DNA of 64,000 nucleotides, from assembly GCA_963851225.1 (NCBI GenBank), contig CAWKON010000008.1:56653-120652 (forward strand), written 5' to 3'. The position numbers and the translations under genes are program-made. The notes under the pieces were generated by a model that saw only the letters and a program-made list of their open reading frames with translations, was not told the origin of the DNA and ran no database searches. How positions within the stretch are numbered: the first letter of the stretch is position 1; the number at the start of each line of letters is the position of its first letter. The DNA comes from an uncultured Alphaproteobacteria bacterium (lineage in GTDB: Bacteria; Pseudomonadota; Alphaproteobacteria; Rhizobiales; Beijerinckiaceae). Shown here piece by piece: positions 1-64,000 of this stretch.

Positions 1-1
1 T

Positions 2-1387
<1,386 letters not shown>

Positions 1388-1735
1388 GAGACGACATGCA
1401 AAATGCCGGGCAATTTGGGCCGAGGCCGCGACACTGTATTCGTCTCGTCACCCTCGTGGAGTGAGGTTCGATCGACCCGATTTTTCGCCGCCCGAGGCAA
1501 TCTCAAAATTCATTCTTCCATGACATTGTTTGCCAATGTCACATCCGAAATCAGGCGTTTAGGGATGCGTTTCCCAAGTATTTCGGAGAAAAACCAGATC
1601 TCCTTACGGTGCGGCCGTGGCCGTCCTATATCCCAGCTGGAGCGGTATCCTGGAAAAAACTCGTCGCGGGCGAGCGAAGCGGCTTCTTTGCGATGCTCGT
1701 CCCAAGCAATCCGGGATTTTGTTTTAAGCCTTTCG

Positions 1736-3229
1736 TCATTTACTCCATTCGGGCGTTCTTCCCGGATCAACCTTATTCCCGGGCGCTTTTTCTGCCTTGG
1801 TCTTGGCAGGACGTAACATAAACATCGGCACGTGGTCGCCCATGCCAACGACCGGCGAATTGTCGTCGTTGTGATGCCGACGCTCTGTGGGTACCACAGT
1901 GGACGGCTTCGGCGCAGGCTCAACGGCGGGAAGAGCGCCGTCTCGCTGTCGCGGACGGCTTGGCTTGGCGGTGGCGGGTTCACTCATGGTTTGTTGCCGG
2001 GAAGGACTCGCCCGCCCTCGCGCGCCGCCAGACTGCGCAGCGCGTCTCGTTCTCGCGCCGCGCGGCGCTTGCTCGCTGGTTTCACCTCCCTCGGGGAGAT
2101 TGGCGAGGCTTTCCCCCTCGAGCCAATCGATTTTTCGGGCGATCAGCCGCTCGATTTCAAAAATGTATTTTTGATCGGCGGCGGTAACGATCGAAAGTGC
2201 GACGCCGGTTTTGCCCGCTCGTCCCGTGCGGCCGATGCGATGGACATAATCCTCGGCGTGGGTTGGGACATCGAAGTTGAACACATGGCTTACGTCTGGA
2301 ATGTCGAGGCCGCGCGCCGCAACGTCCGAGCAAACGATTAGGTCCACTCCGCCGGTCTTGAATGCATCGAGGGAAACCATGCGGGCGCGCTGATCCATGT
2401 CGCCGTGCAAAACGCCAGCATTGAACCCATGTTTTTGCAAGGATTTATGGAGGATCGCCACGTCCCGTTTGCGATTACAAAAAATGATCGCGTTCTTGAA
2501 ATTAGCGGCGTTGCGGATCAAGCGGCGCAGGGTTTCGCGCTTGGCCGGGCCGCTTGACGAAGCCACCAGGCCTTGCGACGTGGTAACTAAGGTCGAGGCG
2601 GCGCGGCTCACCTCGATGCGAACCGGATTATGGAGAAAAGCTTCGGTGAGCCTCGTGATCTCCGGCGGCATGGTCGCCGAAAAGAACAAAGTCTGGCGGG
2701 TAAATGGCACCAGCTTGCAGATGCGTTCGATGTCAGGGATGAAACCCATGTCGAGCATCCGGTCGGCTTCGTCGATGACGAGAATTTCGATTCCTGTCAG
2801 AAGCAGCTTGCCGCGCTCGGAGAAATCCAGCAGCCGGCCCGGCGTCGCGATCAGCACGTCGGCGCCCCGCATGATCTTGGTTTCCTGATCGCCGAAGGAA
2901 ACCCCGCCGATCAAAAGCGCGACGTTGAGCTTGTGGTTGACGCCGTAGCGAATGAAACTTTCCTCGACCTGCGCTGCGAGCTCGCGAGTCGGCTCCAAGA
3001 TCAACGTGCGCGGCATTCGGGCCCGGGCGCGGCCCTTTTCCAGCCGCGACAACATCGGAAGCGTGAAGGCCGCGGTCTTGCCGGTGCCTGTTTGCGCGAT
3101 GCCGAGCACATCGCGTCCCGCGAGCACTTGAGGAATTGCTTCCGCTTGAATGGGAGTCGGCGTGAGGTATCCAGAGGCCTCGACGGCTTGGAGAATCTTT
3201 TCGCTGAGACCGAGTTCGCTAAATGTCAT
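1736..3229 (-). CDS. DEAD-box ATP-dependent RNA helicase (RhlE-like) with Arg/Ala-rich C-terminal tail
   Basis: Q-motif and Walker A are present (GYLTPTPIQAEAIP, AQTGTGKTAAF), as are the DEAD box (VIDEADRM), SAT and HRIGRTGRAG motifs. The start is placed at MTFSELGLS (complement of 3227..3229) rather than the upstream extension. Confidence 0.9.
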   Translation of the reverse strand: MTFSELGLSEKILQAVEASGYLTPTPIQAEAIPQVLAGRDVLGIAQTGTGKTAAFTLPMLSRLEKGRARARMPRTLILEPTRELAAQVEESFIRYGVNHKLNVALLIGGVSFGDQETKIMRGADVLIATPGRLLDFSERGKLLLTGIEILVIDEADRMLDMGFIPDIERICKLVPFTRQTLFFSATMPPEITRLTEAFLHNPVRIEVSRAASTLVTTSQGLVASSSGPAKRETLRRLIRNAANFKNAIIFCNRKRDVAILHKSLQKHGFNAGVLHGDMDQRARMVSLDAFKTGGVDLIVCSDVAARGLDIPDVSHVFNFDVPTHAEDYVHRIGRTGRAGKTGVALSIVTAADQKYIFEIERLIARKIDWLEGESLANLPEGGETSEQAPRGARTRRAAQSGGARGRASPSRQQTMSEPATAKPSRPRQRDGALPAVEPAPKPSTVVPTERRHHNDDNSPVVGMGDHVPMFMLRPAKTKAEKAPGNKVDPGRTPEWSK

Positions 3230-3931
3230 TCTGTTCCCAAAAACGGGCCGTAAACGAACCCGTAGCGCATGGCTTGGTCCTAACTGGGCCGCCGTGCTTT
3301 TGCGGGCGAGCTTCCGGCTTGCAACTGAAATACCCATCCAAGTTCACGCGACTTTCCGCGCGAACGGACATCGCGGCACGCCCCTTGGATGCCCCGACCG
3401 GGCAATTCTCTCCCAAGGATTGCTGAAAGCGTGCCCAGCGATTCAATCGACGGCTTGCTTTACTATCTCTTATTTCTTCCAAACGCAATGAACTTCCAAG
3501 CTTCCCGCGGCGGGTGGAAGCGAAAAACACAATTCCACGTGCGCTGAATTGCCGCGCCCCCGCGCCTGATTTGAATTCGATGCACGCTTGCCTTCTCCCT
3601 TATTGTTAATTGGTGGCGAGTTTGCGGTTTTGCCCGGTCGGCAGCATCGACAGCTTCATGGCACCGAAGATCATCCGCGTCATGGCCGGCAAAAAGTCAA
3701 TGATCAATCCCGCTTCGATCACCTCGAGTAGAACGACGATTAAGAGTACCAATCATGCGAATACCTCTAAATTGCCGGGCTCGGCTAGGCATCGAAGCTT
3801 AGCCGATGCTTGCCTGAAGGCACCGGCGGGTCAGAGCGCATTGTCAATGAACAAGTCCTGGTCCCGCGCTCAACACGGAAAGGCCGCCCACGGCCGGGGG
3901 CCTCGACCTCGCCCTGATCGGCAATTGCCGC

Positions 3932-5683
3932 GTGGCGGCGCTGCTCGATGTTCACGGCCGGATCCTCTGGTGGTGCTTTCCGCACTTCAATTCAAACCCA
4001 ATCTTCAGCCGCCTGCTTGCCGGCGACGAGGAAAAAGGGTTCTGCGATGTCGTTTTGGCCGATGTAGCCCGTTCCAAGTCCGGATATGTCAAGAATTCGG
4101 CGGTCGTCGAGACCGAACTTGAGGATCGCCAAGGAGGCCGGCTTCGCATATCCGATTTTGCTCCGCAATTCCGCCGCTTTGAGCGGATGTTCAGGCCACC
4201 GCAGCTTGTGCGTCGAATCTCGCCGATTGCCGGTCTGCCAAGAATATCGATTAGGATCCGGCCGACTCACGCCTATGGGCGCCCCGTCACCAACATCTCG
4301 CTGGGGTCAAACCACATTCGTTATGAGGGTTCGGGTTCGGTCTTGCGGGTTACGACCGATGTGCCGCTTTCCTACATTACCGAGGAAACAGTGTTCCCGC
4401 TTGTTCGGCCACTTACGCTGATCCTTGGACCGGACGAGCCGTTTCAGAGCGCTGTTGACGCCACCTGCCGTGAATTCGAGAAGCAAACGAATGATTATTG
4501 GCTAGGCTGGACGCGCTCGCTTGCCGTGCCGTTCGAATGGCAGGACGCGGTCATCCGCGCCGCAGTGACACTGAAACTCTGCAGCTTCGAGGAGACGGGC
4601 GGTATCGTCGCGGCTCACACCACGTCAATTCCCGAGGCGCCGAATAGCGGCCGCAACTGGGACTACCGGTTTTGTTGGCTTCGAGATGCGCATTTCGTCG
4701 TCCAGGCGCTGAACCGCCTCGGTGCAACCGACACCATGGAAGCCTACATCGACTATGTGACGACGGTTGCGGTGGATCGGGACGCACCTTTGCGGCCAGT
4801 TTATGCGATTGTTCCTGGCAGCGACCTCGGCGAGTGGACGACTCCCGATCTCGCCGGCTTCTTCGGACAGGGACCGGTCCGGATCGGAAATCTGGCGGCC
4901 ACGCAGAACCAACACGATGTCTACGGAAGTGTCATCCTCGCGGCAAGCCAGTTGTTTATCGATGACCGGTTGGCACGGTTGGGCGACGATGCGCTGTTTC
5001 AGCGCCTCGAGGCCTTGGGCGAACAGGCGCGGCGGGTCGCGCTGACGCCAGACGCCGGAATTTGGGAATATCGCGGGCGGGAGCGCATCCACACTCATTC
5101 CGCTGCACATTGCTGGGCAGCCTGTGACCGGTTATCGCAGATTGCCGCGCATCTGGGGATTGAAGGGCGCGCGGACTTCTGGCGGAGTCAAGCGGATGCG
5201 CTGCGCCAGCAGATCCTTGCCCGCGCGTGGAGCGAGACCAAAGGCGCTATAGTAGATGCGCTCGATGGAGAAGAGCTTGACGCGAGTGTGCTGCTCCTCG
5301 CCGAACTGGGTCTTGTACATCCGCAGGATCCCCGGTTCATCAGTACGTGTGAGGCCATCGGGAAGGAGCTTGATCGCAAAGGCTGGGTCATGCGATACGC
5401 CAATGACGACGGTTTTGGAGTGCCCGAGACGGCGTTCCTGGTCTGTACCTTGTGGTACATCGACGCGCTTGCCGCGATTGGCCGCAGGGATGAGGCGCGC
5501 GCACGCTTTGTCAATCTTCTCGATCACCGAAACGCGTTTGGTCTCCTATCCGAAGACATCCACCCGGGGACCGGCCTGCTGTGCGGAAATATCCCACAGA
5601 CCTACTCGATGGCAGCCATCATCATAACGGCCACGAGACTTTCTATTGGATGGGAGGACGCCTGGTCGCGCGTCTCATACTAG
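3932..5683 (+). CDS. glycoside hydrolase family 15 (glucoamylase/trehalase-like); conserved N-terminus extends upstream to ~3851 without a canonical start
   Basis: Carries the GH15 signature NWDYRFCWLRDAHFVVQALNRLG and an alpha/alpha-toroid-like C-terminal half. The reading frame upstream of the GTG at 3932 encodes TERPPTAGGLDLALIGNC, which resembles GH15 N-termini. Confidence 0.8.
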   Translation: MAALLDVHGRILWWCFPHFNSNPIFSRLLAGDEEKGFCDVVLADVARSKSGYVKNSAVVETELEDRQGGRLRISDFAPQFRRFERMFRPPQLVRRISPIAGLPRISIRIRPTHAYGRPVTNISLGSNHIRYEGSGSVLRVTTDVPLSYITEETVFPLVRPLTLILGPDEPFQSAVDATCREFEKQTNDYWLGWTRSLAVPFEWQDAVIRAAVTLKLCSFEETGGIVAAHTTSIPEAPNSGRNWDYRFCWLRDAHFVVQALNRLGATDTMEAYIDYVTTVAVDRDAPLRPVYAIVPGSDLGEWTTPDLAGFFGQGPVRIGNLAATQNQHDVYGSVILAASQLFIDDRLARLGDDALFQRLEALGEQARRVALTPDAGIWEYRGRERIHTHSAAHCWAACDRLSQIAAHLGIEGRADFWRSQADALRQQILARAWSETKGAIVDALDGEELDASVLLLAELGLVHPQDPRFISTCEAIGKELDRKGWVMRYANDDGFGVPETAFLVCTLWYIDALAAIGRRDEARARFVNLLDHRNAFGLLSEDIHPGTGLLCGNIPQTYSMAAIIITATRLSIGWEDAWSRVSY

Positions 5684-5767
5684 CCTCGAATTGGGGTTGC
5701 GATACCCGCCTCGTCAAGCAGGCGGGCGCATTGTTTGGGTAAAGGCAACTTGAAGCAGCGCGAGGCG

Positions 5768-6092
5768 TCTGGTTCGCAAAGCTCCCCTCGAATGTGCGAC
5801 ACCATGGTGATGCTCAAACCCCGCGGGGAGTGGCCTCCGGGAATTACCTACGAAAAGCCGATTTCGGAAATGGATGCGAAACTCCAGTTCCATGGGTCGA
5901 CCCACACGTAGGCCATGCCGGTCGAGAATCGTCTCGACATGGAGCTCACCGGAATCAAGACCCCTGTTGGCATCAAGATTCAAGGCCCGAGCCTGGAAGA
6001 TATCGAGGAACTGGGCGCGAGAGTGCTGCACATTCTCGGGATGATGCCAGAATTGAGTTCGGTCTGCTTAAATAGTAATCAAAATCTTGTTT
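5768..6092 (+). pseudogene. remnant of an HME-RND efflux pump gene (CzcA/CusA-like), ~100 aa in two frames
   Basis: Frame A reads DTMVMLKPRGEWPPGITYEKPISEMDAKL. Frame B reads MPVENRLDMELTGIKTPVGIKIQGPSLEDIEELGARVLHILGMMPEL. Both resemble CusA/CzcA periplasmic-loop sequence. Full-length RND proteins are ~1050 aa. Confidence 0.5.
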
Positions 6093-6198
6093 AGGCAAGA
6101 TAAAAAATTGGATTCGACAGTCTTAGAATTAATCAGGAACAAATTTGGCGTTGATGCGTTTAAGGCTTGGGTATGCTCAGACAAAGGTGGTCGTGCCC

Positions 6199-7858
6199 AT
6201 GGTTCACCTTGAACTTCTGTACAAGCCTGCCGCGATCAGCCGCGGGAAGCGGACGGTAGACTGGTCGTCGTCTCAAATCGCGTGCCTTTGCCGTCATCCT
6301 CGGTGGCGCCTGCGGCCGGTGGACTTGCGGTCGCGCTGGAGGCGGCGCTCAAGGCGCAGCGGAGGCCTCTGGTTCGGCTGGTCGGGCAAAACCAGCGAGG
6401 AGGGCGGGCCTCCGCTCCAATGCAGGACTGTTGGATCGCTCACCTATGCGGTATGCGACCTTTCGCGCCGCGATATCGAACAATATTATTGCGGCTTCGC
6501 CAACCGGACGCTTTGGCCGATTTGTCATTATCGCCTCGACCTCGCCAATCTGTCGGAATGCAACGCCGCCGCCTATTTCCGGGTGAACGAGCAATTTGCC
6601 CGTCAACTCCATAAGCTGCTGCGTTGCGATGATATTATTTGGGTGCATGATTATCATCTCATTCCCATGGCGCGTTTTCTGCGCCAGATGGGCTGCGCCA
6701 ACCGGATCGGTTTTTTTCTGCATATTCCCTGGCCGGGGCCGGAAGTCGCCAGCGCTTTGCCCGCCTATCAGCGGATCCTGCGCTCGTTTGGAGCCTATGA
6801 TGTCGTTGGTTTTCAGACCGAGACCGACGCCGGTAATTTCCGTGAATGCATCGTGAGCGCCAATGTCGGGCCGAGTTGCCGGTGGCGATTGGTGCGAGAT
6901 CGACGGCCGCCGGATGCAGGTCAGCGCGTTTCCAATCGGCATCGACAACGAGGCCTTCGCGCAAGAGGCACGTGCCGCCGAAAAAAATAGCACGGTCAAA
7001 CGCATGCTCGCGAGCCTCGATGGCCGCGACCTCGTCATCGGCGTCGATCGGCTTGACTATTCAAAGGGCTTGAGACAGCGCATGGCGGCGTTCGCGACTT
7101 TCCTCGAGCGTTCGCCGCAAGCGGCGCGGGCGCGCGTGACGATGCTGCAAATCACGCCAAAATCGCGCTCGGAAGTTCCCGAATATGCCCGTATGCAACG
7201 CGAATTGGAGGAAGAAGTCGGCCGCATCAATGGCAAACTCGGCGATGTCGATTGGACTCCGCTACGCTATATCAACAAATCCATGAGCCATTCGGTCCTC
7301 GCCGGACTTTATCGCATGTCCCGCATCGGCCTCGTCACGCCCTTGCGCGACGGCATGAACCTCGTCGCCAAGGAATATGTGGCGGCGCAAGCGCCAGATA
7401 ATCCCGGCGTGCTCGTCTTGTCGCAATTCGCCGGCGCCGCCCATGAACTAAAAAGCGCCTTGATCGTGAACCCCTACGATATCGAAGCCACCGCCGCCGC
7501 CATCGCGCGCGCCTTCGCCATGCCGCTCGGAGAACGCAAGGACCGATGGAACTCCTTGATGGCGGTGCTTCGCGCAAATAGCGTCCACGATTGGGCGTCC
7601 CATTTTCTTCAGGCTCTGGGCAATGAATACGAAAGCGGGGAGTTCGACAGGGCGCTGGACGGAGCCGGGTTTCCAGGGTCCGCCGGCTTGGGCCGGCTTA
7701 ACGCGATCGGAGCCGCTCCGCGCCGCGCTCCTATGTTCGTTCTTGATCAACCTGGGGCAGAAAGCCCAATTGAGCGAGCGCAGTTTCGCAAGGTCCTCCC
7801 TTTTTCACTGGTTTCGAGCATTGCGCGCGTACCTGCGCCCGGTCACTCGCTGGAATGA
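6199..7858 (+). pseudogene. otsA: alpha,alpha-trehalose-phosphate synthase OtsA, split over three reading frames (>=3 frameshifts near 6200-6260, ~6360 and ~6880)
   Basis: The N-terminus (RLVVVSNRVPLPSSSVAPAAGGLAVALEAALKA) is in frame 3. The middle (GGLWFGWSG...IIWVHDYHLIPMA...NRIGFFLHIPWPGPE...GFQTE) is in frame 1. The C-terminus (ERLDYSKGL...[20 protein letters not shown]...[13 protein letters not shown]) is in frame 2. The whole is collinear with E. coli OtsA. Confidence 0.85.
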
Positions 7859-7878
7859 GGCAAAGCCGCCGGCCACCG

Positions 7879-8637
7879 TTATGGAACTGACCCTCCTTCG
7901 TGACTCGCCAAAAGCAGGTGCAGCTCCGCCCGTACACTCGCCGGATCGGGCAGACGATAGCGTGCCTCGCTCGCAACGCCGGCGGGGCCTACCCGCACCG
8001 AAATTCCGCCTTGCGTATTGACAAACGAAAACCCGCTTTCGTCGGTCAAATCGTCGCCGATAAAGACCGGCTTGCGGCCGGAAAAAGGTGGCCTCGCCAG
8101 AAGGGCGGCGATGCCGTTGCCTTTGTCGTGGTGCACTTGCTTGAATTCGGCAACCATCTTGCCTTCCTGCACCGCAAGACCGGTTTGTCGCGCGAGGCTT
8201 TCGAGAAATTCCAACACTTCGCCTGCGAGTTCCGGCGTTTGCCTGAAATGCACCGCAAGTGCCGCACCTTTATCCTCCAGCATTAACCCCGGATGGGCCG
8301 CCATGAATTTCGCGAGAGGCAGCCGGACGCCATCCATCGCGACATCGGGCGGGCTTCCGCGTGACCTATCCGGAAACCGGACTTCCGCGCCATGCAGCCC
8401 GGCCGCGGCAAAAACGAGCGGCGCGAAAATACGATCGATGTCCTTGATCGTGCGCCCGCTGACGAGGGCAAGCGCCCCCCGTGTGGCACCGGCAAGCCCG
8501 GCGAGCAGCGTCCGTAATGGTTCATCTGCGATGACGTCCTCTGGGCGCGGCATAATTTCGAGGAGCGTGCCATCGGCATCGAGGAAATAAGCGCAGGAGG
8601 AAAGAGGCGCCATCCTCGCGAGATCGCCTAGCTGCAC
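7879..8637 (-). CDS. otsB: trehalose-6-phosphate phosphatase OtsB (HAD superfamily)
   Basis: Carries HAD motif I FLDADGTLLEI, GRT and a C-terminal GDDxTDE motif. It is convergent with otsA. Confidence 0.85.
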   Translation of the reverse strand: MQLGDLARMAPLSSCAYFLDADGTLLEIMPRPEDVIADEPLRTLLAGLAGATRGALALVSGRTIKDIDRIFAPLVFAAAGLHGAEVRFPDRSRGSPPDVAMDGVRLPLAKFMAAHPGLMLEDKGAALAVHFRQTPELAGEVLEFLESLARQTGLAVQEGKMVAEFKQVHHDKGNGIAALLARPPFSGRKPVFIGDDLTDESGFSFVNTQGGISVRVGPAGVASEARYRLPDPASVRAELHLLLASHEGGSVP

Positions 8638-8638
8638 C

Positions 8639-9079
8639 CTACCAAACCCCGGTGTTGGGCATGGACGTCCAGGGCTCGCGCTTTGGCAAGGGCGCGCCCT
8701 GTTGCAAAAGCTCGATTGAAATATTATCCGGCGAACGGATAAAGGCCATGTGCCCGTCGCGGGGCGGCCGGTTGATCGTGACGCCCGCCTTCATCAGTCT
8801 GTCACATGCCGCATAAATATCCTCTACGGCGTAAGCCAGATGACCGAAATTGCGGCCGCCGGTATAGTCCTCCTTGTCCCAATTATGGGTCAGCTCGATG
8901 AGCGGCGCCTGGAATTCCGTGGCGTGTTCCAAATCTCCCGGCGCGGCGAGAAACACGAGAGTGTAACGGCCGGCTTCATTCTCCATTCGCCGCATTTCGA
9001 CGAGCCCTAGCTTATTGACATAGAAATCGAGCGCTTGGTCAAGATCCGCGACACGGACCATGGTATGAAGAAATTCCAT
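8639..9079 (-). CDS. gloA: lactoylglutathione lyase (glyoxalase I)
   Basis: MEFLHTMVRVADLDQALDFYVNKLGL...IELTHNW...GHLAYAVEDIYAACDRL is collinear with E. coli GloA. The long ORF extension upstream of this Met is not supported by similarity. Confidence 0.8.
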   Translation of the reverse strand: MEFLHTMVRVADLDQALDFYVNKLGLVEMRRMENEAGRYTLVFLAAPGDLEHATEFQAPLIELTHNWDKEDYTGGRNFGHLAYAVEDIYAACDRLMKAGVTINRPPRDGHMAFIRSPDNISIELLQQGAPLPKREPWTSMPNTGVW

Positions 9080-9203
9080 TACTTTTCTCCAATTTGCCCG
9101 ACCGGGTGGCCGGGCAAACAAATGCCAAACATCCGTTCGCAATGTTATATAGCACTGAAGCGGGGCCGCGCCGCCTCTAGCGCGTGCTTGAGTTAACAAT
9201 TCG

Positions 9204-10624
9204 GTGAGCGCGCCATCTATGCCGGTAGAACGGGAAGCGACGATGAACGCGGCCGGCAGACTGAAAGAGCGCGCGGCGCTTGCTTCGATTGCGGTGAGTG
9301 CGTCGATGACCGCGGCAAAATTCGCCGCCGGGCTTGCCTCGGGGTCGCTCGCGGTGCTTTCCGAAGCTGGCCATAATCTCGCCGATGTGGCCGCCACCGC
9401 TCTCACCTATTTCGCTGTGAGGATCGCGAACAAGCCCGCCGACGAGGAACATCAATTCGGCCACGCCAAGGTCGAGGCATTGGCCGCTTTGGTCGAAACC
9501 GGCTTCCTGTTCGCGCTCGCCGTTTTTATCCTGATCGAAGCGATCGCACGGCTAGCAGGCCATGCCACGAAAATCGAGGCCAATTCTTTCGTCTTCGGTG
9601 TTTTGATTGCCTCGATCATCGTGGATTTGGCGCGTTGGCGTTCCCTGAAACGGATCGCCGCAACGACGAAAAGCGACGCGCTCGCCGCCGACGCATTGCA
9701 TTTTTCGAGCGATATCGTCAGCTCCGCCCTGGCGTTGTGCGGGATCACCGCCGCGCGTTACGGCTTTCCACAAGGCGACGCGCTGGCGGCCTTAGGGCTT
9801 GCGGTATTCATCGCGCGTGGCGGGCTGGCAGATTGGCCGGCGCACCGTCAACACTCTCGTTGACGCGGCGCCGAAGGGTCTTGCCTCGCAAATCAGGACG
9901 CTCGCGCAATCCGTTCCTGGCGTGGTCAAAGTCGAGACGCTCCGCCTGCGTCCGGCCGGAGCCGAGGTGTTCGGCGATATTGCCATCACCGTGTCGCGGA
10001 CCTTACCGCTTGAAAAAGCCGCCGCGATCGAGGCGAATGTCGCGGCGGCGATCGCGGCCCGGCATCCCGAGGTCGCCGTCACGGTCACGGCGCAGCCGGT
10101 CGCCCTCGACGACGAAACGATGCTCGAACGCATTCTTCTGATCGCGGCCAAACGCCGCGTTTCGATTCATCACGTCACCATTGCAGGAAATCGATGCGCG
10201 GACCGCGATCAGTTTCGACGTCGAACTCGACGGTCGTATGACGCATGGCAATGCACATGAGATCGTCTCTGGGCTCGAGAGCGAGATCGGCCGCGAACTC
10301 GGCCCCGGCATTGAAGTCGAAACCCATATCGAGCCGCTGGAACCGCGCCCATTGCAGGGTCACGACGCGCCTATGGAAATCACGCGCGGAAATCGCCCAT
10401 GCTTTCGCCAAAATGGCATCCCTAGCGGGACCAATTCGCGACGTGCACAGCGTCCGGGTGAGGACAACGCCGGACGGCCTGGTCGTCAACTACCATTGCC
10501 GGGTCAGCCCTTACCTCAGCGTCGACGAAGTGCACGAACATGTCGACGAGCTCGACCGGAAAATGCGCGCCGCTTTCCGGGCATCGTCAGAATCGTCGGC
10601 CACGCCGAGCCGTTGCGCGCATGA
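9204..10624 (+). pseudogene. cation diffusion facilitator (CzcD/FieF-like) metal efflux protein with C-terminal cytoplasmic domain; reading frame broken ~4 times
   Basis: The TM domain (SEAGHNLADVAATALTYFAVRIANKPADEEHQFGHAKVEALAA, HFSSDIVSS) is in frame 0. The C-terminal domain pieces lie in ORFs 9799.., 10181.. and 10245.. (VKVETLRLRPAGAEVFGDIAITV, HEIVSGLESEI, VHSVRVRTTPDGLVVNYHCRV). Confidence 0.75.
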
Positions 10625-10660
10625 GCGAAGATTTCGCCCGCGGCGCTGCCACCCTTTGCC

Positions 10661-11938
10661 ATGCTCGCTTCCCTGTTGCGGGCACGCCGCTTCGCGGGCT
10701 TGTTCTGGTGCCAGTTTTTTTCCGTCTTCAACGATAATTTCGTACGCAACATGCTCGCCATGCTGATCCTGTTCCGGCTCGGCGAAATTGGAGGCAGGCC
10801 CCCTGATCACGCTCGCGGTTGGCACGTTCATGGCTCCCTCGCTGTTTCTCTCCGGGCTTGGCGGCGAAATGGCGGACGCGCGATGACAAGGCGTGGCTTG
10901 CGCGGCGTCTCAAATTCGCGGAAATATTGGTTCAGACTGTCGCCGCCGCAGGGCCTCGCTCTCGCCTCGTTGCCGCTGCTTTATACCGCGCTTGTTCGGA
11001 CTTGGCGTGATCTCGGCTTTGTTCGGCCCGGTCAAATACGGTATTCTTCCCGACCTTCTCGCGAAACAGGAACTGCTCGCCGGCAACGCCCTCGTCGAGG
11101 CGGCAACATTCATCGCGATTTTTTTGGGGCTGATCGCGGGCGGCCTGTCCGCGAAGGGACGCGCGCCGGAAGGCACCGTTTTGCAGCTGATGGTCATTGC
11201 CATCGCTTGTTTCGCCGCCAGCCTTTTTATTCCCGCGGCAGCGCGCGCGGCGCCCGGTCTTCGCGCGAATCGCAATGTCTTCGCCTCCACCTTCGCGCTC
11301 CTGCGCGAGATCGCGCGAGACGCAACCTCTTTGGACACGCAGCGTGGCGGTCTCCTGGTTTTGGATGAGCGGCGCGGTGGCTCTCTCGCTGGTGCCGGTG
11401 GTCGTCCGCAACAAAACGGGAGGCGGCATCGAGGTCGAGACGGCGGTGAGCGCGCTCTTCGCGCTCGGCATCGGAACCGGCTCGCTTGCGGCGGCGGTAA
11501 TTGCCCGCGGGCGGATTTATTTGAAGCCGGTTCCGCTGGCCGCGCTCGGCATGGCGGCCTTTCTGATCGACCTCGGCGCCGCGACATTCTTCCTGCCGGT
11601 GGCAAAAGTTGAGGTGGGGCTTGCCGAATTTTTTTCATCTATGGCCGGGATCCGCATCGCCTGCGATGTCGCGGGGCTTGCCTGCGCCGGCGGACTTTTT
11701 GTCGTGCCTTTGTTTACCGCAATCCAGGCCGACGCGCCGAAAGACCGGCGCGCCGAGAATAGTCGGCGGCGTAAACATTTTAAATTCGGCTTTCATCGTT
11801 TTGGGGGTGCTCGCGACAGCCGTGCTGCAGAGCTCGCGCGTGGGCGTGACGGAGCCAGTGCTTCTCGCCGCGCTCGGCGTTTTGAACCTCGGCGCGGCGT
11901 TTTATGTGCGCAAGTCCGCGACGCAAGGCGTGGCCTGA
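10661..11938 (+). pseudogene. MFS transporter, lysophospholipid transporter LplT-like; split over >=4 frames
   Basis: The pieces MLASLLRARRFAGLFWCQFFSVFNDNFVRNMLAMLILF, FGPVKYGILPDLLAKQELLAGNALVEAATFIAIFLGL, LSLVPVVVRNK, GIGTGSLAAAVIARGRIYLKPVPLAALGM and RIVGGVNILNSAFIVLGVLA are consecutive but lie in different frames. Confidence 0.6.
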
Positions 11939-12207
11939 AGGCATACGTCCAGAGCGCGAAAATCGGTACGCATGATATTGAGAAGGGGCGCTGTTTTGAA
12001 ACGGAGCTGCCATTCGGCGACCGCCGCCTTGGCTGGAAAGCCGATACCCTCCGAACGTGAAATCGCCAACCCTGCCGCCTGCAGACGGCTTACGTGCGTT
12101 TGCGACCCCCGGCCTTGGGAGCACGGTAAACGACTGGAAATTGCTCCAATTTAACGAGTGGCCTTACCTTCTCCTGGCGAATTTTCTTGCTTACTGGAGG
12201 TTGCCCG

Positions 12208-12768
12208 CTATTGGGCGCGGACTCTGCGGCGCCAATCGGTCCAATCCACGATTTCAGAGGAAACAGTCTCTACGGCCGCACCAGGATCGAGATTCTCAAG
12301 CAGACCGACGAGGTTCATACTCGGGTGGCGTGCATTCGGTACGATCAGGGCATCAAACCCAAGGAACTGAGCAGCTGCGGCGATAGTCTGCGTAGCTGAA
12401 TAGTCGTAACTTTCGTACCGCCCGGTATTCACGCCGAGCCTATCGAGAGTCTGCAAGTTCGGAAGGCGCACGGCGCGCTCGGCGTGAATTGTCAACTCGT
12501 GCAGTTCGTGAACGAGCTTGCTCGGCCAGACCGGTTCCAGCGAGAGGCGGTGTGCGATTTCCGAGAGTGCGCCGTCGCGTTCGAGACTTGTGTAGAGCAC
12601 CTCGAATTCGCCTGTAGGGCTCCAGCGTCCATTGGCGGCGGATCCTCTAGCCGGGTTCCGGCCGCTGCGTATGATTCGCCATACTTGGCCGTCGAACGGT
12701 TGCGCGCCGATATCTTCAAGGGCGTCCAGTACAACCTTGTCGTGAACCCGCCGCCCCCGATCCCCCAT
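12208..12768 (-). CDS. RES-domain toxin (NAD+-targeting, MbcT/ParT-like)
   Basis: WRIIRSGRNPARGSAANGRWSPTGEFEVLYTSLERDGALSEIAHRL is typical of RES-domain proteins. The stop of the upstream antitoxin lies 1 nt from this ATG. Confidence 0.8.
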   Translation of the reverse strand: MGDRGRRVHDKVVLDALEDIGAQPFDGQVWRIIRSGRNPARGSAANGRWSPTGEFEVLYTSLERDGALSEIAHRLSLEPVWPSKLVHELHELTIHAERAVRLPNLQTLDRLGVNTGRYESYDYSATQTIAAAAQFLGFDALIVPNARHPSMNLVGLLENLDPGAAVETVSSEIVDWTDWRRRVRAQ

Positions 12769-12769
12769 C

Positions 12770-13108
12770 TCAGGTGTATGACCCCTGGTCCAAGCTCTCG
12801 ATAACTTCCAGCACCTTGTCGGTTCGTTGATCGTGGATCAGATCGATGGCACGTTGCCCGCCAAGGAGACGATGTTTCGCGTAAAGCCAGACCCGAATTT
12901 CTTCCGGGGTGTAAAGCTCCGATAACTGGTCCACCACGTATCTTAGGTCGGAGATGATTAGCTGCGTCTTCGGGTGCGGAAGTGCTGCCCCGGATGTCCA
13001 CCGAGATACGGTCGCCGGCGAAACGGCGGCGATGTTTGCAACATCCACGCCTTTCAATCCGCCCCGCTCTCGGAGGGTGTCGATGATTTGTGCGACCGCG
13101 CTAGTCAT
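12770..13108 (-). CDS. Xre-family antitoxin with DUF2384-type toxin-binding C-terminal domain (MbcA/ParS-like)
   Basis: N-terminal HTH (GVDVANIAAVSPATVSRW) and C-terminal VWLYAKHRLLGGQRAIDLI...VLEVIESLDQG motif. The start is taken at MTSAVAQII. Confidence 0.75.
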   Translation of the reverse strand: MTSAVAQIIDTLRERGGLKGVDVANIAAVSPATVSRWTSGAALPHPKTQLIISDLRYVVDQLSELYTPEEIRVWLYAKHRLLGGQRAIDLIHDQRTDKVLEVIESLDQGSYT

Positions 13109-13109
13109 G

Positions 13110-14398
13110 TCAGCGGCCCATGACCGCGTTGATTGAACTCGACCCACTCCGGAAGGTAAGCGGTCTGGATCGTGTCGGCTCGCAATCTCTTGCTTGAAGA
13201 TCGCCCAACGCGTCGCGCAGCCTGATCAGGCGCTTCTTCGCATCCAAGACGAGCTTGACGACTTTCTCATCGGGCAACTTAAGCTGGGTAATTTGGCGAG
13301 CCGACCTGACGGCAGGATCTATGTGACGTAGCACCAGATGCTCCGCACGACACGGTTCAGGCACTCGCGAGAGATCTTCGAGCTGGTGACTACGCCGGGT
13401 CAACATATGCGCGTCCGAATGCTCGATCTGATCTTCGCGACGGGGGCAGCAGCTGGTGTCCGTACAGCCGACACGTGGCTTTCCCCCTTTCACCGCGAAC
13501 ACCGCGTTAAGTTGTTCTTCGGTGAGATATCGATCGAGATCAGGAATGTAAATCCGAGTTCCAAGCCCTCCGCCTCCACTTGATTGAGGCCGTTTCCACT
13601 GATTAGCTTGAAAGCTCTCCTTTTGACAGACGCCGTGGCTGATACCCGCGACGGCTCCGAACGCAGCAGCAGCGAGCCCTGCGAAACCGCCGGCCGCGTC
13701 TGCGACCAACGGCCGCCCGGTCGCATGAAGGTCTCGGACGGACTGATATATGCCCGAGTGCCAGCTCCGGTCGCGGTCGCCCCAAACCCAGAAATCTTTA
13801 GCCAAACATTTTGGATGGGAAGATTTTCCACGACAGAGATGATTTTCTCACGCCCTCTCGGATCTCGAAGCAGGCTATTAGATGTGATCACTTGGTAGTC
13901 AATCGCGATGCCAGAGCCGCCATTCCGGTCGAGCTCCAGTCGCAACGCATCACAGAGTGTGCGATCAACGGCCCACCAATCGTCGTCCAATGTCTCGACG
14001 AGGTTGCTGGGAGCCAGCACTGCATCGACGCCGTGTTTGATCGCGAATTCTGCGATGAGACGGGCAGGGTTGAGATTGCTTCTGCGGCCGAAATCACTCG
14101 CTTTCCACGGAGTGTCCGCGTTGGCCCACGGCAGCTTCCTCACGCTGGAATCAAAGCCGCCAACTGTCGCCATCTCGGCAAAATTCGGATCCAGAACGGT
14201 CTCGCAACCGCTCGTCTTTAGTGCCTTAAGCAGCTCGATCTGTTTACCAATGTGTCCAGCGTCAAATACGAATTTATTAAACCTCAACTTTCCAGAAGCA
14301 TGCAGCGCTTCAATCCTGCGATGGCCCGTATGTCCGATTCGAAGGAATCCGCCAATGACAGAGGGCTGGGGGTGAAGGACGTGAACAGTGGCGACCAT
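13110..14398 (-). CDS. hypothetical ~430-aa protein, first gene of the Xre/RES operon (one frameshift ~13500-13800); C-terminal Cys cluster GCTDTSCC
   Basis: Two overlapping ORFs (13490..14398 and 13110..13805) read through collinearly. The stop overlaps the antitoxin start by 1 nt on the same strand. No domain is recognisable by eye. Confidence 0.5.
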
Positions 14399-14706
14399 GT
14401 TAATCTCCTGACCAAGCGATTATGTACGTTTTTGTTGCACAAATGTCAAGATATGAAACAAAAACGTAGACATCTCACCGTGCCAGCGTGACCGAGTTGT
14501 CCCACTTCGCCGCCGGTACAAGACGAGCCTTGATGGCCAAGTGCGGGGGAGGCGACACGAAAATGCTATTTTTGAATGGCTCAATGGGAAACGGAGCATC
14601 CACGCGATGAAACTGAAACGGGTGTCGTCAGCGAACTCGCGCACGGGACATCCTCGGCTATTTGCTACCCCTGGCGGCGCGGTTTTCGAGATGGAGGCGA
14701 GGTAAA

Positions 14707-16038
14707 ATGGCGGCCTTTGACGAGCTCATTCAGGAAATCGACCAGCGGTTCTCTCTCGGGCCAAAGGCCAATCTGCTTGTTCAAGAGATAGCCGGCTTAA
14801 TCACCGGACAGCCGGGCGGTATGGAAAGCTTCCTCGATAAGTTCAAGGCCGCCGGTTTCGCCACCGAGGTTAATTCCTGGTCGGCTGGAACTGAGATTGT
14901 CCCGCTTTTGGGACAAGAGGTAGAGCAGACGCTAGGCTCCGACACGATTAGCGAGATTGCCAAAAAAGCCGACATTAGCCAAAGCTTTGCTAGAACGATT
15001 ATGGGCGATGCAATACCCAAAATCGTCGTCCTGCTGGCAAAAGGCGAAGCAATCCCTCCCGCCGTTCCTGCTTCGGAATCGCTTGCCCTCGACTCGGCCA
15101 TCCCGCTTCCATCTTCCCCAGTCGAGGAAATCACGCAGCCTTCCCCCGTCGAGGAAATCACGCAGCCCGTAGCAGAGCAAATTCGACCGAGCATAACGGA
15201 CCGCTTTGCCGCAGCCCCGCAAAAACCGACGCCGCGCTTCAAGCAGCTTTTCCGCTATGGTTCCCGCGCGGCCCTGGCCACCGGTCTTTTTGGGATCGCG
15301 TGGTTGGCAGGGTCGTATTATTCCGGTGAACATTGGCCCTTTGACGCCATTAAGGCCCCGCCTGCCGCGACGCAAGAGAGTTTGGCGCGTACGGAGATGC
15401 TCCGCGCGACGCAAGAAATAACCGAGGACATCCGGGGTCTCAAAGCCGACGTAGAGGCCTTGCGCGCCGCGCAGAGCCAGTCCGGGAATGATGCCACCGC
15501 GCTCGAGGGCCTGAAGACGCGTCTGGATGCGGTGAAGGCCGAAACTGGCTCCTCGATCGCCGAGCTTACGAGTAAGGTCGAGAGCTTGCAGCGCGAGCCA
15601 GAGGCGAACCTGTCCCAAATTGTCGAGCGGCTCGACCGCATTGAGCACCAGATCGCGGGATCGCCCACGACCGCATCGATCGGCGCCACCGCCGCCCCAG
15701 GAAAGGCGGCCGCCGGAATTGCGGCGCAACAAAGAAAAATAGGCGGCCGCGGCGACGCGTTCGATCCGTCCAAAAATCCAACTGCCCCCGGAGCTCCCCA
15801 CCCGCTGGGTAGCCTTGCATCGGCGAGCACGCCGCATTTGCTCACGAATTGGGTTGTCCGTGATGTTTACAATGGGATTGCTCTCGTCGAGAGTCCGCGT
15901 GGCTCAATCGAGGTCTCGCCGGGAGAGATCATCCCTGGCGCGGGCACGGTGCAATCGATCGAAAGGCGCGGCGCCGGCTGGATTGTGATCACGAGTCGCG
16001 GCCTTATCGATTCCGACCGCACTAGTTTCCATCCCTGA
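14707..16038 (+). CDS. YidB/DUF937 N-terminal domain protein with PVEEITQ tandem repeat, one TM helix, coiled-coil region and C-terminal beta-rich domain
   Basis: The N-terminus (LDKFKAAGFATEVNSWSAGTEIVPLLGQEVEQTLGSDTISEIAKKADIS) matches the DUF937 pattern. A hydrophobic segment (ALATGLFGIAWLAGSYY) follows. A heptad-like region precedes a repetitive C-terminus. The RBS is GAGGTaaaATG at 14707. Confidence 0.6.
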   Translation: MAAFDELIQEIDQRFSLGPKANLLVQEIAGLITGQPGGMESFLDKFKAAGFATEVNSWSAGTEIVPLLGQEVEQTLGSDTISEIAKKADISQSFARTIMGDAIPKIVVLLAKGEAIPPAVPASESLALDSAIPLPSSPVEEITQPSPVEEITQPVAEQIRPSITDRFAAAPQKPTPRFKQLFRYGSRAALATGLFGIAWLAGSYYSGEHWPFDAIKAPPAATQESLARTEMLRATQEITEDIRGLKADVEALRAAQSQSGNDATALEGLKTRLDAVKAETGSSIAELTSKVESLQREPEANLSQIVERLDRIEHQIAGSPTTASIGATAAPGKAAAGIAAQQRKIGGRGDAFDPSKNPTAPGAPHPLGSLASASTPHLLTNWVVRDVYNGIALVESPRGSIEVSPGEIIPGAGTVQSIERRGAGWIVITSRGLIDSDRTSFHP

Positions 16039-16368
16039 TACCTGCCGCTCCTTGCGCCTCGTTGATATGCGTTCAATGCCTGCATCGAAGGAAGCAACAT
16101 GAAGTCGCACAGCCTCGGCGGCGGCCGGGCGGGGAAGCAATCGTGATACAGTTCCTTCGCGTGCTCCAAGAATTTTGATGGCATAAGAATTGTGCCGGCA
16201 GACCATTAAGGGGCTCGCGGACGTGGTCAAGGTTGCGCAGCGCCCACTGGGGGGACGAGATGAAACCGATGAACGTCCGGCAACAACGATCCCCGGACAT
16301 GAACAAGATTGACAAGTCCAAGGCCAGCGCTGGCGCCGCGAAGGCGCGCGCGGCAGACCGCCAAGCCA

Positions 16369-17920
16369 ATGCGCACCCGCCAATCGGCCGAGGCCAAATT
16401 TGCGGAGCTCAAACGCCGCTTGCTCGAAATCAACGATCTTGCGGCGGCGGGGGCGGTGCTCGGCTGGGACCAATCCACCTATATGCCGGAAGGCGGCGCT
16501 CCCGCGCGGGCACGACAAGGCGCAATGCTCAGCAGGCTCGCGCATGAAAAATCGGTCGATCCGGACTTAGGCAAACTGCTCGACGCGCTTGCATCCTATG
16601 CCGCCGGTTTGCCGTATGATTGCGATGAGGCAAGCCTGATACGGATCGCCCGGCGCGACTTCGAGAAGGCGATCAAGCTGCCGAGCGCCTATGTTGCCCG
16701 GGCGAGCGCGTTCGCTTCCGCTCTTATGATGCGTGGACGCGGGCGAGGCCAGCGAACGACTTTGCAACCATGCTGCCATTTTTGGAACAGGCGGTCGAAC
16801 TTAGCCGTGAATACGCTTGCTTTTTCGCGCCTTATAAGCATATCGCCGACCCTCTGATTGATGCCGCTGAGGAAGGCATGACGACTGCTGACAATCCGCT
16901 CTCTCTTTGCCGGACTGAGGAGCGAATTGATACCGATCGTGCGCGCCATTTCCGATCAGCCGGCTCCCAGCGACGATTGTCTGCGCGGTTCCTTCAGCGA
17001 GCAAAAGCAGCTCGATTTCAGCCTTTCCGTGGTCAAGCAGTTCGGCTACGATACCCACCGTGGAAGGCTCGACAAAACCCATCATCCTTTCTGCACAAAA
17101 TTCTCCGCAGGCGATGTCCGGATTACCACTCGCATCGACGAGAAGCATTTCGGCGATGCGCTATTTTCGACCATGCACGAAGCGGGTCATGCCCTGTACG
17201 AGCAAGGTGTCGCCGCTTCGCTTGAAGGCACGCCGCTAGGATCGGGAACATCCGCGGGCGTGCACGAGAGCCAGTCGCGGCTTTGGGAAAATGTCGCTGG
17301 CCGCGGCCGCCCGTTCTGGGAGCATTTTTACCCGGTTCTGCGGGATCGTTTTCCAGATCAGTTCCGGCGGACAGGATTCGAGACCTTTTACCGCGCGATC
17401 AACAAGGTGTGAACGCTCCTTGATCCGCACCGATGCCGACGAGGTCACCTATAATCTGCATATCATGATGCGTTTCGATCTGGAGCTGGAATTGCTCGAA
17501 GGCAAACTCCGCGTCAAGGATCTCCCCGAAGCCTGGCGCGCCCGCATGCAAGCCGATCTCGGCATTGCTCCCGGGGACGACCGAGATGGCTGTCTGCAAG
17601 ACGTGCATTGGTATGGCGGCACCGTCGGCGGCGGATTTCAGAGCTATACCATCGGCAATATTCTCAGCGCGCAGTTTTATGCCGCCGCGGTCAAAGCGCA
17701 TCCCGAAATTCCGCATGAAATTGCGAAGGGGGAGTTCGCATCGCTGCATGGCTGGCTCCGCGAACATCTCTACCAGCACGGGCGGAAGTTTCTGCCCGAT
17801 GAGCTTGTAGCGCGGGCGGCATCCGGCCCGATGAGCACAAAACCCTATCTAGCTTATCTTCACGCGAAATATGGCGAGCTTTACCGTCTAGATTTGGCTC
17901 CCCTTCCCGAACACTTATAG
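16369..17920 (+). pseudogene. M32 carboxypeptidase (Taq-like zinc carboxypeptidase), split over 4 ORFs (>=3 frameshifts)
   Basis: The pieces LGWDQSTYMPEGGAPARARQ, SYDAWTRARPANDFATMLPFLEQ, HHPFCTKFSAGDVRITTRIDE, the HEAGHALYEQG zinc motif and DVHWYGGTVGGGFQSYTIGNILSAQ are consecutive but lie in different frames. Confidence 0.8.
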
Positions 17921-18243
17921 AATTCCGTGCCTTGCGCCGCAGCCGGATTTTATGCGCGTCTTGGAAGACGTTCGCTTGCCGCATAGAATGGGACTCGTGA
18001 ACTTCGTGAACGTGGGCTTGGACAGTTTTGCAGCGTCCGCTTTGGAACTGCAATCGGCCGTCGTTAGCAGAGTGCAGCATTTCCTGGGATGCGCCATGGG
18101 CAGCCATATACGGTTGCCGCGGATAGCGCCGCGCGCAAGAAATTAAACCAATGCCGCGAAAAAGCCGCGTCACTTCATCAACGCGACCATCTCATTCTGT
18201 ATCTTCGGCCGCAAAAGCTCCGTTGGATCTCAGTCCCGCCGAA

Positions 18244-19902
18244 TTAATCGCCGCTTGGTTGCTGCAGCTTCTCCAGCGCCTGATCAATCGTGAAGCTCGC
18301 CGCCTTCTGCCGGGGAGGATAGTCCTTGAAGGTTGCCAGGAAGTTGCCAATATAGGTTTGTGCTGGGACCAGCATGAAAGCGTGGTCGAGCAGCCAGTCG
18401 TAGTAGGTGTTTGACGTGATATCCGCGCGCTCATAGGGGTCAAGCCGGAGATTATAGATCAGCGGCACGCGCAAATGGGTGAAAGGCTCCGACCATACCC
18501 GCAGGGTTCCTGGCGCCCTTTGTTCCGCGAAGACGAATTTCCAGTTGTCGTAGCGCAGAGCCGTCAGGTCGCCGTCATCGGAGAAATAGAAGAACTCCTT
18601 GCGCGGGTCCTTTTTCTCCTCTCCCGTGAGGTATGGCAAAAGATTATAACCGTCGAGATGGACCTTATAGGTCGTCTCTCCCGCCCTGTAACCGTTGAGC
18701 AGTTTTTCCTTGATATCGGGCACGCCCGCCATCGCAAGCAGCGTCGGCAGCCAATCGAGGTGCGACACGATCTCGTTCGACACGGAGCCAGGCTTGATCT
18801 TACCCGGCCAGCGAACCATCGCTGGTACCCGATAAGCGCCTTCCCAGTTCGAGTTCTTTTCGTTGCGGAAAGGCGTCATTGCCGCATCCGGCCACGAGTT
18901 CATGTGCGGGCCATTGTCGGTGGAATAAAAAACCAAGGTGTTCTCCTCGATCCCCAGTTCCTTCAGCTTGGCGAGCACCGTGCCAACGTTCTTGTCATGA
19001 TCGACCATCGTGTCGGCGTAAGGCCCGAGCCAGCGTCCGGTCTGACCTAAGCTCTCTGGCTTGGTATGGGTACGGAAATGCATATGGGTGAAATTCACCC
19101 AAAGGAAAACAGGCTTGCCGGCCTTCACCTGTTTTTCGAGGAAACCAGCCGAGCGCGCGGCGATGTCGTCGTCGATCGTCTCCATTCGCTTCTTGGTCAA
19201 AGGCCCGGTGTCTTCGATCTTCTGCGTTCCATCTGGATTGGCGAAGCTGTGAATTACTCCTCTAGGACCGAAGTTCTTACGGAAATTTGGAAAATCTGGA
19301 TCGTTTGGCTTCGGATAATCGGGAAGCTCCGGCTCTTCTTCGGCGTTGAGGTGATAAAGATTGCCGTAGAACTCGTCGAAACCATGCGCGGTCGGCAGCA
19401 TCTCATCCTTATCGCCGAGGTGATTTTTGCCAAACTGGCCGGTGGCATAGCCTTGAGCTTTCAGCAATTCGGCGATGGTTGGATCTTCCTTGCGCAGACC
19501 GAGATCGGCACCCGGCAGGCCGACTTTGCTGAGGCCGGTTCGGAACACGCTTTGTCCTGTGATGAACGCCGAACGACCCGCGGTGCAGCTCTGTTCTCCA
19601 TAATAATCGGTGAAGATCATCCCATCCGTGGCGATGGAGTCGATGTTGGGCGTGCGGTAGCCCATCAATCCATTGGTATAGGCACTAATGTCGGATTGAC
19701 CGATGTCGTCGCCCCAGATGATGACGATGTTGGGTTTGACCGAATCCTGAATCTTTGCGGGTGAAGGCGCCGGCGATGAAGCGCCGGCGGGTGCAGGCGG
19801 CGATTTCGTTTTCTTTGGCAGCTGCGCAAAAGCCGGCGAAGCCATCGCAGCGATGACGACGACGAGGATCTGCCATCTGACCAAACGATGTATTGACCCC
19901 AT
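18244..19902 (-). CDS. arylsulfatase (type I sulfatase) with Sec signal peptide; active-site motif C-T-A-G-R (Ala in place of the usual Pro)
   Basis: PNIVIIWGDDIGQSDIS...SCTAGRSAFITGQ is the sulfatase signature region. The signal peptide is MGSIHRLVRWQILVVVIAAMASPAFA. Length is ~550 aa. Confidence 0.85.
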   Translation of the reverse strand: MGSIHRLVRWQILVVVIAAMASPAFAQLPKKTKSPPAPAGASSPAPSPAKIQDSVKPNIVIIWGDDIGQSDISAYTNGLMGYRTPNIDSIATDGMIFTDYYGEQSCTAGRSAFITGQSVFRTGLSKVGLPGADLGLRKEDPTIAELLKAQGYATGQFGKNHLGDKDEMLPTAHGFDEFYGNLYHLNAEEEPELPDYPKPNDPDFPNFRKNFGPRGVIHSFANPDGTQKIEDTGPLTKKRMETIDDDIAARSAGFLEKQVKAGKPVFLWVNFTHMHFRTHTKPESLGQTGRWLGPYADTMVDHDKNVGTVLAKLKELGIEENTLVFYSTDNGPHMNSWPDAAMTPFRNEKNSNWEGAYRVPAMVRWPGKIKPGSVSNEIVSHLDWLPTLLAMAGVPDIKEKLLNGYRAGETTYKVHLDGYNLLPYLTGEEKKDPRKEFFYFSDDGDLTALRYDNWKFVFAEQRAPGTLRVWSEPFTHLRVPLIYNLRLDPYERADITSNTYYDWLLDHAFMLVPAQTYIGNFLATFKDYPPRQKAASFTIDQALEKLQQPSGD

Positions 19903-20004
19903 GAATTTTCTCCGTGCCGGTCTGGCCCCGACACCGAGTACGCTCAGATGCCAATGATCGCGCGTTCTTGACAAAATAGCAATTTTGCGAGGATTGTATG
20001 CGAA

Positions 20005-20997
20005 ATGGATGCTCGCCCGCTGAGGTCGGCGATCATGCTAGGCAAAACACTGGCGAAGGACTTGTCCGTCGGCGCCGCCGCATGCGGAAAGTCGAAGGTT
20101 CCGGTTTGCGTAAAATATGTTCAGATTCGCCCAATCATTTTCCAAATTGGCTTCGTCGCGGCTTGGATATCTGGATCGGCGTTGGCGATAGCCGACCCTT
20201 CCGGCGAAGACTCAAAGCAAGAACCTACTACCAGTCAAGATACTTCCGATGCATCGGATAGCACCAACAACGGCAGCGACATCACGCGGCCTCAAAATTC
20301 TTTCGAAATGCGTTTAAACGACCGGACCGCCGCGAGCCCCGCAAGCCAAACAAAGCGTGACACCCTGATCTTGCGGCTGAACAGCAAAGTGACCTTCGAT
20401 GATGGCTGGAAGCTCGCAGTTTTGGCGCAACTTCCCGTGGGGACGGTGTCGACGACGACGTTCGACCCTTTGGGTTCGGATCAGGTGTTCGGCGCCGGGG
20501 GGCCTGTATTTCAAGCCATAATCGCGCACGCGATCAACGAGCGCTGGGCCTTTGGCGTCGGCGCACGGCTTGTCGCGCGATCAATTAGCGACGATGTGGG
20601 CAATGAGAAATGGCAAATCATGCCTGGGTTTGGCGTGCGCTATTCAATCCTCGAATGGGGAACGGACAGCTATTTCGTACCAGCTGTGCGCTACGCAATG
20701 AGCTTTGCTGGCGATCCATCGGCACGAAGAATCAGTGAGCCGCAGTTCGCTCCGACTTTGAACATTGACTTGCCTGGGCGCTGGTTTCTTACGTTCTATC
20801 CGAGTTACGATATACGCATCAATTTTGGCGCTCCGAAAGCCGGACAAACGGGGCTGCTTTTTCTCCCCTTTGATGGTCTGATCGGCGTAAAATTGACAGA
20901 CAATCTGCAAATCTCTCTCGAAATCGGCGTGCCCATTATCAAGGAATATCCTGTCTACAACTTCAAGACCGAGGCGCGGGTCGTAGTGTCGTTCTGA
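20005..20997 (+). CDS. outer-membrane beta-barrel protein (putative MetA-pathway/phenol-degradation-type OM transporter family); start uncertain
   Basis: The signal-like segment is IIFQIGFVAAWISGSALA. Amphipathic beta-strand pattern. Ends in an aromatic residue (YNFKTEARVVVSF). A Ser/Asp/Thr-rich linker follows the signal peptide. Confidence 0.55.
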   Translation: MDARPLRSAIMLGKTLAKDLSVGAAACGKSKVPVCVKYVQIRPIIFQIGFVAAWISGSALAIADPSGEDSKQEPTTSQDTSDASDSTNNGSDITRPQNSFEMRLNDRTAASPASQTKRDTLILRLNSKVTFDDGWKLAVLAQLPVGTVSTTTFDPLGSDQVFGAGGPVFQAIIAHAINERWAFGVGARLVARSISDDVGNEKWQIMPGFGVRYSILEWGTDSYFVPAVRYAMSFAGDPSARRISEPQFAPTLNIDLPGRWFLTFYPSYDIRINFGAPKAGQTGLLFLPFDGLIGVKLTDNLQISLEIGVPIIKEYPVYNFKTEARVVVSF

Positions 20998-21182
20998 AGT
21001 TGCTGCCTTGTTCGACTACCGCTCCAAAGGCCCATTGCGGGCTCCCGTCGTCGCCGACCGGAACTCCGTCCTTTGGCTGAGGCCGGTGCAATACCAGCGT
21101 AGGCCGGCTGTGGCGGGGCGGTAGTCCAGTCTGCTGCCGTCGCTGTGTCCAAAGCTCATACGATTTCAACGGGAGGCGTCCA

Positions 21183-21575
21183 ATGACCTTCGATCGATTG
21201 CTATTCTGGTCCGGCGTCTGGAACGTCGCTCTCGGTCTCATCCTGATTACACCACCGATTACACATTTGCTCGGAATCCAAATCCCCAATCCCTTCTGGC
21301 CATGGATCGTTACGGGATTTCTCTGGTACACGTCTGCGACTCTCATTCTGAGTTCTCATGACGTAGGGAATTTCGCTACCGTCGTATATTGGGAGGCGTT
21401 ATTGCGCTTTTTTGCAGTGGCTGTCTTATGCATTTATGGATTCACATTTGTGGGCATATTACCGTCCGCATTGTTTGCGATCACAGACTTTGTTTGGGGC
21501 GTCATTTACATCATGGGATTGCGTCGCGTGACTGGACGCTCCCATCTATCGATCTTATTAAATCGCCGCGTTTAG
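21183..21575 (+). CDS. small integral membrane protein (4 predicted TM helices), hypothetical
   Basis: RBS GGGAGGcgtccaATG. Four hydrophobic ~20-aa segments. Confidence 0.5.
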   Translation: MTFDRLLFWSGVWNVALGLILITPPITHLLGIQIPNPFWPWIVTGFLWYTSATLILSSHDVGNFATVVYWEALLRFFAVAVLCIYGFTFVGILPSALFAITDFVWGVIYIMGLRRVTGRSHLSILLNRRV

Positions 21576-21665
21576 AGGCCGCAGATTAGACCTCACAATG
21601 CCGAACAAAGCACAAAATCCTAAACCTGCGCAGGCCTTCAGCTTTCACCGGCAACAATAGGATCC

Positions 21666-21926
21666 ATGATTAAACACGCGAAAATCTTAGCCGTGTTTAC
21701 GATATGGCTGGCGCTGCTGCCCGGCTACGCAGAACAGTCGAGCAACGCTGAAAGCCGGATCACGGCCATCGACATTGCGCTGGATCCGGACGCAACGATG
21801 ATCCAGCACGCGCAGGCGGACAATGCGCGCCTGCTTAAGGCTTATCCGCAAAAAGGCGAGGGCGTCCCGATAGAAGTGTCGAAAAAGGACCAGCCATGTC
21901 ACCTAATCCTTCCTTCTTTGGGGTAA
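21666..21926 (+). CDS. small secreted hypothetical protein (signal peptide ...LLPGYA|EQ)
   Basis: ORF with an N-terminal signal peptide. No similarity recognised. It overlaps the start of the downstream HAD gene. Confidence 0.3.
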   Translation: MIKHAKILAVFTIWLALLPGYAEQSSNAESRITAIDIALDPDATMIQHAQADNARLLKAYPQKGEGVPIEVSKKDQPCHLILPSLG

Positions 21927-22930
21927 GCCGCCGGGTCCTGCTTTCTGCGCTAGCGGCGATTCCGGCATTGTCCTAACCGCTCCTTCCCTTGTCGGCACGA
22001 GCGCGGACAAGGGCGTCCGGCAGCCTGCTGCACTCGTGGAACGACGGCGCTGCCAAGCAGGCAATCCTGAATTTCGTGACCGCGGTTACGAGGAAAGGTT
22101 CGCCAGATTTTGTGCCGCCCGCCAAGCGCATCGCGACGTTCGACAACGACGGAACGTTGTGGGTGGAACATCCGATGTACGTTCAAATGGCATTCGCGCT
22201 CGATCGTGGGAAGGCGATGGCTCCGCTCCATCCGGAATGGACGGATCTGCAGCCGTTCAAGGCGGCGCTTGAAGGTGACATGAAAACTCTCGCCGAATCT
22301 GGCGAACACGGGATGATGGTACTCGTCATGGCAACCCATGCTGGCATGACCAATGAGGAATTCCAAAAGATTGTCGTTGACTGGTTCGCGACAGCACGCG
22401 ACGCGAGATTCGAGCGCGCATACACCGAACTCTCATATCTGCCGATGATCGAGCTGCTCTCCTATCTGCGCGTCAACGGATTCAAGACCTATATCGTCTC
22501 GGGAGGCGGCATCGAGTTCATGCGCCCGTGGACCGAGCGTGTCTACGGTGTGCCGCCGGAGCAAGTTGTGGGCTCGTCGATCAAGACGAAATTCCAGATG
22601 CGTGACGGCAGGCCGGAGCTGTTCCGATTGGCTGAGATGAATTTCGTCGATGATAGGGCCGGCAAGCCGGTCGGCATCAATGAGTACATCGGGCGCCGCC
22701 CGATCGCGGCATTCGGCAATTCCGACGGCGATCTCGAAATGCTGCAATAGACGACGATGTCCGGGGGCCCCCGCCTTGGCCTGATCATCCATCACACCAA
22801 TGCGGAACGCGAATACGCCTACGATCGGAACACATCCTTCGGGCGCCTCGACAAGGCCCTGGACGCCGCAGCTATGAATAAATGGGTTGTGGTCGATATG
22901 AAGAACGACTGGAAGCGCATCTTTGCCTTC
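21896..22930 (+). pseudogene. HAD-superfamily hydrolase/phosphatase with twin-arginine (Tat) signal; in-frame TAA after the signal peptide and a frameshift near 22745
   Basis: MSPNPSFFGVSRRVLLSALAAIPALS is followed by a TAA stop. In the same frame come FDNDGTLW (HAD motif I), YIVSGG and GNSDGD (motif IV). The C-terminal block VDMKNDWKRIFAFE lies in another frame. Confidence 0.6.
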
Positions 22931-23149
22931 GAATAACTTAGGTGTTTGATCCCGGGCTTTGATGGTGCATCCTTGTCGCAAGTCTGGAAGGATGCGCTAT
23001 GGGACAAGTTCTGCGCGGATGCGTCACCACGACGGAGTGTGAAATTGCATGGAATAAGGACCCCGCTTTGGGGGTGATTTGCATCCAATCGGGACCCTGG
23101 GGCTGAGGGTCCACAGTGGCCTCCTTGATTCTGGGAGGCCGAGATTGGA

Positions 23150-24643
23150 ATGCTGGTTGTGGAAACGATCGCCAAGATTCGCCGGGCGTTTTTCGTTCAG
23201 AAGAAGTCGATCAAGGAGATTTGCCGGGACTTACGGGTATCGCGGAAGGTCGTGCGGAAGATCATCCGCTCGGATGCGACTGAGTTCCATTACGAACGCT
23301 CGTCGCAGCCGCTTCCCAAAATCGGCCCCTGGCGGGATCGGCTGGATCGCCTGCTGCTGGAGAATGAAGATAAGCCAGCACGCGAGCGGTTGACACTTGT
23401 TCGACTGTTCGAAGAACTACGGGGCTTTGGTTATGGCGGCAGCTACGACGCGGTCCGCCGCTACGCGATAAGCTGGCGCAAGGAGCGCGGCGCCGCGATG
23501 GTGCAGGCCTATGTGCCGCTCACCTTTGCGCCCGGCGAGGCCTACCAGTTTGATTGGAGCCATGAAATCGTTGTGCTGAACGGCGCAACGGTGACCGTGA
23601 AGGTGGCGCACATGCGGCTCTGTCACAGCCGCATGCTGTTCGTGCGTGCCTATCCGCGCGAGACCCAGGAGATGGTCTTTGACGCGCATGACCGCGCCTT
23701 TGCCTTTTTCAAAGGCAGCTGCGAACGCGGCATCTACGACAACATGAAGACCGCGGTGGAGACGATCTTCGCCGGCAAGGACCGGCAATACAATCGCCGC
23801 TTCCTTCAGATGTGCGGCCATTATCTCGTCGAGCCAGTGGCCTGCACGCCGGCTTCGGGCTGGGAAAAGGGTCAGGTCGAGAACCAAGTCGGCCTGGTGC
23901 GTGAGCGTTTCTTCACGCCGCGCCTGCGGTTCAAGAGCTATGAGGAGCTGAATGCCTGGCTCCTCGACAAATGTGTTGCTTACGCCAAGGCGCATCGTCA
24001 TCCAGAATGCGCCGACCACACGATCTGGGAGGTTTTCGAGGGAGAACGGCAAAAGCTCGTGCATCTGCGCGGCCGCTTCGACGGCTTTCATGCGGTGAGC
24101 GCGGCGGTGTCCAAAACCTGCTTGGTTCGCTTCGACAATAACAAATACTCGGTCAAGGCGAGCGCCGTTGGCCGCCCGGTCGAGCTCCACGCTTACGCTG
24201 ACCGGATCGTTATCCGCCAGGACGGGATCACCGTCGGGGAACATCGACGATGCTTTGGCCGCGAAGAGACAATCTATGATCCCTGGCATTACGTGCCGGT
24301 GCTGGCGCGCAAGCCCGGCGCTTTGAGGAATGGCGCGCCATTTAAGGACTGGGTCTTGCCGTCCGCTATGGAGAAAATCCGCCGCAAGCTCGCCGGCTCC
24401 GCCGATGGCGACCGGCAGATGGTGAAAATCCTCGCAGCGGTTCTCGATGACGGGCTGCCGGCGGTCGAGGCCGCTTGCGCTGAGGCATTGAGCGAGGGAG
24501 TCCATTCCGCCGATGTCATTCTCAACATTCTGGCGCGTCGACGTGATCCCGGCCCGCCGCTGACCATCCTCACCCCCGACGCTCTTAAACTCCAGCACGT
24601 TCCGCTCGCCGATTGTGCCCGATACGATCAACTGAGGAATTGA
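23150..24643 (+). CDS. istA: IS21-family transposase IstA
   Basis: N-terminal HTH, then [17 protein letters not shown] with DDE-type catalytic core. 497 aa. Confidence 0.9.
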
Positions 24644-24648
24644 GACTG

Positions 24649-25377
24649 ATGGAACGCACGCAAATCTTCGACCTCATGAGCGAACTCAAGCTCTTCGGCA
24701 TGAGGGGCGCCTATGATGACGTGATGGCGGCTGGCATCAAGCGGCAGCACGAGCCGCCGCAAATCGTCGGCGATCTTCTTCAAGCCGAAATCGCCGAAAA
24801 GCAGGCGCGGTCAATCAAATATCAGATGACCATCGCCAAACTCCCTCTGGCCAAGGACATCGATGATTTTGACTTCAACGGCGCGACCGTCAACGAAACT
24901 CTGGTGCGCGATCTGGCCCGAGGCGGTTTCGTCGCAAGCCAACGCAATGTCGTTCTTGTCGGAGGCACGGGAACCGGCAAGACGCATCTTGCCATTGCCA
25001 TCGCGCGAAGCTGCATCCGCGCCGGCCTGCGCGGCCGCTTCTTCAATACCGTTGATCTCGTCAATCGTCTGGAGGCCGAAGCCCGCGCCGGCCGGCAGGG
25101 CCGAATCGCCGATTACCTCACCCGCAAGGACTTCACCGTTCTCGACGAACTTGGCTATCTGCCCTTCGCTCAGGCTGGCGGGCAATTGCTCTTCCATCTC
25201 GTCAGTCAGCTCTACGAGCGCACCTCGGTCATCGTCACCACCAATCTGGCCTTCGGCGAATGGCCAAGCGTGTTCGGAGACGCCAAGATGACGACCGCGC
25301 TCCTCGACCGGCTTACTCATCATTGCGACATTGCCGAAACCGGAAATGAAAGCTGGCGCTTCAAAAATCGCGCCTGA
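24649..25377 (+). CDS. istB: IS21-family ATP-binding helper protein IstB
   Basis: Walker A ([12 protein letters not shown]), Walker B (LDELGY) and the typical IstB C-terminus. The start lies 6 nt after the istA stop. Confidence 0.9.
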
Positions 25378-25524
25378 TGCTCAAACCCTGCCTCACGCCA
25401 CCGCGCGCGCCCCGGCTGCGCAACTGACCAGCTCCGCCAAGGCGCGCGCTGCCGTTCCCGGCCGTCTCAAAGAGGGGTCCCTTTTGCATGCAAATCTAGG
25501 GTCCAGATTCCTTGCTGATTGACA

Positions 25525-25793
25525 CGACGGAGGCGGTCCGTCGAGCGATACAAAATAGTCAAGAGAGCTTAAGAGCACTCGCCAAGCACTACGGGATCAA
25601 TCAGGAGACCGCCGCCAAATGGAAGAACCGTGAGGCTGTCTCTAATCTGCAGTCGATGCGCAATTCGCGTGGAAACGATTTGGGAGCCTCGTGTCCGGCC
25701 ACTGGCACACTAAGCGTACAAACCGGCAAGCCTCAAAATCGCAGGCCGATTGCGGCAATCGGGCCTTGCAGCACTGCGTTGAAGCCGCTTTGA
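25525..25793 (+). pseudogene. 3' part of an IS-type HTH transposase/OrfA-like ORF interrupted by the IS21 element (5' part at 22999..23037)
   Basis: With the IS and one TSD copy removed, the ORF reads MGQVLRGCVTTTE|AVRRAIQNSQESLRALAKHYGINQETAAKWKNREAV... This is a helix-turn-helix transposase N-terminus. It is truncated after ~100 aa by the converging porin gene. Confidence 0.55.
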
Positions 25794-27527
25794 CGCAAAC
25801 CGCTGCCTTGCGAATAATCGACCTCCAACGCCCGGTATCCGATCATGCTCTGGCAATTCAGGCCGCCGAATTCGAAATTGTGCGCATAGCCGCCGAAAGC
25901 CTGCCAGCTGATCTTGCTGCCGACGCCGAAGCCGCCGATGTCTCCCTTGAGCTGGAATTCGCCACCCGACGCCAGTTGCTGCCGCACGCGAACGCCAACC
26001 AGCGGATCGACCCAGTTCAAATCGCCGGAACTGTCGATCGCCAATTGACCGGTCTGGCTCAGCCCGAGCGCCGGCACGTTGACAGATCCGGTGATATCGA
26101 GCCCCACATTGGCGCTGACGTTCCAGTAGCGAAGGCCAGCGAGCGCGTCGATGGCCGTGTAAGACGCGCCCCCATTCGACCAGCGCGCCAACTCGTAGGC
26201 GCCGCCGGCTTCGAGGATGGATTTTACCGTGAATTTCAGATGCCCGGTCGCGTCCGCCGTCAACGAGACGCCGGTGAACGGCGTGCGCAGCGCGAGGGCC
26301 GAACCCGAAGCCCGCAATTGCGCCCAGAAGAAGTCGCCATAAGCGGCGAATGGGCCGTTGCGCGCCTCGAATCGAGCGCCGAACTCCAGCGGAGGCGTGC
26401 TGACTTTGGTCAAGAGATCGATGAAGCTGAGGTTCGCGCCGATCGTCTCGCCGCGCGCCGTGACCGTGCCGTTGATACCGACCGCCCAGAGATAGGGAAG
26501 AACCGTCACCCGCCAGTCGCCGAAGGCCGGCCTTTCGGCGGCGAAGAATTGTGGCGCGACGAAGATTGGCGTCGCGGCGGATGCGTTTGCCGCGGGCTGT
26601 TGCCCTGCGAAGCGATAGTTGAGGCCGGCGCGAACGACGACGCCGTTGAATTGCGTCGAGCTGGAGATCGAATCGCCGACCTGTCCTGGGCCGACGATCG
26701 CCTGGTGGATCAGCGGGCCGCTGTTGGGAAACGCGACGTTTGCAACGCCGAGATCGTAATAGAGGAACTCCAGTTTCGCCGACAGTTCGCCGGTCAGCGC
26801 CGATTCCACTCCGCCGCCGACCGTCCAGCCGAGACGATTGTTGAAGAAGTCGCTCTTTGCGCCCGCAGACAATAGCAGCGAGGGCGTCAAAGATTGCCTG
26901 ACGGCCGTGCTTGTGGCGATGCCGCCGTAAGCGAGTCCGCCCGTCGCATAGAACAGCATCGTCGGAGTGAAGGCATAGCCGAGGCGGCCGCGGACCGTGC
27001 CGAAATATTCGAGGCTGCGGTTGACGGTGACGCTGGTCACCGCCACGAAGGGCGGAAAAACCGCCGCCGGCGTCACATTGGTGAAGCCGCCGCCGCCGCG
27101 AATGCCTGCGCCCTGGAGGTCGGCCTCAATACCCGCGACGAACCGGTCGGAGAATTGCCAATTGTAACCGGCCTGGCCGCCCGAAAAGAAGCCGTTCAAA
27201 CGCGTGCCGACGGAGCCTGTGGCGCCGCGCGCCGCCGCCGCCGCCCATAGGCTTGGCGAGCCAGGGATTACGGAAGAGTTCGAACAGATTGACCGCCGAC
27301 GTGCCGAAAGTGCTGCTGCCACGCCATGCGTAACCGGAATTGAACCCGATATAGAGCCCGCTCCAGCTGAATACCGGCGGCGCTTCGCTCGGGGAAAGAT
27401 CCGTGGCGAAAGCCGTCGCCGCGAACCCGGCGAAAGCGATGCCGCCGGCTATAAGCGACCGCGCCGCCATTCCGCAAATCGCGGGGTTGAGGAAAAGTGC
27501 GGCGCCCTTCAAAGACGAGGACCTCAT
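25733..27527 (-). CDS. large outer-membrane beta-barrel protein of the Omp25/Omp31/RopB family (two tandem barrel-like halves); one frameshift near 27230-27300
   Basis: Signal peptide and first strands (YIGFNSGYAWR) lie in ORF 27126..27527. The body is GGQAGYNWQFSDRFVAGIEADLQ...GTVRGRLGYAF...LFYATGGLAYG...LEFLYYDLG. The C-terminal residue is Phe. Confidence 0.7.
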
Positions 27528-27964
27528 CTCTTACCTCAATCGTATTCGCGTCAGTCGTGCACCGAACCATCAAGCGTCCGAGCACTGTGTCGCAATTATT
27601 GCGTTTTGAACCAGCGGCGCTATGCCTTCGATTGTAAAAGGGTCGATTTGAGTGCCAATGTGCCCTATTTGCAACATGGAAGGCTGCTCGCAGCTTCCAA
27701 CTTGTTCGTGGCTTCCGCCCTGCCGGAGAGGAAGCGAGCTACATCTCGGTGGTACCGGGATTAGCGAAATAGGTATCGAGCCCGGCGTTGACAAGCGTAT
27801 TCAAAAAGGCTTGTGCACCATTCACAGACCGTCTTTCTTGTTCGGCTCTGACGTGAGGCTTGGTGCGGGAAGGCTCCGGCTTTCGAAGTCGAAGTCATTT
27901 GCCCACACTCCTTCAATATTGGGGAGTACCAGTTCACAGTCTGCGGTTGCTGGTGCCTTAGGAA

Positions 27965-30315
27965 TTGCGACATATGATTTTTATCCGGTTCCAGGCCAAT
28001 TTCGCCATCGCCGCGGCGGCGACAGGTTTGTTGTCCGTCCACCCTACGAAAGCGGAACCGCAAACAGATGCATCTGCCACTTTCGTCGGCGCCGGGGCTT
28101 GCGCCGATTGTCATGCGGCCGAAACCGAGCGCTGGAGGACCTCGCATCACGCCCTTGCGATGCAAAAGGCCGAGGCAGCCACGGTCCTCGGCGATTTCGC
28201 CAACGCAACGCTAACCCATCACGGCGTCACGACGACGTTTTCCCGCGATGGCGAAAAGTTCATGGTGCGGACCGATGGACCGGACGGCGCGCTACACGAC
28301 TATGAAATCGCCTACACTTTCGGCGTCTATCCACTCCAGCAATATCTGATTGCCTTCCGGGGCGGCCGCTATCAAGCGCTCGGCATCGCGTGGGACAGCC
28401 GTCCCAAGGATCAAGGCGGCCAGCGTTGGTTCCATCTTTATCCGGAGCAAACCCCGCGAGCCGGCGACCGCCTTCACTGGACCGGGCGAGATCAAACGTG
28501 GAACTATCAGTGCGCGAGCTGCCATTCTACGGATTTGAAAAAGAACTATGATCTTGCCACCAATACCTATGCCACCCGTTGGAGCGATATAAACGTCGCC
28601 TGCGAGGCTTGCCACGGCCCCGGCTCCCGCCATGTTGCTTGGGCCGAGTCTCGAAAAGCCGAAAGCTCTGGACCGCCACAGGCGGAGCCAAATCCGCCGG
28701 AGACTGGCCGGATGGGGCTCACGGTCCGGCTTGACCCCTCCAACCACTATCAATGGCGGATGAACCCCGAAACGGGCATCGCCCAGCGCGTCGAACCATT
28801 GAACACCCAAGAGCTCGATGTGTGCGCAGGATGCCATTCACGCCGCAAGGTGATCGTAAAGGATCCGCCCGCAGGCGCTGCATTTCTTGATTCCTATTTG
28901 TCCGCATTGCTCGAGCCCAGCTTTTATCATGCCGATGGGCAGATCGATGGCGAAGTGTTCGAATATGGCTCGTTCATCCAGAGCCGCATGTATCTTGCCG
29001 GCGTCACTTGCTCCAATTGCCATGAGCCCCACAGTCTGGCGCTCCGCGTGCAAGGTAATGGACTCTGCGCGCAATGCCATCTGCCAGCGAAATTCGATGT
29101 CGCGGAGCACCATCATCACCCGCAAGGCAGCGCCGGCGCGCAATGCGTCAATTGCCACATGCCCTCGAAAACCTACATGGTGGTGGACGACCGGCGCGAT
29201 CATAGCATCCGTGTCCCCCGGCCTGATCTCGCGGCATCGACCGGTGCGCCCGACGCATGCTCGCAATGCCATGCTGGGAAGACGGCCGAATGGGCCGCGC
29301 AACACATCGCCGAATGGTTTCCGAACGGACGGCAGACGACCCCCCATTTTGGCGCCGCACTATACGCCGGACGAACCAGCGCCGCTGATGCGGAGTACCG
29401 TCTCGACGCGCTAATTGTTGATCAAGGCCAACCAGCCATCGCCAGAGCAAGCGCCTTGGCGTTGCTCGCTCCCTTTGCCACGCCCGCGTCCGAGACCACT
29501 ACTAAGGCAGCGATCGGTGATCCGGACCCGCTCGTTCGCGCGGCCGTCCCGCGCGCGTTGCCCGCGGCACTCACGCCTGCCATGGTGCAAGCGGCCGCAC
29601 CACTACTCAACGATCCGATCCGCGCGGTCCGCATTGAAGCGGCACGGGCGCTCGCTGGTAGCGACCAGCAATCGATGACACCCGAGCAGCAGACGGCTTT
29701 CGCCGCGGCTTACCTTGAATTGTTCGATGCTGAGATGATCGATGCCGACCGGCCGGAAGCACATCTGAAATCTTGGCCTGCTGGAGACAAGGCTTGGCCA
29801 CCGTACAGAGGCAGAGAACTCAATATCGGACGGCCTTGCAACTCGATCAAACCTTCACACCTGCGCTCGTCAATCTTGCCGATCTCGACCGCATGCGTGG
29901 TCTGAACCAAGACAGCGTCGAGCTTTTGCGCAAGGCTATGGCAGTCGAACCAGACAACGCGGACATCCATCACTCGCTTGGACTAGCGCTCGTTCGTCAG
30001 CACAATTACGCCGACGCGATTCCGGAATTGCGGCGAGCCAATGAGCTTGCGCCGGGCAATGCGCGCTACGCCTATGTCTACGCAATCGCGCTGAATTCGG
30101 TTGGCGCTGGCGCGTCGGCAATGGAGTTGCTTGAAGATACCCACAGACGCCACCCCACGGATAGGGATACGCTTCTCGCCCTAGTCTCCATCGCTCGGGA
30201 AGTTGGCGATTTCGCTACCGCGCTTGCCCACGCACGCGAACTTGCTGTGCTTTTTCCGGCCGACATGCAACTTCGCTTGCTGGTCATCGACCTCGAGAAG
30301 CGCCAAGCGCATTAA
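27965..30315 (+). CDS. secreted octahaem c-type cytochrome fused to a C-terminal TPR-repeat domain (frameshift near 29780)
   Basis: Signal peptide, then eight CXXCH motifs (CADCH, CASCH, CEACH, CAGCH, CSNCH, CAQCH, CVNCH, CSQCH). TPR-like repeats follow and continue in ORF 29773..30315. Confidence 0.75.
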
Positions 30316-30363
30316 AGTTTCACCAGCGCGTACTCCAGGCCGAAAGACCTAGCCGTAGCTAGA

Positions 30364-30763
30364 TCAGCCGCCGGCGCGAGACGTGTTCAGCGTCACGGCC
30401 GCGCGAATAAGAGCTTTCAATGCCTCCTCGTCTATCTCCTTGCCTTCGTGGAAATCGATGGCACGCCTGGTGTTGCCATCGAGGCTGGAGTTGAAGAGGC
30501 CTGAGGGGTCGTCAAGTGCGGCCCCCTTGGCAAAGGTCATCTTTACGACATTCTTGTAGGTCTCGCCCGTGCAGATCAATCCGTCGTGGTGACCACACCG
30601 GAACCCCTCTCCACTTCCACTCCTCGACCACCTCTGGGTCGGCTTGCTTGATCAAGGCGCGGAGCTGGGAGAGCATCTCGCCCCGCCAGTCGCCCAGCTC
30701 CCTGATCCTCTCGTCTATCATCTGAGATGGAGATTTTCGTTCCGGAGATCCGCTCTTACCCAT
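30364..30763 (-). CDS. DUF1801 (YdhG-like) domain protein, one frameshift near 30560
   Basis: WRGEMLSQLRALIKQADPEVVEEWKWRGVPVW and then GETYKNVVKMTFAKGAALDDPSGLFN are consecutive DUF1801 blocks in two frames. Confidence 0.6.
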
Positions 30764-31002
30764 GATGTTTCATCGCCGTCGTACACGCCACCAAGACCAT
30801 CCTGTGCCCGGCGCAAGCGCTCCTTCCCGAAACATGCTTCCATTCGACTATGCAGCGCAGACTTTTGTTTAACCTTGACCATAACCGTGCTATTATCTTC
30901 GCATGCTTTTTTTCCATGGATGAAATACTGCTCGCCGGCATGACAATGGACAAGCGATATTTACGGCCTTCTCGATGTCCGGTAGCCCACAGGTTCAACC
31001 GT

Positions 31003-32081
31003 ATGATTTCCTCTCCTGCTGCTGATAGCAGTGACACAGTTCTGCAAAAGATCACAGCGCAGAAGTCGCGCGCGGCGATCTTTTTAGTGCTTACGATCAA
31101 TCCCGACCCTGCGGATGCGGCCGCCGTTCTTACATTTGTGCCCGATCTTTCGACTCTCGTCCGTGCGGTCGGATTTGGCTATCCGGAAGCTGGTCTTTCC
31201 TGCGTCATGGGTTTTGGTTCGCAAGCATGGGATCGGCTATTTGACGGTGCCCCGCGGCCCTTGGAACTCCATCCCTTTCGCGAGTACCATGCCGGGCCCC
31301 GCCATGCCGTCGCAACTCCAGGAGATTTGCTTTTTCATATCCGCGCTGACCGCCTTGATCTCTGCTTCAATCTGGCCGCTCTTATCATGGAGCGTCTCAG
31401 GAATTCTGTTACTGTTGCTGATGAAGTGCAAGGCTTTCAATTCTACGATAACCGGGATCTGCTGGGCTTTGTCGACGGCACGGAAAACCCCGAAGATGGA
31501 GGAAGCGGTCGATGCCATATTGATCGGCACGGAAGATCCGGCCTTTACAGGCTCGAGCTATGTGATCGTTCAAAAATATCTGCACGATATAGGAGGTTGG
31601 AACTCGCTTCCCGTCGAGGTCCAGGAGCGCATCATTGGCCGCAAGAAATTGGAAAACACCGAACTCGACGCCACCGTAAAACCGACCTATGCGCATAATG
31701 CGTTGACGACGATTATCGAGAACGGTCAAGAAAAGAAGATCCTCCGCGAGAACCGGCCCTTCGGCCGCCCGGGCCAAGGCGAATTCGGGACTTATTTTAT
31801 CGGTTACGCGCGCTCTCCAAGCACGATTGAGCAGATGCTCGAAAATATGTTTATTGGGCGTCCGCCAGGCAATTATGACCGGCTGCTCGATTTCAGCCGC
31901 GCCGTTACGGGCACTTTGTTTTTCGTTCCAACAGGGACCTTTCTGGACAATCTTAGTGCAAACCAACCGGCGACTGTTACGTCGTCCTCGCGATCCCGCG
32001 GCGCAAGGCTCGGCACAAATCATTTCGCCGGTGCGCGACGGTTCGCTTGGCATCGGCTCTCTCAAAGGAAACTCCCGATGA
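31003..32081 (+). CDS. DyP-type (dye-decolourising) haem peroxidase, encapsulin cargo with C-terminal targeting peptide; two frameshifts (~31500, ~31960)
   Basis: DyP GXXDG motif (LLGFVDGTENP) and proximal His region are present. C-terminal targeting peptide ...SPVRDGSLGIGSLKGNSR* . The stop TGA overlaps the encapsulin ATG (ATGA). Confidence 0.8.
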
Positions 32082-32887
32082 ACAATTTACACCGCGAGCT
32101 AGCGCCAATCTCGGACGAGGCGTGGGCTCAGATTGAAGAAGAAGCATCGAGAACATTAAAGCGATATCTCGCCGCGAGACGCGTCGTCGATCTGCAAGGT
32201 CCAGCTGGTACAATGCTCTCCGCCGTCGGTACCGGTCATACACGTACAATTTCCGGCCCAGGTGACAGTGTGTTGACGCGCCAGCGCGAGGTGAAAGCGT
32301 TGGTTGAGGTACGTGTTCCATTCGAACTCGATCGTCAGCAGATCGACGATGTCGAACGCGGTGCCAATGATTCCGATTGGCAGCCCGTAAAAGATGCTGC
32401 GCGAAAAATGGCTTTCACCGAAGATCGCGCAATCCTCGAGGGCTATCCGGCAGCTGACATCATCGGCATTCGCCAAGGAACCAGCAACCCGGTCATGACT
32501 TTGCCTGCGGTCGTGCGTGGATATCCAGACGCCATTGCTCAGGCCTTAAGTCAGTTGCGGTTAGTCGGTGTCAATGGCCCTTATTCGGTCTTGCTAGGTG
32601 CCGACGCCTATACCAAGCTCGCCGAGTCAAGCGACAATGGTTATCCCATCCTACAGCATGTCCGGCGCTTGATCGAAACGGAGATCGTTTGGGCTCCTGC
32701 CATCGAAGGTGCTGTCGTCCTAACAACGCGTGGAGGCGATTTCGATCTCCACATTGGACAGGACATTTCGATTGGATATTTGAGCCATTCGAACTCAACC
32801 GTGCAGCTTTATCTGCAGGAAACTTTCACATTCCTGCTACTTACGACAGAAGCCTCGGTGACACTGATTCCAGGCACGGCGAATTAG
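32078..32887 (+). CDS. family 1 encapsulin nanocompartment shell protein (HK97 fold; linocin M18-like)
   Basis: 269 aa. MNNLHRELAPISDEAWAQIEEEASRTLKRYLAARRVVD...RVPFELDRQQIDDVERGANDSDW...PAIEGAVVLTTRGGDFDLHIGQD...LYLQETFTF is collinear with mycobacterial Cfp29/Enc. Confidence 0.9.
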   Translation: MNNLHRELAPISDEAWAQIEEEASRTLKRYLAARRVVDLQGPAGTMLSAVGTGHTRTISGPGDSVLTRQREVKALVEVRVPFELDRQQIDDVERGANDSDWQPVKDAARKMAFTEDRAILEGYPAADIIGIRQGTSNPVMTLPAVVRGYPDAIAQALSQLRLVGVNGPYSVLLGADAYTKLAESSDNGYPILQHVRRLIETEIVWAPAIEGAVVLTTRGGDFDLHIGQDISIGYLSHSNSTVQLYLQETFTFLLLTTEASVTLIPGTAN

Positions 32888-33721
32888 GGTCCGTACCCAA
32901 TTGAATTGAACCTCGCGTCATGATTTAAGCTCGTCAGGAGGGCTTGATTCGTGGCGGACAATTTCTGGCTCAGCGATGAGCAATGGGCGGCGATCGAGCC
33001 GCATCTCCCGATGGTCCACACCGGACCTGAACGCAAGGACGATCGCCGCGTCATCAGCGGGATCATCCATCGGTTGCGCGAGGGCTGCCGTTGGCGTGCG
33101 CTTCCCGACGAATATGGGCCGTATACGACGGCCTTCAACAGATACAACCGCTGGAGCCGACGCGGTCTTTGGCAACGGATCTTCGCGGCGCTGGTTGCCG
33201 GCGGCGATCCCCCAGCGCTCACGATGATCGACAGTTCGGCGGTCAAGGCGCATCGCTCGGCGAGCGGCGCCAGAAAAAGGGGGCGCAAAATCAAGCCATT
33301 GGCCGCTCGCGCGGCGGGCGCACGACAAAAATCCATGCGCTCGTCGACGAAGAAGGCCGTCCGCACGCCTTCCTGCTGACCGGCGGACACGTCGCCGACA
33401 TCAAGGGCGCCGCGGCCTTGCTCGCGGCGACAGCGCCAAGCGAACGGTTGATCGGCGACAAAGGCTACGACGCGGATCATTTGCGCCTGTTCCTGCAAAC
33501 ACGCGGCACGACGCCGGTCATTCCCAACAAAATCAACCGCAAGACCCTCTTCCCGTTCGACGCCGAACTTTATCGCCTGCGCAACGTCATCGAGAGAACC
33601 TTCTGCCGGTTGAAAGACTTCCGGGCCATCGCCACCCGATACGACAAACCGCTCGGAAATTTCTTGCCGGCCTGTGCCTCGTCGCCGCGGTCGGCTATTG
33701 GCTCTAATTGAGTCCAGACCC
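32887..33721 (+). mobile_element. IS5-family (IS427-group) insertion sequence, ~835 bp, TA target duplication
   Basis: Imperfect terminal inverted repeats GGGTCCGTACCCAATTG and CTAATTGAGTCCAGACCC. TA occurs at both borders. The left border overlaps the G of the encapsulin TAG stop. Confidence 0.75.
32951..33711 (+). CDS. IS5/IS427-group transposase expressed by programmed -1 frameshift (orfA 32951..33379, orfB 33091..33711)
   Basis: orfA carries the HTH (DEQWAAIEPHLP...RLREGCRWRALPDEYGP). orfB carries the DDE region (LTGGHVADIKGAAALL...DKGYDADHLR...RNVIERTFCRLKDFRAIATRYDK). The slippery A5G5 run lies at ~33273 within the overlap. Confidence 0.8.
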
Positions 33722-35168
33722 TAGCACTACTTTGGCAGTTTGGTTTCGACGGCGTTGGCGAGGAGTTTCTCACGGTGGGGGCATCGCCTGGGTGGAGGCC
33801 GTGCGAAGAGGTCGAGGATGGCTTGCCTGATGGCCGGCATGCTTGGTTGTGGCGGCGGCCCCCCAATTCTTTTTTTTCCGTCCCGCTGCTTTGAGGCGGC
33901 GGGATTGGAGGAAGGCATAGGCGATCATGGTCATCAAGGCGTGCCGGTGTAACCCGGTCCAGGATCGGCCTTCGAAGTGGTCGAGGCCAAGTTCCTCCTT
34001 GAGCTGCTGATGCGCCTGCTCACAGACCCATCTGGCTTTGATCGTGGCGGCGAGCATCTTGAGGCTCGCATCGGCTGGTAAGTTCGACACATAGTATTTT
34101 CGCTCGCCAGTCGACCGGCGTTCGCCGACGAGCCAGACCTCGTCGCCCGGCATGCACTGCATACGATTATCGAGCATGCGGTGCTTATGGCCATCCGCAA
34201 CGCGGACACGGCGGGCCGCGAAGAGACATGTCAGCCGACCTTTGGTGCCTCGCCGCCAGCTGACCTTTTGCCATTTCCCACCGGCCAACAACGCTTCAGC
34301 AGAGACCGGGGGCTGATCAGGGATGTGGTATTTGCGGGGCTTTCCGGCCTTCGCGACGGGGAAGATCAGGGCAACGTCGGCGGGATAGACGTTCTGGGCG
34401 GGCGACAGACCCACCGCCCACAGCAGACCGCGCTCGCTCAAGGCCTGACGGAAAAGCCCGCTGGAGCCGTACCCTGAATCGGCAAGCACACAACCGAAGC
34501 GCGCACCGGAGGCGATGACGCGATCGATCTCCGCGACCGCAATTTCCGTCTTTGTCAGAGCAGTCTGTCTATCCTTCGGCACACCGGCTCGCGCCATGCG
34601 CTCAGGATCATCTGTCCAGCTCTCGGGCAGGAATAGCCGCAGGCCCACCATCACCGGCACCTCGCGCGACGCTAACGTTACCGAGACCAGCGACTGACAG
34701 TTGGCAGTCTTTCCAAGCGACGAGGCATATTGTGGCGCGACGCCAACCGAGTGGCGTCCCTTCTTGGGCAACGCCGTATCATCGATGACAAGAAACCCCG
34801 CCTCATCGCCAACCAGGCCATCTGCCTCCTTCAACAGGGCAGCCTCGAGTGGAGCACTGTCCCAAACTCCGGCAGCGACGAAATGATGAAGCTGGTCGTA
34901 GCCGACCTCGCCAGCGCGCGCCGCCATCGGCTGAACGCTCTTGCGGTCTCCTGGACCAATCAAACCCGCGACATAGAAAGGGCACATCCGCGCCCGCGTC
35001 TTGTGCCGTAACGCCGCGACAAACGGCGCAAGCCAGCGATCGAGATCGACTTGCCAGTCCACGTCCATTGATCGGCCCTCCAAGCCGACCTCTCATGAAT
35101 CACGCAAAACCTCCCTTGGGAATCCAAAAAACTCGCCCATCCCTAAAAATCTGCTAAAGTAGTGCTAA
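33722..35168 (-). mobile_element. IS701-like (IS4 superfamily) insertion sequence, ~1.45 kb
   Basis: 17-bp terminal inverted repeats TAGCACTACTTT(G/A)GCAG at 33722.. and, as reverse complement, at ..35168. A single DDE transposase ORF lies inside. Confidence 0.7.
33770..35068 (-). CDS. IS701-family DDE transposase
   Basis: MDVDWQVDLDRWLAPFVAALRHKTRARMCPFYVAGLIGPGDRKSVQPMA is a typical IS701-type N-terminus. 432 aa and intact. Confidence 0.7.
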   Translation of the reverse strand: MDVDWQVDLDRWLAPFVAALRHKTRARMCPFYVAGLIGPGDRKSVQPMAARAGEVGYDQLHHFVAAGVWDSAPLEAALLKEADGLVGDEAGFLVIDDTALPKKGRHSVGVAPQYASSLGKTANCQSLVSVTLASREVPVMVGLRLFLPESWTDDPERMARAGVPKDRQTALTKTEIAVAEIDRVIASGARFGCVLADSGYGSSGLFRQALSERGLLWAVGLSPAQNVYPADVALIFPVAKAGKPRKYHIPDQPPVSAEALLAGGKWQKVSWRRGTKGRLTCLFAARRVRVADGHKHRMLDNRMQCMPGDEVWLVGERRSTGERKYYVSNLPADASLKMLAATIKARWVCEQAHQQLKEELGLDHFEGRSWTGLHRHALMTMIAYAFLQSRRLKAAGRKKKNWGAAATTKHAGHQASHPRPLRTASTQAMPPP

Positions 35169-35185
35169 TGCGTCAGCAGCAGACG

Positions 35186-36463
35186 TTACGCGAAGGCTTG
35201 GCTAATGTCGGCGATAAGATCGTCAGGATGCTCGATCCCGATCGATATACGAACCAATGACGGAGTTATTCCGATTTCACGACGGGCCTGTTCCGTGAGC
35301 CCGGAATGCACTGTCGTCTCGGGATGACAAATCAAGGATTCCGTTCCGCCCAGACTGACCGCCAATTTGAATACTTGAAGGCGATTGAGGAAAGCGAACG
35401 CCTCCGCTTGATTTCCTTTGACGTCGAAGGAGAACGTCGAGCCGGCCGAACTGGACTGCCGCTCCATCAACTTTCGCGTGGGATGATCGTTGGGAAGCAA
35501 GGGCGGATAATGGACGCACGCCACCTTGGGGTGACTGGCGAGAAAGTTCGCCACGGTCGCGGCATTGCTGGCCGCTCGCCTCATCCGAAGCGAAAGTGTC
35601 TCCAGAGAGCGCGCCAACATCCAGCACGAATGCGGATCGAGCTGCGTGCCGATGGCGCTGCGCATCGCGCGAATGGGCTTCAGATCTGCGGCAGAGCCTA
35701 GAATTGCGCCGCCAATGAGGTCGCTATGACCACCAACATATTTCGTGAGAGAATAGAGCGACAAATCAGCGCCATGTCGGAGAGGCGATTGAAACACAGG
35801 CCCGAGGAGCGTGTTGTCGCAACAGACAATGGGTCGCGAGCCTTGGCTGCGTGTGATGTCGTCCGCAATTCGACTGACCAGCGCGATGTCGACGAGGCTG
35901 TTCATCGGATTTGACGGCGTCTCGATAAAAATCATTGCGATGCGCCCATCGGCACGGGCGCGCTTGGCGGTCGCGCGAATTTTTTTCTCGTTGAGTCCGT
36001 CTGCAAAGCCGACGCCTTTGACACCAAAGGGCGCAAGGGTCTTATCGATGAGAACTTCCGTGCCGCCATAAAGTGGCCGGCTATGTAAGACCGTTTCGCC
36101 CGGTCGCACATAAGCAAGCATCAGCGTGATGATGGCCGCCATGCCGGAAGCAAACACTAGCCCGCTTTCCGCCTTTTCGTGGATCGCGAGCCGATCCTCG
36201 ACGATTTCCAGGTTCGGATGATTGAAGCGAGAATAAACGAGGCCGGTTTCTCCTTCGACCGGAGGCGCGCGGCGTCCAGCCATATAGTCGAAAAAATCGC
36301 GACCCTGTTCTGCTGTTTGGAAGACGAAGGTAGAAGTCAGAAACACCGGCGGCTTGACCGACCCTTCCGAGAGACGAGGATCATACCCGTATCCGAGCAT
36401 CAGCGTTTCGGCATTCAACTCGTGTTCGCCAATTTTAATTTGGTGATAGCGCGCGGTGGCCAT
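35186..36463 (-). CDS. PLP-dependent Cys/Met-metabolism enzyme (cystathionine gamma-synthase/beta-lyase/methionine gamma-lyase family)
   Basis: PLP-lysine motif [15 protein letters not shown], plus GMAAI and ETPSNP blocks. The start is taken at MATARYH. Confidence 0.8.
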
Positions 36464-36756
36464 GGCAATTCCTTTCGAAAGGTATCGGGCAACCCTTGCC
36501 GACTGTTCACCGTTCGACACGGGAGAAGGTAGAGAACTCACCGATCATTTCCTACGGCCAGTGCCGCAGGTCGTGGCTGCAGGATTAGCGCGCACAGTGT
36601 GACTGACTAACTCCTTGGATTTTGATATAGGTTCGATAATGCCAATGCCTTCAAAATTTTCTACGCCCGCAATGCATTGCTCTGTCTGCCACGTTGCTTG
36701 ATTGATCAAGGCTTGCTGGAGCGAACTGGTTCTGTGCTAGATTGGACGGGTCCGAA

Positions 36757-38130
36757 ATGCTTGAGACTGTAGCGAACGAACACGATCCGGGCGTGACTTC
36801 TGAGCAGGCACCAAAAAAAGACGTGCCACTTCACGAAATCGTGATCGTCGGTGGTGGAGCTGGGGGATTGGAACTTGCTACGGGCCTGGGCAACACGCTT
36901 GCAAGGAAAAGGAAGGCGCGGGTTACGCTCGTCGACAAAGCGCGTGCGCACCTCTGGAAGCCGCTTCTACACTCCGTGGCAGCCGGCAGCCTCGATTTTG
37001 ACGAGCATGCGCTCGATTATCTTGCCCAAGCGCATTGGCATGATTTTGGCTATCGCTTTGGAGAAGTGATCGGACTCGATCGCAGCCGCAAACAGATCCA
37101 ACTTGCGGCGACACATGATGAGGAGGGCATCGAGATCACTCCACCGCGATCGATACACTATGACACGTTGGTCATCGCGATCGGCAGCATCACGAACGAT
37201 TTCGGTACGCCTGGAGTGAGCCGGCATGCCATCGCCCTTGAGACACCCGACCAGGCGATGCAGTTCAACCATCGACTTGTCAACGCGTGCATTCGCGCAG
37301 ATGCGCAGCCCCATCCGGTGCGTCCGGGACAGCTCCACGTCGCCATCGTCGGCGCGGGCGCGACTGGAACCGAGCTGGTGGCTGAGCTCCATCGGACCAC
37401 GCGCGAGGTCGTCGCCTTTGGCCTCGACCGCATCGATCCAGAAAGAGATATTCATATCACTCTGATTGAGGCTGCCGATCGAATCCTTCCCGCATTGCCA
37501 CCGCGGATATCCGATGCCACGTTCGGGCTGTTGAAGAGCCTCCGCGTCGATGTAAGGACGAACTCAAAAGTAACTGAGGTTCGCGCTGACGGTGTACAAC
37601 TTGCCGATGGCGGATTCATTCCTTCCGAACTTGTGATCTGGTGCGCCGGTGTGAAGGGCCCGGATGTCCTCAGCCGATTGGATGGTCTCGAGACCAACCG
37701 GATAGGCCAACTCGTCGTCACCCCGACTCTTCAGACCACTCACGATCCCGATATTTTTGCGATCGGCGATTGCGCGGCCTGTCCTCAGCCAAGCGGCGAC
37801 GGAGACGTCCCACCACGGGCTCAGGCCGCCCATCAACAGGCGTCGCATCTCATCAGGCAGCTTCCGCGGTGGCTGAGAGGAGAACCGCTAAAACCCTACG
37901 TCTATCGCGACTTCGGCTCGCTTGTTTCGCTCGGTCGGAGCACCGTCGGAAATCTGATGGGATTTCTCGTCGGGAGGAGTTTTTTCATCGAAGGCTACTT
38001 CGCGCGTTTGATGTATCGTTCCCTCTACAAGATGCACGAGGCTGCCCTGTACGGAATCCCGAACGTGATACTCGGAACAATTGCCCGAAGCTTTGGCCGG
38101 CGTAACGCGCCCGTGGTGAAGCTTCATTAG
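36757..38130 (+). CDS. ndh: type II NADH dehydrogenase (NDH-2)
   Basis: Two GXGXXG dinucleotide folds (IVIVGGGAGGLELA and VAIVGAGATGTELV) and AIGDCA near the C-terminal membrane-anchoring region. Confidence 0.85.
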   Translation: MLETVANEHDPGVTSEQAPKKDVPLHEIVIVGGGAGGLELATGLGNTLARKRKARVTLVDKARAHLWKPLLHSVAAGSLDFDEHALDYLAQAHWHDFGYRFGEVIGLDRSRKQIQLAATHDEEGIEITPPRSIHYDTLVIAIGSITNDFGTPGVSRHAIALETPDQAMQFNHRLVNACIRADAQPHPVRPGQLHVAIVGAGATGTELVAELHRTTREVVAFGLDRIDPERDIHITLIEAADRILPALPPRISDATFGLLKSLRVDVRTNSKVTEVRADGVQLADGGFIPSELVIWCAGVKGPDVLSRLDGLETNRIGQLVVTPTLQTTHDPDIFAIGDCAACPQPSGDGDVPPRAQAAHQQASHLIRQLPRWLRGEPLKPYVYRDFGSLVSLGRSTVGNLMGFLVGRSFFIEGYFARLMYRSLYKMHEAALYGIPNVILGTIARSFGRRNAPVVKLH

Positions 38131-38365
38131 AGCGTATCCCGAATAAATAGACCCAAATTCCGATCAGCACCGGAGAAGCCCGCAGGAATATATAGCGACA
38201 ACGCAGCAGCAACAATGTGCGAAACTGGGGCGATAGCCGTGCGACATTGTTGCGGCGTTGTCGCCCATCAACTGCTATTCTATAAAGGTATCGTCAGTAG
38301 TGAGATGGTTCATCAGCAAATTCTATCCGCATGTGAGCCTCGAATTTTAGGGAAGAGTGCAGGCT

Positions 38366-38728
38366 ATGACCAAGATCCCCTATGAAATCCCCGCCGAAAT
38401 CCGTGACTTGACCGCGAAAACCGTCGAGGAGGCCCGCAAGGCCTTCGGAAGTTTTATTGAGGCTGCTCATAAGGCAACCGCGCAGGCGGAAGACACCGCA
38501 ACCGCCCTGCAATCGAGCGCCAAGGACGTCAGCGCAAAGGCACTCAGCTTTACCGAGGCGAATTTGAAGGCGGCGTTCGATCACGCCCAGAAGCTCATTC
38601 AAGCGAAGGATCCCCAAGAAATCCTCGCCCATCAGTCCGAATATGTGAAGAAGCAGCTCGCCGCAATGGAGGAGCATGCGAAGGAGCTAGGCACCGCTAT
38701 CCTGAAAGCCGTGAAGCCGGACAAGTAA
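38366..38728 (+). CDS. phasin (PHA granule-associated protein)
   Basis: ~120-aa all-helical Ala/Lys/Glu-rich protein (MTKIPYEIPAEIRDLTAKTVEEARKAFGSFIEAA...), typical of alphaproteobacterial phasin family. Confidence 0.75.
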   Translation: MTKIPYEIPAEIRDLTAKTVEEARKAFGSFIEAAHKATAQAEDTATALQSSAKDVSAKALSFTEANLKAAFDHAQKLIQAKDPQEILAHQSEYVKKQLAAMEEHAKELGTAILKAVKPDK

Positions 38729-38890
38729 TCACGCCCTTCGTCTTGTAAGGACGAACTCAATGGCAATCCCGCGCCAGAGTGATGAGCTGCTGGCAGCGGA
38801 GGAGTTCCTCGCGAGTATAATTATCCTGTCGCGTATTTGAACTTTAGCAAGTTGATCGAGGCAATCATTCATTCTGAAAGGGACGCTACA

Positions 38891-39910
38891 ATGACCGGTC
38901 CGGCGACACAACAACCCACGCCGCAGTTGTTCTTTCAGACAATCAACTCGTATCAACGCACCGAAGCATTGAAGGCCGCGATCGAGCTCGAAGTCTTCAC
39001 GGAGATTGGAAAAGGCAGCTCCGCCGTTCCGGAGATTGCTAAGCGATGCCAAACGTCAGAACGAGGCATGCGCATCCTTTGCGACTATCTGTGCATCATG
39101 GGATTTCTCGCGAAAGACGGCGGGCGTTACAATTTGACTCAAGACACCGCCGTGTTTCTTGATAAGCGCTCGCCGGCATACCTCGGAGGTGCGATCGATT
39201 TTCTGCTGTCGCCCATGCTGACGGACGGATTTAAGGATCTGGCTGCGGTGGTCAGAAAGGGTGGCGCCGTTATCTCCGAGGAAGGCATGGTCGCTCCGGA
39301 GCATCCTATCTGGGTGAAGTTTGCCCGCGCGATGGCCCCGATGATGGCGATGCCTTCGCAATTGATGGCCAAACTGGTGGACGAAAAGGCGGATCGAAAT
39401 CTGAAGATTCTTGATATCGCCGCCGGCCATGGATTGTACGGAATCGCCTTTGCGAAAAACAATCCGCGGGCAGAAATCGTCGCGTTGGATTGGGCGCCCG
39501 TGTTGGAAGTCGCGAAAGAGAACGCGCGCAATGCCGCGGTTAGCGATCGTTACAGTACGATTGAAGGCAGCGCGTTTGATGTCGACTATGGCAGCGGGTA
39601 CGATCTGGTGCTGCTGACGAACTTCTTGCACCACTTCGACATGGTCACTTGCGAAACATTGCTCCGCAAGGCAAAGGCAGCCCTCGCTGACGGCGGTCGC
39701 GCTGTGACATTAGAGTTTGTGCCGAACGAGGATCGAATCTCGCCGCCGGAGGCTGCGGGGTTTAGCATGGTGATGCTTGGTGGGACCCCGAGCGGCGACG
39801 CTTACACTTTTACCGAGTTAGAACGGATGTTCAGCAACGCCGGATTTGCGCGCAGCGAAATTCATCCTTTGCCACCGTCGATTGAGCAGGTGGTGATCTC
39901 GCATAAGTAG
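38891..39910 (+). CDS. class I SAM-dependent O-methyltransferase (family 2, N-terminal dimerisation/wHTH + Rossmann MT domain)
   Basis: SAM motif [16 protein letters not shown], motif [10 protein letters not shown], and an N-terminal wHTH region ([19 protein letters not shown]). Confidence 0.8.
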
Positions 39911-40136
39911 TTGTTACTTCCTTTGGAGACTGTCCGGCCAAGACCCGCGCAAGCTATAATATTCGAGCGGATTGTTATGGCGGTCCGGATGCGGCACCAT
40001 GCAGTTCGCCGCAGGCTTCGCAGCGCCCCTCGACTTTTTGGAGGCACCGTTATTTCGTGGCCAGTGAAGACACGCCGCCTGTTACCATCCTGGCGAAAAG
40101 AGGCTCACTTCTTTAGGATCACGATCTGATTTGTCT

Positions 40137-40304
40137 CTACGGCAGCGTCGCAATGATGGTAGTGACTGCCGCCAATTGAGCATTCAGAGCCGTCTCCAAC
40201 TCCTGGAAGGCGGCCTTGATTTCCGATGGCGTCCCGCAACTGCATTGATCGACGAGCTGAGCGACGACGCTATTGATTTTGTCCGTAATGGTTTCTGTTG
40301 CCAT
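40137..40304 (-). CDS. candidate small protein (55 aa) MATETITDKINSVVAQLVDQCSCGTPSEIKAAFQELETALNAQLAAVTTIIATLP
   Basis: A perfect SD (GAGGAGGtcaaaATG) lies 6 nt upstream. Below the 60-aa ORF-track cutoff. Helical, with a CxC motif. Confidence 0.35.
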   Translation of the reverse strand: MATETITDKINSVVAQLVDQCSCGTPSEIKAAFQELETALNAQLAAVTTIIATLP

Positions 40305-40668
40305 TTTGACCTCCTCTGAATAACCCCTAACTACAGGACTAGATTGGGCGCCCCATTGCGAGGAAAGGAGCTAACTGCGCAAACCGCTAAAGCACGAACT
40401 TTAGCTCGCGTGCTTGACAGAATCGATTCGCTTTTCAAACTCCCCGCCCTGAGACGAATGACGCGTTGTGACGTTAAGGAAACGGCTTTGCCAATCCCAG
40501 AAGGCGGGGTTTCGTGATATGAACGAGGCTGGGTCTATTTTGGGACAAGGCAAGGAAACCCTTCGCGCCACGATTGGGGACGAAACGGCAACATTTAATC
40601 CCGTGCCCACTGATCAGGCGCGGGCACCAAGTAAAAAACATAATACAATCAAAGATTTACAAATCAAC

Positions 40669-40744
40669 TGGCTCCCTGAGCAGGACTCGAACCTGCGACC
40701 GATCGATTAACAGTCGATTGCTCTACCAACTGAGCTATCAGGGA
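40669..40744 (-). tRNA. tRNA-Asn (anticodon GTT), CCA encoded
   Basis: Reverse complement TCCCTGATAGCTCAGTTGGTAGAGC..CGACTGTTAATCGATCG..GGTTCGAGTCC..TCAGGGAGCCA folds as a cloverleaf with anticodon loop CTGTTAA. Confidence 0.9.
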
Positions 40745-40896
40745 TTAGCGTGATGACGCGCCGCGCATATAGCAAGCCCGCGCCGCCTTTGCAAAGCGCC
40801 AACGGCCGCGGCTTCGGCTTTTGCTGGCCGGGAGCGCGCGCCTTGCGGTAAAACCTCATCCTTTGTATAGGCGGGGGCCCCTCTCGTGGCGGCAGA

Positions 40897-40970
40897 GGCC
40901 TCGTGGCGGAATGGTTACGCAGAGGACTGCAAATCCTTCCATCCCGGTTCGATTCCGGGCGAGGCCTCCA
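40897..40970 (+). tRNA. tRNA-Cys (anticodon GCA), CCA encoded
   Basis: GGCCTCGTGGCGGAATGGTTACGCAGAGGACTGCAAATCCTTCCATCCCGGTTCGATTCCGGGCGAGGCCTCCA has acceptor, D, anticodon (CTGCAAA loop) and T arms. Confidence 0.9.
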
Positions 40971-40981
40971 AACAAACGCCT

Positions 40982-43336
40982 TCAGCCGATCGCGGCCTTG
41001 CGCAGCCGCAGGGCGTTGCCGATCACGCTGACAGAGGAGAGCGACATCGCGGCGGCCGCGATGACCGGCGACAGCAGAATGCCGAAGGCCGGGTAAAGCA
41101 CACCGGCGGCGACCGGAACTCCGGCGGCATTGTAAACAAACGCAAAGAAGAGATTTTGCCTTATGTTGCGCATCGTCGCCTGGGAGAGGTGGCGCGCCCG
41201 CAGGATACCCCGCAGATCGCCCTTAAGCAGGGTGACACCCGCACTCTCAATCGCGACATCGGTGCCAGTGCCCATGGCGATGCCGACGTCGGCAGCGGCA
41301 AGCGCCGGGGCGTCGTTGACGCCATCGCCGGCCATGGCAACGATGCGGCCTTGCGCGCGCAAATCTTCGACCACAGCACTCTTCTTGTGAGGCAAAACGC
41401 CCGCCGTGACATCCGCGATGCCGAGCCGGCGTGCCACTGCCTCGGCGGTGGTCTTATTGTCGCCGGTAAGCATGACCACGCGCACGCCTTCGCTTTGCAG
41501 CGCCTTGATCGAATCGGGCGCCCCCGGCTTAACCGGATCGGCGATGGCGAGGAGCCCGGAAGTCTTGCCATCGACGCCCATGAAGACGACGGTGGCACCA
41601 TCTTTCCGCAAAGCGTCCGCCTCTTCGGCAAGCTCTTTCGTACTGATGCCGCTCGCATCGAGAAAACCGGCATTGCCTATCGTAAGTTTACGGCCATCAA
41701 CCTCGCCCAAAACCCCTTTTCCAGCAGGCGCGTCGAACCCTAATGGCTCGGATAATTCGAGCTTGCGCTCCTTCGCCGCTTCGACGATCGCGACCAGCAA
41801 GCGGATGTTCGCTGGCCCGCTCCAGGCTTGCGGCAAGCCGCAAAAATTCGTCCTCGCCAAGGCCCGCCAAGAGTCCGGATCGCCACGACCTTCGGCTTGC
41901 CTTCGGTAAGGGTGCCGGTCTTGTCTACGACGAGCGTGTCGATCTTTTCCATGCGCTCCAGCGCCTCGGCGTTCTTGATGAGGACGCCCAATTGCGCGCC
42001 GCGTCCAACTCCAACCATGATCGACATCGGCGTTGCGAGGCCGAGCGCGCAGGGGCACGCAATAATCAAGACCGAGACGGCGGCGACGAGCCCGTGGGCG
42101 AAGCGCGGCTCTGGGCCAAGGATCGCCCATGCGGCAAAGGCGGCAACGATGTGGCGATCACCAGGGGCACGAACCAGGCGGCGACCTGATCGGCAAGGCG
42201 CTGGACCGGCGCGCGGCTGCGTTGCGCCTTCGCCACCAGTCTGCACGATTTGCGAGAGCAGCGTATCGCGTCCGACCTTTTCCGCGCGCATGATGAATGA
42301 GCCGGTTTGGTTCAACGTGCCGGCGATGACCTTGGCGCCCGCGTCCTTGCCGACCGGCATGGATTCGCCAGTGACGAGCGACTCGTCGATCGTCGCGCGC
42401 CCTTCGAGAATCGCTCCATCGACCGGCACTTTTTCGCCCGGCCGCACCCGCAGGCGGTCGCCAACAGCGATCGCATCGAGCTGTACTTCTTCGTCGCTCC
42501 CGTCATTGCGGACGCGCCGCGCGCTCTTTGGTGCGAGGTTAAGAAGCGCTTTGATCGCGTTGGAGGTTTGCTCGCGCGCCCGGAGTTCCAGTACCTGGCC
42601 GAGCAGGACAAGAACAGTGATGACCGCGGCGGCCTCGAAATAGATCGCGACCGCGCCGCCGGCGCCTTGGAATGCTTCCGGAAAAAGACCCGGGGCCATT
42701 GTCGCGGCGGTGCTGTAAACCCAAGCAACGCCGGTTCCCATGCGCGATCAGCGTGAACATATTTAGATTGCGTGTTGCGAGCGATCGCGCGCCGCGCTCA
42801 AAAAACGGCCAGCCCGCCCAAAGAACGACGGGCGTGGCAAGAACAAACTGTACCCAATTCGATGTCTCCTGCGAGATCAGCCTGTGAAGATTGAAGAGAT
42901 GACCGCCCATCTCCAAAACCACCACCGGCAGACTGAGCGCGAGCGCGATCCAGAAACGCCTCGTCATTTCGGCAAGTTCGGGATTTGGACCCGCATCCGT
43001 GTTCGTTACATCGGGTTCGAGCGCCATGCCGCAAATCGGACAATGGCCGGGGCCGGTTTGGCGGATCTCTGGATGCATGGGGCAGGTGTAGATGGCGCTT
43101 TCCGGCACTGGCGCCGGCGGTTTCGGCTGCGCGCCTAATGAAGGACACAGGGTTGGCGGCGAATTTTGTTTTGCACCCCTGGCCGCAAAAATAATAGGTA
43201 TGGCCGCCGTATTCGGCGCTGTGCTTGGCGCTGTGCAGGATCGACAGTCCATGCCGCAAACCGGATCCTTTTCTAATTGCGTGGCCTCGCCACCTTTGCC
43301 TGACTGTGCGTGCGGGTGATCATGATGATCGTGCAT
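40982..43336 (-). pseudogene. P1B-type heavy-metal (Cu/Zn-type) translocating ATPase with His-rich/TRASH-type N-terminal metal-binding domains; frame broken >=2-3 times
   Basis: N-terminus MHDHHDHPHAQ, DPVCGM, YTCPMHPEIRQ..CPICGM. The CPC transduction motif ([13 protein letters not shown]), DKTGTLT, GDGVNDAPAL and the C-terminal TMs are spread over ORFs 42539..43336, 41740..42741 and 40982..42130. Confidence 0.8.
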
Positions 43337-43518
43337 CGATCTGCTCCAGGAGGTTCATGCCGGACCGGCGGTCCGCGCAGGGCGACGAATGCAACGGGGA
43401 ATGTTGCTGGCTTGGACCTGAGATTTAATGGCGCTCTCCCAATGTTCCAAGAGACAGCACTCGATAGTCGAATTTTTTGGTGTGCCGGCTAGCCTTCTGC
43501 TGGGCCAAAACTTTAACC

Positions 43519-44197
43519 TTAGCGCCCGCAACTGGGTAAAGCGGCGAGCACCTCCCGACCGAGGATACGTTGTTCTTTCGGCCAGCTCCAAAAATCGCCT
43601 TGGTGCGAGATCGCATCCGCGAGTCTTTGCCGGTAGGCTTCCTTCGTCATTTCGACCGCGCCGAGCGAAGCAAGATGCGGCGTTACGAATTGCGCGTCGA
43701 GCAGGCGGAACCCGCCCTTCGCCAAACGCGCAACGAGATGCACGAGGGCGACTTTCGAGGCGCCGGTTTTGCGGTGAAACATGCTTTCGCCGAAAAACGC
43801 CGCGCCGAGGTGAACGCCGTAGAGCCCGCCAACTAGCGTTCCATCCGCCCAGCTTTCCACGGTATGGACACGGCCTTCATCGAAGAGCTGGCGATAAAGC
43901 AGTTTAATCCGGCCATTGATCCATGTCGATCTCGCGGCCTCATGCGAGGCAGCGCATCCGTCGATCACGGCATCGAAATCGCAATCGATCTCTGATCTCG
44001 AAACGATCGGAGCGGATCGTCTTGGCGAGGCTCTTCGATACGATTAGGCCATCGAGCGGGATAATTCCGCGCTCGTCCGGATCGACCCAGAAAAGATTTT
44101 GGTCGAAAGCGCTTTCCGCCATCGGAAATAGGCCGATGGAATAGGCGCGGAGCACAATATCGCCGGTGATTTCGAATTGGTCGCGGGGACGGCTCAT
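43519..44197 (-). CDS. aat: leucyl/phenylalanyl-tRNA--protein transferase (one frameshift near 43950)
   Basis: [31 protein letters not shown] in ORF 43940..44197. [33 protein letters not shown] in ORF 43519..43968. Confidence 0.8.
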
Positions 44198-44340
44198 CGG
44201 ACAAGATTGAGCGCGCTGGCCGGCGCCGTCAAGCGCGGGTGAGGAAGCCGCGCGGATTTACTGCTTGCCCCCGCGCTTGACAAAAGCATGACCATGCTCT
44301 TTTCCCAGGCTGCGCGGGCAGGTCCGACGGAGCTTTAGCC

Positions 44341-44668
44341 ATGATGGTCTCGACGACGAATGATATAACAGGCTATCAAGATCGCCCGGCATCTCGGCAT
44401 CGTCCGCGGCATCACGGTTCGCTCGCGCAGCGTCGTCGGCAATTTGGTCGGCGGCCTTCAGTCCATGTTCGGCGGCCAGATCGGCGCTTATTTGGAACTT
44501 GCCGAAACCTCGCGGCAGGAGGCCTTCGATCACATGTGCGCCCATGCCACCCAGGCAGGCGCCAATGCGGTTGTTGGGATGCGCTACGACGCCAACGAAA
44601 TCATGGACGGAATTACCGAAGTCCTCGCCTATGGAACCGCGGTTTGGGTCGAGCCTCACGCGGGATAA
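44341..44668 (+). CDS. YbjQ/DUF74 (UPF0145) family protein, frameshift near 44385
   Basis: N-terminus MMVSTTNDITGYQ. The C-terminal part GQIGAYLELAETSRQEAFDHMCAHATQAGANAVVGMRYDANEI matches YbjQ. Confidence 0.6.
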
Positions 44669-44713
44669 CCGGCAACGGCCAGAGCCGATTTCGCAAATTC
44701 AAGAAACCCCGCG

Positions 44714-45247
44714 ATGTTGTCCACCATCGTCTTTTGCGAGGACAAGCCCACGAGCCCGTCTGGCCGCGAATTGGCCGGGCTTTTGGCGCGCACGCTGGCT
44801 TGCCTGGTGACGGCCAAGGTCGAAGGCCTGCTCGGCGACGTCCGGATCGCGGGACCGGCGCGGAACGGCCTTAGCGCTGTCGCCAATCACGCGGGCTGCG
44901 CCCTGATCGAGGCGGAAGACGAGGCGGAGTGGACTTACCTCGCCGTGCAAGCGGCGCGCGGCCCCGATGTTTTTCTGCTTTGTTGCGGGCGGGCTCCTGA
45001 GGCGGGGTTTATCGAGGAAGCCGGCAATTTCTTGGCGGCAAACAGCAAGGCTCAATCGCGTGCCGCTTGGTTGCGCGCGACCCCAGAGAATATCATCGAA
45101 CAGGTTTTCCCTCCCGCGGCACCGCTCGTCGGCCTGATCGCGCAGCGCAGTCTTCTTTTGCGCGCGCCGCGCGGCGGCTTTCAAAAGCTCGCGCGCAGCA
45201 TCGGCCCCGCCGCGACTTTTCAGACGCGGGCGCGCCGGATTGGCTGA
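44714..45247 (+). CDS. hypothetical protein (177 aa)
   Basis: Coding-like composition. The antisense ORF looks spurious. No family recognised. Confidence 0.3.
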   Translation: MLSTIVFCEDKPTSPSGRELAGLLARTLACLVTAKVEGLLGDVRIAGPARNGLSAVANHAGCALIEAEDEAEWTYLAVQAARGPDVFLLCCGRAPEAGFIEEAGNFLAANSKAQSRAAWLRATPENIIEQVFPPAAPLVGLIAQRSLLLRAPRGGFQKLARSIGPAATFQTRARRIG

Positions 45248-45318
45248 CTGGTCTCTTGCTAGTTATGCCCCGAGGTGCTGGGCCAGTAGAAATTGGTTAG
45301 GCCGCATCGGCGAGAAAT

Positions 45319-46479
45319 TCAGGTTTTCGCGCGCCAGCGTTGCCAGAAGCTGATCTTTTTGTCCGAAAGGTCCGGCGCGCTGACTGCGGGCGCCGGCACG
45401 GCCGCCGGGACAAGTTGCGTTAGATGATATTGCCGCGTGGTAAACCGGATGACGACGCCAATCGCGGCGGCGAGCGGCACCGCAATAAGCAAGCCCACGA
45501 AGCCAAACAGATAGCCGAACGCGGCAATGGCGAACATCACCCAGACAGGGTTGAGCTGGACTCGCGCGGCGATGAGATAGGGAGAAAGCACATAGTCCGC
45601 GATCGCCTGGCCGGCAAAGAAAATCCCGAACACAACCGGAATCATCGTCCAAACTGGCCAGAACTGGAGCACCGCCACGCAAAGCGACAGCACAAGTCCC
45701 GTGAATGACCCGAGATAGGGAATGAAACTAATCAGACCGGCGGCGAGCCCGATCAGAATTCCATGGTTGAGACCAATCAACCGCAGCGCAAGAGCATAAA
45801 AGATGGCGAGGATGAGGCAGATCGTCCCCTGCCCGCGCAGAAATCCGGCGATCGTGTCATCGAGCTCGCCGGTCAGCGCCAAAACGGTCTCACGCTGCGC
45901 CGCGGGAATTGAACGCTCGATCGTAGCGATCAGGCGTTTCCAATCAATGAGCAAATAGATGGTGACAATCGGGGTCACCACCAGAAGGGAGAAAATCGAC
46001 ATCAGCGCCTGGCTGTCCGACCATAACGAGCGCAAAACGCTGGGAATCCAATCGGCGGCCATCGCTGTGAGCTCGCCCGCCGAATGCTCGGCTTCGCTCA
46101 GTTCTTGGCCGATGATCTTGCGCAACCATGGGCGGCTCGGGTCATTGGCGAGGGCTTGTAATTGGCCGATGTACTGGGGAACCTTTTCGATAAAATCCGC
46201 AATCTCCGTGCCAAGGAGAGGGGTGACGAGCACCATCACTCCGGCGACACCAATAATGAACAGTCCGACAATGCCAAGCGTCGCAATGGTGCGGTTCACC
46301 CCAAGCCGTTCGAACCATTCGACAACCGGGTCGAGCAGATAGGCGAGGGCGATCCCGGCCACAAACGGCAGCAGGATTTCGCGCAAGAGCACGACCAACA
46401 TAAGAATGGCCGCCAGCGCCGCAAGCCACAGCACGGAAGGCCGCACCGCGGTCACGGGCTTACATTCTGGCAGTAGCAA
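45319..46479 (-). CDS. AI-2E family transporter (PerM/YhhT-like, UPF0118)
   Basis: 386 aa with ~8 TM helices and AI-2E family conserved blocks (LLPFVAGIALAYLLDP, GFLRGQGTICLILA). Confidence 0.8.
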   Translation of the reverse strand: MLLPECKPVTAVRPSVLWLAALAAILMLVVLLREILLPFVAGIALAYLLDPVVEWFERLGVNRTIATLGIVGLFIIGVAGVMVLVTPLLGTEIADFIEKVPQYIGQLQALANDPSRPWLRKIIGQELSEAEHSAGELTAMAADWIPSVLRSLWSDSQALMSIFSLLVVTPIVTIYLLIDWKRLIATIERSIPAAQRETVLALTGELDDTIAGFLRGQGTICLILAIFYALALRLIGLNHGILIGLAAGLISFIPYLGSFTGLVLSLCVAVLQFWPVWTMIPVVFGIFFAGQAIADYVLSPYLIAARVQLNPVWVMFAIAAFGYLFGFVGLLIAVPLAAAIGVVIRFTTRQYHLTQLVPAAVPAPAVSAPDLSDKKISFWQRWRAKT

Positions 46480-47026
46480 TGCTTATACATAATGGCTAGC
46501 CGCGTTAATCGAGCGTGTGCCCGAGGACAAATTTCGCCGATCGATCCAGGATGTCAATATTGAATTTTGTCCCGCGAAAAAATGTTCGGCCGGAAAGCTC
46601 GCCTTGAGGCGAAATTCGCTGCGTGGCCGCCCTTGTGTTTTTCGGGGCAAAGTGTTGGACTTGATGTCGGCGTCGATTGCGGCTTTCAATCTATCTGGTT
46701 AGGGAAGGTATTGGGAGCGAGATAAGGGGTCTTGCGAGTTTTATTCCCATTCGATGCCACGGCATTCGGGCACCTATTTTGGCAGCCATCCGAGCGCGCG
46801 CCGCTGCACGCGCGGCCAGTGCGGCGCCTGCGGCCTTGGGTCAACGGTTCTTACCCAATCGCAGGCGAAGCCCCGGTATTCACGCTTCCGGCGCGGCCTC
46901 TTGCGCCTGACGCGCCGCGCTCAAGCATCGCCGCCCTTGCGCCGCCCGCCGCAAGCCCATAGATGAAACTGAAGGATCCCCCTCCCCTGCCTAGGCCGTG
47001 CCGGGCGTGTTTTCTGAGAGCTTTTC

Positions 47027-47599
47027 ATGCAAGATCACCGGTCCGGACGGGAAGGGTGGCACGCAACCACGATCGTCATGGTCAAGAAAGGCAGCCGCAC
47101 GGTCATCGGCGGCGACGGCCAAGTCTCGATCGGGCAAACCATCGTCAAGGGCAACGCGAAAAAAGTGCGCAGGCTCGCCAAGGGCGAAGTGATCGGCGGC
47201 TTTGCCGGCGCCACCGCCGATGCCTTCACCTTGTTCGAGCGGCTTGAGGCGAAGCTCGACCAATATCCGGGCCAACTCATGCGGGCTTGCGTCGAACTCG
47301 CCAAGGATTGGCGCACCGACCGTTATTTGCGCCGGCTCGAGGCGATGATGCTCGTCGCCGACGCCGAGGCGGCTCTCGTTTTGACCGGCACCGGCGATGT
47401 GCTTGAACCGGAGTCGACCGGCGATGGAAGCGTGATGGGAATAGGCTCTGGCGGAAATTATGCGCTGGCGGCCGGCCGGGCGCTGCTTGCAACGGATCTC
47501 GACGCCGAGGCGATCGCCCGCCGCGCGCTCGAAATCGCGGCCGGCATTTGCGTTTATACCAACGATCATTTCGTGCTCGAATCGATTGCCTCGAAATGA
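47027..47599 (+). CDS. hslV: ATP-dependent protease subunit HslV (with alphaproteobacterial N-terminal extension before the catalytic TTIV)
   Basis: [40 protein letters not shown]...GIGSGGNYA is collinear with HslV. Confidence 0.9.
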
Positions 47600-47625
47600 C
47601 CGCGCGGCAACAGGAAAGCCTTCAT

Positions 47626-48939
47626 ATGACCGATTTTTCTCCGCGTGAGATCGTCTCCGAACTCGACCGTTTCATCGTCGGGCAGAAGGATGCCAAGCGC
47701 GCCGTGGCGATCGCGCTCGCGCAACCGCTGGCGCCGCCTGCGCCTCGAAGGGGCGATGCGCGAGGAGGTGCTGCCGAAGAACATTTTGATGATCGGGCCG
47801 ACCGGCTGCGGCAAGACCGAGATTTCCCGCCGCCTGGCCAAGCTCGCCGGCGCGCCTTTTCTCAAAGTCGAGGCGACGAAATTCACCGAGGTCGGCTATG
47901 TCGGCCGCGATGTCGAGCAGATCGTCCGCGATCTCGTCGAGACCGCGATTACGCATGGTGAAGGAAGAAAAGCGCAAGGCGGTTTCCGCGCGCGCCCAGC
48001 TCGCGGCGGAAGAGCGGGTCCTCGATGCTCTCGTCGGCACCACGGCGTCGGCGTCCACGCGCGACAGCTTCCGCAAGAGGCTGCGGGCGGGCGAACTCGA
48101 CGACAAGGAAATCGAGATCGAGATCGCCCAAGCCTCGCCGTCAATGCCGATGTTCGAATTGCCGAACATGCCGGGCTCGGCGATCGGCGCGATTTCGATC
48201 GGCGATATTTTCGGCAAGGCGCTCGGCAATCGCGCAAAACCGCGCCGCACCACGGTCAAGGATGCCTACGCCCCCTTGATCGTCGAGGAAAGCGACAAGA
48301 TGATCGACCAGGACCAGATCGTTCAGGAGGCGATCCGCGAGGTCGAAAACAATGGAATCGTCTTTCTCGACGAGATCGACAAGATTTGCGCGCGCGAAGG
48401 GCGCGGCGGCGGCGGCGATGTCTCGCGCGAGGGCGTGCAACGCGATCTGCTGCCGCTTGATCGAAGGCACGACGGTCGCGACCAAGCATGGCGCGGTGAA
48501 GACCGATCACATTTTGTTCATCGCGTCGGGCGCCTTCCATGCGTCGAAACCCTCGGACCTCTTGCCCGAATTGCAAGGGCGGCTGCCGATCCGGGTCGAG
48601 CTCTCGCCCTTGAACGAGGACGATTTCCGCCGCATCCTCACCGAAACCGAGGCAAGCCTCATCAAGCAATATGAAGCGCTCCTGCGCACCGAAGGGGTCG
48701 AGCTTTCATTTACGCCCGAAGCGATCAATGCGGTGGCGCGGATCGCGGTGCAGGTCAATTCCTCGGTCGAAAATATCGGCGCGCGGCGGTTGCAGACGGT
48801 GATGGAACGCGTGCTCGACGAGGTGAGCTTTACCGCGTCCGACCGTTTCGGCGAGACGGATCGAAATCGACGCGCGTTCGTCGAGAAGAACATCGGCGAT
48901 CTCGCCAGGAACACCGATCTGAGCCGGTTCATTCTTTGA
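47626..48939 (+). pseudogene. hslU: ATP-dependent protease ATPase subunit HslU, split over 4 frames (>=3 frameshifts)
   Basis: [31 protein letters not shown], then [79 protein letters not shown] and the C-terminal [14 protein letters not shown] are in consecutive ORFs of different frames. The start lies 27 nt after the hslV stop. Confidence 0.85.
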
Positions 48940-49050
48940 CGCTTTGACGTTCGTGGCGACTTTTGGCATAGGCTCATTTGCCGCTGCTGCTGCGTGCGAC
49001 GTGCGCGTTGCGCGAGAGTAATGTTTTGAGGCGCCGGGAGTCCCTCTGAC

Positions 49051-50089
49051 ATGGCAAAATTTCGTTGAACGGGTTTTTTCCGGCGTGCAGCCGACGGGCA
49101 ATCTGCATCTTGGAAATTATCTCGGCGCGATCACCAAATTCGTCGAGCTGCAAAAGACCCATGATTGCATCTATTGCGTCGTCGATCTGCACGCGATCAC
49201 GCTGCCGCAAAAGCCGGAGGAATTGAAGGCGAGCATCAGGGAAGTCACGGCCGCCTTCATCGCCTGCGGCATCGATCCCAAAAAACATATCGTGTTCAAC
49301 CAGAGCCAGGTTGCCGAACATGCCGAGCTCGCCTGGGTGTTCAATTGCGTGGCGCGCATCGGCTGGCTCAACCGCATGACGCAATTCAAGGAGAAGGCGG
49401 GCAAGGACCGCGAGAACGCCTCCGTCGGGCTTTATGCCTATCCTTGTCTGATGGCCGCCGATATTCTTGTCTATCGCGCGACCCATGTCCCGGTCGGCGA
49501 GGACCAAAAGCAGCATCTCGAACTCGCCCGCGACATCGCGCAGAAATTCAATCTCGATTTTGCCGCCTCGATCGCGGCGCATGGGTCATGGCGAGGCGTT
49601 CTTCCCCTTGCCCGAGCCGCTGATCCAGGGGCCGGCCACGCGAGTGATGAGCTTGCGCGACGGCTCCAAGAAAATGTCGAAGTCGGACCCGTCGGACTAT
49701 TCGCGGATCAATCTTTCCGACGATGCCGACACGATCGCCCAAAAAGTCCGCAAGGCGAAGACCGATCCGGACGCGCTGCCGTCTGAAGTCGAAGGGCTCA
49801 AGCAGCGCCCCGAAGCCGAAAATCTCATCGGCATTTTTGCCGCGCTCAATGGCGAGACGAAAGCAGGATGTGCTTGAGGACTTTCGGCGGCGGCAATTTC
49901 TCGGCCTTCAAATCGGCGCTGGTCGATCTCGCGGTGGCCAAACTCGGCCCGATCGGCGCCGAGATGAAACGCCTCAAGGGCGATCCCGCCTTTATCGACG
50001 GCGTTCTCGCCGATGGCGCGGCGCGCGCCCGCGCGATCGCGGCCAAGAACATGGCGTGTGTGAAGGATATTTTGGGCTTCGTGCGGTAA
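49051..50089 (+). pseudogene. trpS: tryptophan--tRNA ligase TrpS, >=3 frameshifts (one 5 nt after the ATG in an A4 run, others ~49570 and ~49865)
   Basis: ATGGCAAAAT then frame change gives MA(N)[23 protein letters not shown] (HIGH-type motif). KMSKS is present in ORF 49467..49877. The C-terminus is in ORF 49868..50089. Confidence 0.8.
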
Positions 50090-50104
50090 CACGATGCTCC
50101 CGGC

Positions 50105-51881
50105 TCACGCCTTCGCTTCCAGGCCTTCGAGATCGGCGATCATTTCTTCGATCATGTTCAGCCCGATCTGCCAAAAGGCGGGATCGCGCGCGTCGAGCCC
50201 GAAAGGCGCGAGCAACTCGGCATGATGTTTCGTGCCTCCCGCCGAAAGCATGGCGAGATAGCGTTCGGCAAAACCTTCCCGCGCGCCCTGATAGACGCCA
50301 TAGAGCGAATTGACGAGACAATCGCCGAACGCATAGGCGTAGACATAAAAGGGCGAATGGATGAAATGCGGAATATAGGCCCAATAGGTCTCGTAATCGG
50401 CTCCAAGCTCGATCGCGGGCCCGAGGCTTTCGGCCTGCTCGCTCATCCATAGAGCGCAGATCTGCGTCCGCCGTCAGCTCGCCGTTGCGCCGTTCGAGAT
50501 GCAGCTTGCGTTCGAACGAATAAAACGCGATCTGCCGCACCACCGTGTTCAGCATGTCCTCGACCTTGGCGGCGAGCATGGCGCGGCGCTGCGCGACATT
50601 CGCCGTGCGCAGAAGCAGGGCGCGGAAACGTCAGCATTTCGCCGAAGACCGAAGCGGTCTCGGCCAAGGTCAGCGGCGTCGGCGCCATCAGCGCGCCATT
50701 CGGGCCGGCCAGAACCTGATGCACGCCGTGGCCGAGTTCATGCGCGAGCGTCATCACGTCGCGCGGCTTGCCCTGGTAATTCAGCAGCACGTAAGGATGC
50801 GCGGAAGGCACGGTCGGATGCGCGAAGGCGCCCGGCTGCTTGCCTGGCCGCACCGGCGCGTCGATCCAGCGCTCGTCGAAGAAGCGCTTGGCGATCCCCG
50901 CCATTTTCGGCGAGAAAGCGTCATAGGCGTCGAGCACAGTGTCGCGCGCCTCGTCCCAAGGATAGATTTTCGGCGCGACATCCGGGCAGCGGCGCATTGC
51001 GGTCCCAATGCTTGAGCGCCGTCTTGCCGAACCATTTGGCCTTGAGCTTGTAATAGCGGTGCGAGAGGCGCGGATAGGCGGCGCGCACGGCGCCGGCCAG
51101 CGCATCGACGACTTCGCGCTCGACGCGGTTGGCGAGATGCCTTGCGTCCGCCACGTCCTGAAAACCGCGCCAGCGGTCGGAAATCTCCTTGTCCTTCGCC
51201 AGGGTGTTGGTGACAAGGGCGAAAACGTCCGCAGATTTTCCTTCAAGCCCGCGCCGAACGCGATCGCCGCCTTTTCGCGGGTCTTCTCATGCGGGTCCTG
51301 CATCAGATTGAGCACCGGCTCGATCGCCAGCTGCCTCGCCATCGACGTTGAAGCGCAGGCTCGCGATCGTCTCGTCGAACAGCCGGTTCCAGGCGCCGTA
51401 GCCGGTGATCGATTTTTCGTGGAACAATTGCTCGAGCTTATCGTCGAGCTGATAGGGCTTGCCCTTGCGGATGTCTTCGAGCCAGGGCCGGTAATGCTTG
51501 AGCGGCGCCGGCCGCCAGTTTGGTCGCGAGCGCGTCGTCGAGCCGGTTCAGTTCGAGTTCGAAGAACAGAAGATCGGAGGACGCGTCGGTGATTTTTTCC
51601 TGCGTGTCGCCATAGAATTTCATCCGCGCCGGGTCGGTGGTGTCGCCCGAATAGACGAGCCCGGCATAGGACATGATGCGCCCGAGCAGCTCTTCCAGCG
51701 CCTCGTAGCGCTTGATCGCCTCGAGAAGCTCCGCGCCGGAGCCTTTCTTGGCGAGCGCTTCGAGCTTGCCCTTGTAGGCGACGTTGAAACTCTTGCATTC
51801 GGTCCCGGCCTTGGCGAGATCGTCCGCGAAGGCGCGGGACTCCATGGAAGGATAGAGGTCTTCGAGGTTCCACTCGGGCAA
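50105..51881 (-). pseudogene. pepF: oligoendopeptidase F (M3B family), highly fragmented across frames
   Basis: N-terminal block PEWNLEDLYPSMESRAFADDLAKA (ORF 51438..51881). C-terminal block YETYWAYIPHFIHSPFYVYAYAFGDCLVNSLY (ORF 50105..50446). The long 510-aa ORF in between is an out-of-frame Arg-rich read. Confidence 0.6.
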
Positions 51882-52129
51882 TGAGCCAAGATCCGGCCGC
51901 GTGCTTTGGCTTCGCGGCGCTTTTTGGTTTGGGGCGAAACATGCTGAGGGATTTGCTGGTGCTCTTGCGCGTCATGGAACGATCCTATTGTGGGATTGCT
52001 GTCATAGCGAGCAAGGCTCCCGCGAACAACCTTTGCCGCTGGGAATGTTTTTCGACCGGCGGGCGAGGTGTGCTGCATAGCTGGTCCGGATCCAAATGAA
52101 AGCGCGGCTTGCCCCTGTGCAATTCTTCC

Positions 52130-52236
52130 TGTGAAGGTCACGCAGCATAAAAAATTTACCCAATTGGGAGCTGTCTTGCGATCCGGATTGGCGTAATCTT
52201 TGCCGCGTTCCCGCATGGAGGAAGAGGAGGTTAGTC
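52130..52236 (+). promoter_or_regulatory. conserved cassette leader, copy 1: sigma54-like -24/-12 element TGGCGT-N5-TTGCC (GG 52190-91, GC 52202-03) and strong SD GGAGGAAGAGGAGG
   Basis: About 100 nt are near-identical to the leaders at 54290 and 56456 (..GCATAAAAATTTACCCAATTGGGAGCTGTCTTGCGATCCGGATTGGC..). Only this copy has GG-N10-GC spacing. Confidence 0.4.
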
Positions 52237-52734
52237 ATGACGGATGGCCATCAGGATTGCAGCGAGGCAAGGACTTCGCTCCACGGCGAAGCGAAACGCA
52301 AGATTTTACGAGGGCTTGTCCTAAAGGCTGTGGCCGCGAGTTTTGCGGCCTGGGCGATGACCTTGCCGGCCCTGGCCCAGCTGGCTGCGCCCGTCTATGT
52401 CACGGGGTCTGCCGCTGCTACAATTACGGTCACTTTCACGGTGGCTCCTCCTACGGGGTCCACGGTTTCTTGCAGCCTGGCGCTGCTCAGCAGTGATCCG
52501 CGCGCGCCGTCCGACAGCGCCTCCGTTACCTCGACGGTGAGCGGCTCGACCGCGACATGCACAGTAACGGTGAACTATAGATGGCGCCTTACGAGCACGA
52601 GCCTCTCCACGGATACGATGACGATTGGTTATTCGGTCCAGGGGCCGGTTGCGACCAGCTCGGGACTTGTCAACATCATTCCGATGCCCGCCAACGGCAC
52701 GCATTTGACTCAGAGTTTCGCGGTTACCCAGTAA
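52237..52734 (+). CDS. cassette copy 1, small secreted beta-rich protein (165 aa; signal peptide ...AMTLPALA|QLAAP), unknown family
   Basis: The ORF is preceded by the SD. The first ~95 codons are nearly identical at the nucleotide level to those of 54412.. and 56576.. . The mature part is Thr/Ser/Val-rich (TITVTFTVAPP...CTVTVNYRWRLTSTS). Confidence 0.8.
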   Translation: MTDGHQDCSEARTSLHGEAKRKILRGLVLKAVAASFAAWAMTLPALAQLAAPVYVTGSAAATITVTFTVAPPTGSTVSCSLALLSSDPRAPSDSASVTSTVSGSTATCTVTVNYRWRLTSTSLSTDTMTIGYSVQGPVATSSGLVNIIPMPANGTHLTQSFAVTQ

Positions 52735-52788
52735 TCGGGCATCAAAGACCTATCCCAGGGTTCCAGTCGGGAGAGGGAGCTAACTTCC

Positions 52789-53916
52789 ATGCATTATTTG
52801 CGCGCTGCTGTCGCCCTGGTGGCGGCTATGACATTCTCAATGACGGCCCTTGGCGAGAGGCGTACGGCCATTGCGGTATTCACAGGGCCGAGCGGCGGCG
52901 TCGCGCCGCCGGACGGTGCACCGCCCTGTGTCTCGACGTTCTGCACATCGATACCAACAAGATACAAAAACACGTTCATTATCGGCATAACGGAGTACGA
53001 GACGACCTACCCTTGCTTTTACATAGATCATGGCCAGTGGACTCCGGGAACCAACATCCAACCTATTGACAAAGGAACGCCTGCTGGGACGGTAGACGTT
53101 TCGGAATTGGCTATCGTAGGTCCAACACCGCCCGGATGCACTGCTGCAGGGGGGCCGTATTTGTATGCTCCGCTTTATTTTGATTGGACCCTTCACAAGA
53201 ATTTAACCTGGTATTTAGGTTACGGCCCAACGGCTTTCTTTCAATCGAATTGGTATACAAAGGACGGTTGGAATTTGCCGTACTCGTTCCAGATTACCGT
53301 GCCGGTAGTGCGTCCAATTGGCGAGACAATCTCGTTTAAGGGTTTTACGGGGGTTATCGGTAACGGCTTAGTAGGCCAATGGCTACAGACACTCACGCCG
53401 CCGACCGACGATCCGAGTTTCGATTTTACTGGAGAGACTGTCCAAGAGGATTTATCCGCTTCTATTGGCAACTGCCTATCTCCACCCGCCAAACTGGTCC
53501 CCCTAGCAGGCACGACAAGGCCCCCTAGTACTTTCCCGGTAGAGAATGGCCCGCCCGGCCAATGGGTTGACGGGGTCGGCTTCGGTGACGAAGCTGATTC
53601 AGCATGTGCCGTTCTATATAATTTCTGCTATCAGCCATCGGGTTGTTTGATGACCAGAACGCAAACGACGGCCATAAAGTCCGACGCCGATTTCGCTGAT
53701 GCCTTTACCAAGTATGGCGGCGTCAACCGCTTGACGGCAGGTCTGCTTGGCAGAATCCTACCAGTCGCCCTGCCATTCCAAAGCCCACAAGGTTTCGGCA
53801 GGATTTTCTCAAGTCGACAATCCACCGAATCCCTAAGCAGTCAATCAGTCAAGAGCAACTTAACTCTAATCTCCACGTCCGTTTGCAAAAATCTTGTTCT
53901 GACGAACTGCAAATAG
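52789..53916 (+). CDS. cassette copy 1, large secreted Cys-rich protein (375 aa; signal MHYLRAAVALVAAMTFSMTALG), unknown family
   Basis: Shares with copies 2 and 3 the signal peptide and the motifs IGITEY, VRPIGET, PPTDDPxFDFTGET and NGPPG. The rest has diverged. Confidence 0.8.
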   Translation: MHYLRAAVALVAAMTFSMTALGERRTAIAVFTGPSGGVAPPDGAPPCVSTFCTSIPTRYKNTFIIGITEYETTYPCFYIDHGQWTPGTNIQPIDKGTPAGTVDVSELAIVGPTPPGCTAAGGPYLYAPLYFDWTLHKNLTWYLGYGPTAFFQSNWYTKDGWNLPYSFQITVPVVRPIGETISFKGFTGVIGNGLVGQWLQTLTPPTDDPSFDFTGETVQEDLSASIGNCLSPPAKLVPLAGTTRPPSTFPVENGPPGQWVDGVGFGDEADSACAVLYNFCYQPSGCLMTRTQTTAIKSDADFADAFTKYGGVNRLTAGLLGRILPVALPFQSPQGFGRIFSSRQSTESLSSQSVKSNLTLISTSVCKNLVLTNCK

Positions 53917-54289
53917 ATGTTGATTACAATTGTTAGAGTCTGTCCGGAAACATCCAGCCGGATTGCAAGGTTTCCGGAGCATGAGGCGAATTGAGGCGAG
54001 GCGCGAGCAATCTGAGTGCCCTCCCGATTGAGGATCTTCCATTCATGGCCTGATCTTGGCCTGCAATGAATGGCGGAATCCGACCTGATGACGTTGTCCC
54101 CAAGTTTGATCCAGGCGCGACTACAATACCGTGCGGCCACGTTCTCGTATCGGCAGGCTGAGGTCAGCCCGCCCATGCCGCCCAATTCTCACCGCAACGG
54201 GCCAAGGCGCTACGCTGCTCGATGGCTCCGCGCCCTGGCCCGTTGCTATGTCTGGACCCAAATGTAAGCCCGTCCTGCCCCTGTGCGGA

Positions 54290-54411
54290 TCTTCCTGCGA
54301 AGCTCTAGGTGGTCACACAGCATAAAAATTTACCCAATTGGGAGCTGTCTTGCGATCCGGATTGGCATAACCTCCTCCGTGTTCCCCGCATGGAGGAAGA
54401 GGAGGTTAGTC
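54290..54411 (+). promoter_or_regulatory. conserved cassette leader, copy 2, with SD-sequestering hairpin (AACCTCCTC 54369-77 pairs with GAGGAGGTT 54399-407)
   Basis: A 9-bp perfect stem occludes the Shine-Dalgarno sequence 6 nt upstream of the ATG. The anti-SD arm is absent from copy 1. Confidence 0.45.
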
Positions 54412-54909
54412 ATGTCGGATGGCCATCAGGATTGCAGCGAGGCAAGGTCTTCGCTCCACGGCGAAGCCAAACGCTATTTTTCACGCGGGCTTATCCTAAG
54501 AGCCTTAGCCGCGAGTTTCGCGGCCTGTGCGATGACCTTGCCGGCCCTGGCCCAGCTGGCTGCGCCCGTGTATGTCACGGGGTCTGCCGCCGCTACAATT
54601 ACGGTCACTTTCACGGTGGCTCCTCCTGCAGCGTCCACCGTTTCTTGTGGCTTGTCGTTGATCAGCAACGATCCACGTACCCCGGCCGACAGCTCAACCG
54701 TAACCGTCACGGTGACGGGTTCGACCGCGATCTGTACAGTAACGGTGAACTATAGATGGCGCCTTACGAGCACGAGCGTTTCCACGGATACGATGACGAT
54801 TGCTTATTCGGTTCAGGGGCCGGTTCAGAACAGCTTTGGCCTTGTCAACATCATTCCAATGCCCGCCAACGGCACGCATTTAAGTCAGAGTTTCGGTGTC
54901 ACGCAGTAA
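54412..54909 (+). CDS. cassette copy 2, small secreted protein (165 aa), paralogue of 52237..52734
   Basis: MSDGHQDCSEARSSLHGEAKRYFSRGLILRALAASFAACAMTLPALAQLAAPVYVTGSAAATITVTFTVAPP... Confidence 0.8.
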   Translation: MSDGHQDCSEARSSLHGEAKRYFSRGLILRALAASFAACAMTLPALAQLAAPVYVTGSAAATITVTFTVAPPAASTVSCGLSLISNDPRTPADSSTVTVTVTGSTAICTVTVNYRWRLTSTSVSTDTMTIAYSVQGPVQNSFGLVNIIPMPANGTHLSQSFGVTQ

Positions 54910-54948
54910 TCAGGCGTCGAGGGGCAATCCGAGGTTGAGGTAACTTCC

Positions 54949-56040
54949 ATGCATTATTTGCGCGCTGCTGTCGCCCTGGTGGCGGCCGTGATGTTTTCAC
55001 TGAGTGCCGCTGGCCAGGCGCCTCCGGCCGCTAAAATCGGGTCGACCTCCGGCAAGGCGGTGGCCATCCGGGCATTGTCCCCGAACCCAGTGGGCGGCAT
55101 CAATCCTTTGGCCGGCACCATGGTGAAACGACAAACGGAAACGTTCATAGCGGGCATCGCGGAGATCAATCCTGATACCTGCGCATTTATAAATTCTGGC
55201 TCGTGGACCTTCACCCTGAATCCAACGTTTGGGAAGACCACCTGGAGAGTTGAATCTGGCACGTCAGCAACGGGTCAACCATGTGCTGGCCATACATATA
55301 ATTTTGCTAAAATATTTTACACGTGGACCGCTCATAACAATCACACCACAACGCCAAATCAAGGACCAACTGATATTTTTAACGCGACTTGGACGACCCC
55401 TGACGGGATGTTTAACGATCCGTTCGTGTTCAATATTATTACGAATCCAGTGCGTCCAAAGGGCGAGACCACTGCATTGCAAAGTTGGCAAGACTCCTTT
55501 GGTATATGGAAGGTAACGCTCGTATGCTGCGCCCCGCCAGATGATGACGATGCGGCGTTCGATTTCACGGGCGAAACGGTGAACGAGGTTTTCCTAAGTG
55601 ACCAAAACTCGTGTCCAGGTAACGCATCCGTTAACCCGAGCATGGGAACAGTAAATAATGGACCACCAGGTAGTTTTCATGACAAAATTGGGTTTGATCC
55701 GTGCGTCGTACATTATGCTCGATGTTTAATGAAAGCTGGTTGTGGGTTCGTAGTTAAGCAGCAGATGGAAATAAATTCTCCAGCAGATCCAGCTAATACA
55801 TTTTTTTCTTATGGAACTGCGCCAAATACTTTGAGTTCAAGAGTTGAGGGTGGTATTATCGTCAATCTTGCCGGCAAGTTGACCTCTAGGAGCGGGGTAG
55901 GCCAAATAACATCTCAAAGGAGCACGCCCCTAAGCCCGTTCACTCCGGCGCACCATGACTTTCCGAGCGACAAAGCTTCGTGTTTTGCGAAAGCCCAGGA
56001 TCTTCAGTTCTACCTAGCGATGCTAGATAAACGATGCTGA
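54949..56040 (+). CDS. cassette copy 2, large secreted Cys-rich protein (363 aa), paralogue of 52789..53916
   Basis: The signal peptide MHYLRAAVALVAAVMFSLSAAG and the motifs VRPKGET, PPDDDDAAFDFTGET and NGPPG are conserved. Otherwise it is <35% identical by eye. Confidence 0.8.
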   Translation: MHYLRAAVALVAAVMFSLSAAGQAPPAAKIGSTSGKAVAIRALSPNPVGGINPLAGTMVKRQTETFIAGIAEINPDTCAFINSGSWTFTLNPTFGKTTWRVESGTSATGQPCAGHTYNFAKIFYTWTAHNNHTTTPNQGPTDIFNATWTTPDGMFNDPFVFNIITNPVRPKGETTALQSWQDSFGIWKVTLVCCAPPDDDDAAFDFTGETVNEVFLSDQNSCPGNASVNPSMGTVNNGPPGSFHDKIGFDPCVVHYARCLMKAGCGFVVKQQMEINSPADPANTFFSYGTAPNTLSSRVEGGIIVNLAGKLTSRSGVGQITSQRSTPLSPFTPAHHDFPSDKASCFAKAQDLQFYLAMLDKRC

Positions 56041-56099
56041 GTCCAAACGGTCAGACGGGTAGCGGGAGCGTCACGGGGGAAAATCTTAAGCGATGGTGG

Positions 56100-56455
56100 A
56101 CGGAACCGCTTTAGCGGGATCTCCCCACGACCCCTGTTGGAAGGAACAGCCTTCCGAAAGGATGGCGGCCATGTCCTGGATTACAAAATAAACTGCCAGA
56201 TAAAGCTTTGGTATGAACCTGCCGCACGGGCGCTTGATCGCCGGCCGGCCAGAGCAACGCGCCATTCATTTCAAGGCGGCGATTTGGAGCCAGACCCGCC
56301 TCGCCGATCATGTTTGACATCCAATGAATGGCGGAATCTGGCCTCGGCCGAAGCGCCATCGGACATGTGCGAGCGCCGGTCTTACAGATTGAACGAGAGA
56401 TTACCGTGTGCTGTCTCGTAAGGTTTTGGCCGACAATCGTATCAAAATGCGGGCC
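56100..56455 (+). repeat. ~350-bp conserved non-coding repeat 3' of cassette copy 2 (copies also at 58380..58733, partial at ~54040-54085)
   Basis: Shared blocks CCCCACGACCC, TCCGAAAGGAT and TTGACATCCAATGAATGGCGGAATCTGGCCTCGGCCGAAGCGCCATCGGACATGTGCGAGCGCCGGTCTTACAGATTGAACGAGAG, ending ..CAATCGTATCAAAATG. Confidence 0.6.
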
Positions 56456-56575
56456 TTCCTGCGAAGATCTAGGTAGTGAAGCAGCATAAAAATTTACCCA
56501 ATTGGGAGCTGTCTTGCGATCCGGATTGGCATAACCTCCTCCGTGTTCCCCGCATGGAGGAAGAGGAGGTTAGTC
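56456..56575 (+). promoter_or_regulatory. conserved cassette leader, copy 3, with SD-sequestering hairpin (56533-41 with 56563-71)
   Basis: Identical to the copy-2 leader over ~115 nt. Confidence 0.45.
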
Positions 56576-57073
56576 ATGTCGGATGGCCATCAGGATTGCA
56601 GCGAGGCAAGGTCTTCGCTCCACGGCGAAGCCAAACGCTATTTTTCACGCGGGCTTATCCTAAGAGCCTTAGCCGCGAGTTTCGCGGCCTGTGCGATGAC
56701 CTTGCCGGCCCTGGCCCAGCTGGCTGCGCCCGTGTATGTCACGGGGTCTGCCGCCGCTACAATTACGGTCACTTTCACGGTGGCTCCTCCTACGGGGTCC
56801 ACTGTTTCTTGTAACCTGGCGTTGGTCAGTAATGATCCGCGCGCGCCGTCCGACAGCGCCTCCGTTACCTCGACGGTGAGCGGCTCGACCGCGACCTGTG
56901 TAGTAACGCTGAACTACAGATGGCGCCTCACGAGCACAAGCCTCTCCACGGATTTGATGACGATTGGTTATTCGGTCCAGGGGCCGGTTGCGACCAGCTC
57001 GGGACTTGTCAACATCATTCCAATGCCGGCCGACGGTACGCATTTGAGTCAGAGTTTCGGGGTCACCCAGTAA
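56576..57073 (+). CDS. cassette copy 3, small secreted protein (165 aa)
   Basis: The N-terminal half is identical to copy 2. The mature region is closer to copy 1 (APPTGSTVSC...NYRWRLTSTSLSTD). Confidence 0.8.
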   Translation: MSDGHQDCSEARSSLHGEAKRYFSRGLILRALAASFAACAMTLPALAQLAAPVYVTGSAAATITVTFTVAPPTGSTVSCNLALVSNDPRAPSDSASVTSTVSGSTATCVVTLNYRWRLTSTSLSTDLMTIGYSVQGPVATSSGLVNIIPMPADGTHLSQSFGVTQ

Positions 57074-57125
57074 TCGGGCGTCGAGTACTAATCCGAGGTT
57101 TCTAATCGGGACGGAGCTAACTTCC

Positions 57126-58349
57126 ATGCATTATTTGCGCGCTGCTGTCGCTCTCGTGGCGGCTATGACGTTCTCTTCAATGGCTTTTGGCGAGACGCGT
57201 CCGGCGATTGCGATATTCTCGGCGCCGGATGGCCCTAGGGCGCTAGCCATCGAACCCTCAAACACCCCCAGTTCGGCCACCTACTCCACAAGCATTGCAA
57301 GATATACCCCCGTGCCCACGTTGATTATCGGCATAACCGAGTACGATCCATTGAACTGCAAATGGCTAGATTTGGCAAGTGGACCGACCCCAACTCGTCT
57401 CTTAAACCTGTATTCAAAGGGAAGCCTGCTGGGCCGGTAGGCTACCAGAGAACTTTTGCAGGCACATTACCGAGCACCACGCCTTGCCCTGGACTGGCAG
57501 TTACTTATCTCGCAATAGATTTTTCGTGGATGGCTCATTACAATCAAACCGGATTAGGATCAGGCGTTGCTCCACCTCCATGTAAAACAACAAATCCAGT
57601 GTGCCCAACGGCTGTTTTTCAAGGAGAATGGACCACGAAGGACAAAATGTTTGATATAGTGTACAGCTTCCAAGTTAGCGTGGATGTGGTGCGTCCAATT
57701 GGCGAGACGACTAACTGGCAGGGTTGGTCGGGATGGTTCGGTAGCGGCCTCGTGGGCCAATGGGCGGCGACGCTCAAGCCTCCAACCACAGATCCGGATT
57801 TCGATTTTACAGGGGAGACGACACAAGAAAGATTTTCTAATAAAAAAGACACCTGCGCTCTTAAAACGACTACAAAAAATAACATTCCACTGGGAAACGT
57901 AACAAGTCCCGGCAAGAACTTTCCGGTAATGGATGGCCCGCCTGGTAAGTATATTGACGGAGTTGAGCGTCGGTGGTGACGATCCGCAATCAGTATGTTC
58001 CGTACTCTGTCATTTCATCACAAATCCAGCTGGTTGCTTTCTCTCAGTACAGCAGCAGATGAGCATTATGTCCCCGGCCGATACGGCCTTTGTCAAATAT
58101 CCCGCCGTTAATATCCTCGAAGCTGGCAGCATCGGCTCAATCACCTCCGCGTTCCTAGTCCTAAAGCCCTCACAAGGCCACGCCACCGTAACATCAAATC
58201 GCTATCCCATTTCTGGCCCACGCCCTGAACCAATGAGCCATCCAAGCGGCGATCTCGACCTGAGCAATTGTACTAGTATTAGGATTCCTCTTCCTACTAA
58301 ACCTGTTACTTCTAGAAACTTTAATTTTCCCCAAGATTGTAGTAAATAG
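57126..58349 (+). pseudogene. cassette copy 3, large secreted Cys-rich protein, reading frame broken twice (~57400, ~57960)
   Basis: ORFs 57126..57440, 57362..57979 and 57933..58349 are consecutive. Conserved motifs include IGITEY, VRPIGETTNWQGW, PPTTDPDFDFTGET and DGPPGKYIDGV. Confidence 0.7.
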
Positions 58350-58379
58350 ATGTAGCTTGCATTTTATAGAGTAGGGGAG

Positions 58380-58733
58380 CGCACAGGGGGATAGCCGGTT
58401 TTCCCACGACCCTTGAGTTGGATGCGCTGAATATCCGAAAGGATATCGGCCACGCCCAGGATTACAAAAATGCGGCCAGAGAAAGCTTCGGTCTAATCAT
58501 GCCGGGCGGGGGCGTGATTGCCGGCCCGCCAGCGCAGCGCACCATTCATCACGAGCCAACGAGTCTGGTAAGCGGGCCCGCCTCGCCGATCATGCTTGAC
58601 ATCCAACGAATGGCGGAATCCGGCCTCGGCCGAATCGCCATCGGACATGTGCGAACGCCGGTCTTACAGATTGAACGAGAGACCGCCGTCTGATGCCTTG
58701 TAAGGTTTTTGCCCCGATCGTACCAAAATGTTT
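58380..58733 (+). repeat. 3' cassette repeat, copy after cassette 3, abutting the IS5-family element
   Basis: ~85% identical to 56100..56455 with small indels. Its last bases CGATCGTACCAAAATG coincide with the start of the IS terminal inverted repeat. Confidence 0.6.
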
Positions 58734-59905
58734 CGAGACCTGGGTGCGGGGGTTTCTTATTTTGTTGTTTGACGCGGCTTTGGCGATTTGCCGGGTTGGA
58801 AGCACTGCGGCTGGAAAATTCTGGTTGAGCTGCGGCCGCCCCGCTTCTCGCGGGCTTTGCCGCGGAGCGCTTTTGCCGCCGCTCAGGCGGTTTGCAGCCG
58901 GAGGGAGCGCTTCATATTGTAAGCGATGGCGGCAAGACGCACTTGCAATCTGGCTTTGGCCAAGCCCATCCACCGCATCGCGCGAAAGTGATAACTGCGC
59001 TTCCAGGTGCCAAAAATTTTTTCAATGCGCGGCCGGATGGGCTTGAGCGGGCGATTATGTTCTTTGAGCGCTTCGGCCTTGAGCCAGCGATGGCCCTTGC
59101 GCAAGAGCTTCGCGGTCCCGCCCTTCGCTTCGATCGCCGCCCCGGCCGAGAGCGCATCATAGGCCTTGCCGCCATAGACCTCGCCCGGATCATCGGGAAT
59201 GATCGAAGGAGCAATGTTGACATCGGCCTCGTTGGCGGGCGCCGTCTCAACCTCGCGGATGATTCCCGTGTCCTTACCGGCGGCAATATGCGCCTTATAG
59301 CCATGCATGGGCGCGCGGCTCTTGTGCTTGGCCCAGGCGGCTTCGTGATCGCCCTTGGACGCCGGGCCAATCACCGCCGCATCGATCAGCGCGCCTTTGC
59401 GGACAGCGGCGCCTTTGGCTTCGAGATCGCGCGCGATTGCTTCAAACAAGCTCTTGTCGAGATCCTGCGCTAAAAGCAGGCGGCGGAAGCGCACAAAGGC
59501 GGTGCGCCCGGGGGGGTCTTCCTCGCGGGCAAAGCCGCAAAAGCGGCGGAAGCTCGCGCGGTCCGCGAGCGCTTCTGCCAGCATCACATCGGAAAGATCA
59601 TACCAGCTTGCGATGAGCAGCGCCTTGAACATCGAAAACGGCGGCCAAGCCTTTTCGCCCATTGCCGGAGCATAAAGCCCGGTCAAGGTGCGGCCCGCGG
59701 GCTCCCAATCGATCAAGGTCAAAAGCGCATCAAGGCTCGTTGGCCGCACAGCCCTTGCGCCGAAACGAAAACTCTCCTGCCCGATCTGCCGCAGCGCCAT
59801 GATCACCTCCAATCTCATTCGATGAAATGGAATCATAGACCGCAGTCCGCGACAAGCATTCGCAGAAACTTGCGCACAGGTCTCGAAACATTTCGGTACG
59901 ATTGG
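58722..59905 (-). mobile_element. IS5-family insertion sequence (~1.18 kb) with ~30-bp terminal inverted repeats
   Basis: Inverted repeats ATCGTACCAAAATGTTTCGAGACCTGGGTGCG (58722..) and, as reverse complement, CAATCGTACCGAAATGTTTCGAGACCTGTGCGC (..59905). A single transposase gene lies inside. Confidence 0.7.
58883..59836 (-). CDS. IS5-family DDE transposase (317 aa)
   Basis: MIPFHRMRLEVIMALRQIG...LIDWEPAGRTL...WPPFSMFKALLIASWYDLSDVMLAEAL...RFCGF and C-terminal DDE region. The start is taken at MIPFHR; the longer ORF reads through the inverted repeat. Confidence 0.8.
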   Translation of the reverse strand: MIPFHRMRLEVIMALRQIGQESFRFGARAVRPTSLDALLTLIDWEPAGRTLTGLYAPAMGEKAWPPFSMFKALLIASWYDLSDVMLAEALADRASFRRFCGFAREEDPPGRTAFVRFRRLLLAQDLDKSLFEAIARDLEAKGAAVRKGALIDAAVIGPASKGDHEAAWAKHKSRAPMHGYKAHIAAGKDTGIIREVETAPANEADVNIAPSIIPDDPGEVYGGKAYDALSAGAAIEAKGGTAKLLRKGHRWLKAEALKEHNRPLKPIRPRIEKIFGTWKRSYHFRAMRWMGLAKARLQVRLAAIAYNMKRSLRLQTA

Positions 59906-60431
59906 CGAAAAGCGGCGGCGGCGCGCTGCTGGCGGCGTTTGATGCGCGAACGTGTGCCCAGTGTAAGATTGGCACGAATGAGCGTGCCGGAGAAGTGCCG
60001 AGGCCAAGCCCAGCGTTTGATACCGGCCGGTTTTCAAAAATGGAAAACTTTTGCACCTGAATTCTGCACCGAGAAAGTCTTTAAAAATCAAACGCCGATT
60101 TTTGGTGCAATAATCTTGCAGACTGCGAGAAAACTCACCCACGCGAGCGGCAATTGATGGATTTCAGCCGATTTCGGCGGTTCTCGTCCATCACAGGCTC
60201 GCCGAGGCGCAAAAATTTGGTCAAGACGAACCACTTCTCGGCAAAATCCTAGTTTTCACACGGTCTGCTTGAATTTTGCACCAAATGAAACGCGTAACGC
60301 GTTTGACGCGCGTCGTCGCCGCGAGCCTTTGCAAGAAGGAAAATTCTAGCCGCGTGGACTCGCTCCAGGATTTATGGCCTTGCGTCCCGATGTAGGTAGC
60401 ACCAAATGAGGTTGACGCTACAGGGAGTCAA

Positions 60432-61000
60432 ATGTTCACAAGATACAGTTTCCCACAGCGCTATAGTCCAGCTGCTCAGTTTTTTTCCACTGGAGTTCCG
60501 TGCTGCTCGTCGGCTTTGCTTGGGTGGTAGGAGACTTTGGTGATGACCTGCCGAAAGGCAGCTTCCGTGAACTCGGCGAATTCATCCACGTCTCAGCCGG
60601 ACAATTAATTGTCGCTTTGCTCGTAATGCGTCTCGTGTGGCGCGTAATCACTCCGCCGCCACTACCAGAGGCGACGCCTCTGGGACTATGGACAGATCGT
60701 GGCGGCAGGGTCATGCATTTTATGCTTTACGCGCTGCTTGCGGCAGTCCCGATTGCGGGCATCGTGACGCTGTTCGCGGGCGGTGATGGCTTGCCGCTGT
60801 TCGGCTACGGCGAAATTCCTTCGCCTTGGCTCAAAGACGAGGCGTTCGAACAAAACGCCAAGGAAATCCACGAGACGTTGGCAAATGCGCTGATTATTTT
60901 AGCGATGTTCCACGCAAGCGCGGCACTTGTCCATCATTTTTATTTCAAGGACAGAACACTTAAACGAATGTTGCCCAGCGGTTTCGACAAGCACGCGTGA
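60432..61000 (+). CDS. cytochrome b561 family protein (CybB-like), frameshift in a T7 run at ~60472
   Basis: MFTRYSFPQRYS (frame 0) then FFHWSSVLLVGFAWVV... (frame 2) reproduces the CybB N-terminus M..KYS..Q..HW. His ligands in the TM helices. Restoring T8 in cagtttttttcc gives QFFFHW. Confidence 0.7.
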
Positions 61001-61218
61001 CGAGGCTGCCACAACCACCGTTGTGGAACGGTGCTTTTTTGTTGATTTATGACACAGAGTCTTGCGCGGCTGTTCCCTTCAGCCCAGTGTCGCCTTTATG
61101 CATCACAAGCTGGCATGACGAGAAACGCTTGTACGACGAAACGCCTTTCTGGCCCTCGGCCAGTGATATTCTCCGGGACTGGGCCGCGCGCGTGGCAGAT
61201 GCAGTTCGCTGCGGCACA

Positions 61219-61870
61219 ATGATCGAACACACCGCCTTCCCTATTGATCCGGTGCTGTTTTACACCTTTTTGATTGCTGCCGTGCTGATCGAAATCACGC
61301 CGGGCCCGAACATGGCCTATCTGGTCACATTAGCGATGACGCGCGGTCGCACCGCCGGATTGGCGACGGTCGCTGGAATTACGATCGGCCTTGCGGTCTA
61401 TATGGTGACGGCGGCCTTTGGCCTCACCGGAATTTTTTTGCTCTACCGTCCTGCCTATGACGCATTGCGCTTTCGCTGGCGTCGCGTATTTACTCTGGCT
61501 CGCCGTAGAAACTTGGCGTAGCGCGGATGGCGGCGAAGCCGGCGATTTTACGGAATTGTCCTGCCCGCAATTTGCGATGCGCGGCTTTCTCATCAACATT
61601 CTTAATCCGAAAGCCGCGGTGTTCTACATCGCGTTGCTGCCCTCTTTTATCCAAGCCGAACATGCCGGGCCGCGCACACAGGCGCTGCTGTTGGGCTCTG
61701 TTCACATTGTTATCAGCATCGCCGTGCATCTGTTGCTGGTTCTGCTCGCAGTAAGGCTCGGCGGCTTCGTCGCCATGGGCACCGGAGGCTCCGTCCTTAT
61801 GCGCCGGATTTTTGCGGTGCTGTTGGCGGGCGTGGCGGCGTCGCTGACCTATGAGACGAGAGCCGTTTGA
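61219..61870 (+). CDS. LysE/RhtB-family amino-acid exporter, frameshift near 61450
   Basis: N-terminal block LIEITPGPNMAYLVTLAMTRGRTAGLATVAGITIG. C-terminal half LINILNPKAAVFYIALLPSFI... is in ORF 61418..61870. Confidence 0.7.
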
Positions 61871-62084
61871 ACACGAATTGAGCGCTCTGGCCGTATACGC
61901 GCAAGCCACATAAGATCATGTGTTCATGGTCGGCCTACTCTGACGACCGCTCCCGTTCTTGGCAGCCATTTGGATGATGTCACCACGCATGACGCTTGAG
62001 GGCCTGTTCCAAAAGCCTCGCCCTAACGCTTAGAGACGACCTTTCAGGCCTCCTCAGAGTGAGGGCGAGGCTTTTGAACAGGGG

Positions 62085-62994
62085 CTAAGGATCGAAAAAA
62101 CCGGCGGGGATTTGGGCCGTGAGTTCTCGCCCGGCCGCTTCTCCGAGCGATGCCGCCTCGGCCACTGGCCCAGACACCGCTGTCTCGAAAAACCTCCGAA
62201 CCATCGGGCTTTAGCACGATGGCGTGAAAATCGACGTTGCCCGCTTCGACCCGCGCATGTGCGCCGATCGGCGTCTTGCAGGAGCCATCGAGAACCCTCA
62301 AAAATGCGCGCTCCGCCGTAAGTGCCATCCCCGTTACCGCGTCGAGAACCGGGGCAAGGAGTGCCCGCGTGGAATCGTCGCTGGTCCGAATAGTGATGGC
62401 AATCGCGCCCTGACCCGCCGCCGGAACAAATTCTCGCACGTCGAGCACGCTCGTTGCCGCCGCCTCGAGGCCGAGGCGCTTCAATCCAGCAAGCGCCAGT
62501 AGCGTGGCGGCAGCTTCCCCCTTCGCGACCTTGGCGAGGCGCGTCTCGACGTTGCCGCGCAACAGCGCGATCTGCAGGTCCGGCCGCAGCCGCTTGACCA
62601 TGGCAGCCCGTCGAAACGAAGCGGTGCCGACAATGCTGCCAGCGGGAAGCTTGAGCGGATGCGGTGCGTGCGAAGAAATCCATGCGTCGCGCACATCTTC
62701 GCGAGGAAGATAACCGCAGATTTCGATTCCCGTTGGTAAAAATGTCGGCAAATCCTTCGCCGAATGCACGGCCATTTCGATACTGCCGGAAGCCAAGGCA
62801 AGGTCGAGCTCCTTGGTAAAAAGCCCTTTGCCACCGGCTTCGCTCAACGGCACGTTGAGAAACATGTCGCCGCTGGTTTTGATGGTGGCGATCTCAATGG
62901 CCGCTGGATCGAGGCCATGCGCCGCCATGAGGCGATCCTTGAGCTCACGCGCCTGCGCCAGCGCCAAGGGGCTGCCCCGCGTCCCTAGTCTCAC
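62085..62994 (-). CDS. hemC: hydroxymethylbilane synthase (porphobilinogen deaminase), frameshift near 62180 affecting the last ~30 codons
   Basis: MRLGTRGSPLALAQA...AVHSAKDLP...GTASFRRAAMVKRLRPDL and the cofactor-binding Cys region. The true C-terminus VSGPVAEAASLGEAAGRELTAQIPAGFFDP* is in an alternate frame ending at 62085. Confidence 0.8.
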
Positions 62995-63212
62995 GGGAAG
63001 GGCAATTCCTAATCGCGATGCGGAGGCAGGAATCGGCGGATTTCCTTATTGGTTGCATGTCTCTATAAGTTGAAGAGTAATGCGGCTGGCGGCGAATACC
63101 AAATTTCTTCGCCAAATGCCAAGCGAGTGTTTTTGATTAGGCAAATATGCGATTGACGGCCCACGTAGGATGCGGGAAAAGATTCTGCAGTAGCGGACGC
63201 ATCGCCTAGGAG

Positions 63213-63758
63213 TTGTCACGGCATATGGTCAAAGCACCCCTGCCACCAGATAAAAACGACGCCCGCGCACCTGATCGTAACAACATTTGGTTTTCGGCGC
63301 CGGCGTTATGGACCGTTATCGGTAGTCTAGTAACAGCTGCCATTGGCGCGGCTATAACAGGGTATTGGAATAATTCACTTGAGCACGAAAAATTCGTCTC
63401 TAATACTAAGTTTGAGCGGCGTAAATTCAAATCTGAGTTGATACAAAAGGCTTTGGAAGGGGACGACGATAGCAAAAAAGCCAGTCGCCTAACATTCCTA
63501 GCGAAAGCCGGTCTAATCGACGACTACAGCAAAGAAGTTCTAAACACACTCCCAACCTTCCTCGGAGCAGCTATAAGAGATCATATTACCACAGTGGGAG
63601 AGGTCAAGAAAGTCTTCCACCAAATTGGTTTGCATACAGGTCCGATAGATGAAGTAGCAGACGAGGCCTTTCGTAAGGAGGTAGTAGAATTCCAGAGTTC
63701 GAGGGGCCTCCCACCGGACGGATACGTCGGCAAGGATACCTATGCAAAACTGAGCTAG
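63213..63758 (+). CDS. membrane-anchored protein with C-terminal peptidoglycan-binding (PG_binding_1-like) domain; a second PG-binding repeat follows in-frame after a TAG stop (to 63990)
   Basis: One TM helix (IWFSAPALWTVIGSLVTAAIGAAITGYW), then EAFRKEVVEFQSSRGLPPDGYVGKDTYAKLS*. After the amber codon comes ...DENFRKEIEKFQENNNIPVDGYMGSPLTYSKL. The region is AT-rich relative to the window. Confidence 0.5.
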   Translation: MSRHMVKAPLPPDKNDARAPDRNNIWFSAPALWTVIGSLVTAAIGAAITGYWNNSLEHEKFVSNTKFERRKFKSELIQKALEGDDDSKKASRLTFLAKAGLIDDYSKEVLNTLPTFLGAAIRDHITTVGEVKKVFHQIGLHTGPIDEVADEAFRKEVVEFQSSRGLPPDGYVGKDTYAKLS

Positions 63759-64000
63759 GCATGGCTGGGGCACTTCAAAAAAGATTTTCTCACGGTTCGA
63801 GAGGCCCAGAACGTCCTTGCCCATCTTGATCCAAGTCTGCATACAGGTCCGCTCAATGATGTGGCAGACGAAAACTTTCGCAAGGAGATAGAAAAGTTCC
63901 AGGAGAATAATAATATTCCAGTGGACGGATACATGGGTAGCCCACTTACCTATTCTAAACTGAGGGAGGCGTATCCCAATTACCACGAGTAGAATTAGCC

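What the first reader, a model, noticed from the sequence alone, without database searches (positions are those of the whole stretch)
52180..56575. Alternative regulation of cassette copies: sigma54-like box in copy 1 versus Shine-Dalgarno-sequestering hairpin in copies 2 and 3
In copies 2 and 3, the segment AACCTCCTC (54369-77 and 56533-41) is perfectly complementary to GAGGAGGTT, which contains the SD 6 nt before the ATG. This predicts a 9-bp stem that masks ribosome binding (thermosensor- or riboregulator-like). In copy 1 the anti-SD arm is replaced by AATCTTTGCC. That creates TGGCGT-N5-TTGCC with exact GG-N10-GC spacing of a sigma54 -24/-12 promoter, positioned ~12 nt upstream of a plausible start and 35 nt before the ATG. 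Identical leaders otherwise suggest only one copy may be transcriptionally or translationally on under a given condition.
Basis: partly seen in the sequence, partly recalled or inferred. Interest (0 to 1): 0.6.

Follow-up and report, generated by a model that had tools for sequence, protein, structure and literature searches.

The report
Ribosome-site hairpin in duplicated operon leaders
Two of three tandem copies of an uncharacterised secreted-protein operon have a very stable hairpin-forming repeat over their ribosome-binding site, but the proposed sigma-54 promoter in the third copy is a chance match and nothing shows a real regulatory switch between the copies.

Summary
The sequence facts are correct. 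Copies 2 and 3 carry TAACCTCCTC, a perfect 10-bp complement of GAGGAGGTTA (Shine-Dalgarno plus spacer). Copy 1 has TAATCTTTGC there, which gives TGGCGT-N5-TTGCC.

The hairpin is far more stable than shuffled controls (z about -5). However, copies 2 and 3 are identical over about 250 nt through gene conversion, so this is one allele, not two observations. The 4-bp extension that makes the helix perfect is absent from most orthologous leaders and shows no covariation. It lies in a 21-nt island that diverges about as fast as synonymous sites in the gene.

It is not a thermosensor: the SD is predicted to stay closed up to 70 C.

The sigma-54 box is indistinguishable from chance. It scores 8/12, like 134 other sites in the window (139 expected). 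It is missing from every ortholog, including the direct ortholog of copy 1. No enhancer-binding protein was found in the window.

Whether the anti-SD arm is transcribed is unknown. It coincides with the -10 position of a CTTG-N17 promoter-like element conserved across the family.

The most likely reading is a lineage-specific, quantitative dampening of translation of the downstream duplicates. It is nearly as likely to have no effect. The finding is ordinary and of low interest.

The parts
52237..52734 (+). Small gene, copy 1 (165 aa; long N-region and signal peptide, then a 7-strand beta-sandwich)
   Evidence: 61 homologs, all unnamed; AF2 model pLDDT 75.
54412..54909 (+). Small gene, copy 2
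   Evidence: dN/dS 0.3 against copy 1.
56576..57073 (+). Small gene, copy 3. It is a chimera: copy-2-like up to about 56755 and copy-1-like from about 56792.
52789..53916 (+). Large gene, copy 1 (375 aa; signal peptide and three Ig-like beta-sandwich domains; fast-evolving)
   Evidence: AF2 pLDDT 85; only generic Ig-like fold matches.
54949..56040 (+). Large gene, copy 2 (363 aa; 36% identical to copy 1)
57126..58349 (+). Large gene, copy 3, split into three overlapping ORFs (57126-57440, 57362-57979, 57933-58349). It is either a pseudogene or carries assembly frameshifts.
54368..54377 (+). Anti-SD arm TAACCTCCTC, copy 2. It occupies the -10 position of the family's CTTG-N17 promoter-like element.
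56532..56541 (+). Anti-SD arm TAACCTCCTC, copy 3. This is the same allele as copy 2, spread by gene conversion.
52194..52203 (+). Degenerate arm TAATCTTTGC, copy 1 (three G.U pairs and one mismatch against the SD arm)
54399..54408 (+). SD arm GAGGAGGTTA, copy 2. The same string is at 52224-52233 in copy 1 and 56563-56572 in copy 3.
52189..52204 (+). Judged a chance match.
52193..52213 (+). The 21-nt island that holds all 7 leader differences between copy 1 and copies 2/3 (= 54367-54388). Flanking leader sequence is identical apart from one extra A in copy 1's A-run near -90.
   Evidence: dS between the copies is 0.30.
52165..52180 (+). TGGGAGCTGTCTTGCG, shared by all three copies (also at 54339-54354 and 56503-56518). 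It contains the family-wide conserved CTTG (a -35-like element) and also fits minimal sigma-54 spacing.
52181..52188 (+). Perfect palindrome ATCCGGAT (also at 54355-54362 and 56519-56526). It is the 5' side of the predicted outer stem. L002 has ATTCGAAT, a symmetric double change.
52159..52168 (+). Perfect 10-bp palindrome CCCAATTGGG (also at 54333-54342 and 56497-56506)
54347..54591 (+). Gene-conversion tract, 100% identical to 56511-56755. It covers the leader and the first ~180 nt of the small gene.

Best explanation
The three leaders belong to three tandem paralogous copies of a conserved two-gene operon in a Methylocella-like alphaproteobacterial MAG. The operon encodes a small secreted beta-sandwich protein and a larger secreted protein with three Ig-like domains.

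The leaders are almost identical because of constraint and gene conversion. The exception is a 21-nt island that diverges at about the gene's synonymous rate. In type-A leaders (the window's own leader type, shared by its closest homologs), the sequence TAACCT just 5' of that island is complementary to AGGTTA at the ribosome-binding site.

In one allele, the island extends this 6-bp complement to a perfect 10-bp anti-SD helix. That allele is present in copy 2 and was copied into copy 3. In copy 1 the same island gives a weak helix rich in G.U pairs and, by coincidence, a GG-N10-GC string.

Inferred consequence: any transcript that contains the arm would have the RBS of copies 2 and 3 locked shut, independently of temperature. 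Such transcripts could be initiated upstream of the arm, or could read through from the preceding cassette. Copy 1 stays accessible. The downstream duplicates would therefore be translationally dampened relative to the ancestral first copy.

There is no sigma-54 switch. All three copies share the same promoter-proximal DNA.

Shown: the sequences, the predicted energetics, the conversion tract, the lack of conservation and the chance level of the sigma-54 match. Inferred: that the arm is transcribed and that translation differs between copies.
For: Hairpin stability. The copy 2/3 leader folds at -40.3 kcal/mol (z = -5.0), against -26.9 (z = -1.45) for copy 1. Arm:SD duplex energies are -15.4 (copies 2/3) and -4.4 kcal/mol (copy 1). 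The probability that the SD is unpaired is 0.012 for copies 2/3 and 0.42-0.82 for copy 1 at 37 C, for either upstream 5' end tested. Complementarity to the SD beats shuffled upstream sequence at p = 0.003.

Core complement. The 6-bp core TAACCT:AGGTTA is kept in the 11 type-A leaders (60 of 65 cells paired). Type-B leaders, a second leader type in more distant homologs, have GAAACC upstream and GGTTTC at the RBS.

Position in the array. Every copy that sits first, next to the M3-peptidase gene, has a weak arm. Five of the six (window copy 1, L037, L001, L033/L003 and L032_695) score -3.5 to -5.8 kcal/mol, and L002 scores -8.5. The only other downstream copy available, L032_2868, has AACCTCTTCC (-11.5). 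Its upstream flank matches the window's copy-2/3 spacer at 86.6%.

Read-through. No canonical intrinsic terminator was found between the cassettes, so read-through transcripts could carry the arm.

All copies still in use. The small genes of all copies are under purifying selection (dN/dS 0.25-0.4). This fits dampening rather than dead copies.
Against: Little independent support for the helix. Copies 2 and 3 are one allele. The 4-bp extension is unpaired in many type-A orthologs (8, 3 and 4 of 11 sequences at three of its four positions). There are no compensatory double changes, and the covariation score is no better than column shuffles. Leader folding z-scores are about 0 in most homologs. 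Anti-SD complementarity is not significant in 25 of the 29 leaders tested.

Chance is not excluded. The island diverges at about the gene's synonymous rate: 7 differences in 21 nt, against a dS of 0.30 for the gene. A perfect 4-mer could therefore arise by chance in one of about 12 sampled lineages, roughly 5% by my estimate.

The arm may not be transcribed. A family-wide conserved CTTG is followed, 16-18 nt later, by good -10-like hexamers in several diverged lineages:
- L008: TTGATC-N17-TATTAT
- type B: TTGATT-N17-TAGAGT
- L026: CTTGCA-N17-CTATTT
- L033: CTTGCG-N17-CTAATT
This puts the window's arm extension exactly at the -10 hexamer (CTTGCG-N17-CTCCTC). The transcription start would then be about 7 nt downstream of the arm, and the predicted SD accessibility of copies 1 and 2 would be the same (0.57 against 0.66).

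No transcription start data exist for this organism.
Confidence: 0.45

Rival explanations
1. No regulatory consequence. The arm lies in non-transcribed promoter DNA, covering the spacer and -10 region of the family's CTTG-N17 sigma-70-type promoter. The differences between copies are neutral drift in an unconstrained island, possibly with a template-switch event. The perfect inverted repeat is an accident, later spread to copy 3 by gene conversion.
For: - A conserved CTTG is followed, 16-18 nt later, by TA-containing hexamers in at least five diverged lineages, at the position homologous to the arm extension. The alphaproteobacterial sigma-70 consensus is CTTGAC-N17-CTATAT (PMC2873474).
- Palindromes flank the -35-like element: CCCAATTGGG and ATCCGGAT. 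L002 carries a symmetric double change in the second (ATTCGAAT). This looks like operator DNA rather than mRNA.
- The island diverges at about the synonymous rate.
- There is no covariation, and the extension is not conserved.
- Perfect 10-bp inverted repeats are not rare in this window.
- Template switching is known to create perfect hairpins in one step (PMC8794818).
Against: - In all three window copies the putative -10 (CTCCTC, CTTTGC) lacks the key A and T, so this promoter would be very weak. Yet the genes are under purifying selection.
- The putative spacer (GCATAACCT) is more conserved than the putative -10, which is the opposite of what a plain sigma-70 promoter would show.
- The distance from CTTG to the deeply conserved CGGATTTCCC motif varies from 12 to 34 nt among homologs.
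- Read-through transcripts would still contain the arm.
Confidence: 0.35
2. All three copies share a sigma-54-type promoter, TGGGAG-N5-TTGCG (52165-52180, 54339-54354, 56503-56518). It would start transcription at about the G of GGCATAACC, placing the anti-SD arm at the very 5' end of the mRNA. The copies would then differ only in the strength of a 5'-terminal hairpin over the SD.
For: - The GG-N10-GC spacing is exact.
- GG and TTGC are kept while the spacer varies in 9 type-A orthologs.
- The predicted start would explain why GCATAACCT is conserved and complementary to AGGTTAGTC.
Against: - It scores only 8/12, which is chance level.
- L037 has CTTGAG, so the essential -12 C is lost.
- L034 and L038, type-B leaders and all distant homologs lack the geometry, while CTTG itself is conserved as a -35-like element.
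- No enhancer-binding protein was found in the window.
Confidence: 0.1
3. Copy 1 is driven by its own sigma-54 promoter (TGGCGT-N5-TTGCC). Copies 2/3 are controlled by a thermosensor-like or riboregulator-like SD hairpin, so only one copy is on under a given condition.
For: - The GG-N10-GC spacing is exact, and the box lies 34 nt from the ATG.
- The hairpin is real and specific to copies 2/3.
Against: - The match is at chance level: 5 sites against 3.9 expected, and 134 against 139 by consensus scoring.
- It is absent from all orthologs, including the direct ortholog L037.
- The G in TGGCGT is derived and moves away from the consensus.
- No enhancer-binding protein was found. Sigma-54 promoters require one without exception (PMC4641369).
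- The hairpin does not melt below 70 C.
- Copies 2 and 3 are under purifying selection like copy 1.
Confidence: 0.04
4. A DNA-level element. The inverted repeat acts as a protein-binding site or a cruciform or slippage hotspot, for example one that promotes recombination between cassettes, rather than as an RNA structure.
For: - The repeat lies inside a gene-conversion tract.
- It sits in a region rich in palindromes.
Against: - The arms are 21 nt apart, which is unlike typical operators.
- The conversion breakpoint (56755-56792) is about 200 nt away from the repeat.
- No recombinase is associated with the cassettes. The nearest transposase (58883-60142) is an IS5-type insertion beyond the array.
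Confidence: 0.05

Closest known systems
cis-repressing SD-sequestering leader hairpins that need a trans factor to open (for example the rpoS leader opened by DsrA/RprA/ArcZ, or engineered crRNA/taRNA riboregulators); named from established knowledge, not tested here
   Same: An upstream pyrimidine-rich segment pairs with the Shine-Dalgarno sequence and occludes ribosome binding. The helix is stable enough that it would not open spontaneously at growth temperature.
   Different: - No trans-activator (sRNA or protein) has been identified.
- It is not known whether the arm is transcribed.
- The helix is not conserved among orthologs and shows no covariation.
- It is present in one paralog allele only.
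RNA thermometers (ROSE, fourU)
   Same: The SD is paired with an upstream segment in the 5' leader.
   Different: Thermometers use short, imperfect helices that melt at 30-45 C. FourU has a Tm of 41 C, and one stabilising mutation raises it to 53.5 C and locks the gene off (PMC2887971). Here the helix is a perfect 10-bp, G+C-rich stem that is still predicted closed at 70 C. There was no Rfam match of any kind in the region. Rfam includes ROSE and FourU models; that is from my own knowledge.
Sigma-54 (-24/-12) promoters, consensus TGGCAC-N5-TTGC
   Same: Copy 1 has GG and GC at the exact spacing.
   Different: - The score is no better than 134 other sites in 64 kb.
- It is not conserved in any ortholog.
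- No enhancer-binding protein was found.
- The remaining consensus positions are poor (TGGCGT, and C instead of A/T after TTGC).
Hairpins created or perfected by replication template switching (quasi-palindrome correction)
   Same: All four arm differences between copy 1 and copy 2 turn G.U or G.A pairs into Watson-Crick pairs, giving an exact reverse complement of the other arm. That clustered signature is the one described in PMC8794818.
   Different: The change can also be reached stepwise. L002 (AATCTGCTCC) is only two substitutions from the perfect arm, and L032_2868 is one substitution away. A single template-switch event is therefore possible but not required.
Alphaproteobacterial sigma-70 promoters (CTTGAC-N17-CTATAT)
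   Same: A family-wide conserved CTTG is followed, 16-18 nt later, by a TA-containing hexamer in several homologs (consensus from PMC2873474).
   Different: In the window the -10 position reads CTCCTC or CTTTGC, which are very poor matches. The spacer is more conserved than the -10.

Membership tests
Sigma-54-dependent promoter (copy 1 box, 52189-52204) | GG at -24 and GC at -12 with exact 10-nt separation | tested here: met
   TGGCGTAATCTTTGCC.
Sigma-54-dependent promoter (copy 1 box, 52189-52204) | Match to the extended consensus clearly above genomic background | tested here: not met
   It matches 8 of 12 positions. The window holds 134 sites with GG/GC and at least 8/12 matches, against 139 +/- 12 in random sequence. 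TGGC-N7-TTGC occurs 5 times against 3.9 expected.
Sigma-54-dependent promoter (copy 1 box, 52189-52204) | Conservation of the -24/-12 elements in orthologous promoters | tested here: not met
   L037, the direct ortholog, has TGG-N10-TTGC. L002, L001, L032_695, L033 and L003 lack TTGC or GG at this position.
Sigma-54-dependent promoter (copy 1 box, 52189-52204) | A cognate enhancer-binding protein (AAA+ with GAFTGA) and an upstream activator site | tested here: inconclusive
   No GAFTGA, ESELFGH or RpoN-box motif was found in six frames. Pfam scans of 25 ORFs, including 10 of the 12 that are at least 430 aa, gave no Sigma54_activat hit. An enhancer-binding protein could be encoded outside the 64-kb window.
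Sigma-54-dependent promoter (copy 1 box, 52189-52204) | rpoN-dependent transcription start about 12 nt downstream of the GC | not testable with these tools
   This needs 5'-end mapping in rpoN+ and rpoN- backgrounds.
RNA thermometer | The SD-masking helix melts in the physiological temperature range | tested here: not met
   The predicted probability that the SD is unpaired is 0.005 at 25 C, 0.012 at 37 C, 0.017 at 42 C and 0.13 at 70 C.
RNA thermometer | Match to a described thermometer family (ROSE, fourU and others) | tested here: not met
   No Rfam match at gathering score or at E <= 1 over 51950-58900.
cis-acting SD-sequestering leader hairpin (translational attenuator) | An anti-SD segment complementary to the SD, more stable than chance | tested here: met
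   Copies 2/3: 10-bp perfect helix, z = -5.0, duplex p = 0.003. Copy 1: not met (z = -1.45, p = 0.56).
cis-acting SD-sequestering leader hairpin (translational attenuator) | The anti-SD arm lies within the transcript | not testable with these tools
   No transcription start data exist. Promoter-like elements permit a start either upstream or downstream of the arm.
cis-acting SD-sequestering leader hairpin (translational attenuator) | Conservation or covariation of the helix among orthologs | tested here: not met
   There are no compensatory double changes. The extension pairs are broken in 8, 3 and 4 of 11 sequences at three of the four positions. Only the 6-bp core is kept. Family-wide anti-SD complementarity is not significant.
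Alphaproteobacterial sigma-70-type promoter overlapping the arm | A -35 CTTG and a -10 hexamer 16-18 nt downstream, conserved in position | tested here: inconclusive
   CTTG is conserved family-wide. Good -10 hexamers occur in L008, L009, L005, type B, L026 and L033/L003. The window copies have CTCCTC or CTTTGC.

The most novel reading that the evidence does not exclude
An expression-site / reserve-cassette arrangement in a free-living alphaproteobacterium. The first copy of the operon, next to the peptidase gene, would be the translationally open copy. Downstream duplicates would be kept translationally closed by a hard-wired SD hairpin and would act mainly as donors and recipients for gene conversion. 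That would diversify the fast-evolving secreted Ig-like protein.

The evidence does not exclude this. Copy 3 is a conversion chimera. The large proteins are only 36% identical between copies. In both tandem arrays seen (the window and L032), the first copy has a weak arm and the downstream copy a strong one.
Probability: 0.07. Interest if true: 0.6.

Novelty: new member of a known kind. Interest (0 to 1): 0.22.

Why it matters
If the arm is transcribed, this would be a natural example of a duplicated operon whose extra copies are dampened at the translational level. The cause would be a few substitutions in an otherwise homogenised leader, which is a simple route to dosage control after tandem duplication.

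It would also be a possible case of a hairpin perfected by template switching.

As it stands, the case mainly shows why a GG-N10-GC string and a perfect inverted repeat need background and ortholog checks before being read as regulation. The operon itself may be of more interest than the leader difference: a conserved pair of unannotated secreted beta-sandwich proteins, found in Methylocella-like bacteria from peat and soil.

Tried and rejected
- Thermosensor. Rejected by the temperature series.
- Known RNA family. No Rfam match at gathering score or at E <= 1.
- Sigma-54 box in copy 1. Rejected on background frequency and ortholog comparison.
- Enhancer-binding protein or rpoN in the window. 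Motif scans and Pfam scans found none.
- A family-wide conserved SD-sequestering structure. RNAalifold and pair counting on 11 type-A leaders showed no covariation. Folding z-scores for 27 leaders and the anti-SD duplex test on 29 leaders gave no general signal. Only window copy 2, L005 and L008 reached p <= 0.02.
- Using a 9-nt indel upstream (CTCTAGGTG) as a marker of the paralog lineage. Abandoned, because first-position orthologs L001, L033 and L003 also carry it.
- Intrinsic terminators between cassettes. None convincing were found.
- Function of the two proteins. There were no Pfam hits. AF2 models gave only generic Ig-like or beta-sandwich Foldseek matches.
- Source contig look-up for the window protein. 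Not on record.
- An upstream out-of-frame ATG (54390). It is not conserved (ATC or ACG in L033 and L032), so a uORF was dismissed.
- Sigma-70 scan with the E. coli consensus. Only intragenic hits came up.

Full report
WHAT IS THERE

The region holds three tandem units with a period of about 2.17 kb. Each unit has two genes.
- A small gene of 165 aa, with ATG at 52237, 54412 and 56576.
- A larger gene 52-54 nt downstream: 52789-53916 (375 aa) and 54949-56040 (363 aa). In unit 3 it is broken into three overlapping ORFs, 57126-58349.

A fragment of a fourth unit (58577-58713, 91% identical to 56295-56431) is followed by an IS5-type transposase on the minus strand at 58883-60142.

Neither protein has a Pfam match. 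AlphaFold models show two things.
- The small protein has a long disordered N-region and signal peptide, then a 7-strand beta-sandwich (pLDDT 75).
- The large protein has a signal peptide and three Ig-like beta-sandwich domains (pLDDT 85).
- Foldseek against the PDB returned only generic Ig-like matches.

The gene pair is conserved as a two-gene unit in about 25 loci. These come from Methylocella-like alphaproteobacterial MAGs and from peat and soil metagenomes, and all the products are unnamed. The closest relatives (L001, L002, L003, L033, L032, L037) share the window's upstream neighbour, a divergently oriented M3-family peptidase gene at 50443-51975. L032 also carries a tandem array.

CHECKING THE OBSERVATION

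Over the roughly 160 nt from the A-run near -90 to about +60, the three leaders are identical, with two exceptions. One is a 21-nt island (52193-52213 in copy 1). The other is a single A/T difference at +4. In the island, copy 1 reads GTAATCTTTGCCGCGTT-CCC and copies 2/3 read ATAACCTCCTCCGTGTTCCCC.

The perfect complement in copies 2/3 is 10 bp: TAACCTCCTC at 54368-54377 pairs with GAGGAGGTTA at 54399-54408. RNAfold adds outer stems, so AUCCGG pairs with UCGGAU at codons 2-3.
- The 76-nt leader of copies 2/3 folds at -40.3 kcal/mol, z = -5.0.
- Copy 1 folds at -26.9 kcal/mol, z = -1.45.

The isolated arm:SD duplex is -15.4 kcal/mol in copies 2/3 and -4.4 in copy 1. Copy 1's arm is not replaced. 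It differs by four substitutions. In copies 2/3 those four positions form Watson-Crick pairs where copy 1 has three G.U pairs and one G.A mismatch.

THE TWO HAIRPIN COPIES ARE ONE ALLELE

Copies 2 and 3 are 100% identical from about 54347 to 54600. Among sites that distinguish copies 1 and 2, copy 3 matches copy 2 at 24 consecutive sites (56531-56755). From 56792 onward it mostly matches copy 1. Copy 3 is therefore a gene-conversion chimera, and 'copies 2 and 3 both have the hairpin' counts as a single observation.

THE SIGMA-54 BOX

Three background counts show that the match is at chance level.
- TGGC-N7-TTGC occurs 5 times in the window against 3.9 expected.
- The looser TGG-N8-TTGC occurs 17 times against 10.7 expected.
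- Scored against TGGCACG-N4-TTGCW with GG and GC required, the copy 1 box reaches 8/12. So do 134 sites in the window, against 139 +/- 12 in composition-matched random sequence.

The box is not conserved.
- The direct ortholog of copy 1 (L037, same flank) has a 5-nt deletion and reads TGG-N10-TTGC.
- L002, L001, L032_695, L033 and L003 have GCTCC, ACGCC, ACGCG or AATTC where copy 1 has TTGCC.
- Several of them have TAAC or TAGC instead of TGGC.
- The G in TGGCGT is unique to copy 1 and moves away from the TGGCAC consensus.

No enhancer-binding protein signature is present. There was no GAFTGA, ESELFGH or RpoN-box motif in any frame. There was no Sigma54_activat hit in Pfam scans of 25 ORFs, including 10 of the 12 ORFs of at least 430 aa. 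Sigma-54 promoters require such an activator (PMC4641369).

A second string with sigma-54 spacing, TGGGAGCTGTCTTGC, is shared by all three copies (52165, 54339, 56503). It is kept in nine type-A orthologs. It is equally weak (8/12), loses its -12 C in L037, and is absent from more distant homologs.

IS THE HAIRPIN A CONSERVED REGULATORY ELEMENT?

'Type A' here means the window's own leader type, shared by its closest homologs. 'Type B' is a second leader type in more distant homologs. In the 11 distinct type-A leaders, three results stand out.
- The 6-bp core UAACCU:AGGUUA is kept (60 of 65 cells paired).
- The four extension pairs that make the helix perfect are often broken: 8, 3 and 4 of 11 sequences are unpaired at three of the four positions.
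- There is not one compensatory double change, and the covariation score is no better than column shuffles.

Leader folding z-scores are -4.8 for copy 2, -2.2 for L002 and -1.9 for L032_695. They are about 0 for the rest of the family.

I also tested complementarity between the SD region and the upstream 100 nt against 300 dinucleotide shuffles. Only copy 2 (p = 0.003), L005 (0.010) and L008 (0.017) reached significance. L032_2868 was marginal (0.066) and 25 of 29 leaders were not significant.

The island holding the extension differs at 7 of 21 positions between copies 1 and 2, about the neutral rate for this gene (dS = 0.30). The flanking leader shows no substitutions. A perfect 4-nt extension arising by chance in one of about a dozen sampled lineages is therefore not excluded. 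I estimate roughly 5% for this.

Perfect 10-bp inverted repeats with loops of 3-40 nt are themselves not rare in this window: 19 k-mer hits against about 5 expected.

One pattern mildly favours function. Every copy in first position, next to the peptidase gene, has a weak arm. Five of the six lineages (window copy 1, L037, L001, L033/L003 and L032_695) score -3.5 to -5.8 kcal/mol, and L002 scores -8.5. The only other downstream copy available is L032_2868, whose upstream spacer is 86.6% identical to the window's copy 2/3 spacer. It has AACCTCTTCC, which scores -11.5 kcal/mol.

NOT A THERMOSENSOR

With the arm included, the predicted probability that the SD of copies 2/3 is unpaired is:
- 0.005 at 25 C
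- 0.012 at 37 C
- 0.017 at 42 C
- 0.13 at 70 C

For copy 1 it is 0.42-0.82 at all temperatures. For comparison, the fourU thermometer melts at 41.1 C. A single mismatch-closing mutation raises that to 53.5 C and gives a repressed phenotype (PMC2887971). No Rfam family matches the region, even at E <= 1.

IS THE ARM IN THE mRNA?

This is the key unknown. A CTTG motif is conserved across the whole family at -57 to -72 from the ATG. In several diverged lineages a good -10-like hexamer follows 16-18 nt downstream:
- L008: TTGATC-N17-TATTAT
- L009: TTGATC-N17-TATTTT
- L005: TTGATT-N16-CATAGT
- type B: TTGATT-N17-TAGAGT
- L026: CTTGCA-N17-CTATTT
- L033/L003: CTTGCG-N17-CTAATT

This fits the alphaproteobacterial sigma-70 consensus CTTGAC-N17-CTATAT (PMC2873474). 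In the window the homologous position reads CTTGCG-N17-CTCCTC in copies 2/3 and CTTGCG-N17-CTTTGC in copy 1. The anti-SD extension thus coincides with the putative -10 hexamer. Transcription from this promoter would start about 7 nt downstream of the arm. In that case the SD accessibilities of copies 1 and 2 are predicted to be equal, 0.57 against 0.66.

Several points argue against this simple reading.
- The window's -10 candidates lack the critical A and T.
- The putative spacer (GCATAACCT, and the palindrome ATCCGGAT) is more conserved than the -10.
- The small genes of all copies are under purifying selection (dN/dS 0.25-0.4).
- No canonical terminator separates the cassettes, so read-through transcripts could carry the arm into copies 2 and 3.

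CONCLUSION

The hairpin is real in the sequence, strong and specific to one paralog allele. It is not conserved, not thermolabile and not demonstrably transcribed. The sigma-54 box is a chance match.

My best explanation (confidence 0.45) is that the downstream duplicates are translationally dampened by a hard-wired SD-occluding helix in any transcript that includes the arm, while copy 1 stays open. The main rival (0.35) is that the arm is promoter DNA, and the inverted repeat is a neutral accident later spread by gene conversion.

The clustered, pairing-perfecting substitutions are compatible with a template-switch origin (PMC8794818). Stepwise paths through L002-like or L032-like intermediates are equally possible.

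CAVEATS

The window appears to come from a metagenome-assembled genome. Its proteins sit on a single 178-kb NCBI/ENA contig. Several neighbouring genes are split: 47645-48939 and 49085-50313. Single-base indels and the exact tandem structure should therefore be confirmed.

All energetics are predictions.

Noticed in passing
window 56531-56792 (and 54347-54600): Copy 3 is a gene-conversion chimera. At 24 consecutive informative sites it equals copy 2 (leader plus the first ~180 nt of the small gene). From 56792 on it is mostly copy-1-like. Copies 2 and 3 are 100% identical over about 250 nt.
   Followed up: yes
window 57126-58349: The large gene of copy 3 is split into three overlapping ORFs in different frames (57126-57440, 57362-57979, 57933-58349). 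It is either a pseudogene or carries assembly frameshifts.
   Followed up: partly
window 58577-58713 and 58883-60142 (-): A 137-nt repeat of the spacer upstream of copy 3 (91% identical to 56295-56431) marks the start of a truncated fourth unit. It is followed by an IS5-type transposase (DUF772 plus DDE_Tnp_1). The array may have been cut by the insertion.
   Followed up: partly
window 46199-46213 (-): This is the best sigma-54 consensus match in the window, TGGCACGGAGATTGC(G), at 11/12. It lies inside the 5' part of an AI-2E family transporter gene (45319-46479, minus strand). A second 11/12 site is at 10820 (+).
   Followed up: no
window 52181-52188, 54355-54362, 56519-56526; L002 about 5946-5953: A perfect 8-bp palindrome, ATCCGGAT, lies directly after the conserved CTTGCG. 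L002 has ATTCGAAT, a symmetric double change that keeps the palindrome. L034 and L038 have AATC-N-GATT. It looks like a dimeric protein-binding site.
   Followed up: partly
window 52159-52168, 54333-54342, 56497-56506: A perfect 10-bp palindrome, CCCAATTGGG, follows an A/T-rich run (AAAAATTTA) just upstream of the CTTG element. It is partly conserved in type-A orthologs.
   Followed up: partly
about -45 to -30 from the ATG in most loci (e.g. L033 1385-1400, L015, L017, L018); window 54377-54392 is diverged: The motif CGGATTTCCCGCAT(C/G)GA is the most deeply conserved non-coding element of the whole family. Its distance to the upstream CTTG varies from 12 to 34 nt. The motif GTC immediately before the ATG is also near-universal. 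Function unknown.
   Followed up: partly
window 52789-53916, 54949-56040; composition 53001-54000, 55001-56000, 57001-58000: The large proteins are only 36% identical between copies 1 and 2, and 60% or less to any homolog. The small proteins are 82-87% identical. The large genes have a lower G+C content (50-52% against about 59%; GC3 0.46-0.56). This suggests fast or diversifying evolution of the Ig-like protein.
   Followed up: partly
window 56041-56180; L026 6661-6798; L006 4747-4881; L036 3317-3451: About 140 nt just after the large gene's stop codon is conserved (72-80%) even in distant loci. It has no Rfam match and no canonical terminator. It may be a 3' UTR element or an atypical terminator.
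   Followed up: no
window 54194-54246: An 11-bp perfect inverted repeat, GCAACGGGCCA ... TGGCCCGTTGC (loop 31), lies between cassette 1 and the copy 2 leader. It has no U-tract.
   Followed up: no
window 47645-48939 and 49085-50313: Two housekeeping genes appear split into overlapping ORFs: an AAA/ClpB-like gene and a class I Trp/Tyr tRNA synthetase. These are frameshifts, from either pseudogenisation or assembly errors in a MAG.
   Followed up: no
window 23150-24643 (+), 33770-35083 (-), 40672-40744 (-), 40897-40967 (+): Further mobile-element genes are present: a Mu-type transposase (rve) and a DDE_5 transposase. Two divergently oriented tRNA genes lie about 11 kb upstream of the array.
   Followed up: no
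L032 695-2868: A second genome carries a tandem array of the same operon. Its first small gene is truncated to 80 aa. Its second copy has the stronger anti-SD arm, AACCTCTTCC.
   Followed up: partly
window 63628-63695 and 63835-63902: A 68-nt direct repeat (79% identical, 207 nt apart) lies in a low-G+C (48%) stretch at the end of the window.
   Followed up: no
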